NCBI RefSeq assembly: GCF_044704955.1
Contig: NC_091995.1
Location: forward strand, 15,810,001-15,874,000
Source of the DNA: Pristiophorus japonicus
Lineage: Eukaryota
DNA length: 64,000 bases
Direction: 5' to 3'
Below, one piece after another: positions 1 to 64,000 of this stretch. The translations under genes and the position numbers were made by a program. The notes under the pieces were generated by a model. It did no database searches, was not told the origin of the DNA, and saw only the letters and a list, made by a program, of their open reading frames with translations. Numbering within the stretch: position 1 is the first letter of the stretch; every line of letters begins with the position of its first letter.

Positions 1-3000
1 CTGGGCATTAACCTGGGTCATGGGGTGTGAGAGGGTCAGTACCAGCCTGGGTACTGGGCATTAACCTGGGGTAATGGGCTGTGAGAGGGTCAGTACCAGG
101 CTGGGTACTGGAGATTAACCTGGGGTAATGGGGTGTGAGAGGGTCAGTACCAGGCTGGGTACTGGGCATTAACCTGGGGTAATGGGGTGTGAGCGGGTCA
201 GTACCAGGCTGGGTACTGGGCAGTAACCCTGTGATAATGGGGTGTGAGGAGGTTAGTACCAGGCTGGGCACAGGGCTTTAAGCGTGGGGTAATGGGGTGT
301 GGCAGGGTCAGTACAAGGCTGGGTACTGGGCATTAACCCTGGGGTAATGGGGTGTGAGAGGGTCAGTACCAGGCTGGGTACTGGACATTAACCCTGGGCT
401 AATGGGGTGTGTGAGGGTCAGTACTAGGCTAGGTACTTGGCATTAACCCTGGGGTAATGGGGTGTGAGAGGGTCAGTACCAGGCTAGGTACTGGGCATTA
501 ACCCTGGGGTAATGGGGTGTGAGAGGGTCAGTACCAGGCTGGGTACTGGACATTAACACTGGGGTAATGGGGTGTGAGAGGGTCTGTACGAGGCTGGGTA
601 CTGGGCATTAACCCTGGGATAATGGGGTGTGAGAGGGTCAGTACCAGGCTGGGTAATGGGGCATTAACCTGGGATAATGGGGTGTGAGAGGGTCAGTACC
701 AGGCTAGGTACTGGGCATTGAACCTGGGGTTATGGGGTGTGATAGGGTCAGTAACAGGCTGGGTACTGGGCATTAACCCTCGGGTAATGGGGTGTGAGAG
801 GGTCAGTACCAGGCTGGGTACTGGACATTAACCCTGGGGTAATGGGGTGTGAGAGGGTTAGTACCAGGCTAGGTACTGGACATTAACGCTGCGGTAATGG
901 GGTATGAGAGGGTCAGTACCAGGCTGGGTCCTGGGCATTAACCCTGGGGTAATGGGGTGTGAGAGGGTCAGTACCAGGCTGGGTACTGGGCATTAACCCT
1001 GGGGTAATGGGGTGTGTGAGGGTCAGTACCAGGCTAGGTACTTGGCATTAACACTGGGGTAATGGTGTGTGAGAGGGTCAGTACCAGACTAGGTACTGGG
1101 CATTAACCCTGGGGTAATGGGGTGTGAGAGGGTCAGTACCAGGCTAGGTACTGGGCATTAACCTGGGGTAATTGGGTGTGAGAGGGTCAGTACCAGGCTG
1201 GATAGTGGGCATTAACCTGGGATAATGGGGTGTGAGAGGGTCAGTACCAGACTAGGTACTGGGCATTAACCTGGGGTAATTGGGTGTGAGAGGGTCAGTA
1301 CCAGGCTGGATAGTGGGCATTAACCTGGGATAATGGGGTGTGAGAGGGTCAGTACCAGGCTAGGTACTGGGCATTGACCCTGGGGTAATGGGGTGTGAGA
1401 GGGTCAGTACCAGGCTGGGTACTGGGCATTAACCATGGGGTAATGGGATGTGAGAGGGTCAGTACCAGGCTGGGTACTGCGCATAAACCTGGGTAATGGG
1501 GTGTGTGAGGGTCAGTACCAGGCTGGGTACTGGGCATTAACCCTGGGGTAATGGGGTGTGAGAGGGTCAGTATCAGGCTGGGTACTGGGCATTAACCCTG
1601 CGATAATGGGGTGTGAGAAGTTTAGTACCAGGCTGGGTACTGGGCATTAACCCTGGGGTAATGGTGTGTGAGAGGGTCAGTACCAGGCTGGGTACTGGGC
1701 ATTAACCCTGGGGTAATGGGGTGTGAGAGGGTCAGTACCAGGCTTTACTGGACATTAACCCTGGGGTAATGGGGTGTGAGAGGGTCAGTACAAGGCTGGA
1801 TACTGGACATTAACCCTGGGGTAATGGGGTGTGAGAGGGTTAGTACCAGGCTAGGTACTGGACATTAACCCTGCGGTACTGGGGTGTGAGAGGGTCAGTA
1901 CCAGGCTGGGTACTGGGCATTAAACATGGGGTAATGGGGTGTGAGAGGTTCAGTACCAGGCTGGGTACTGGGCATTAACCTAGGTAATGGGGTGTGAGAG
2001 GGTTAGTACCAGGCTAGGTACTGGACATTAACCCTGCGGTACTGGGGTGTGAGAGGGTCAGTACCAGGCTGGGTACTGGGCATTAAACATGGGGTAATGG
2101 GGTGTGAGAGGTTTAGTACCAGGCTGGGTACTGGGCATTAACCTAGGTAATGGGGTGTGTGAGGGTCAGTACCAGGCTAGGTACTGGGCATTAACCATGG
2201 GTTAATGGGGTGTGAAAGAGTCAGTACCAGGCTGGCTACTGGGCATTAACCCTGGGGTAATGGGGTGTGTGAGGGTCAGTACCAGGCTAGGTACTGGGCA
2301 TTAACCCTGCGATAATGGGGTGTGTGAGGGTCAGTACAAGGCTAGGTACTGGGCATTACCCTGGGTAATCGGGTGTCAGAGGGTCAGTAATAGGCTGGGT
2401 ACTGGACATTAACCCTGCGATAATGGGGTGTGTGAGGGTCAGTACCAGGCTAGGTACTGGGCATTACCCTGGGTAATGGGGTGTCAGAGGGTCAGTACCA
2501 GGCTGGGTATTGGACATTAACCCTGGGGCAATGGGGTGTGAGGGGGTCAGTACCAGGATGGGTACTGGGCATTAACCCTGGGGTAATGGGGTGTGAGAGG
2601 GTCAGTAGCAGGCTGGGTACTGGGCATTAACCCTGGGGTAATTGGGTGTGAGAGAGTCAGTACCAAGCTGGGTACTGGGCATTAATCCTGGGGTAATGGG
2701 GTGTGAGAGGGTCAGTACCAGGATGGGTACTGGGCAATAACCCTGGGGTAATGGGCTGTGAGAGAGTCAGTACCAGGCTGGGTACTGGGCATTAACCTGG
2801 GTAATGGGGTGAGAGAGTGTTAGTACCAGGCTGGGTACTGGGCATTAACCTGGGTAATGGGGTGTGAGAGGGTCAGTACCAGGCTGGGTACTGGGCATTA
2901 ACCCTGGGGTAATGGGGTGTGAGAGGGTCAGTATCAGGCTGGGTACTGGGCATTAACCCTGCGATAATGGGGAGTGAGAAGTTTAGTACCAGGCTGGGTA

Positions 3001-6000
3001 CTGGGCATTAACCCTGGGGTAATGGTGTGTGAGAGGGTCAGTACCAGGCTGGGTACTGGGCATTAAATCTGGGGTAATGGGGTGTGAGAGGGTCAGTACC
3101 AGGCTTTACTGGACATTAACCCTGGGATAATGGGGTATGAGAGGGTCAGTACAAGGCTGGATACTGGACATTAACCCTGGGGTAATGGGGTGTGAGAGGG
3201 TTAGTACCAGGCTAGGTACTGGACATTAACCCTGCGGTACTGGGGTGTGAGAGGGTCAGTACCAGGCTGGGTACTGGGCATTAAACATGGGGTAATGGGG
3301 TGTGAGAGGTTCAGTACCAGGCTGGGTACTGGGCATTAACCTAGGTAATGGGGTGTGTGAGGGTCAGTACCAGGCTAGGTACTGGGCATTAACCATGGGT
3401 TAATGGGGTGTGAAAGAGTCAGTACCAGGCTGGCTACTGGGCATTAACCCTGGGGTAATGGGGTGTGTGAGGGTCAGTACCAGGCTAGGTACTGGGCATT
3501 AACCCTGCGATAATGGGGTGTGTGAGGGTCAGTACCAGGCTAGGTACTGGGCATTACCCTGGGTAATCGGGTGTCAGAGGGTCAGTACTAGGCTGGGTAC
3601 TGGACATTAACCCTGCGATAATGGGGTGTGTGAGGGTCAGTACCAGGCTAGGTACTGGGCATTACCCTGGGTAATGGGGTGTCAGAGGGTCAGTACCAGG
3701 CTGGGTATTGGACATTAACCCTGGGGCAATGGGGTGTGAGGGGGTCAGTACCAGGATGGGTACTGGGCATTAACCCTGGGGTAATGGGGTGTGAGAGGGT
3801 CAGTAGCAGGCTGGGTACTGGGCATTAACCCTGGGGTAATGGGGTGTGAGAGAGTCAGTACCAAGCTGGGTACTGGGCATTAATCCTGGGGTAATGGGGT
3901 GTGAGAGGGTCAGTACCAGGATGGGTACTGGGCAATAACCCTGGGGTAATGGGCTGTGAGAGAGTCAGTACCAGGCTGGGTACTGGGCATTAACCTGGGT
4001 AATGGGGTGAGAGAGTGTTAGTACCAGGCTGGGTACTGGGCATTAACCTGGGTAATGGGGTGTGAGAGGGTCAGTACCAGGCTGGGTACTGAGCATTAAC
4101 CCTGGGGTGATGGGGTGTGAGAGGGTCAGTACCAGGCTGGGTACTGGGCATTAACCTGGGTAATGGGATGTGAGAGGGTCAGTACCAGGCTGGGTACTGG
4201 GGCATTAACCCTGGCATAATGGTGTGTGAGAGGGTCAGTACCAGGCTGGGTACTGGGCATTAATGGTGGGGTAATGGGGTGTGAGAGAGTCAGTACCAGG
4301 CTGGGTACTGGGCATTAACCCTGGGGTTATGGGGTGTGAGAGAGTCAGTACCAGGCTGGGTACTGGGCATTAACCCTCGTGTAATGATGTATGAGAGGGT
4401 CAGTACCAGGCTGGGTACTGGGCATTAACCTGGGTAATGGGGTGTGGAGGGGTCAGTACCAGGCTGGGTACTGGGCATTAACCTGGGTAATGGGGTGTGT
4501 GAGGGTCAGTACCAGGCTGGGTACTGGGCATTAACCTGGGTAATGGGTTGTGTGAGGGTCAGTACCAGGCTAGGTACTGGGCATTAACCTGGGTAATAGG
4601 GTGTGAGAGGGTCAGTACCAGGCTGGGTACTGGAGATTAACCTGGGGTAATGGGGTGTGAGAGGGTCAGTACCAGGCTGGGTACTGGGCATTAACCTGGG
4701 GTAATGGGGTGTGAGCGGGTCAGTACCAGGCTGGGTACTGGGCAGTAACCCTGTGATAATGGGGTGTGAGGAGGTTAGTACCAGGCTGGGCACTGGGCTT
4801 TAAGCGTGGGGTAATGGGGTGTGACAGGGTCAGTACAAGGCTGGGTACTGGGCATTATCCTGGGGTAATGGGGTGTGAGAGGGTCAGTACCAGGCTGGGT
4901 ACTGGACATTAACCCTGGGCTAATGGGGTGTGTGAGGGTCAGTACTAGGCTAGGTACTTGGCATTAACCCTGGGGTAATGGGGTGTGAGAGGGTCAGTAC
5001 CAGGCTAGGTACTGGGCATTAACCCTGGGGTAATGGGGTGTGAGAGGGTCAGTACCAGGCTGGGTACTGGACATTAACCCTGAGGTAATGGGGTGTGAGA
5101 GGGTCTGTACGAGGCTGGGTACTGGGCATTAACCCTGGGATAATGGGGTGTGAGAGGGTCAGTACCAGGCTGGGTAATGGGACATTAACCTGGGATAATG
5201 GGGTGTGAGAGGGTCAGTACCAGGCTAGGTACTGGGCATTGAACCTGGGGTTATGGGGTGTGATAGGGTCAGTAACAGGCTGGGTACTGGGCATTAACCC
5301 TGGGGTAATGGGGTGTGAGAGGGTCAGTACCAGGCTGGGTACTGGACATTAAACCTGGGGTAATGGGGTGTGAGAGGGTTAGTACCAGACTAGGTACTGG
5401 ACATTAACGCTGCGGTAATGGGGTATGAGAGGGTCAGTACCAGGCTGGGTCCTGGGCATTAACCCTGGGGTAATGGGGTGTGAGAGGGTCAGTACCAGGC
5501 TGGGTACTGGGCATTAACCCTGGGGTAATGGGGTGTGTGAGGGTCAGTACCAGGCTAGGTACTTGGCATTAACACTGGGGTAATGGTGCTTGAGAGGGTC
5601 AGTACCAGACTAGGTACTGGGCATTAACCCTGGGGTAATGGGGTGTGAGAGGGTCAGTACCAGGCTAGGTACTGGGCATTAACCTGGGGTAATTGGGTGT
5701 GAGAGGGTCAGTACCAGGCTGGATAGTGGGCATTAACCTGGGATAATGGGGTGTGAGAGGGTCAGTACCAGGCTAGGTACTGGGCATTAACCTGCGGTAA
5801 TTGGGTGTGAGAGGGTCAGTACCAGGCTGGATAGTGGGCATTAACCTGGGATAATGGGGTGTGAGAGGGTCAGTACCAGGCTAGGTACTGGGCATTGACC
5901 CTGGGGTAATGGGGTGTGAGAGGGTCAGTACCAGGCTGGGTACTGGGCATTAACCATGGGGTAATGGGATGTGAGAGGGTCAGTACCAGGCTGGGTACTG

Positions 6001-9000
6001 CGCATAAACCTGGGTAATGGGGTGTGTGAGGGTCAGTACCAGGCTGGGTACTGGGCATTAACCCTGGGGTAATGGGGTGTGAGAGGGTCAGTATCAGGCT
6101 GGGTACTGGGCATTAACCCTGCGATAATGGGGTGTGAGAAGTTTAGTACCAGGCTGGGTACTGGGCATTAACCCTGGGGTAATGGTGTGTGAGAGGGTCA
6201 GTACCAGGCTGGGTACTGGGCATTAACCCTGGGGTAATGGGGTGTGAGAGGGTCAGTACCAGGCTTTACTGGACATTAACCCTGGGGTAATGGGGTGTGA
6301 GAGGGTCAGTACAAGGCTGGATACTGGGCATTAACCCTGCGATAATGGGGTGTGAGAGGGTTAGTACCAGGCTAGGTACTGGACATTAACCCTGCGGTAC
6401 TGGGGTGTGAGAGGGTCAGTACCAGGCTGGGTACTGGGCATTAAACATGGGGTAATGGGGTGTGAGAGGTTCAGTACCAGGCTGGGTACTGGGCATTAAA
6501 CATGGGGTAATGGGGTGTGAGAGGTTTAGTACCAGGCTGGGTACTGGGCATTAACCTAGGTAATGGGGTGTGTGAGGGTCAGTACCAGGCTAGGTACTGG
6601 GCATTAACCATGGGTTAATGGGGTGTGAAAGAGTCAGTACCAGGCTGGCTACTGGGCATTAACCCTGAGGTAATGGGGTGTGTGAGGGTCAGTACCAGGC
6701 TAGGTACTGGGCATTAACCCTGCGATAATGGGGTGTGTGAGGGTCAGTACCAGGCTAGGTACTGGGCATTACCCTGGGTAATCGGGTGTCAGAGGGTCAG
6801 TACTAGGCTGGGTACTGGACATTAACCCTGCGATAATGGGGTGTGTGAGGGTCAGTACCAGGCTAGGTACTGGGCATTACCCTGGGTAATGGGGTGTCAG
6901 AGGGTCAGTACCAGGCTGGGTATTGGACATTAACCCTGGGGCAATGGGGTGTGAGGGGGTCAGTACCAGGATGGGTACTGGGCATTAACCCTGGGGTAAT
7001 GGGGTGTGAGAGGGTCAGTAGCAGGCTGGGTACTGGGCATTAACCCTGGGGTAATGGGGTGTGAGAGAGTCAGTACCAAGCTGGGTACTGGGCATTAATC
7101 CTGGGGTAATGGGGTGTGAGAGGGTCAGTACCAGGATGGGTACTGGGCAATAACCCTGGGGTAATGGGCTGTGAGAGAGTCAGTACCAGGCTGGGTACTG
7201 GGCATTAACCTGGGTAATGGGGTGAGAGAGTGTTAGTACCAGGCTGGGTACTGGGCATTAACCTGGGTAATGGGGTGTGAGAGGGTCAGTACCAGGCTGG
7301 GTACTGGGCATTAACCCTGGGGTAATGGGGTGTGAGAGGGTCAGTATCAGGCTGGGTACTGGGCATTAACCCTGCGATAATGGGGAGTGAGAAGTTTAGT
7401 ACCAGGCTGGGTACTGGGCATTAACCCTGGGGTAATGGTGTGTGAGAGGGTCAGTACCAGGCTGGGTACTGGGCATTAACCCTGGGGTAATGGGGTGTGA
7501 GAGGGTCAGTACCAGGCTTTACTGGACATTAACCCTGGGATAATGGGGTATGAGAGGGTCAGTACAAGGCTGGATACTGGGCATTAACCCTGGGGTAATG
7601 GGGTGTGAGAGGGTTAGTACCAGGCTGGCTACTGGGCATTAACCCTGGGGTAATGGGGTGTGTGAGGGTCAGTACCAGGCTAGGTACTGGGCATTAACCC
7701 TGCGATAATGGGGTGTGTGAGGGTCAGTACCAGGCTAGGTACTGGGCATTACCCTGGGTAATCGGGTGTCAGAGGGTCAGTACTAGGCTGGGTACTGGAC
7801 ATTAACCCTGCGATAATGGGGTGTGTGAGGGTCAGTACCAGGCTAGGTACTGGGCATTACCCTGGGTAATGGGGTGTCAGAGGGTCAGTACCAGGCTGGG
7901 TATTGGACATTAACCCTGGGGCAATGGGGTGTGAGGGGGTCAGTACCAGGATGGGTACTGGGCATTAACCCTGGGGTAATGGGGTGTGAGAGGGTCAGTA
8001 GCAGGCTGGGTACTGGGCATTAACCCTGGGGTAATGGGGTGTGAGAGAGTCAGTACCAAGCTGGGTACTGGGCATTAATCCTGGGGTAATGGGATGTGAG
8101 AGGGTCAGTACCAGGATGGGTACTGGGCAATAACCCTGGGGTAATGGGCTGTGAGAGAGTCAGTACCAGGCTGGGTACTGGGCATTAACCTGGGTAATGG
8201 GGTGAGAGAGTGTTAGTACCAGGCTGGGTACTGGGCATTAACCTGGGTAATGGGGTGTGAGAGGGTCAGTACCAGGCTGGGTACTGAGCATTAACCCTGG
8301 GGTGATGGGGTGTGAGAGGGTCAGTACCAGGCTGGGTACTGGGCATTAACCTGGGTAATGGGATGTGAGAGGGTCAGTACCAGGCTGGGTACTGGGGCAT
8401 TAACCCTGGCATAATGGGGTGAGAGAGTGTTAGTACCAGGCTGGGTACTGGGCATTAACCCTGGGGTTATGGGGTGTGAGAGAGTCAGTACCAGGCTGGG
8501 TACTGGGCATTAACCCTGGTGTAATGATGTATGAGAGGGTCAGTACCAGGCTGGGTACTGGGCATTAACCTGGGTAATGGGGTGTGGAGGGGTCAGTACC
8601 AGGCTGGGTACTGGGCATTAACCTGGGTAATGGGGTGTGTGAGGGTCAGTACCAGGCTGGGTACTGGGCATTAACCTGGGTAATGGGTTGTGTGAGGGTC
8701 AGTACCAGTCTAGTACTGGGCATTAACCTGGGGTAATGGGGTGTGAGAGGGTCAGTACCAGGCTAGGTACTGTGCATTAACCTGGGATAATTGGGTGTGA
8801 GAGGGTCAGTACCAGGCTGGGTACTGGGGCATTAACCTGGGATAATGGGGTGTGAGAGGGTCAGTACCAGGCTAGGTACTGGGCATTGACCCTGGGGTAA
8901 TGGGGTGTGAGAGGGTCAGTACCAGGCTGGGTACTGGGCATTAACCATGGGGTAATGGAGTGTGAGAGGGTCAGTACCAGGCTGGGTACTGGGCATTAAC

Positions 9001-12000
9001 CTGGGTAATGGGGTGTGTGAGGGTCAGTACCAGGCTAGGTACTGGGCATTAACCATGGGGTAATGGGGTGTGAAAGAGTCAGTACCAGGCTGGCTACTGG
9101 GCATTAACCCTGGGGTAATGGGGTGTGAGAGGGTCTGTACCAGGCTAGGTACTGGGCATTAACCCTGCGATAATGGGGTGTGTGAGGGTCAGTCCCAGGC
9201 TGGGTACTGGGCATTAACCCTGGGGTAATGGGGTGTGTGAGGGTCAGTACCAGGCTAGGTACTGGGCATTAACCCTGCGACAATGGGGTGTGTGAGGGTC
9301 CGTACCAGGCTAGGTACTGGGCATTAACCCTGGGTAATGGGGTGTCAGAGGGTCAGTACCAGGCTGGGTACTGGACATTAACCCTGGGGTAATGGGGTGT
9401 GAAGGGTCAGTACCAGGCTGGGTACTGGGCATTAACCCTGGGGTAATGGGGTGTGAGAGGGTCAGTACCAGGCTGGGTACTGGGCATTAACCCTGGGGTA
9501 ATGGGGTGTGAGAGAGTCAGTACCAAGCTGGGTACTGGGCATTAACCCTGGGGTAATGGGGTGTGAGAGTGTTAGTACCAGGCTGGGTACTGGACATTAA
9601 CCTGGGTAATGAGGTGTGAGAGGGTCAGTAGCAGGCTGGGTACTGGGCATTAACCCTGGGGTAATGGGGTGTGAGAGGGTCAGTACCAGGCTGGGTACTG
9701 GGCATTAACTTGGGTAATGGGGTGTGGAGAGGTCAGTACCTGGCTGGGTACTGGGCATTAACCTGGGTAACGGGGTGTGAGAGAGGCAGTACCAGGCTGG
9801 GTACTGGGCATTAACCCTGGGGTAATGGGCTGTGAGAGAGTCAGTACCAGGCTGGGTACTGGGCATTAACCTGGATAATGGGGTGTGAGAGTGTTAGTAC
9901 CAGGCTGGGTACTGGGCATTAACCTGGGTAATGGGGTGTGAGAGGGTCAGTACCAGGCTGGGTACTGGGCATTAACCCTGGGGTAATGGGGTGTGAGAGG
10001 GTCAGTACCAGGCTGGGTACTGGGCATTAACTTGGCTAATGGGGTGTGGAGAGGTCAGTACCAGGCTGGGTACTGGGCATTAACCCTGGGGCAATGGGGT
10101 GTGAGGGGGTCAGTACCAGGCTGGGTACTGGGCATTAACCCTGGGGTAATGGGGTGTGAGAGGGTCAGTAGCAGGCTGGGTACTGGGCATTAACCCTGGG
10201 GTAATTGGGTGTGAGAGAGTCAGTACCAAGCTGGGTACTGGGCATTAATCCTGGGGTAATGGGGTGTGAGAGGGTCAGTACCAGGATGGGTACTGGGCAA
10301 TAACCCTGGGGTAATGGGCTGTGAGAGAGTCAGTACCAGGCTGGGTACTGGGCATTAACCTGGGTAATGGGGTGAGAGAGTGTTAGTACCAGGCTGGGTA
10401 CTGGGCATTAACCTGGGTAATGGGGTGTGAGAGGGTCAGTACCAGGCTGGGTACTGGGCATTAACCCTGGGGTAATGGGGTGTGAGAGGGTCAGTATCAG
10501 GCTGGGTACTGGGCATTAACCCTGCGATAATGGGGAGTGAGAAGTTTAGTACCAGGCTGGGTACTGGGCATTAACCCTGGGGTAATGGTGTGTGAGAGGG
10601 TCAGTACCAGGCTGGGTACTGGGCATTAAATCTGGGGTAATGGGGTGTGAGAGGGTCAGTACCAGGCTTTACTGGACATTAACCCTGGGATAATGGGGTA
10701 TGAGAGGGTCAGTACAAGGCTGGATACTGGACATTAACCCTGGGGTAATGGGGTGTGAGAGGGTTAGTACCAGGCTAGGTACTGGACATTAACCCTGCGG
10801 TACTGGGGTGTGAGAGGGTCAGTACCAGGCTGGGTACTGGGCATTAAACATGGGGTAATGGGGTGTGAGAGGTTCAGTACCAGGCTGGGTACTGGGCATT
10901 AACCTAGGTAATGGGGTGTGTGAGGGTCAGTACCAGGCTAGGTACTGGGCATTAACCATGGGTTAATGGGGTGTGAAAGAGTCAGTACCAGGCTGGCTAC
11001 TGGGCATTAACCCTGGGGTAATGGGGTGTGTGAGGGTCAGTACCAGGCTAGGTACTGGGCATTAACCCTGCGATAATGGGGTGTGTGAGGGTCAGTACCA
11101 GGCTAGGTACTGGGCATTACCCTGGGTAATCGGGTGTCAGAGGGTCAGTACTAGGCTGGGTACTGGACATTAACCCTGCGATAATGGGGTGTGTGAGGGT
11201 CAGTACCAGGCTAGGTACTGGGCATTACCCTGGGTAATGGGGTGTCAGAGGGTCAGTACCAGGCTGGGTATTGGACATTAACCCTGGGGCAATGGGGTGT
11301 GAGGGGGTCAGTACCAGGATGGGTACTGGGCATTAACCCTGGGGTAATGGGGTGTGAGAGGGTCAGTAGCAGGCTGGGTACTGGGCATTAACCCTGGGGT
11401 AATGGGGTGTGAGAGAGTCAGTACCAAGCTGGGTACTGGGCATTAATCCTGGGGTAATGGGGTGTGAGAGGGTCAGTACCAGGATGGGTACTGGGCAATA
11501 ACCCTGGGGTAATGGGCTGTGAGAGAGTCAGTACCAGGCTGGGTACTGGGCATTAACCTGGGTAATGGGGTGAGAGAGTGTTAGTACCAGGCTGGGTACT
11601 GGGCATTAACCTGGGTAATGGGGTGTGAGAGGGTCAGTACCAGGCTGGGTACTGAGCATTAACCCTGGGGTGATGGGGTGTGAGAGGGTCAGTACCAGGC
11701 TGGGTACTGGGCATTAACCTGGGTAATGGGATGTGAGAGGGTCAGTACCAGGCTGGGTACTGGGGCATTAACCCTGGCATAATGGTGTGTGAGAGGGTCA
11801 GTACCAGGCTGGGTACTGGGCATTAATGGTGGGGTAATGGGGTGTGAGAGAGTCAGTACCAGGCTGGGTACTGGGCATTAACCCTGGGGTTATGGGGTGT
11901 GAGAGAGTCAGTACCAGGCTGGGTACTGGGCATTAACCCTCGTGTAATGATGTATGAGAGGGTCAGTACCAGGCTGGGTACTGGGCATTAACCTGGGTAA

Positions 12001-15000
12001 TGGGGTGTGGAGGGGTCAGTACCAGGCTGGGTACTGGGCATTAACCTGGGTAATGGGGTGTGTGAGGGTCAGTACCAGGCTGGGTACTGGGCATTAACCT
12101 GGGTAATGGGTTGTGTGAGGGTCAGTACCAGGCTAGGTACTGGGCATTAACCTGGGTAATAGGGTGTGAGAGGGTCAGTACCAGGCTGGGTACTGGAGAT
12201 TAACCTGGGGTAATGGGGTGTGAGAGGGTCAGTACCAGGCTGGGTACTGGGCATTAACCTGGGGTAATGGGGTGTGAGCGGGTCAGTACCAGGCTGGGTA
12301 CTGGGCAGTAACCCTGTGATAATGGGGTGTGAGGAGGTTAGTACCAGGCTGGGCACTGGGCTTTAAGCGTGGGGTAATGGGGTGTGACAGGGTCAGTACA
12401 AGGCTGGGTACTGGGCATTATCCTGGGGTAATGGGGTGTGAGAGGGTCAGTACCAGGCTGGGTACTGGACATTAACCCTGGGCTAATGGGGTGTGTGAGG
12501 GTCAGTACTAGGCTAGGTACTTGGCATTAACCCTGGGGTAATGGGGTGTGAGAGGGTCAGTACCAGGCTAGGTACTGGGCATTAACCCTGGGGTAATGGG
12601 GTGTGAGAGGGTCAGTACCAGGCTGGGTACTGGACATTAACCCTGAGGTAATGGGGTGTGAGAGGGTCTGTACGAGGCTGGGTACTGGGCATTAACCCTG
12701 GGATAATGGGGTGTGAGAGGGTCAGTACCAGGCTGGGTAATGGGACATTAACCTGGGATAATGGGGTGTGAGAGGGTCAGTACCAGGCTAGGTACTGGGC
12801 ATTGAACCTGGGGTTATGGGGTGTGATAGGGTCAGTAACAGGCTGGGTACTGGGCATTAACCCTGGGGTAATGGGGTGTGAGAGGGTCAGTACCAGGCTG
12901 GGTACTGGACATTAAACCTGGGGTAATGGGGTGTGAGAGGGTTAGTACCAGACTAGGTACTGGACATTAACGCTGCGGTAATGGGGTATGAGAGGGTCAG
13001 TACCAGGCTGGGTCCTGGGCATTAACCCTGGGGTAATGGGGTGTGAGAGGGTCAGTACCAGGCTGGGTACTGGGCATTAACCCTGGGGTAATGGGGTGTG
13101 TGAGGGTCAGTACCAGGCTAGGTACTTGGCATTAACACTGGGGTAATGGTGCTTGAGAGGGTCAGTACCAGACTAGGTACTGGGCATTAACCCTGGGGTA
13201 ATGGGGTGTGAGAGGGTCAGTACCAGGCTAGGTACTGGGCATTAACCTGGGGTAATTGGGTGTGAGAGGGTCAGTACCAGGCTGGATAGTGGGCATTAAC
13301 CTGGGATAATGGGGTGTGAGAGGGTCAGTACCAGGCTAGGTACTGGGCATTAACCTGCGGTAATTGGGTGTGAGAGGGTCAGTACCAGGCTGGATAGTGG
13401 GCATTAACCTGGGATAATGGGGTGTGAGAGGGTCAGTACCAGGCTAGGTACTGGGCATTGACCCTGGGGTAATGGGGTGTGAGAGGGTCAGTACCAGGCT
13501 GGGTACTGGGCATTAACCATGGGGTAATGGGATGTGAGAGGGTCAGTACCAGGCTGGGTACTGCGCATAAACCTGGGTAATGGGGTGTGTGAGGGTCAGT
13601 ACCAGGCTGGGTACTGGGCATTAACCCTGGGGTAATGGGGTGTGAGAGGGTCAGTATCAGGCTGGGTACTGGGCATTAACCCTGCGATAATGGGGTGTGA
13701 GAAGTTTAGTACCAGGCTGGGTACTGGGCATTAACCCTGGGGTAATGGTGTGTGAGAGGGTCAGTACCAGGCTGGGTACTGGGCATTAACCCTGGGGTAA
13801 TGGGGTGTGAGAGGGTCAGTACCAGGCTTTACTGGACATTAACCCTGGGGTAATGGGGTGTGAGAGGGTCAGTACAAGGCTGGATACTGGGCATTAACCC
13901 TGCGATAATGGGGTGTGAGAGGGTTAGTACCAGGCTAGGTACTGGACATTAACCCTGCGGTACTGGGGTGTGAGAGGGTCAGTACCAGGCTGGGTACTGG
14001 GCATTAAACATGGGGTAATGGGGTGTGAGAGGTTCAGTACCAGGCTGGGTACTGGGCATTAAACATGGGGTAATGGGGTGTGAGAGGTTTAGTACCAGGC
14101 TGGGTACTGGGCATTAACCTAGGTAATGGGGTGTGTGAGGGTCAGTACCAGGCTAGGTACTGGGCATTAACCATGGGTTAATGGGGTGTGAAAGAGTCAG
14201 TACCAGGCTGGCTACTGGGCATTAACCCTGGGGTAATGGGGTGTGTGAGGGTCAGTACCAGGCTAGGTACTGGGCATTAACCCTGCGATAATGGGGTGTG
14301 TGAGGGTCAGTACCAGGCTAGGTACTGGGCATTACCCTGGGTAATCGGGTGTCAGAGGGTCAGTACTAGGCTGGGTACTGGACATTAACCCTGCGATAAT
14401 GGGGTGTGTGAGGGTCAGTACCAGGCTAGGTACTGGGCATTACCCTGGGTAATGGGGTGTCAGAGGGTCAGTACCAGGCTGGGTATTGGACATTAACCCT
14501 GGGGCAATGGGGTGTGAGGGGGTCAGTACCAGGATGGGTACTGGGCATTAACCCTGGGGTAATGGGGTGTGAGAGGGTCAGTAGCAGGCTGGGTACTGGG
14601 CATTAACCCTGGGGTAATGGGGTGTGAGAGAGTCAGTACCAAGCTGGGTACTGGGCATTAATCCTGGGGTAATGGGGTGTGAGAGGGTCAGTACCAGGAT
14701 GGGTACTGGGCAATAACCCTGGGGTAATGGGCTGTGAGAGAGTCAGTACCAGGCTGGGTACTGGGCATTAACCTGGGTAATGGGGTGAGAGAGTGTTAGT
14801 ACCAGGCTGGGTACTGGGCATTAACCTGGGTAATGGGGTGTGAGAGGGTCAGTACCAGGCTGGGTACTGGGCATTAACCCTGGGGTAATGGGGTGTGAGA
14901 GGGTCAGTATCAGGCTGGGTACTGGGCATTAACCCTGCGATAATGGGGAGTGAGAAGTTTAGTACCAGGCTGGGTACTGGGCATTAACCCTGGGGTAATG

Positions 15001-25838: not shown

Positions 25839-26408
25839 TGTAATATATACACCTGTGAGTGTGCTCATAGGTTTGCTCGTGGCCTTCTATGAGAGATGGG
25901 CACTGGAGGGACTGGAGTGCATCATCACCCCCGGCAACCACATTTTAATTTGATGTCTAAAGTTTAATTTGTTTATTGTGCCAGTTTTAATGCTCCCCCG
26001 CCCCTTTTTAGCCAGGGGGCACTTGTATAATTTCGTGTTTTACTGTCCTCAAAAAAACCCCAAACAAACAAACAAAAAACAAGAGAGCACTTGAAAAGTG
26101 TTTTGGAGTGTGCCCCCCACCCCTTTTAATCAGGGGGCACTTGATTTTCTGATTACAATAAAAATAGTTGTAGAGCTGTTGATTTGGGGAGCGGCTTAGC
26201 CAGTCACGTGATGTTCACAACACTCAATAAAACTGCAACTAGTTGGATTCGGGGGATCCGCGGTGAGGTAGGTAGTTGTGAGCCTGGTGGATGAACTGGT
26301 AATGTGCCGTGTGAATGTTAAACCTTTTGCTAGTAAACCAATTACTTCTTAATAGAATGTGTTGCTATGAATTCTTAAGCAAAGAACCCATGAAGCAAAT
26401 ACATTACG
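25839..26408 (+). mobile_element. Solo LTR (family A, copy 2) carrying one L1/Tx1 3' fragment
   Basis: It is collinear with copy 1 and has ends TGTAATAT...ACATTACG. Its 5-bp TSD is different (CACAT at 25834-25838 and 26409-26413), so it is an independent insertion. Confidence 0.82.
25876..26167 (+). mobile_element. L1/Tx1-like LINE 3' end, insertion 3
   Basis: It encodes LVAFYERWALEGLECIITPGNHILI*. Its 3' junction is directly before TTGTAGAGCTGTTGA at 26168-26182. Confidence 0.68.
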
Positions 26409-26954
26409 CACATCCAGTGGTAAAGTAGCTTTGCAGGAAATTCACGACCCAAGGGTGAGAGTGCACATAGCAGGTGGTACGTTAGAAACAAACATAGGTG
26501 CTTGGCTTTCGATTTTCCATCCACTGTCACTAATGCAGAAAAATTGCTGCCAGAGTACCCCCGATTTTACCATAATTTGACCGCTACACAAGACCTTTCC
26601 CGTGGCCCTGAATGTAGAACATTCCTCCCCTTCTCGCTATGTTTCTGATCTGTTCAACACTATGACCAGTAGCAAATTTTAATTTCCATATTGTCTGCCA
26701 GATCGCCCATTCTCCTCTTCAGCAAGATGTGCGGTCCTCAAGAAGTGTGCTTCTGTCCTTGTTCCATTCTGTTAATGTCTTCAATATTTCTTACACTCGG
26801 TCTATTTGTCCTCCTCTTTGCAAATTTGCTGCTGTTCATCCTGCCCCGAACTAAGATGACCCATCTTTCCTCTTTAATTACCACCCTATTGCCTTTATGT
26901 TGATACTTGCAAAAGTTTTTCCAGGCTACTATTAACGCACAAATAATCCATCTA

Positions 26955-27355
26955 CAGGCACCCTAAACCAGCATTCTACTCAAAGCTCCGACACTGCAAA
27001 CAAGTCCCAGATGGGCAGAGAAAATGCTTCAAGGACACCCTCAAAACCTCCTTGAAAAAGTGCAACATCTCCACTGGCATCTGGGAATCCCTGGCCAAAC
27101 TGCTCAAAGTGGAGGAGAAGCATCTGGGAAGACGCCGAACACCTCGAGTCTCTTCGCCGGGAGCAAGCGGAGGCCAAGCACAAACAGTGGAAGGAGCGCT
27201 CAACAACCCAAACACCCCACCCACCCGTCCCTTCAACTAACACCTGCCTCACCTGAGACAGAGACTGTAGATCCCACATTGGCCTCATCAGTCACCTGAG
27301 AACTCATGTTAGTGTGGAAGCAAGTCATCCTCGACTCCGAGGGAATGCCTAAGAA
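26955..27355 (+). mobile_element. RTE-clade LINE 3' fragment
   Basis: It is homologous to 32460-32860 (FKDTLK..., WESLAK, IGLxSHLRTH) and has the same tail. Confidence 0.85.
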
Positions 27356-27359
27356 AATA

Positions 27360-28752
27360 ATGACCAGTTAGCCTAACATCTGTTGTTGGGAAAATTCTGG
27401 AGTCCATTATTAAAGAAGCAGTAGCGGGACATTTGGAAAAGCATGATTCAATCAAGCAGAGTCAGCATGGTTTTATTAAAGGGAAATCACATTTGACAAA
27501 TTTTCTGCAGTTCTTTGAGGATGTAACAAGCAGGGTGGATGCAGGGGAATCAGTGGATGTGGTGTATTTGGATTTCCAGAAGGCATTCGATAAGATACCA
27601 TATAAGAGGTTACTGCAGAAGATAAAAGCTCACGGGGTTGGTGATAATATATTAGCATGGATAGAGGATTGGCTAACTAATAGAAAACAGAGAGTCAGGA
27701 TAAATGGGTCATTTATCAGTTGGCAAATAGCGACTAGTGGGATGCTGCAGGGATCGGTGCTGGGTCCTCAACTATTAACAATCTATATTAATGAGTTGGA
27801 TGAAGGTACCGAGTGTAATGTAGCCAAGTTTGCTAATGATACAAAGATGGGTGGGAAAGCAAATTGTGAGGAGGACACAAACAATCTGCAAAGGAATATA
27901 GGCAGGCTAAGTGAGAGGGCAAACATTTGACAGATGAAGTATAATGTGGGAAAATGTGAAGTTATCCATTTTGGCAGAAATAATAGAAAAGCTAATTATA
28001 ATTTAAATGGAGAAAAATTGCAAAGTGCTGCAGTACAGAGAGACCTAGGGGTCCTTGTACGTGAAACACCAAAGTTAGTATGAAGGTACAGCAAGTAATC
28101 AGAAAGGAAAATGAAATGTTGGCCTTTATTGCAAGGGGGATAGAGCATAAAAGCAGAGAAGTCCTGCTACAACTGTACATGGTATTGGTAAGGCCACATC
28201 TGGAGTACTGCGTACAGTTTTGGTCTCCGTATTTCAGGAAGGATATACTTGCATTGAAGGCTGTTCAGAGGAGGTTCACGAGGTTGATTCCGCAGATGAG
28301 GGGCTTGACTTATGAGGATAGATTGTGTAGGTTGGGCCGATACATATTTGAGTTCAGAAGAATGAGAGGTGATCTTATTGAAACTTAAAAACAAATGATG
28401 GGGCTCGACAAGGTGGATGCAGAGAGGATATTTACATTCATAGGGGAAACTAAAACTAGCGGACATAGTCTTAGAATTTAAAACTGAGATGAGGAGAAAT
28501 TTTTACTCCAAGAGGGTTGTAAATCTATGGAATTCTCTGCCCCAGAGAGCTGTGGAGGCTGGGTCATTGAATATATTTAAGGCAGAGCTAGACAGATTTT
28601 TGAACGATAAGGGAGTAAAGGGTTATGGGGAGCGGGCAGAGAGGTGGAGCTGTGTCCATGATCAGATCAGCCATGATCTTATTGATTGGTGGAGCAGGCT
28701 CGATGGGCCAAATGGCTGACTCCTGCTCCGATTTCTTATATTCTTATGTTCT
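27360..28752 (+). mobile_element. CR1 LINE, RT region through 3' end
   Basis: Motifs SQHGF, VYLDFQKAFD, QGSVLGP, KFANDTK and LVRPHLEYCVQFW are present, followed by a (TTCTTATG)-type tail. Confidence 0.95.
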
Positions 28753-28992
28753 TGTATATATGACATACAGTTCTCGAAAGTGCTATCTGCTTTGTGGAAA
28801 AAGTGTATGTTTTTTCATTGTAATACTATTATTTAATATCTCCCCATTCTGCATTACTGGAAGATACCTCAGTTCCGTGATTATATCAGTGGACCAGCAT
28901 GGCAAAAGTATTGAGTTTAAATGCCAACATGATAAGCTGTGAGATTGATTTGAATGAATCTGAGAATGTATGGGTGAGCACTAGATAATAAC

Positions 28993-29205
28993 TTTTGTAT
29001 ATGTAGACTTGTGGATGCCTTGTTTAACCACCAGAGGGCTCATCTCCTGGAGTCCCAAGGGATCCCACAATCCCTTGGGAGCACCTGTATATAAGGAGGC
29101 CTCACAGGCTGGAGAGGCACTCTGGAGACCTGTAATAAAGGACTGTGGTCACACCTTATTTTGAGCTCACAGTATCTGGTCAGACTATTTATTCAATACA
29201 TAACA
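28993..29205 (+). mobile_element. Short solo LTR (family B, 213 bp)
   Basis: A 5-bp TSD, ATAAC, lies at 28988-28992 and 29206-29210. The element ends in ...TAACA, with TATATAAG at about 29088 and AATAAA at about 29134. The left TG appears mutated. Confidence 0.7.
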
Positions 29206-29259
29206 ATAACCATTAAAGCTGCCTGATGGTTTTTGAAACCCAACGCATTCCTTAGTGTA

Positions 29260-29765
29260 AAAGTAAAATACTGCAGCTGCAGGAAATCTGAAACAAAAAC
29301 AGGAAATGCAGGAAATACTCAGCAGGTCAGTCAGTATCTGCGGAGAGAGAGACAGAGTCAACATTTCAACTCGCTGATCTTTCATCAAAACTGTAAAAAG
29401 TTAGAGATGTGACAGGTTTTAAGCAAGTGCAGAGGCAGGGAAAGAGGGGAGGGGAGGAAAGAACAAAAGAGGAAATCTGTGATACGGCATGAGAGATTAA
29501 ATGACAAAAGGGATGATGGTGCAAAGAAAAAGGAGACGGTTCTGGATGAATTGTAAATGGGAATGGCAGAATCATCAACAGCTGCCAGGTGAAAAAATAG
29601 GGGGCAAAGGTTATGGTTCAACTCGATGTTGAGTCCAGATGGCTGTAAAGAGCATAATCGAAAGATGAGATGTTGTTTCTTGAGCTTACGTTGAGCTTCG
29701 TTGGAACAATGTAAGAGGCCGAGGATGGAGAGGTCAGAGAGGGAGTGGAGCGGAAAGTTACATTC
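29260..29765 (-). mobile_element. Penelope-like element 3' fragment (GIY-YIG C-terminus plus terminal repeat region)
   Basis: A minus-strand ORF reads LSILGLLHCSNEAQRKLKKQHLIFRLCSLQPSGLNIE, which is typical of the Penelope endonuclease C-terminus. Confidence 0.8.
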
Positions 29766-30354
29766 ATTAATGGTCTGGCCTACATGGAAGTCCCACACTA
29801 CGTAGCTGCCTCTTAATGCTCTCAGGGCAACTAGGGATGGGCAGTAAGCATTGCTTTTGGCAACATCGACCAGATCCTAAGAAGAAATAAAAAAATAAAA
29901 GACACCAATAAATTCTTTAAGAGGTTACTTATCTCTCAACTTATAGCACCTAAATGATAGTATAGTGTGCATTCAATACATAGAATTGTAATTTGCAAAT
30001 TTAAAAAAAATCTTAAATCTATTGATTTAAATTTACTTGAAATGGACCATATTGAAATGGGCAATCAAAAAATGGGACAGTTGTCATAAATCTGATATCT
30101 GTCACACAAAACTGGGTTATATGATTTCAATGTTTCACTATATTATGTCCCACAATGTGGAAAACCCAATTCTGCTTTTTAATGAAATATCAGACTTCAT
30201 TTTGGAAAGAAAAATGCTGCACCAGCAGACATCCCATGATGTTACTCAGGGTGAGAAGGTGAATACGCTGCTTTATAACAACAGGGGTGTGACCAACAAA
30301 GTGTGACTAGGAGGGTGTTATAGGAAATAAATATGACACTTAAAGGAAGTTCAA

Positions 30355-30575
30355 AAGGAAGTGAGAAAGGAAGTGAGAAAGAAAGAAAGGAAGAAAGAAA
30401 GAAAGAAGGACTTGCATTTATACAGCACCTTTCATGACCACTGGATGTATCAAAGTGCTTTACATCCAATGAAGCACTTTTATTTTTGAAGTGTAGTCAC
30501 TGTTGTAATGTAGGAAATGCGTCTGCCAATATACGCACTGCAAGCTCCCACAAATGACAATGTGGCAATGACAAT
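30355..30575 (-). mobile_element. Deu-like SINE 3' part with expanded (GAAA)n tail
   Basis: CTTGCATTTATACAGCACCTTTCATGACC matches the reversed SINE tail. Confidence 0.8.
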
Positions 30576-31045
30576 AATAATATGCAACATTTTAAATATA
30601 TTACAGATATAACATGTAGCAGATACAAAGAAAAAAAACGGTCTCAAACATAATTATCTTTTCACGATATGTGGAACATTTTATCACATTGGCAAAATAG
30701 TCATCCACTTTCATAATCTCACTATATTTATTCCATTATGTCAGGTCTATGGTGCAAATCTGTTTCAAAGTATGACAGCTCGGTACATAGAAAAAAATTG
30801 GGATGCATCCAGCCAGCTATCGATCCTGTCTTATCATCCCATCATGAAAGGGATCAGACTCATTTAATATTCTGATGGTAAACTCCACATAAATGTTCAA
30901 AAAAAAAATCCTGGAATGCGTGTTCAACCTGACATCGCCACCATTCAACCTAGGCTGCTACATTCCACAAGTAAGATCCAATACCATCCATGTTTACCCA
31001 TCCATTTTTTCATGCAGTTAATTTGCCAAAGTGAACTGTTTTTGA

Positions 31046-31496
31046 AAGAAAGAAAAACTTGCATTTAAACAGCGCCTTTCATGACCACCAGACATCCTAA
31101 AGTGCTTTACAGCCAATGAGTTATTTTTTGAAGTGTAGATACCATTGTAACATAGGGAACACAGCAGCCAATTTGCACACAGCAAGCTCCCACAAACAGC
31201 AATGTGATAATGACCAGATAATCTCTTTTTGTTATGTTGATTGAGGGATAAATATTGGCCAGGATATCGGGGATAACTCCCCTGCTCTTCTTTAAAATAG
31301 TGCCAGGTGATCTTTTATATCCGACAGAGCAGACGTTTCATCCACAAGACGGCCCCACTGACAGTGCAGCATTCCCTCAGCACTGCACTGGAGTGCCAGC
31401 TTGGATTTTTAGGCTCAAGTCTCTGCAGTAGGACTTGAACCCACAACCTTCTGTCTCAGAGTTGTGGGTGCGATCCACTGAGCCAGAGCTGACACT
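31046..31496 (-). mobile_element. Deu-like SINE, near full length
   Basis: It is collinear with the other copies and carries the reversed B-box GGACTTGAACCC. Confidence 0.85.
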
Positions 31497-31739
31497 ACTT
31501 TTTGTTAAATATATCTACATATGGAAAATAATTTTAAGAAGTAGAATTTATTTTAAACAAGGGGTTTTTATATTTATGTATTCTAAATTACAGAAGAATG
31601 TGGAAGACTGAGATCATACATGACACAACTCGAACTCGGAGACAAACACACAACTAAAATGCATTGAACTGTAAAGCCGTTGCTCAGTGCTCCCAGGGAT
31701 CAGAATGTCTGGGCTGCAAAAATAAGCCTTTTAGTGGCT

Positions 31740-32860
31740 GTCTGTGCACCAGCTACAGGGAACAGTGCTAGACCTTATACATGGCCTTCTTCGACCTTAC
31801 AAAGGCAACCTTCACTGTCTCCAGGCCTGGTCCAAGACCACACCAACCTCGGCCGTCGAGTTACAGGATGCGGACGATGCCTGCATCTATCTGTGCACAC
31901 ACAGAGGCTGAACTCCAGGACATAGTCAACGTATTTACCGAGGCATATGAAAGAATAGGCCTTATGCTAAACATCAGTAAGACAAAGTTCCTCCACCAGC
32001 CTGTCCTCGCCGCACAGCACTGCCCCCCAGACATCAAGATCCATGGCGCAGCCCTGGACAACATGGACCACTTCCCTTATCTCGGGAGACTCCTATCAAC
32101 AAGAGCAGGCATTGACGACGAGATCCAGCACTGCCTCCAGTGCACCAGTGGAGCCTTCGGCCGCCTAAGGAAAAGAGTGTTTGAAGACCAGGCCCTCAAA
32201 ACTGTCACCAAGCTCATGCTTTACAGGGCCATAGTAATACCCACCTTCCTGTATGGCTCAGAGCCGTGGACCATGTACCGTAGACATCTCCAGTCGCTGG
32301 AGAAATACCACCAACGATGTCTCCGTAAGATCCTACAAATCCCCTGGGAGGACAGACGCACCAACGTTAGCATCCTCATCCCCAGCATTGAAGCACTGAC
32401 CACACTTGATCAGCTCTGCTGGGCAGGCCACATAGTTCGCATGCCAGACACGAGACTCCCAAAGCAAGCACTCTACTTGGAACTCGTCCACGGAAAACAA
32501 GCCAAACGTGGGCAGAACAAACATTACAAGGACACCCTCAAAGCCTCTCTGATAAAGTGCGATATCCCCACTAACACCTGGGAGTCCCTGGCCAAAGACC
32601 GCCCTAAGTGGAGGAAGTGCATCCGGGAGGGCGCTGTGCTCTTCGAGTACCGTCGCCGAGAGTATGCAGAAATCAAGCGCAGGCAGCGGATGGAGCATGC
32701 AGCAAACCAGGCTTGCCGCCTACCTTTCCCTTCAATTACTGTCTGTCCCACCTGTGACAGAGACAGTGGTTCTCGTATTGGACTGTACAGCCACCTAAGA
32801 ACTCATGCTAAGAGTGGAAGCAAGTCTGCGTTGATTTCGAGGGACTGCCGATGATGATGG
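31740..32860 (+). mobile_element. RTE-clade LINE, truncated and internally deleted; contains the 357-aa ORF at 31781-32854
   Basis: Motifs AFFDLTKA, FPYLG, LYGSEPW and LCWAGHIVRM are present, with a C-terminal CPTC...HLRTH zinc finger and an (ATG)n tail. The catalytic ADD motif is out of frame at about 31867. Confidence 0.92.
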
Positions 32861-33571
32861 CAGTTTCCACAGTATTAATGATAATTAGAATCTCCATATG
32901 GAAAAATATGCCCTATAAATAGCCATTTAATTGAAGTTATTCTCTCACTCGTAATAACCATTGAAACCGTCTTAAGCAGCATAGTAGTTTCTGCATCGTA
33001 TGGCTCTTTTAAAAAATCGGCCTTTAATTATTCGGGTATACTACCTGTAATTCTGGAATAGAGTACTAAAACAAGGAGAGGAATAGAATTAAGCAGCAGT
33101 AATAGTGAAAAAAATGAACTCACCATTTAATAAAATCAGTAGCATCAAATTAACGGCAATGATTTTATGGAGTGCAGTCATCTTTCTGTTTCCTTAATAG
33201 ACGCGAGAAACTCTGCAACCACTCCTGCTTTTGAAAGTTTTTTTTAAAGGTGCACAAGATAGGTATCATGTTGTGTGTCAGTGATGAAATCATTACATTT
33301 GTGCCAGAAGTTAGATGCCACATGGTTCAAGCACAAGGCAGTTTAATTACACTGTAGCATGTGGCACCAAGACTAGCAGGGTGCCGTGTTGATCGTGGAT
33401 GATTTTAAAAACATATTTATTTGTTCACAGGAAGTGGGCATTGCTGGCAAGACCGCCATTTATAGAAACATAGAAACATAGAAATTTACAGCACAGAAGG
33501 CCATTTTGTCCCATCGTGTCTGCGCCGGCCGACTAAGAGCCGTATGGCCCTTGGTCAGCAGCCCTGGAGGA

Positions 33572-36500
33572 TACATAGAAACATAGAAACATAGGAAATA
33601 GTTGCAGGAGCAGGCCATTCGGCCCTTCAAGCCTGCACCATCACTCAGTATGATCATGGCTGATCATGCAACTTCAGTAACCCACTCCTGCTTTCTCTCC
33701 ATACTCGCTGATCCCTTTAGCCGTAAGGGCCACATCTAACTCCCCTTTGAATATATCCAACGAACTGGACTCAACAACTTTCTGTGGTAGAGAATTCCAC
33801 AGGTTCACAATTCTCTGAGTGAAAAAGTTTCTCCTCATCTCGGTCCTATATGGTTTACCCCTTATCCTTAGACTCTGACCTCTGGTTCTGGACTTCCACA
33901 GCATCGGTTTCATTCTTCCTGAATCTAACCTGTCCAATCACGTCAGAATTTTATATGCTTCTATGAGATCCCCTCTCATTCTTCGAAATTCCAGTGCATA
34001 TAAGCCTAGTCGATCCAGTCTTTCTTCATATGACAGTCCTGCCATTACGGGAATCAGTCTGGTGAACCTTCGCTGCAGTCCCTCAATAGCAAGAATGTCC
34101 TTCCTCAGATTCGGAGAACAAAACGACACACAGTACTCAAGGTGTGGTTTCACCAAGGCCCTGCAGAACTGCAGAAAAATCTCCCTGCTCCTATACACAA
34201 ATCCTCTCGCTATGAAGGCTAACATGCCATTTGCTTTCTTAACTGCCTGCTGTACCTGCATGCCTACTTTCAATGACTGATGTACCATGATACCCAGGTC
34301 TCGTTGCACCTCCCCTTTTACTAATCTGTCAACATTCAGATAATAATCTGCCTTCCTGTTTTTGCCACCAAACTTGACAACCTCACACTTATCCACATTA
34401 CACTGCATCTGCCATGCATTTGCCCACTCACCTAACTGTCCAAATCACCCTGCAGCCTCTTAGCATCCTCCTCACAGCTCACACTGCCACCCAGCTTAGT
34501 GTCATCTGCAAACTTGGAGATATTACATTCAATACCTTCGTCTAAATGATTAATATATATTGTAAATAGCTGGGGTCCCAGCACTGCACCTTGCAGTACC
34601 CCACTTGTCACAGCCTGCCATTCTGAAAAGGACCCGTTTATTCCCATTCTTTGCTTCCTGCCTGCCAACCAGTTCTCTATTCACGTCAATACATTACCCC
34701 AAATTCCATGTGCCTTAATTTTGTACACTAATCTCTTGTGTGGGACCTTGTCAAAAGCCTTTTGAAAGTCCAAATACACCACATCCACTGGTTCTCCCTT
34801 ATACACTCTACTAGTTACATCCTCAAAAAATTCTAGAAGATTTGTCAAGAATGATTTCCCTTTCATAAATCCATGCTGACTTGGAGCGATCCCATCACAG
34901 CTTTCCAAATGCACTGCTCTTACTTCTTTAACAATTGATTCCAGCATTTTCCCCACTACCGATGTCAGGCTAACCGGTCCATAATTCCCTGTTTTCTCTC
35001 CCTCCTTTTTTAAAAAGTGGGGTTACATTAGCTACCCTCCAATCAATAGGAACTGATCCAGAGTCCATGGAATGTTGGAAAATGACCACCAGTGCATCTA
35101 CTATTTCTAGGGCCACTTCAGTAAGTACTCTGGGATGCCGACTAGCAGGCCCTGGGGATTTATCGGCCTTCAATCCCATCAATTTTCCTAACACCATTTC
35201 CTGACTAATCAGTTCTCTCACTTCCTCCTTCTCACTAGACCCTCAGTCCCCACTATTTTCGGGAGGTTATTTGTGTCTTCCTTAGTGTAGACAGAACCAA
35301 AGTATTTGTTCAATTGGTCTGCCATTTCCTTGTTCCCCATTATGAATTCACCTGATTCTAACTGCAAGGGATCTACATTTGTCTTCACTAATCTTTTTTC
35401 TTCGCATATCTATAGCAGCTTTTGCTATCAGTTTTTATGTTCGCTGCAAGCTTACTTTCAAGCTGATTTTTCCCCCGACTAATTAAACCCTTCGTCCTCC
35501 TCTGCTGAATTGTAAATTTCTCCAAGTCCTCAGGTTTTCTGCTTTTTCTGGCCAATTTATATGCTTCTTCCTTGGATTTAACACTATTCCCTAATTTGCC
35601 TTGTTAGCCACGGTTGAGCCACCTTCACCGTTTTATTTTAATGCCAGACAGGGATGTACAATTGTTATAGTTCATCCATGTGATCATTAAATGTTTGCCA
35701 TTGCCTATCTACCGTCAATCTTTTAAGTATCATTCGCCAGTCTATCCTAGCCACTTCACGTCTCATACCATTGAAGTTACCTTTCTTTAAATTCAGGATG
35801 CTAGTCTCTGAATTAACTGTGTCACTCTCTATCTAAATGAAGAATTCTACCATATTATGGTCACTCTTCCCCAAGGGGCCCCGTACAACAAGATTGCTAA
35901 TTAATCCTCTCTCATTGCACAAGACCTTATCTACAATGGCCTGCTCTCTAGTTGGCTCCTCAATATATTGGCATAGAAAACCATCCCATCTACACTCCAG
36001 GAAATCCTCCTCCACAGTATTGCGACCAGTTTGGGTAGCCCAATGTATATGTAGATTAAAGTCACCCATGATAACTGCTGTACCTTTATTGCGCACATCC
36101 CTATTTTCCTGTTTGATGCCATCCCCAACCTCCCTACTACTGTTTGGTGGTCTGTACACAACTCCCACTAAGGTTTTCTTCCCTTTGGTGTTTCGCAGCT
36201 CTACTCATATAGATTCCACATCATCCAAGCTAATGTCCTTCCTTACTATTGCGTTAATCTCCTCTTTAACCAGTAACGCTACCCCACCTACTTTTCCTTT
36301 CTGAATATTGAATACCACTGGATGTTGAGTTCCCAGCCTTGGTCACCCTGGAGCCATGTCTCCGTAATCCCAATTACATCATCTCCATTAACATCTGCGC
36401 AGTTAATTCATCCACCTTATTACGAATGCTCCTCACTTTGAGACTCGGAGCCTTCAGGCTTGTGTTTTTTTTTAGCACTCGTTGTCCTTTTAGAATTATG

Positions 36501-37769
36501 TTGTAATGTGGCCCTTTTTGATTTTTGCCCTTGATTTCTCTGCCCTCCAAACTTACTTTTCTCCTTCCTACCTTTTGCTTCTGTCCCCTTTTTACTTCCC
36601 TCTGTCTCCCTGCATAGATTCCCACCCCCCTGCCATATTAGTTTAAAGCCTCCCCAACAGCACTAACAAACACTCCCACTAGAACATCAGTTCCGGTCCT
36701 GCCCAGGTGCAGACCATCCGGTTTGTACTGGTCCCACCTCCCCCAGAACCATTTCCAATGTCCCAGGAATTTGAATCGCTCCTCCTTGCACCATTCCTCA
36801 AGCCACGTAATATTCTGAACTATCCTGCTATTCCTACTCTGACTAGCACGTGGCACTGGTAGCAATCCTTAGATTACTACTTTTTAGATCGTACTTTTTA
36901 ATTTAACTCCTAGCACCCTAAATTCAGCTTGTAGGACCTCATCCCATTTTTTAACTATATCGTTGATACCACCACGACAACTGGCTGTTTGCCCTCCCCC
37001 TCCAGAATGCCCTGCAGCCGCCCCGAGACCTCCTTCACCCTTGCACCAGGGAGGCAAAATACCATCCTGGAGTCTCGTTTGCGGCCACAGAAACACCTAT
37101 CTATTCACCTTAAAATAGAATCCCCTAACACTATAACTCTCCCACTCATTTCCCTGCCCTCCTGTCAGGAGAGTCACCCCTGGTGCCATGAACTTGACTG
37201 CTGTTGCCTTCCCCTGATGAGCCACCTCCCTCAACAGTATCCAAAATGGTATATCTGTTTTGGAGGGAGGTGACCGCAGGGGACCCCTGCACCACCTTCC
37301 TTCCCTTTCTCTTCCTGTTGGTCACCCATTCCCTATCTGCCTGCAGTGTGACTGATGCTCCAGAGTGAACCCATGCACAGCTCCAGTGCCGCAATATGGT
37401 GTGACAGGAGCTGCAGCTGGACACACTTCCTGCACACATAGTCGCCAGGGACACTGGAAGTGTGCCTGACTTCCTGCATAGCAGAGGAGGAGCATGGTAT
37501 GGCTCTGGGCTCTCCTGCCATGACTTAACCCTTAGATTAACTTAATTTGGCAACAATGCCAAAGGTTTCTACAGATAAGAAAAGAAAAAGGAAAATAAAA
37601 AATACTCATCTATCAACCAGCCAATCACTTACCCGCATGGCTGTGACTCACACTTTGATGTCTTTTTACTTCTATTTTGCCTTTTGTCCCTGCACCATCT
37701 AGCTGCTCCCGACTGCTGCTCCTCCGACTACCGCTGGCCTTTTATAGGCCTCGAACCTCCTGCTTCCAC
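33572..37769 (-). mobile_element. Near full-length decayed CR1 LINE (ORF1 zinc finger and esterase, ORF2 APE and RT)
   Basis: Minus-strand fragments occur in the expected order: YVCRKC, WGRWDQYKPDGLHL, VVYRPP/GDFN/SDH (APE), YLDFQKAFDKVPH and KFADDTK (RT), then the (CATAGAAA)n reversed tail. There are many stops and frameshifts. Confidence 0.95.
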
Positions 37770-40700
37770 TATGAACAATGAACAATGGCAGAAAGGTAAA
37801 GAGCACCCAGCCCAACCAGTCTGCTCCACACAACTGCGACACCACTTAAAGTGAAACATTCTACACTCCACCCCAACCGGAGCCATGTGATCTCCTGGGA
37901 GAGGCAAAAAACAGATAAAAACCCAGGACAATTTGAGGAAAGAAATCTGGGAAAGTTCCTCTCTGACCCTTCCAGGTGATTGAAACTAGTCCAAGAGATC
38001 ACCCCAACAGAATTTGATTCCCTGCAGTACTTAGCATCCTATCTGCACCGGCCAACAAGGTTTTATCCAGTCTAATCCCAATTACCAGCTCTAGGTCCCT
38101 AACCCTGCAGGTTATGACACTTTACGTGTGTATTGAACAATCTTTTAAATGTGGTAAGGGTTTCTGCATCCACTACTCTCCCAGGCATTGAGTTCCAGAC
38201 CCACAACCATCTGCATGAAGAAGCCCCCCCTCAAATCGCCTCTGAACCTTCCACCAACCATCTTAAAACTATACCCCCTCATAATAGACCCCTCCACCAA
38301 TGGAAATAGGCCCGTGCTCTCCCCTATATCCAGGCCCTTCAATATTTTGTACACTTCAATGAGGTCTCCTCTCAGCCTCCACTGTTCAAATGAGAACAAA
38401 CCCAGCCAATCTGTCATCATAACTAAAATTCTCCATTCCAGGCAGAATCCTAGTAAATCTCCTCTGCACCCTCTCTAGTGCAATGATGTCCTTCCTATAA
38501 TACGGTGACCAGAACTGCATGCAGTACTCTAGCTGTGGCCTAACCAGAGTATTATACAATTTAAGCATAATCTCTCTGCTCGTATTCCATATTCTGTGCC
38601 TTGGGCAATAAAGGCAAGTATTCTGTATTCCTTCTTAACCACCTTATCCACCTGGCCTGCTAATTTCAAAGATCTGTGGATAAGCACTCCAAGGTCACTT
38701 TGTTCTTCTACACTATTAAGTGGCCTACCACTTAATGCATATACCCTTTCCTTATTAGCCCTGCCAAAGTGCATTAACACACACGTCTCCAAATTAAATT
38801 CCATTTGCGACTGCTCTGCCCACCTGACCAGTAGATTGATATCCTCCTGCAGCTCATGACTTTTCTCTTCATCATCAACTACATAGCCAATTTTAGTGTG
38901 ATCTGAAAACTTCTTAATCATACTCCCCATAGTCAAATCTAAATCATTGATATAAGAACATAAGAACATAAGAAATAGAAACAGGAGTAGGCCATACAGC
39001 CCCTCGAGCCTGCTCTACCATTCAATAAGATCATGGCTGATCTGATCATGGACCTAGCTCCACTTCCCCTCCCACTCCCCATAATCCCTTATCCCTTTAT
39101 CGTTTAAGAAACTGTCTATATCTGTCTTAAATTTATTCAATGTCCCAGCTTCCACAGCTCTCTGAGGCAGTGAATTCCACAGATTTACAACAGATTTACA
39201 CAGATATATACCACAAAAAGCAAGGGACCCAGTACTGAGCCCTGCAGAACCCCATTGGACAAATCATTCCAGTCACAAAAACATCCATCAACCATTACAC
39301 TTTGCTCCTGCCTCTAAGCCAATTTTGGATCAAACTTGCCACGTTGTCCTGGATCCCATGGAGTTTAACCTTCGTGACCAGTCTACCATGTGGGACCTTA
39401 TCTAAAGCTTTGCTAAAGCCCATATACACTACATCATATGCACTACCCTCATCGACCCTCTTTGTCGCCTCCTTAAAAAATTCAATCAGGTTACTCACAC
39501 ACGATCTTCCCTTCACAAATCCTTGCTGACTCTCCCTAATTAATCCTTGCCTTTCTAAATGTAGTTTTATCCTGTCTTCCAGGATTTTTTCCAATAATTT
39601 TCCCACCACTGAGGTTAGGCTGACAGGCCTGTAATTACTCAGCCTATCCCTTTCTCGCTTCTTGAACAAGGGTACCACATTAGCATTCCTCCAATCCTCC
39701 GGCACCATGCCCAAATCCAAAGAGGACTGGAAAATGATGGTCAAGGCTTCTGCTATTTCCCCTTTTACTTCACTCAACAGCCTGGGATGCATTTCTTCCA
39801 GACCTGGGGACTTATCTTCTTTCAAAGCTGCTAAACCCCTTAATACTTTCTCTCTCACTATGTTTATTTCATCCAGAATATCACACTCCTCCTCAATAGC
39901 ATTTTCTGCATTGCCCCTTTCCTTTGTGAAAACAGATGCAATGTATTCATTAAGGACCTTACCAACATCTTCCACCTCCACACAAAGATTACCCTCATGG
40001 TCTCTAACAGGTCCCACCCTTTATTTAGTTACCCTCTTACTTTTAATCTATTTATAGAACATTTTTGGGTTTTCCTTAATTTTACTAGCCAACAATTTTT
40101 CATGCCCTCTCTTAGCATTCCTAATATCCTTTTTAATTTACCTCTTAACTTTCTATATTCCTCCAAAGATTTTACAGTATTTAGCTTCCCTTTTTTTATC
40201 CTCCCCTGTAAGTCCCTAGACATCCAGGGGGCTCTAAAATGTTTATTCTCACCCTTTTTCTTTAAGGGCACATGTTTGGCCCTGAAACTCCTCCTTGAAT
40301 GCCTCCCACTGTTCCGACACTGATTTACCAACAAGTAGCTGTTTCCAGTCCACTGTGGCCAAATCTCTCCTCAACTTAGCAAAACTAACTTTTCCCTAAT
40401 TTGGGACTTTTATTCCAGGCCTAGCCTTCTCCTTATCCATTAATAACTTGAATCTGACTGAAATATCGTAACTGGCACCCAAGTGCACTCCCACTAATAC
40501 CCCTTCAACCTGCCAAGCTTCATGCCCCAAAGCTAAATCCAAAACCGCCCCCTCTCATGTTGGGCTTGTTACATATTGACTAAAAAAAGTTCTCTTGAAT
40601 GCATTTTAAGAATTCCTCACCCTCTATTCCCTTCACACCATATTTGTCCCAATCAATATTTGGATAGTTAAAATTCCCTACTATTAATACCCTATGGTTT

Positions 40701-41195
40701 TTGGACTTCACAGCAATTTACCTACATATTTGCTCCTCTACCTCCCTGGGGGTCTATAATACATGCCCAGCAGTGTGATAGCCCCTTTTTTACTTTTTCA
40801 ATTTGACCCATATGGCCTCATTTGATGATTCCTCTAACATATCATCCCTCCTCATTGCTGTAATAGTTTCTTTAATCAATACCACAACACCACCCCCGCC
40901 CCCCACCTTGTAACCCCCCCCCCCCTCCCTGTCTTGTCTAAAAATCCCATAACCAGGAATATTGATCTGACAAATCTTTCTGTAATGGCTACATTATCAT
41001 ACTCCCAAGTATCTAACTGTGCTCTTAGCTCATCCACCTTATTTGCCTTACACCTTGCATTAAAGTATATAACATTTAGCACAGGAAGACGTCCTTGATT
41101 ACTACTTACTAACTGTTGTTTCCTCTGTCTTAAAGATACGCTTTCTAAATTCTTGCTGTCCAACTTATACTTTACGTCCTTTGCATTGAATTTGT
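37770..41195 (-). mobile_element. Second CR1 family, long fragment; probably continues at 33462-33571
   Basis: Motifs NYRPVSLTSVVGKLLE, KFSDHTK, LVRPQLEYCMQFW and YFNAR...NKVDEL (APE start) are present. Confidence 0.9.
38953..39200 (-). mobile_element. CR1 3' fragment nested inside the preceding CR1
   Basis: An (AAGAACAT)n tail interrupts the host element's RT region. Confidence 0.85.
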
Positions 41196-41204
41196 TCTCA
41201 GGTT

Positions 41205-41585
41205 ATTGCCCATCTCTAATTGCCCTAGAGAAAGTGGTGGTGAGCCACCGTCTTGAGCTATTGCAGTCCATGTGATAAACGTACTCCCATGGAGCTAACT
41301 TTGTTGTAGTGGTTTGGTATAACTGAGTGGCTAGCTAGGCCATTTCATAGGACAGTTAAGAGTGACCCACACTGCTGTGGGTCTGGATTCACATATAGGC
41401 CAGACCGAGTAAGAACGGCAGTTTTCCTTCCCTAAAGGACATTAGTGAATCAGATGGGTTTTTACAACAAACATACTGCAGCATTTCATGAAAGCAGCCC
41501 TTCTCAAAGGTAATTAGGAATGGGAAAAGAATGCTGGCCTTGCTAGTGATGCCCACATCCTGTGAGCGAACACATTTAAAAAAAA
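41205..41585. mobile_element. Composite of tRNA-SINE (second family) and LINE-tail fragments
   Basis: It shares TTCCTTCCCTAAAGGACATT-type blocks with 54700-54958 and 63545-63951. Confidence 0.6.
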
Positions 41586-41939
41586 TTATCAATGTGTTCA
41601 TTTGATAACTCAGTTTAGGTGGAAAGATTTATTGCAACAGAAAAACAATTAGGTATGTGCCTCTGATTTTTGTTTATGTTATTGTGTTGGCATTCGTATG
41701 TATCCTTGAGGTGCCATGATTTATTGATAGTATGCATGGAATGTAGTGATCAAAGGTAAAGTTAGTATAAGAAATGAAAGTAAATACTGATTAGTAGCTC
41801 ACAATGGAATCGGAGAGTGTGTTTCTCAACAGCTCTCATACTGGTTTGGTTTAGTATGAAAAGAGTTGTGCACTCATACTGGTTGTGGATAATGTCAGGT
41901 TTCAATAAAGATGTGATCCTGCATTACTCCAATTGAGTG

Positions 41940-42510
41940 TATGTAGACTTGACTACTCCAACGCACTCCTGGCTGGCCTCCCACATTCTACCCTATGTAA
42001 ACTAGAGGTGATCCAAAACTTGGCTGCATATGTCTTAACTCACAACAATCGCATTCATCCATCACCTTTTGCTCGTTGACCTATGTTGGCTTCTGGTTAA
42101 GCAAAACCTCGATTTCAAAATTCTCTTCCTTATTTTCAAATCCCTTCATGGCCTCACCCCTCCCTATCTCTGTAATCTCCTCCAGTCCCACAACCCCCTG
42201 GAAATATCTGTGCTCCTCTAATTCTGCCCTCCTGAGCATCCCTGATTTTAATCTCTCAACCATTGGTGGCCGTGCCTTCTGTTGCCTAGGGCCCAAGTTC
42301 TGGAACTCCCTGCATAAACCCCTCCACCTATCCTTCCTCCTTTAAGACGCTCCTTAAAACATACCTCTTTGACCAAGATTTTGGTTAACTTCCCTAATTT
42401 CTATTTATGTGGCTCCGTGTCAATTTTTTTAAACTCATAAAACTCCTGTGAAGCACCTTGGGATGCTTCACTATGTTAAATCGCTATATAAATACAAGTT
42501 GTTGTTGTGT
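41940..42510 (+). mobile_element. L2-type LINE 3' fragment
   Basis: It encodes RLDYSNALLAGLP, GGRAF...GPKFWNSL and FKTLLKTYLF, and ends in a GCTATATAAATACAAG(TTG)n tail. Confidence 0.88.
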
Positions 42511-42779
42511 GTGTTTAATGTGACAGGTTAAAGCAGCAAAATGTAAAAGGAACAAGAAAGAAATCTAACAGCTAAGAGTAACACTCGTGTCTAAGAATAC
42601 TTCTATGCATGAGACCAACTCTTGCACCTTACATGGTGATACCGTAGTGTCAAGATGTTGAGGTTTATGCTGGTGACAGTACTGATGAAGACCTTGAATA
42701 ATGAGGTGGCACTCACTTCAATGACGAACATGTACTTGTCGCACTTGCTTCTTGCCTCATGTCGTTTGCTAGTCCAATT

Positions 42780-43280
42780 TCTACAGCAGGAAAATAATGC
42801 AGGTTCCATTAATTGTGCGCAGTCCTCTGCACCACTCTCTCTGTGCTGCATTCAGGACATGATTTACACCGAGGTGTTGATGGTGAAGCTCTACCACCAG
42901 CTGTTTTCAGACCGTTTTGCAGTATTGAGGGGGAAAAAGAGCAAAATAGATGCTGACTCTTGCCACCAAAATGATGCTAACTAGAATTATCTACAGACAA
43001 ATGTGCCAGTTCCAATTAAAGCATGAGGACGAGTGGTCATGAACAATATCTCCCTGCCATGTTTCATGTTGGAAATCTTAACCAAACATCGTAGGCTACC
43101 ACCATATTACGAAGCGATAACATGGTAGCACAGCGATATATTTGAGGGAAATACGACATTGAGCAGGCTATCTTTCCTCATAAAGCTGAATCTTTGGAAA
43201 ATTGGCATCGATACTGATTTTGTCTAATTGGGTCACTGCTCCATTTCTGAAGCCTTCTGCTGTCATTTTAGTAGTTTTGA
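42780..43280 (-). mobile_element. Possible highly decayed Gypsy-type pol relic
   Basis: Manual minus-strand translation gives RLQKW and KQLVVELHHQHLG, which resemble Gypsy RNase H end and integrase zinc-binding motifs. The matches are short. Confidence 0.3.
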
Positions 43281-43589
43281 AAGAAAGTTTATATTTGGAC
43301 GATGCAAATGCATTTCCCAATGGGACTCTCTATCTTCCTGCGTTATGAAAGAGAAGAGGATGAGAAAGTGCAACAAGCTAGGTTGGAAGAAATTAGTGTG
43401 AGGCACCACAGAAGACGCTTGGTTCCACAAAAGTCAATACTTATATAGAGTTACAAACATGATGTTAGAAAATCCAATCCTCTTAGCAAAGCAAATGTTA
43501 TAAAATTGGACACCTCTTATACGCACCATCCGACATTCAATTACATTGACTTCAATGGAAAGGGAATATTTTATTTGTATTATTCAGTA

Positions 43590-44490
43590 ACGGGAAGTGG
43601 GTGGTGCAGACAAGGCCAGCATTTATTGCCAATCCCTAATTGCCTTTGAGAAGATGGTGGTGAGCCATTTTCTTGAACCGCTGCAGTCCTTGTAGTGAAG
43701 GTTCTCCCATAATGTTGTTAGGGAGGGAGTATCAAGATTTTGACGCAGCGACAATGAAGGAACAGGAAGGTGTGTTGGAGGGGAACTTGGACGTGTGGAG
43801 TTCACATGCGCCTGCTGTCCTTGTCCTTCTAGGTGATAAAGGTAGCGGGTTTTAGAGGTACTGTGGCAGAAATCTTTGCGATTGCTGCAGTGCATCTTGT
43901 AGATGGTACACACTGCAGACATGGTGCACCGATGGTGGAGGGAGTGAATGTTTCAGGGGTTGGATGTGATGCCAATCAAGCAGGCTGTGATATCCTGGAT
44001 GGTGTTGAGCTTTTTGATTGTTGCTGGAGCTGCATGCATCTAGGCAAATGGAGAGTATTCCATCACATTCCTAACTTGTGCATTCTAGATGGCTTTGGGG
44101 AGGCAGGAGGTGAGTTACTCGCCACAGAATACCCAGCCTCTGACCTGGCTGGACCAGCTAAGTTTCAAGCAATGGCGGCCGCCAGGATGTTGATGATGGG
44201 GGATTCGGCGATGATAATGCCATTGAATGTCAACGAGTGGCAGCTAGACTCTCTCCTGTTGGAGTTGGTCATTTTCTAGCAGTGTGGGGTGCGAATGTAA
44301 ATTGCTACAAATCAGCACAAGCCTGAATGTTGTCCAAGTCTTGCTGCTTGCTGGCATGGACTGCTTCATTATCTGAGGAGTTGTGAATGGAACTGATCAT
44401 TATGCAGTCATCAATGAACATCTCCACCTCCGAACTTATGATGGAGGGAAGGTCACTGATGAAACAGCTGAAATGGTTGGATCTTGGACA
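43590..44490 (-). mobile_element. LINE 3' fragment of a distinct CR1/L2-group family
   Basis: The minus strand reads FSCFISDLPSIISSEVEMFIDDC...QQDLDNIQ, an RT catalytic region. Confidence 0.75.
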
Positions 44491-44494
44491 GAGT

Positions 44495-45475
44495 CTATAT
44501 TTACAATCTATATAAATGACTTGGATGAAGGGACTGAGTGTAATGTGCTGATCATACAAAGATGGGTGGGAAAGCAAATTGTGAGGAGGACACAAGGAAT
44601 CTGCAAATACATATAGACAGGCTAAGTGAGTGGGCAAAAATTTGGCAGATGGAGTATGATGTAGAAAAATGTGATGTTATCCACTTTGGCAGAAAAAATA
44701 GAAAATAAAATTATAATTTAAATGGAGAAAAATTGCAATGTGATTCAGTTCAAAGGGACTTAGTAGTCCTTGTGCATGGAACACAAAAAGTGAGTATGCA
44801 GGTACAGCAATTAACCAAGAAGGCAAATGGAATGTTGACCTTTATTGCGATGGGGATAGAGTATAAAAGGAGAGAAGTTCTGCTACAACTGTACAGGGTA
44901 TTGGTGAGGCCACACCTGGAGTATTGCTTCCAGTTTTGGTCTCCGTATTTAAGGAAGGATATACTTGCATTGGAGGCTGCTCAGAGAAGGTTCACTAGGT
45001 TGCTTCCGGAGATTAGGGGGTTGACTTATATAGATAGGTTGAGTAGGTTGGGACTATACTAATTGGAGTTCAGAAGAATGAGAGGTGATCTTTTCAAATC
45101 ATATAAGATAATGAGAGGCCACAAGTTCGATGCAGAGAATATATTTCCATTCATAGGGGAAACAAAACTTGGGGGCATAGTCTCAGAATAAGGGGCCGCC
45201 CATTTAAAACAGAGATGAGGAGGAATTTCTTCTCTCAGATGGTTGTACATCTGTGGAATTTTCTGCCAAAGAGAGTTGGGGAGGCTGGGTCATTGAATAA
45301 ATTTAAGGCGGAGATAGACAGAATTTTGAGCGATAGGGGAATAAAGGGTTATGGGGAGAGGGCAAGGAAGTGGAACTGAGTCCATAATGAGCTCAGCCAT
45401 GATCTTATTAAATGGCAGAGCAGTCTCGTGGGGTCAAATGGCCGACTCCTGCTCCTATTTCTTGTGTTCTTGTGA
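44495..45475 (+). mobile_element. CR1 3' fragment
   Basis: Motifs FTIYINDLDEG and LVRPHLEYCFQFW are present, followed by a CR1 tail. Confidence 0.92.
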
Positions 45476-45569
45476 ACTCCAGCAGTGATAGGTGGAGCGG
45501 ATAAGTGTGGCTGTTTCAATAATACCCGCTTTGCGCTATCATCTACCCTATAGACTTCTACTTAAATTA

Positions 45570-46590
45570 TCTGTCGCAATGCTTCAGAAGAATGTGCTTC
45601 TACTTGAAGGTTATTGCAGAGTTCTGCCAGCTGATGGTTGCAGACCAGAAACTCAATTTTAATGAGGAGCGCAGCATTTCCCGAATCAGTGAATATGACC
45701 AATACCTTGATGTTTTTTGCCATTGGATCCTTCTCACATTAATCAGGCAATGCTCACCGTTGTATAAAGAAAGTCACTGAAGTTATTTTCAGGTGGGCCT
45801 CGCAGTTCAGAGCCTTCTAAAATCAACCTATAAAACAAAAAGAGCAAGCGATCCACTTCAACACGCTGGGAGGATGCTCACAAGGGCAGCGAGCAATTGA
45901 CGGAGCAGATGCGAGCATGTAAGTTTAATATCATAACTCCCTCAACTATATTAATAGGTAATGGTTTTATTCTATCAACTGCCAGCCCGTGTGTGATACT
46001 ACGTACATGAGCCAATACGTAATGCCCCCGCACCCAGGAAACTCTCATATCACTTACATCATGAAGCAATCTATAGTGTTGGTCCCGATGAGTGAAATCA
46101 TATTTTAAGATGGTTGACTGCTGATCTGATCAATGATCTACCAGAAGTGACAATTAATAATCTGAAGTCCTGTTTTGGGTAACTGGGCAAATCAAGTCAC
46201 AGATAGATAGATAGATTTTTAACCAATAAGGGAATTAAGGGTTATGGGGAGCGGGCGGGTAAGTGGAGCTGAGTCCACGGCCAGATCAGCCATGATCTTG
46301 TTGAATGGCGGAACAGGCTCGAGGGGCTAGATGGCCTACTCCTGTTCCTAATTCTTATGTTCTTATGTTCACAGAGCCCTAATAAAGAACCCAACAAGCA
46401 CGTCATGAATTAAAGTACCTTTCTGTACAGTCTTGCAACACAAAAAGGATTACTACTTCCTGTAGTTGAAGTGGGGCGCCATGAAGAGGAGCAAAATGGC
46501 CTCAACCCCCACAGTAGGAGGAAAAAGAAGAGCAGGTGGAACAAGGCAAGCGGCAGCGTGCAGTCAGATAAATGAGGCAGCATCTTACTG
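45570..46590 (+). pseudogene. Fossil PIF/Harbinger (HARBI1-like) DDE transposase, interrupted by a CR1 tail
   Basis: Manual translation from 45755 gives HRCIKKVTEVIFRWASQF...FNTLGGCSQGQRAIDG...YINR*WFYSINCQPVCD...HPGNSH, which is collinear with the Harbinger catalytic core. LMFFAIGSF lies upstream, and there are several stops. Confidence 0.75.
46193..46370 (+). mobile_element. Short CR1 3' end, nearly identical to 49354-49530
   Basis: Direct sequence match to that region, with a (TTCTTATG)n tail. Confidence 0.9.
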
Positions 46591-47229
46591 TTTGCAATAA
46601 AAAAATAGTTGTACATAGATACAAAACTCCTTCTACCTTGGATGACCATCATTATATCCCCAACTGTTTAGTTGAGGAAGGCCATTCCAAAGGCATCAAT
46701 ACCTTGCCTCAATAACAGAAATCTCGCATCTGAGATTTCATTTATTTAGTCTAATAAGTTGTATACATCTATGGAAAGTAACTCGTAAAGGGCGATTGCG
46801 AATTAGGCAGCCCATTTTATAACGCGTCTACATTTCTTTCCAATTGCACTCAATTAAAATAAATTTGGGCTGTGCATTTCTTTGCCTGTTTTTTGCTACC
46901 AAGACCAATTCCACCTGCATAGTTTCCAAATGCTAACAATGGGGGCCAAAATGTAACTTCAGTTGTGGCGCGCAACTGGTGGACAATTTACGGTCGGCCA
47001 TTATACACCTCGGCCTGATGTCCGATCCATTAGCTTCAATGGAAAGCTATGTGAGGCCGAGTGTATAACTTGTTACTGATTCACTGTTGCCTATTTTGCG
47101 CGCCCCCACCCCCACCCGCAAAGCTAAATGTTGCCTCTAATAATTCAAAAATAATTCCTGTTCTGTAAATATTCTAAAGAATGTTTTAAAGAAATGAAAA
47201 CGGCAGAACCCAATACACAACTGAGGATC

Positions 47230-47672
47230 TTAGTGGGTTGCTCCCCTCTGAGTCTGAAGGTCTTGGGTTCAAGTCCCACTCCAGAGACCTGATCAAAAAA
47301 CACTCGGCTGACACTCCAATGTAGTGCTGAGGGAGCCTGCACTGTTGAAGGTGCCTTCTTTTGGACCAGACGTTAACCGAGGCCTCGTCTGCTCTCTCAG
47401 ATAAAAGATTCCATGGCCACTATTTCTAAGAAATAGGGTAGTTCTCCCAGGTGCCTTGTGCCAATATTTATCCCTCAATCAACATCACTAAAACAGATTA
47501 TCTGGTCATTGTCACATTGCTGTTTGTTGAAGCTTGCTGTGCGCAAATTGGTTGCCGCGTTTCCTACATTATAACAGTGACCATACTTCAAACGAGTACT
47601 TCATTGGCTGTAAAATGCTTTGGGACTTCCTGAGTTCGAGAAAGGCGCTGTATAAATGCTAGTTGCTCTTTT
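47230..47672 (+). mobile_element. Deu-like SINE
   Basis: It has a GGGTTCAAGTCCC B-box, the shared core and an AAAGGCGCTGTATAAATGC tail. Confidence 0.87.
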
Positions 47673-48137
47673 TTACAAGAACACGTATAGTATTAATTTG
47701 TGTAGGTGACTGGGTACTAAAATTCAATGATTGCTTTGCCTGGTTTAATGAGAAATGTTCCGAGGCGGTACTAGTGTGTTTCCTTTACACCCTAACCGGA
47801 GATGACGGAGGGGGTATGTTGCCTGCCACATGTATACCACTCACTGATCTATCGAATCTCTGAGAGCAACAGAACTTTGTTTGCGCGAGTTGCAATGAGA
47901 CGGTAATGGTACTCGTCGATGTGCGATTGTGGTAAGCATAGCAATGTAACAGTGATCGAATACAGTGAAGGCAAATGGATGTAATTTACCAGTGTCTGTG
48001 TTTTTCTGCTATGCAACAGAGATTTTGATCTGGTGGTGAGCTACTTCAGCTTTCTTGCTAAATTTAATGCAAAAATGCCATATAAATTAAAACTTGTACT
48101 ATTACCAAAGGAACGCTTAGCGCTTTTGTTTGACATT

Positions 48138-49535
48138 CCTTTAACATCTCTAGTGGGGAAAATGCTTGAAACTATCATTAAGGAAGAAATAGCGGGACAT
48201 CTAGATCGGAATAGTACAATCAAGCAGACGCAGCATGGATTCATGAAGGGGAAATCATGTTTAACTAATTTACTGGAATTCTTTGAGGATACAACGAGCA
48301 TGGTGGATAGAGGTGTACCGATGGATGTGGTGTATTAAGATTTCCAAAAGGCATTCGATAAGATGCCACACAAAAGGTTACTGCAGAAGATAGAGGTACG
48401 CGGAGTCAGAGGAAATGTATTAGCATGGATCGAGAATTGGCTGGCAAACAGAAAGCAGAGAGTCGGGATAAATGGGTCCTTTTTGGGTTGGAAATTGGTG
48501 GCTAGTGGTGTGCCACAGGGATCGGTGCTGGGACCACAACTGTTTACAATGTTCATAGATGACCTGGAAGAGGGGACAGAGTGTAGTGTAACAAAATTTG
48601 CAGATGACACAAAGATTAGTGAGAAAGCGGGTTGTGTAGAGGACACAGAGAGGCTGCAAAGAGATTTGGATAGGTTAAGTGAATGGGCTAAGGTTTGGCA
48701 GATGGAATACAATGTTGGAAAGTGTGAGGTCATCCAGCTTGGGAAAAAAAAGTAAAAGGGAATATTATGGGGAGAAATACAACATGCTGAGGTGTAGAGA
48801 GACCTGGGGGTCCTTGTGCATGAATCCCAAAAAGTTAGTTTGCAGGTGCAGCAGGTAATCAGGAAGGCGAATGGAATGTTGGCCTTCATTGCAAGAGGAA
48901 TGGAGTACAAAAGCAGGGAGGTCCTGCTGCAACTGTATAGGATATTGGTAAGGCCACACCTGGAGTACTGCGTGCAGTTTTGGTCACCTTACTTAAGGAC
49001 GGATATACTGGCTTTGGAGGGGGTACAGAGACGATTCACTTAGCTGATTCCGGAGATGAGCGGGTTATCTTATGATGATAGATTGAGTAGACTGGGTCTT
49101 TACTCGTTGGAGTTCAGAAGGATGAGGGATGATCTTATATAAACATTTAAAATAATGAAAGGGAGAGACAAGATAGAGGCAGAGAGGTTGTTTCCACTGG
49201 TAGGGGAGACTAGAACTAGGGGGCACAGCCTCAAAATACGGGGGAGCCAATTTAAAACCAAGTTGAGAATGAATTTCTTCTCCCAGTGGGTTGTGAATCT
49301 GTGGAATTCTTTGCCCAAGGAAGCTGTTGAGGCTAGCTCATTGAATTTATTCAAGTCACAGATAGATAGATTTTTAACCAATAAGGGAATTAAGGGTTAT
49401 GGGGAGCGGGCGGGTAAGTGGAGCTGAGTCCACGGCCAGATCAGCCATGATCTTATTGAATGGCGGAGCAGGCTCGAGGGGCTAGATGGCCTACTCCTGT
49501 TCCTAATTCTTATGTTCTTATGTTCTTATGTTCTT
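48138..49535 (+). mobile_element. CR1 LINE, RT region through 3' end
   Basis: Motifs QHGFMKGKSCLTNLLEFF, SGVPQGSVLGP, KFADDTK and LVRPHLEYCVQFW are present, with a (TTCTTATG)3 tail. Confidence 0.95.
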
Positions 49536-49894
49536 CGCTATTGTAACTGACGTTGTAACCCATTCCTCCATCCTCCCAAGATATAATCAAAGATTATTTT
49601 TCTGTATCCAGGGCCGTGGCTAAATACCATGAGGGTTACAAGTGATCGCGACCACTTCCCTCAGGTTTGATGCTAAATAAATGTAACTATGATCTCAAAT
49701 GAATACCAACTAGGAAAGAAATTCGAATTTCAGAAAGGCAGCCTCGACTGCCACACTCTGACCGCCGCCAGCCAAAAAGATAAATGGAGGCTGAAACTTA
49801 GATGCATTTCAATTTTTTTAAAACAAAGTTGAATGGATGTCTAACAAACTGATGGCGAGTTACTTCTGGGTTCATCCACAGGCAGCCACGCATA

Positions 49895-49937
49895 ATGCTA
49901 TGGGATGGAGTCGTTTGGCCTTTGCTGTTGTTCTCTG
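49895..49937 (+). CDS. ncr3: Signal-peptide exon of the NKp30/NCR3-like gene (MLWDGVVWPLLLFS-G)
   Basis: An ATG starts 14 mostly hydrophobic codons plus 1 nt, followed by the consensus donor G|GTAAGT. Phase 1 matches the V exon and gives the leader MLWDGVVWPLLLFSGVTVSS. The join crosses an assembly gap. Confidence 0.72.
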
Positions 49938-49966
49938 GTAAGTAATCCATATGCAGGGTCTCTTTT

Positions 49967-50218
49967 GTATATATATACGTACACAGGTGTTTATAGACAT
50001 ATACATATATTTACACTACATACAGGTATACATACATATACAGGTACACTTAAATGTACACATACACATATATACACTCACCCACGCATAACAATCAGAT
50101 ACATCCATATACAGTTGAACATACATATACAGATGCATATATTTTTCCACATACACACACACACACATATATATATACTTACATATACATAGAGATCAAC
50201 ATATATATGCAGGTATAT
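49967..50218. repeat. Degenerate (TA)/(CA) low-complexity tract
   Basis: Directly visible; it runs into the gap. Confidence 0.95.
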
Positions 50219-50514
50219 NNNNNNNNNNNNNNNNNNNNNNNNNNNNNNNNNNNNNNNNNNNNNNNNNNNNNNNNNNNNNNNNNNNNNNNNNNNNNNNNNN
50301 NNNNNNNNNNNNNNNNNNNNNNNNNNNNNNNNNNNNNNNNNNNNNNNNNNNNNNNNNNNNNNNNNNNNNNNNNNNNNNNNNNNNNNNNNNNNNNNNNNNN
50401 NNNNNNNNNNNNNNNNNNNNNNNNNNNNNNNNNNNNNNNNNNNNNNNNNNNNNNNNNNNNNNNNNNNNNNNNNNNNNNNNNNNNNNNNNNNNNNNNNNNN
50501 NNNNNNNNNNNNNN
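50219..50514. other. Assembly gap (296 N)
   Basis: Run of N. Confidence 1.
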
Positions 50515-51439
50515 TGTGGGACTCATCCCGTTGATATAACTTCCTCAACAATAGAATCGCAATTTTCTAAGATGCTGTTGCTAACTGTTGTTGTTAATCG
50601 TCGAAAAATCGGCGGCAACGCATTTAAACGTTTCCAGTAAGCCCCTCTGCTGCATTATGCCTTACGATAGACAAAAGTACAGAGCGATTTGACACAGAAA
50701 TGGAGACAGGTGACTGAAGCTGCCAGGCTAGTTCGGAAGCGGCAAGAGTCGAGTGAATTAATTGCGCCCCAGTGTCGCTGCCGAGCGGCCGGATGGGAAC
50801 TTGTATCTATACGTATCTATATCTATCTATATCTATATGAAATTATTTTAAAAACTGCACCTGACACCAGGTGGCGAAGGATCTGATGCCAACGATCACC
50901 CCCTTTCATAAGTTCCGCTGATTACCTCCAGGATTTTCTTTGTTCATGTCAGTTTCGCTGGCTTGGCTGTTTCACCTTGTCTTTGGCCCCATTTATTAGT
51001 TCACCCTGCGCTCGTCAAACCCTGCCAAGTGCACCAGTTATTGGTGTCAATCCCCGATGAGCTATTCATAAAAACAAATATTTAATTGTGGAATGTGAAG
51101 CATGAGTCGTTAACAAAAACCTCGTAAAACCGCGCGAGCTGTGTAAAAGTTATTGGGCGAAAAATTCGGGGGCAGCGCACCCACATTTTTCGATGCCCCC
51201 CCGCCCCCCTGCGAAGCCTGCTCAACTATATCCCTGAGGCTTAGCAAACCCAGTCCTACATTTCTGATGCAGCCATGTGTTAGTTAGTCCTCGTTAGTAA
51301 TCGAATTCAAGCCCTAAAGGATGAGAGTATAAATGACTAGACTGGACTAATCCTAGTCACTCCGGTCCAGCCACCTGTTCTCTACAGTCTTCTGCTCATC
51401 CCAAACTTTTCTCCCCGTAATCTATCCAGCATCCTGTTC

Positions 51440-51880
51440 CCATCTCTAAATAACCCATGTGCTCGCCCACTCACATTTGTCTCCCGGTCACGCAATGCCT
51501 CAGTTCTTATTCTGGCGTGTAATCCCTATATGGCTTCAATCCTCCCTGTCGCCGCAACTTCTTCCAGCCCTGCAACTCTCCAACAACTTTTCATTCCTCT
51601 AAAACTGGAGGCTGTACTTCCGCCAACCCACCCCACCATTGGTGGCAGTGCCTTTAGCCTCTTGGCCCCATGCTCTGGAATTCCTTCCCTAAACCTCTAT
51701 ATCTTTCCGCCTCCCTCTCCTCCTGTAAGACCATCCCTAAAAACTCACCCATTTGAACCTGCCGACTGTTCCCCTCTAACATCAACTTCTTGAGGGCCAG
51801 TCCAATTTTCTTGGATTAGGGAACGTATTGGGGTCTGTTTGACATTAAAGGCTCCATATCCGTGCAGATTGTTATTACTG
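51440..51880 (+). mobile_element. Old L2 3' fragment
   Basis: ACCATTGGTGGCAGTGCCTTTAGCC...CTGGAATTCCTTCCCTAAACC resembles 42260-42320. Confidence 0.65.
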
Positions 51881-52184
51881 CTATTGTTGAAATGTAGAAA
51901 AGAGCAGTTAATAGCAATAGGCGGCGTTGTTCGGCTAACTTAGGGGAAAAAACGTATTCTTCATCTCTGAATGAAGGGGACTGGGGTAGGTTAAAGCACC
52001 ACTGTTTCTAGTTAAGTTATAACTTCTGGAAATTAATATACCAAAACCAACTTGCAAAGGGCATGTCAGAAACATGGACTGGCTTTCCAGATGTGCGAGT
52101 GAAAGTAAAAACTCTGGATTCAAGAACAACTTGTATTTATATAGCGCCTTTAATGTAGTGAAACATCCCAAGGCGTTAGATTTA

Positions 52185-54175
52185 AGTGTAAGAAGGTAAG
52201 GGAAGTGGACCTAAGTCCATGATCGGATCAGCTATGAACATATTAAATAGCGGAGCAGGCTTGAGGTGCCATATGGCTTATTCATGCTCCTATTTCTTAT
52301 ATTCTTACGTTCTTATGTAGATTATGAGAGTAAATTAGCAAGAAATATATGAGTTTCTCAAATGTATAAAAAAAAGGAAGAGAATGGCTAAAGTAAATGT
52401 TGGTCCCTCAGAGAATGAGACTGGGGAATTAATAATGGGGAAAAAGAAAATAGCAGAGACTTTGAACAAATATTTTGTTTTGTTCTTCAAGGTAGAAGTC
52501 ACTAAAAACATCTCAATAATGGATAATCAAGGGGCTATAGGGAGGGAGAAAATTAAAACAATCAATATCACTAAAGAAAAATATTCAGTAAAATAATGGG
52601 ACTAAAGGTGGACAAGTTCCCTGGATTGATGGCATGCATTCTAGGGTTTTAAAAGAAGTGGCTGCAGAGATAGTGGATGCATTGGTTGTAATCTACCAAA
52701 GTTCCCTGGATTCTGGAGAGGGCCCAGCGGATTGGAAAACCGCAAGTGTAACCCCCTATTTAAAAAAAGAGGCAGACAGAAAGCAGGAAACTATAGACCA
52801 GTTAGCTTAACATCTGTCATTGGGAAAATGTTGGAGTCCGTTATTAAGGAAGCAGTAGCAGGACATTTGGAAAAGCAATAAAAAGTCAAGTAGAGTCAGC
52901 ATGGTTTTATGAAAATGAAATCATGCTTGAGAAATTTTCTGGAGTTCTTTGAGAATGTAACGAACAGAATGGATAAGGGGGAACTAGTGGATGTGGTTTA
53001 TTTGGATTTCCAGAAGGCATTTGATAAGGTGCCACATAAAAGGTTACTGGGCAAGATAAAAGCTCATGGTGCTGGGGGTAATATTGATAGAGGATTGGCT
53101 AACTAAAAGAAAGCAGAGAATTGGGAGAAATGGGTCATTTACCGGTTGGCAAATGGTAACTAGTGGGGTGCCACAGGGATCAGTGCTGAGGCCTCAGCTA
53201 TTTACAATCTATATTAATGATTTGGATGAAGGGATCGAGTGTATTGTAGCCAAGTTTCCTGAAGAATAAAAAGATAGGTGAGAAAGCAAGTTGTGAGGAG
53301 GACACAAAAAAATCTGCAAAGGGATATAGATAGGCTAAGTGAGTGTGCAAACATTTGGCAGACGGAGTATAATGTTGGAAAGTGTGTGATTATCCAGTTT
53401 TACAGGAAAAATAAGAAAGCAGATTATAATTTAAATAGAGAGAAACTACAAAATGCTCAGGTACAGAGGGACGTGGGGTCCCTGTGCATGAAACACATAA
53501 CGTTAGTATGGAGGTACAGCAAATAATTAGGAAGTCAAATGGAATGCTGAACTTTATTGCAAAGGGGATGGAGTATAAAAGCAAAGAAGTCCTGCTACAA
53601 CTGTACTGGGTATTGGTGAGGCCACAACTAGAGTACTGCGTACAGTTTTGGTCTCCTTATTTAAGGAGAGATATATTTGCATTAGAGGCAGTTCAGAGAA
53701 GATTTGTGAAGTTGATTCCTGAGATGAAGACGTTAACCTATGAAGAAAGGTTGAGTACGTTGGGCCTATACTCATTGGAGTTTAGAAGAATTAGAGGTGA
53801 TTTTATTGAAACATATAAGATACTGAGGGGGTTCGTCAAGGTTGACGCAGAAAAGATGTTGCCCCTCGTGGGGGATCGAGAAATAGGGGTCATCGTTTCA
53901 GAATAAGGGATCGACCATTTAAAGTTGTGATGAGGAGGAATTTCTTCCCTCAGAGGATTGTAAATCTGTGGAATTCTCTGCCACAGCAAGTTGTGGAGGC
54001 TGGGTCTGAATATATTCAAGGGGGAGATACACACATTTTTGAGTGATAAGTGTTATGGGCAGTGGGCAGGGAAGTGGTGCTGACCCCATGATCAGCTCCA
54101 CCATGATTTGAATGGCAGAGCAGGCTCGAGGGGCCAAATGGCATACTCCTGCTCCAATTTCTTATGTTCTTATGT
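52185..54175 (+). mobile_element. Two adjacent CR1 pieces (52185-52316 tail; 52317-54175 RT to 3' end), inserted into an antisense L2
   Basis: Motifs VYLDFQKAFDKVPH, SGVPQGSVL and LVRPQLEYCVQFW are present. The L2 tail lies at 52123-52178 and its body resumes at 54176. Confidence 0.92.
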
Positions 54176-54690
54176 AAGGTGCATCACAAGAGTGTTATAA
54201 GACAAGAAAATTGACACTGAACCATATAAGTAGAAATTAGGGCAGGTGACCAAAAGCTGGAGCAAAGAGGTAGGTTTTAAGGAGCGTCTTAAATAAGGAA
54301 AGACAAATGGAGAGGCAGCGAGGTTTAGGCAGGGAATTCCAGAGCTTAAGGCTTTAGCAACAGAAGGCATGTTCGCCAATGGTTGAGCAATTCTAATCAG
54401 AGAGGCTCAAGTGACCAGCATGAAAGGAATGCAGATATCTCGGCAGGGGGAGATTGCGGGACTGCAGGGGGTAACAGAGAAACGGAGGGGCAAGATTATG
54501 GAGGGATTGTAAAACAAGGATGAGAATTTTGAAATCGAGGCGTTGTTTAATTGGGAGACAATGTAAGTCAGCAAGTCAACGGTTGATAGGTGAACAAGAT
54601 TTGGTGCGAGTTAGGACACAGGCAGCCAAGTATTGGATGAACTCAAGTTTACGTGGGTAGACCGTACGAGAGCAGGCAGGAGTGCGTTGT
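54176..54690 (-). mobile_element. L2 3' fragment
   Basis: Reverse-complement similarity to 41940-42450. Confidence 0.8.
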
Positions 54691-54699
54691 AAAAATGTC

Positions 54700-55818
54700 T
54701 TCACTCAGAGGGTGGTGAACCTTCTTGAAGCGCTGCAGTCCAGTGCTGACTCTAGCGTAGTGGGTTGGTACAACTGAAAGGCTCACTCGGCCATTTCATC
54801 GGGCAATTAAGAGTCAACCACATTACTGTGGGCCTGGAGTCTGGAGTCCAGGTAAGGGCGACAGATTTCCTTCCCTAAAGGACATTAATGAGCCAGATGG
54901 TAAGTTTTATGGTCACCATTACTGAGTCAAGCGTTTTATTTTAAATTCCAGATTTATTGGTCCAGAAATTCCAGCCTCCCCAGATCTGTACGGAGTGTAT
55001 ATAAACCGGGAGGCATCGCAAAAGCTGGTTTTCAATGCACAATGCGCATGCGCTGAAAACCGGATTTTCTGATCTGTCAAGCTGGAGCGAAGACATTTGC
55101 ATGTGCAAGATTGCAGTATTTACCCATATCTTGCCCAGCAAATGTCCTCAAAACTCTTGCGCCAGATTAAAGCAGGTGCATAGCCTACTGTTATAGGCAT
55201 AGAAGTTTTAAAAGACACTTAAAGCATAAAAAATAAAATTACAAAAAGACATTTTATTTTTAAAAACCTTGCCCACTACAGTAAATTTATTTTAAAGGAT
55301 AATTTAAAAATCTTTTTAAAAACTCGGAAAAAAAATTATCTTAAGATATTTATTACCTTTAATTTCAATTAATTTAAATTATGTCAAATGTGTTTTTTAA
55401 TTTTTATTTGGTGTTATTGTGTTTGTTTTTTTTCAATTAATAACAATCAAAACTCGTACATACGGAGTTCCCATTGCTATTAATTGAGAATACTTTATCT
55501 GACTGGTTGAGCAGACACATGTGAATGCATCTTCTGCGTGGGAAGCTGGAGGATGGGAGCGCGCTTTGCAGCCAGGAACAGAAGGCCTCCCCAGAGGAAT
55601 CCCATGCTCCTCCCGGACCACCAGATACTTTCGGAAAAATTCTCTGGTCGGAAGCATTCGTATGAAAGAAGCCTCTGACCGGAATTTCAGGGCCATTAAA
55701 TTAACTGAAATATAATTCCCCAGCTGCCGCTGAGGCATTTAAAGTCAAGTCACCGGATCATTACTCCAGGTCTCTGAATTACACGTTCAGTTACATAACC
55801 ACTATGCTACTGTGCCCC
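54700..55818 (-). mobile_element. tRNA-derived SINE (second family) split by a MITE
   Basis: 54700-54958 and 55695-55818 join into a copy collinear with 63545-63951. Confidence 0.72.
54959..55694. mobile_element. Non-autonomous DNA transposon (MITE), PIF/Harbinger-like
   Basis: Imperfect 14-bp TIRs GGTCCAGAAATTCC / GGAATTTCAGGGCC, a 3-bp TSD ATT, and clean interruption of a SINE. Confidence 0.75.
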
Positions 55819-55846
55819 GAATTAATGAGATTATTTACAGTTACAG

Positions 55847-56200
55847 GAGTTACTGTCTCCAGTGTTGCAGTCAGCCAAACACCGCCTTCGGTTAGTGTCA
55901 CCGAAGATGGCACATTGCATCTGTACTGTAATTTCAGTGTGAATAAAATTGCTTCAGGAAACAATGTTATTGGTGCCGTAACCTGGTACAAAGACACAAA
56001 AGCATGCCTAGTTTGTCAGAACTGCTCAGAATATATCGGTCGCGTTCTGCTGTCTGATTCAACTTCCTTTCAAGAATTTCAAATCGCATCTTTGACAATC
56101 ACGGATGTGAAACGGAATGACACGGGATGGTACTACTGTGAAGTGGATCTTCTCATCGATGGGAAGGGCACCGGAGAAGGGACTGAAGTCACAGTGAACC
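55847..56200 (+). CDS. ncr3: Ig V-set domain exon with germline-joined J-like G strand, NKp30/NCR3-like; alternative acceptor gives a start at 55841
   Basis: It has the canonical Cys (LYC), Trp (IGAVTWYKD), DTGWYYC and GKGTGEGTEVTV. It is collinear with NKp30 as I recall it (IGSVTWFRD, FRGRL, GVGTGNGTRLVV). It is bounded by a TTACAG acceptor and a C|GTGAGT donor, both phase 1. Confidence 0.9.
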
Positions 56201-56404
56201 GTGAGTTTGCATGAACTTACATCTTCCTTTAGATTCAGCTTTCTCCAAAAACAAAATGTTTAAATGGAAACTTGGGTTAATGAAATCATTACTACATTAA
56301 TTGAAATGTTCCCTGTCAGGTCTTTCCTGCAAGATGGGTAAACTGACGAGTTTGGGTACAATGCTCGTATTACACCCGCCTGATTTTACTCTCCATTGAA
56401 ATGA

Positions 56405-56995
56405 AGGTTAAAGAAGTCTCAGTAATATTATACAGGACATTGGTGAGGCCACACCTGGAGTACTGTATACAGTTCTGTTCTCCTTAGTGAAAGAAGGACA
56501 TACTTGCCTTGGAGGGAGTGCAACAAAGGTTTATTACTGGCTCCTGCAATGAGTGGATTGCCCTATGAGGAGAGATTGGGTAGACTAGGTCTATATTCCC
56601 TAGAGTTTAGAAGAATGAGAGGTGATCTCATCGAAACATATAACATTCTTAAGGGGCTTGACAGGGTTAATGCTGAGAAAATGTTTCCCCTGGCTGGAAA
56701 GTCTCAAACATGGGGGCAGATTCTCAGAATAAGGGGTCAGAGATTTAAGAATGAGAGCAGGAAACATGTCTTCACTGAAAGGGTTATGAATCTTTGGAAT
56801 TCTCTAACCAGAGGGCTGTGGATGCTCAGTCATTGAATATATTCAAAGGTTGTCTCTAAGGGAATCAAGGGTGTTATGAGGATAGCGCTGGAAAGTGGAG
56901 TTGAGGTAATAGATCAAGCATGATCTTGTTGAATGGCAGGGCAAGCTCAAAGGGCCGAATGGTCTACACTTCTTCCTATTTCTTATGTTCTGATG
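56405..56995 (+). mobile_element. CR1 3' fragment (intronic)
   Basis: It encodes YEERLGRLGLYSLEFRRMRGDLIETY and ends in a CR1 tail. Confidence 0.92.
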
Positions 56996-57919
56996 CTATT
57001 ATAAGTTTACATTCTGGGGGTAATCGCAACCAAACTCTTTGGGCTGGAAATCCACGGATCGTGTAGAATGCTAATTTTTACACAGCAGCCCACTATTACA
57101 CCCCATTTACTTTAATGAAGAGTAAAATCGGGCGGGTAGTAAAACCAGCATTGCACCCAGAGGTGCAGCATAGTTTACATTTTCTCCCTATATATTTGTC
57201 TTTAAATTCTGCTGTGCCCAATGTAAATGTTTTAATGGGCTACTAGAAAAGAAGTTTGTAGGTAGCCAAACCGTAACCGGTTTTCTGAAAGGTTCCCATA
57301 TTGGCTACTTATCGTAAAATTATCAAGAAATTGAATAGAAATAATAATCAAACGTAAATTATTACTATTGGGGCAAAAATAATTCCGAATAAATTGTTGC
57401 CTCTGAAATAACTTTCGTATGCAAAATGTGTATAGGCTTTGCCTTATAAATGATATTTATAATCAGATTCCCAAAATGCCAGCTATCCCACAATTTATAT
57501 CGGTTCTCTTTGCAATCAATCTGCCTTCAAAATAATATGGTGAGTGATCTAAAATCATAACTAAGTTAATCCTGTATGACGAACTTGAACCAGACAGGTA
57601 GGCAGCACATAAGATCACGATTAATTCATCAATCAGTGAAGCTGATTAATAAAAATTGGAGGGGGTGTCATGTCACCAGGGATGAAAAGTTTTGCACACT
57701 TCGAGTTAACCTAGATAACCCAGAGGGATTCAATGAGCAAACTGACAGTTAAGCTGTTTTTTTCTACTGGCAGACACATTTTAGAATCGTTATTTGTTGA
57801 GTAGTAAAGCAAAATTGTACGCACTAATTTTGAACTATTTGTTGATGGTCAACAAAGAATATATTTTCGGCATTTAAAATTTCACCCTGGCTGATGGTCG
57901 TTAAATATATTTCAAATGA

Positions 57920-60411
57920 ATGATCAGCGGAGCCAGAAAAATATAACTTTTTCTCTACAAAAGCGAAGGCTGAGGGGTGACCTGATAGAGGACTTTAAGA
58001 TCATGAAAGGGGTTGATAGGTTAGACATAAGGAAGGTGTTGTCACTTGAAGGGGGAGTCAAAACCTAGCGGGCAAAAATATACCATAATCATTAATAATG
58101 CCAGTAAGGAATTCAGGAAAATGTCTTTACCCAGATAGTGGTTAAAATGTGGAACTCGCTACCACATGGAATGGTTGAGGTAAATAGCATAGATCCATTT
58201 AAGGGGAGGCTAAGTAAGTAATTGGGGTTGAATAAAAGAAAGACATGCATTTATATATCACCTTTCTCAGCCACCCCACGACCCAAAGCACTTTATAGCC
58301 AATTAAGTACTTGTTTGAAGTGTAGTCACTGTTGTAATGTAGGAAATACAGCAGCAAATTGTGCACAGCAAGCTCTCACAAACAGCAATGTGATATTGAC
58401 CAGGTAATCTGTTTTAGTGATGTTGATTGAGGGATAATTATTGGCCAGGACACCGGGCAGAACTCCCCAGCTGTCATAAAAGGGTATGATGATAGGATTA
58501 GATGACGTAAAGAAGAAGAAGGCTCGTGTTGGACATAAAGAGCAGCATAGACAGGTTGGGCTGAATGGTCCGTTTCTGTGCTGTAAATATTATGTAATTA
58601 CAATTTTCAGTCTTCATTGAAAATTTCTTTCATCTGTAAACTTCAGATACTTCCTGCAGTACGTGACCCATGCAACTATTTGTCATCAGAATGAAATTGA
58701 TGGCAAAGACAAATGTTTCTAAAACTGCATCTCTTACTTCTCTCAAGATCCAACACACGTTTCAACTAAACTCTAAAGTTTATAGAACCATAGAAGTTCA
58801 CGGCATGGAAGGAGGGTATTCAGCCCATCATGTCTGTGCCTACCAAGAAAGAGGTGTCCAGCCTAATCCTACTTTCCACCTCTTGGTCCGGGGCCCTGTA
58901 GGTTATGGCACTTCAAGCGTATATCCAAGATTGTTTTAAATGCTGAGGGTTTCTGCCTCTTCCACAATTTCAGACAATAAGTTCCAGACTGCCACCACCC
59001 TCTGGGTGAAAATATCTCAACGCCCTTCTAACCCTTCTACCAATTACATTAAATCTATTGCCCCTGGTTATTTACCTCTCTACTAAGGGAAATAGGTAAT
59101 TCCTATCCATTATATCTAGGCCCCTCATAATTTTATACATATTTAGCCTAGTCTTGTTTCCCTTTCCCTCGAAGCGCATGATCAGCGAAGCCAGGAAGAA
59201 CGTAACATTTTCTCTAGAGAAGGCTGAGGGGCGACCAGATAGAGGTCTTTAAGATTATGAAAGGGGTTGATAGGTTAGATATAGAGAAGATATTGCCACT
59301 TGTGGGGGAGTCTAAAACTAGGGGCCACAAATATAAGATAATCACTAATAAAGCCAATAAGGAATTCAGGAGAATCTTATTTACCCAGAGAGTGGTTAGA
59401 ATGTGAAACTGCTACAATATGGAGTGGTTGAGAGAAATAGCGAAATGCATTTGGGGTGGAGGGGGGAGGGGGGGATAAGTAAATGGGGGAGAAAAAAAAG
59501 AAACACTTGCATTTATATATTGGCTTTCATTGCCACCGGATGCCCCAAAGCACTTTACAGGCCAATGAAGTATTTTTTGAAGTGTAGTCGCTGTAGGAAA
59601 CGTGACAGCCAATTTGCACACAGCAAGTTTCAACGACCAGCAATGTAATAATGAACAGGTAATCTGTTTTTATTGATGTTGAATGAGGGATAAATAATGG
59701 CCAGGACACCGGGGAGAACTCCCCTGCTGGAAAAGAAGGACCTGCGGATAGGATTAGATGAGGTAACGAGGGCGGAGGCACGTGTTGAGCATAAAGAGCG
59801 GCATGGAGCAGTTGGGCTGAATGGCCTCTTTCTGTTATGTAAATATGGTGTAAATACAATTTTCAGTCTTCATTGAAAATTGCTCTCATCTGAAAACTCC
59901 AGTTACCAAACCTTCCCGTCACACATGACCCATTCAGCTATTTGTCATGAGAATGAAATTGATGGAAAAGACAAATGTTTCTAAAATTACATTTCCTGCT
60001 TCCCACAAAACACGTTTCAACTAAACTCTGAAGTTGAGAACTTTATAGAATTATAGAAGTTTATGGCACAAAACGTCATTCGACCCATCTGTCTGAATTC
60101 ACCGAAAAAGAGCTAACGAGCAGAATCCCATTTTCCAGCTCTTGGCCCATAGCTCTGGAGGTACACATACAGGTAATTTTTTAATATGATGAATGCTTTT
60201 GTCTCTTTTATCCTTTCAAGCAGTGAGTTCCAGACCCTCGCCACCATCTGGGTGAAAACATTTCTCCTCAACTCCCCTCTAATCCTTCTACAATTACTTT
60301 AAATCAATGCCCCCTGGTTATAGAGCCCTTTGCCAAGGGAAATAGTTGCTTCTTATCCACTCTATCTTGGCGCCTCCAACTTTATAGATTTTAGCTTAGT
60401 CTTGTTTCCCT
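57920..60411 (+). repeat. Diverged tandem duplication of about 1.25 kb (57920-59165 and 59179-60411)
   Basis: Both units start ATGATCAGCG(G/A)AGCCAG, end TAGTCTTGTTTCCCT and share the same mosaic: CR1(+) with a nested SINE(-), a non-TE spacer, then CR1(-). Confidence 0.85.
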
Positions 60412-60952
60412 ACGATATAGAACTTTTTCAAACATAGGCTGCTTTTCAGATATTTGAATAAATGTTGATGATTTTCAACTCAGACATTGGATAGGCAGTT
60501 TGTATCGCAAAAATTTCTGGGTGAACCTCATTTCCTTGGCGTTGCTTGACCAGTTTAAGATACCTTCTGATATTTTTTACAATGTGAAAGATCCAGAGCG
60601 AGAACCAACAATGCAGTTGCAAAGTTTGGAAAGAAGTTGTAATCCCGCATATCCATATATCAGACTGCAGAATAGTAACGGTTCCTAGTTCATAACCTGC
60701 AAATCAGAACCTAATGCCAAATACATTGCTGAACCTTAATTATCAACAACTATATACGACATATTATGAAAAGAAAATTTGAAAGTTGCAAATTGTAAAT
60801 TAGTCCTCCACCCAATGAACTAAAATAATCCAATGTTGCAAACACTTTACCCACTATAGGGAACCAGTCGATTTCACTTTGCTGAAATCATATGGATAGA
60901 CAATGGCGTTATTGCAAGTTGCACATTACCAACTGCTACAAAGTTATGATGA

Positions 60953-61610
60953 AATCATAGAGAATCATAGAATGGTAACAACACGGAAGAAGGCCATTCA
61001 GACCGTCAATCTCATGCCGGCTCTCAGCTAGTCCCACTCCCCTGCCCTTTCCACCTAGACCTGCAATGTTTCCCCTGCAGGCTTATCTGGTTCCCTTTTG
61101 AAAGATAAGATACATTTTCAGGCAGTGCATTCCAGAACACAACCGCTCGCTTCATAAATCAGTTTTTTCATTATGTCACGTCTCCTTTGGTTCTTTTGCC
61201 AATCACCTTAAACCTGTGTCCTCTAGTTCTCAACCATTCTGCCAATGGAAACAGCTTCTCTCTATCTGTCCAGGCCACTCCTGATTTTGAACAGCTCTAT
61301 TAAATCTCCTCTTAATCTTCTCTGCTCCAAGGAGAAAAAACCCCAGCTTCTTCAGTCTATCAATGGAACTGAAATCCTTCATTCCCTCATCTGAATTCCC
61401 TCATCTTTTCTGCACCCTCTCTAATTCCGCATATCGTAAACTGTGGAGCTTAGAATTGGGCACTGTACACCAATGGGGCCGAACCAATATTTTATACATG
61501 TTCATCCTAAATTCACACTTTTGTGCTCTATTTATGAAGCCCAGGATCCGGTAAGCCCTTTTAACTGCTTTCTAAACATGCCCTGTCACCTTCAACGATT
61601 TATACACACA
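60953..61610 (-). mobile_element. CR1 3' fragment (intronic)
   Basis: It is collinear with 21985-22525. Confidence 0.85.
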
Positions 61611-61638
61611 AGCGCACATATCCTTTGCTATTCTGCAG

Positions 61639-61671
61639 GTCTGACATCAGGATCGTATCTGGACAGAAAAG
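61639..61671 (+). CDS. ncr3: 33-nt stalk micro-exon of the NCR3-like gene ((R)LTSGSYLDRK(G))
   Basis: Acceptor TCCTTTGCTATTCTGCAG and donor AAG|GTAAAC bound a symmetric phase 1-1 exon that is open in frame between the V and TM exons. Confidence 0.62.
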
Positions 61672-62244
61672 GTAAACCAAGTATTGAAACCGATTTAGTT
61701 CTGCCATAGAAAGTGGACTGGAAACCTCCACCCAATTATATTTGGTAAACTAATTGTTTACTGCTGGGTGTGAAGTCAGGTCTCGTGGCATCCTCAATTT
61801 GTGTCTCATCACACTAATAAAATTTGAGCTTGGACGCACCAGTAAATAAATTATTTATTTATGTGGTGATTATTCCCCTACAATCAGACTAGACCCACAC
61901 GGGAGAAAGAGAAAGAGAGAGAGGTCTGCACAGAACATTGTAGAGTTGTTACCCCTCCTCCCCCCTCCCCCCATACAGCTGATAATACCAACCAACTGCA
62001 ATACCACGCAAAGTGGAAAGAAAAACACATTTTTTTCTTTATGTGGTCACCACCATCGTGCTGTGCTGTGCTGAGGGTGTTGTCTCTCAACTAAGGTGTC
62101 TCAACTGAGAAGGCAGACAAACTCAATTTAACGTCTCATTCGAAATACGGCACCTCCGACAGTGCAAGCATACGGCGAACAATAGCAACCAAAAAAAAAC
62201 GCAAAGGAGGGAGGAAAGAAACACTTTTTTTCTCATCTCTGCAG

Positions 62245-62382
62245 GTCACGATGAAGCTGAAGTGACATCGGTTGCGGTTCAAAGAAACATATATGAGCTC
62301 CTTTTTTCAGTGCTGGCCGTTGTGCTCTTCGCGTTGACCCTTGTTATAATAATTTCTACCCTGCACTGCTGCGGATCTCCAG
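62245..62382 (+). CDS. ncr3: Stalk and transmembrane exon (HDEAEVTSVAVQRNIYELLFSVLAVVLFALTLVIIISTLHCCGSP)
   Basis: It has a strong acceptor (TTTTTTTCTCATCTCTGCAG) and a CAG|GTAATT donor, is phase 1-1 in frame with the V exon, and encodes a hydrophobic stretch of about 22 aa. Confidence 0.85.
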
Positions 62383-62427
62383 GTAATTATCCTGAATTTA
62401 ACTTCATTGATAGGTGGATTGAGTTAT

Positions 62428-62888
62428 CAAAAAATAAAGACTGCATTTATGTAGCGCCATTTCACAACCACCCGACGTCACAAAGCACTTTACAGCCAAT
62501 TAAGTACTTTTGGAGTGTAGTCACTGTTGTAATGTGGGGAAGGCTGCAGCGAATTTGCGCACAGCATGCTCCCACAAACAGCAATATGATAATGAGCGGA
62601 TTATCTGCTTTGTTTTGTTGATTGAAGGATAAATATTTTCTCGGACGCAGGGGATAACTTTCCAGCTCATCTTCGAAATAGTGCCATGGTATCTTTTACG
62701 TCCACCTGAGAAGGCAGACGGGCCGGTTTAACTTCTCAACCGAAATACGGCACCTCCGACAGTGTAGCACTCATTCGGCACTGCACTGGAATGTCAGCCT
62801 GCATTTTGTGCTCAAGCCCCTGGGATTTGATCCTATAACCTTCTGACTCAGAGGCGAGTGTGCTGTCCATTGAGCAACAGCTGATACA
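62428..62888 (-). mobile_element. Deu-like SINE
   Basis: It is collinear with 31046-31496. Confidence 0.85.
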
Positions 62889-63076
62889 CCGATGAGTCTA
62901 ATGAGTTAGGACAAGCCCATCTCTTTCCTTCAACGAATGAAGGACTATATCTGTTAAATAATAAACCCCCCTGATGTATAGCTTATATTGCATATCGACA
63001 ACTGCACTACAAGAATCAAAATGTTTGATAATTGGAATAGTGCCGACGTTTACTCTGATCATTTTTGTTCACCAAG

Positions 63077-63108
63077 AGAAACTATATGAGTTGCTTACAT
63101 TACGTTAG
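63077..63108 (+). CDS. Tentative terminal cytoplasmic exon ((E)KLYELLTLR*)
   Basis: A branch-like CTGAT, a short pyrimidine tract and an AAG acceptor give a phase-1 read-through to TAG. AATAAA occurs at 63477. The acceptor is weak. Confidence 0.4.
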
Positions 63109-63544
63109 GAAAAAATGGTATAGTTTTGCAAAGTTTAGAGCGTGGTTTGTTGACAAAATATTGAAAGATTCATATTTTAATTAGTGTAGAGGCAATTAAA
63201 GGAAAGACGGAATATGCGTTAAAGGTAATAGCATTACAGTGTGCTCACCACGAGAGACTGCCATCGGTGGCGCCAGGGACGGAATGAGCCCGAGATTTAA
63301 CTCACACCCACACCCTTATTTTCTTATTGGCGGCCCATTCTGTTTAGCATACATTTGCCAGGTCGTCATAGTACAGTCGAAGGGTTGGTGGCATTGGCAC
63401 TAGTGAAACGCATTGGGGAAAGCTAAAGGAGCAGGACGGCCGTCTATCTGCGTTACCTTGCCAAGCAAGAAGCTCGAATAAAAAAAAACAACAGCTTCAA
63501 TTTATAAAGCGTCTTTAACATAGTAAAACGTCCAAATGTGCTTC

Positions 63545-63951
63545 ATTTTTTTAATAGCTCATGGGATGTGGGCGTATCATTTATTGTTCGTCCCTATTTT
63601 GCCCTTGAGAATTGCCCTCTGAAATAGTTTGCTCGGTCATTTAATTGCTAGTTAAGTGTCAACCACATTGCTGTTGGTCTGGAGTCATATTTCGGCCACT
63701 CTGGGTAAGGACAGCAGATTTTCTTCTCTAAAGGACATTTGTGAATCAGATGGGTTTTTATGACAATCCAGTAGTTTCATGTTCACCATTACTGAAACCA
63801 GCATTGTAATCCCGATGTATTTAATTTACATTTACATTGAATTTACATTTCCCAGCTGCTTGTTGTGGTATTTTACCTCATATCTCCGACATCATTAGTC
63901 CAGGTCTCTGGATTACTAGTCCAATAACATAACTACTACGCCACCGTTCCC
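63545..63951 (-). mobile_element. tRNA-derived SINE (second family)
   Basis: The minus strand begins GGAACGGTGGCGTAGTAG (A-box-like), and the body is shared with 54700-55818. Confidence 0.78.
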
Positions 63952-64000
63952 ACTCATGGACGCGTTATCAGACACAATTTGATTCCGAGCCACTTAAGGA

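What the first reader, a model, noticed from the sequence alone, without database searches (positions are those of the whole stretch)
49895..63108. Reconstructed NKp30/NCR3-like receptor of about 199 aa from five phase-1 exons
Seen in the sequence: exons of 43+354+33+138+32 = 600 nt splice in frame into leader, V domain, stalk, TM and short tail. The ORF track shows only pieces with false starts. Established: NCR3 encodes a non-rearranging V domain with a joined J-like GxG strand, binds B7-H6, is MHC-linked in mammals and has homologues in sharks. Inference: this is a divergent NCR3 family member, and the window may lie in an MHC-linked or paralogous region.
Basis: partly seen in the sequence, partly recalled or inferred. 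Interest (0 to 1): 0.7.

Follow-up and report, generated by a model that had tools for sequence, protein, structure and literature searches.

The report
Shark NKp30 relative with three brakes
This is a shark gene related to the human killer-cell trigger NKp30, but its likely true ending lies just beyond the scanned window and encodes three off-switch motifs, so it likely dampens rather than triggers immune cells, alongside neighbouring sister genes that are predicted to be on-switches.

Summary
Real gene, right family, wrong ending. The five segments splice in frame as described, but only exons 1, 2 (V) and 4 (transmembrane) match relatives. The horn-shark relative (64% identical V) lacks the 33-nt 'stalk' exon, whose acceptor sits in a decayed LINE, and does not match the 32-nt 'tail'. 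The matching tail lies past the window edge (extended coordinates 64,568-64,599 and 65,071-65,355), giving 283 aa with an uncharged membrane segment and three ITIM-consensus motifs; the last motif's tyrosine is kept in 6 of 6 aligned shark and ray relatives. NKp30 is the best sequence and fold match. The gene lies among 35 related V exons near TNF genes and BAG6 on the MHC class I contig; neighbours carry Lys/Arg membrane anchors or ITIM tails. Reading: a likely inhibitory member of the shark NCR3 paired-receptor family. Expression, ligand and signalling are untested; tree tests did not reject rival placements. The shark family is published (Kinlein 2021, title only seen), and this scan already noted ITIM-bearing NKp30-like genes on other DNA (24 notes, at least 9 genomes).

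The parts
49895..49937 (+). Exon 1, leader (43 nt, phase 1)
   Evidence: GT donor; 64% to P0001 residues 1-14; start aligns with relatives' starts
55847..56200 (+). Exon 2, single germline-joined VJ-type IgV domain (354 nt) with GxG G strand, canonical Cys/Trp/Cys, three extra Cys between strands C and D, three N-glycan sequons
   Evidence: Pfam V-set E 7e-11; NKp30 best PDB sequence hit E 3e-11; fold Z 17.3; 64% to P0001
61639..61671 (+).
   Evidence: Gap against P0001; no protein match; acceptor in antisense LINE remnant
62245..62382 (+). Exon 3 of the corrected gene: short stalk, uncharged transmembrane helix, juxtamembrane Cys-Cys (138 nt)
   Evidence: 62% to P0001 133-177; hydropathy
63077..63108 (+).
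   Evidence: No protein match; one of 3 equivalent acceptors
62383..64000 (+). Intron 3 of the corrected gene, running off the window's end. The two tail exons lie OUTSIDE the window: 32 nt at extended 64,568-64,599 (G000:C19:15874568-15874599) and 285 nt with stop at extended 65,071-65,355 (G000:C19:15875071-15875355), the latter with three ITIM-consensus motifs (IIYANL, VVYSAL, VVYAAV); AATAAA at extended 65,482
   Evidence: 32-nt exon 77% to P0001 179-191 with AG/GT ends; last exon E 3.9e-17, 53% to P0001 188-280; motifs

Best explanation
The locus likely encodes a 283-residue single-V-domain membrane protein of the shark NCR3/NKp30 family whose uncharged membrane helix and three ITIM-consensus tail motifs make it a likely inhibitory receptor. 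Shown: the exons, the open frame, homology along the whole length to shark and ray proteins, the motifs, the cluster and its MHC class III-type neighbours. Inferred from established ITIM biology: on binding a cell-surface ligand (likely a B7-family protein of the B7-H6 kind, untested) the tail tyrosines would be phosphorylated by a Src-family kinase and recruit SHP-1/SHP-2-type phosphatases, damping signals from sister receptors of the same cluster that have a Lys/Arg membrane anchor and a short tail and would signal through ITAM adaptors. The splicing itself is inferred from homology, not from transcripts.
For: Corrected model aligns end to end with horn-shark XP_067865303.1 with 170 identities in 283 columns and one 3-residue gap. 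Three ITIM-consensus motifs in a 105-aa tail; 253 of 100,000 tail shuffles reach three. The last motif's Tyr and Val are invariant in 7 of 7 aligned tails; all three motifs are intact in the skate protein P0049. NKp30 ranks first by sequence (E 3e-11 against 1e-6 for the next), by Foldseek (2e-12 against 3e-9) and by VIA-align (Z 17.3, rmsd 2.5, 113 aligned, against Z 14.3); the model (pLDDT 91.6) has a helix at 71-77, where the alignment places NKp30's alpha-2 residues F85-L86. The tree puts it with hamster, lizard, axolotl and lungfish NCR3/NCR3-like proteins (91/83) and apart from SIRP, CD28-type, TCR and IgL rows. 35 of 35 own-genome matches at E<=1e-3 are on C19; BAG6 is 1.14 Mb away, 11 of 28 TNF matches lie at 10.5-11.2 Mb, 22 of 41 MHC class I matches at 40-57 Mb. 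Four neighbouring membrane exons carry Lys/Arg and short tails (one belongs to a frameshifted gene); two neighbours differ by 4 of 114 V residues yet have opposite tails.
Against: No transcript or protein evidence for any junction. AU tests on 113 columns did not reject joining its lineage to the CD28 family (p 0.10), SIRP (0.18) or TCR/IgL (0.11); the 91/83 branch is unstarred and 3 of the 10 C19 rows fall outside it. A profile of the cluster ranks multi-domain pIgR and diabodies above NKp30 by summed score, although NKp30 is the best single-domain hit. The two upstream motifs are lost in horn shark (only an ITSM-type motif remains) and the first in the stingray P0003. An ITIM consensus need not function: the NKp44 ITIM failed to recruit phosphatases (PMC6514059, passage). 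Only 6 of 11 B7-H6 contact residues are identical, not significantly above background (p 0.13).
Confidence: 0.8

Rival explanations
1. The first reader's 199-aa short-tailed form is made as an alternative isoform (extra stalk exon and/or early last exon), giving a decoy without ITIMs, much as human NKp30a/b/c differ in their tails.
For: Both extra segments have proper splice ends and keep frame; the 33-nt segment is the only symmetric candidate besides a 63-nt one between V and the membrane exon; the early exon lies in unique DNA with ATTAAA 87 nt after its stop; human NCR3 has tail isoforms (PMC6514059, passage); skate proteins have longer stalks.
Against: Neither segment matches any of the stored relatives under 800 aa; the 33-nt acceptor is LINE-derived; the horn-shark model runs without it.
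Confidence: 0.1
2. It is an inhibitory VJ receptor of another family (PD-1/CD28H-like, SIRP-like or NITR-like) that resembles NKp30.
For: ITIM/ITSM tails with a single V domain are typical of PD-1 and CD28HL3 (PMC11599192, passages); AU tests did not reject these placements.
Against: No PPP/EIP motif of the CD28 family in the FG loop; NKp30 is clearly first by sequence and fold; class III position; this genome's CD28-type V exons lie on other contigs and branch apart.
Confidence: 0.05
3. The gene is intact in frame but silent or decaying, like two broken neighbours.
For: Neighbours at C19:15.909 and 15.917 Mb have a stop or frameshift; the protein itself was not returned by database searches.
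Against: All five exons are open with intact splice ends and polyadenylation signals; the V domain has a short end branch (0.19); all three motifs are intact.
Confidence: 0.05

Closest known systems
Human NKp30 (NCR3; PDB 3noi, 3pv6, 6yjp)
   Same: Single germline-joined VJ domain, 33-35% identical, best fold match; 6 of 11 B7-H6 contact residues identical (I50, G51, V53, S82, F85, L113), E111 to D; class III setting near TNF and BAG6.
   Different: NKp30 has a membrane Arg, binds CD3zeta/FcRgamma and has no signalling tail (PMC6514059); this protein has no membrane charge, a 105-aa tail with three ITIM-consensus motifs, three extra V-domain cysteines, and sits in a multigene cluster. Not a one-to-one orthologue: shark genes form their own expansion.
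Shark NCR3 family (Kinlein et al. 2021, title only seen; nurse-shark NCR3 genes MT914154-914161 cited in PMC12227049)
   Same: Non-rearranging, MHC-linked VJ gene family of sharks (PMC12227049 and PMC10751288, passages).
   Different: Could not compare with the nurse-shark subtypes or see whether that paper reports ITIM tails; the paper is not held.
Heterodontus francisci XP_067865303.1 'NCR3-like' (P0001) and Chiloscyllium, Hypanus, Hemitrygon, Narcine, Rhinoraja models (P0002, P0003, P0009, P0017, P0049)
   Same: Likely orthologous lineage: the V domains of P0001, P0002, P0003, P0017 and the Lys-anchored P0011 group with the query at 97/88; P0009 joins that group in the larger quick tree; P0049 lacks a full V and was placed by its tail. 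Same tail layout and last motif.
   Different: They keep one to three tyrosine motifs; they are automatic gene models, mostly 'uncharacterized'.
Paired receptor families (SIRP, PILR, KIR/LILR; recalled)
   Same: Works like them: related or near-identical ectodomains with either a charged membrane anchor or an ITIM tail.
   Different: Built on the NKp30 V domain and located on the MHC chromosome.

Membership tests
NCR3/NKp30 family | V domain in one exon with joined J-like G strand (GxG), no V-J split | tested here: met
   One 354-nt exon holds strands A-G with the GxG strand; a heptamer-like word at 56,190 lies in coding sequence with no nonamer evident 12 or 23 nt on (and reading)
NCR3/NKp30 family | NKp30 is the nearest characterised V domain by sequence and fold | tested here: met
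NCR3/NKp30 family | Groups with tetrapod NCR3 in a tree | tested here: inconclusive
   91/83 clade with hamster and lizard NCR3, but AU tests reject no alternative
NCR3/NKp30 family | MHC class III linkage | tested here: met
   BAG6 at C19:17.01 Mb, TNF cluster 10.5-11.2 Mb, class I 40-57 Mb
NCR3/NKp30 family | Binds B7-H6 | not tested
   No shark B7-H6 sequence was in hand; contact residues 6 of 11 identical
Activating NKp30 proper (mammalian type) | Arg/Lys in the membrane helix for ITAM adaptors, short tail | tested here: not met
   No charged residue in the helix core; 105-aa ITIM tail. Neighbours do meet it
ITIM inhibitory receptors | (S/I/V/L)xYxx(I/V/L) motifs in a cytoplasmic tail | tested here: met
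   Three motifs at residues 197, 246, 276, conserved to varying degrees
ITIM inhibitory receptors | Phosphatase recruitment and inhibition | not testable with these tools
   Needs a cell assay
CD28/CTLA4/CD28H family | PPP or EIP motif in the FG loop (PMC11599192) | tested here: not met
   FG loop lacks prolines; the genome's own PPP-bearing V exons are elsewhere
Rearranging Ig/TCR | Separate V and J with RSS, C1 constant domain | tested here: not met
   Joined VJ spliced to a membrane exon; no C-domain exon in the model or in P0001

The most novel reading that the evidence does not exclude
The NKp30 locus was ancestrally a paired-receptor complex in the MHC class III region, and this gene is a member of an inhibitory lineage kept across sharks and rays with an up-to-three-ITIM tail; mammals would have kept only an activating copy. 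ITIM-bearing NCR3-like proteins in lungfish, axolotl and gecko fit this. Its extra V-domain cysteines might add a lineage-specific disulfide or covalent dimer.
Probability: 0.5. Interest if true: 0.5.

Novelty: new member of a known kind. Interest (0 to 1): 0.3.

Why it matters
NKp30 is one of the few NK receptors traceable to sharks and a model for the unsplit VJ gene that preceded antibodies and T-cell receptors. An inhibitory branch with activating sisters would show self-tolerance logic built on that domain inside the early MHC, and gives a concrete receptor for testing 'missing-self' control in cartilaginous fish. The family itself is published and the theme recurs in this scan, so this locus adds a clean example and a corrected gene model, not a new system.

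Tried and rejected
RNA support: no RNA holder listed for the V exon, so no reads were laid; this says nothing on expression. Word-index protein searches: V exon at near lengths found nothing, the tail exon at longer lengths found nothing; weak negatives. MHC class II beta search found nothing and its controls were silent, so it is uninformative. The 107-row tree did not finish its careful search and the quick tree left the deep branches open; the 34-row tree is a hand-picked subset of 317 extracted domains. AU tests were undecided in all 5 comparisons, including grouping with mammalian NCR3 alone (p 0.24) and all 22 NCR3-like rows as one clade (p 0.32). No complex prediction was run: no B7-H6 partner was in hand, and a pass would lean on the solved human complex. 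Literature: searches for NKp30+ITIM+shark+Xenopus, XMIV+Xenopus, NCR3+ITIM+nurse shark and NKp30+cartilaginous fish+inhibitory listed no paper whose title or abstract start describes inhibitory shark NCR3, but Kinlein 2021, Flajnik 2012, Ohta and Flajnik 2015 and Flajnik 2023 are not held, so absence from print is not claimed; from recall, Xenopus MHC-linked V genes of this family were described with both ITIM and charged forms. No supplements were read; those of PMC10751288 may map these genes. The second cluster (C19:17.25-18.0 Mb) was examined for V exons only. Earlier notes by place and by sequence gave nothing.

Full report
Setting. The window is G000:C19:15,810,001-15,874,000 of a 5.9-Gb genome. 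Genes next to it match UniRef proteins labelled Pristiophorus japonicus at 92-100% per exon hit, so the genome is likely that sawshark or a very close relative. One masked stretch (50,219-50,514) falls in intron 1.

Observation. That alone is weak for the two tiny exons: three acceptors between the membrane exon and the window end pass the same filter, and each gives a short tail. A database search with the V exon returned one protein, horn-shark XP_067865303.1 'NCR3-like', 280 aa, 64% identical. Searching the genome with it found the V exon, the membrane exon, and a third match 1,065 bases past the window's end (E 3.9e-17). Fetching that DNA showed a 32-nt exon at extended position 64,568-64,599 and a 285-nt last exon at 65,071-65,355, with matching phases and AATAAA signals behind. 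The 33-nt exon's acceptor lies at the end of an antisense LINE remnant. Either could still be a minor isoform; no transcripts were available.

Anatomy. Leader, one joined VJ-type IgV exon (Pfam V-set), short stalk, a membrane helix without Lys, Arg, Asp or Glu in its core, a juxtamembrane Cys pair, and a 105-residue tail with three ITIM-consensus motifs at residues 197, 246 and 276; 253 of 100,000 shuffles of the tail give three or more. A search of 1.84 billion representatives with P0001 (150 listed of 220) brought relatives from bamboo shark, two stingrays, an electric ray and a skate (named). In the 7-row alignment (rows picked for their similarity to P0001) the last motif's Tyr and Val are invariant; the first Tyr is kept in 5 of 7 rows and the second in 5 of 7; horn shark keeps only the last, as an ITSM-type motif. 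The V domain has three extra cysteines between strands C and D; 5 of 7 relatives checked have one or more there.

Family. NKp30 is the best PDB match by sequence (E 3e-11, next 1e-6). An AlphaFold model (pLDDT 91.6, 83 sequences) matches NKp30 first in Foldseek (2e-12, next 3e-9) and VIA-align (Z 17.3, rmsd 2.5, 113 aligned; next 14.3). Of the 11 NKp30 residues named as B7-H6 contacts in Table II of PMC3135353 (passages; its text says 12), 6 are identical in the alignment and E111 is Asp; against 34% background this is not significant (p 0.13). A 34-row tree groups the gene with its shark and ray relatives (97/88), within a shark expansion (89/89) beside tetrapod NCR3 (88/90), the whole at 91/83 and apart from SIRP, CD28-type, TCR and IgL rows (the outgroup labels for genomic rows are my reading of their motifs); three C19 rows fall outside. 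AU tests rejected no alternative, so the tree supports but does not prove membership. It is a family member, not a one-to-one orthologue of mammalian NCR3.

Neighbourhood. All 35 genome matches to the V exon lie on C19, in clusters at 15.67-16.23 and 17.25-18.0 Mb. BAG6 lies between them at 17.01 Mb, 11 of 28 TNF-family matches at 10.5-11.2 Mb, and 22 of 41 MHC class I matches at 40-57 Mb. The order TNF - NCR3 - BAG6 is that of the human class III region (recalled). In 660 kb around the window there are 14 V exons, two of them broken. Of 9 membrane exons located, 4 carry a Lys or Arg in the helix and end in short tails (one in a frameshifted gene), and 5 do not; ITIM-type tails were seen behind 3 of those 5. 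Two neighbours differ at 4 of 114 V residues, one Lys-anchored and one ITIM-tailed. Among 21 hand-picked relatives, the 12 with ITIM/ITSM motifs lack a mid-helix charge and the 9 without motifs have one (the helix of P0003 was read; P0001 has a Lys at the inner end); the ITIM group includes lungfish, axolotl and gecko proteins.

Mechanism. Shown: exon structure by homology, motifs, cluster, linkage. Inferred: ligand binding (likely a B7-family molecule) would lead to tail phosphorylation and SHP-type phosphatase recruitment, opposing ITAM-adaptor signalling of the charged sisters. Human NKp30 signals through a membrane Arg and CD3zeta/FcRgamma (PMC6514059, passages); this gene lacks that feature, so it is not NKp30 proper. 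The same review notes an NKp44 ITIM that does not recruit phosphatases, a caution.

What is known. Shark NCR3 is described as a non-rearranging MHC-linked VJ family with eight accessions listed among nurse-shark genes (PMC12227049, passages; PMC10751288, abstract and passages). Kinlein et al. 2021 was seen only as a title in reference lists (PMC10450919; PMC12272517). PMC11599192 (passages) gave the CD28-family motifs used to reject that family. This scan holds 24 notes in at least 9 genomes under the words NKp30, NCR3, shark and ITIM (8 shown); they are unchecked AI notes, those on NKp30-family genes agree with the reading I stated before opening them, and they are not counted as support.

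Verdict. New member of a known kind; interest 0.3.

Noticed in passing
window 33,124-33,181 (-): A 58-nt phase-1 leader exon resembling the leader of NCR3-like protein P0075, head-to-head with the studied gene. The nearest V exon downstream on that strand is 176 kb away (C19:15,666,383-15,666,703), beyond the satellite array, so either its first intron holds the whole array or the leader is orphaned.
   Followed up: partly
window 1-18,003: 55-bp GC-rich satellite (331 copies in the window), the end of an array spanning about C19:15,681,700-15,827,800 inside the receptor cluster.
   Followed up: partly
G000:C3:316.6-319.3 Mb: Nine near-identical MHC class I matches covering alpha1 and alpha2 in one open frame (419-777 aa, E about 4e-50), off the MHC contig; possibly intronless or retroposed class I copies. 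PMC10751288 reports no class Ib genes outside the elasmobranch MHC.
   Followed up: no
G000:C19:15,943,634 and 15,969,263 (L002, L003): V exons differing at 4 of 342 bases and 4 of 114 residues; one gene has a Lys membrane anchor, the other a two-ITIM tail.
   Followed up: partly
G000:C19:16.18-16.28 Mb: Three near-identical V exons spaced about 50 kb apart: a recent tandem segmental duplication or an assembly repeat.
   Followed up: no
G000:C19:15,883,004-15,884,008 (-): Open frame that reads like retroviral RNase H/integrase (my reading of motifs, not tested), 8 kb downstream of the gene.
   Followed up: no
G000:C9:4,441,879-4,442,193 (L111): A weak Ig V-like match lying in an open frame of 3,056 codons; fetched, not analysed.
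   Followed up: no
P0097 (matches C19:16.04-16.08 Mb): A database model that appears to fuse LINE sequence and two separate receptor genes of this cluster, showing that automatic annotation here is unreliable.
   Followed up: partly
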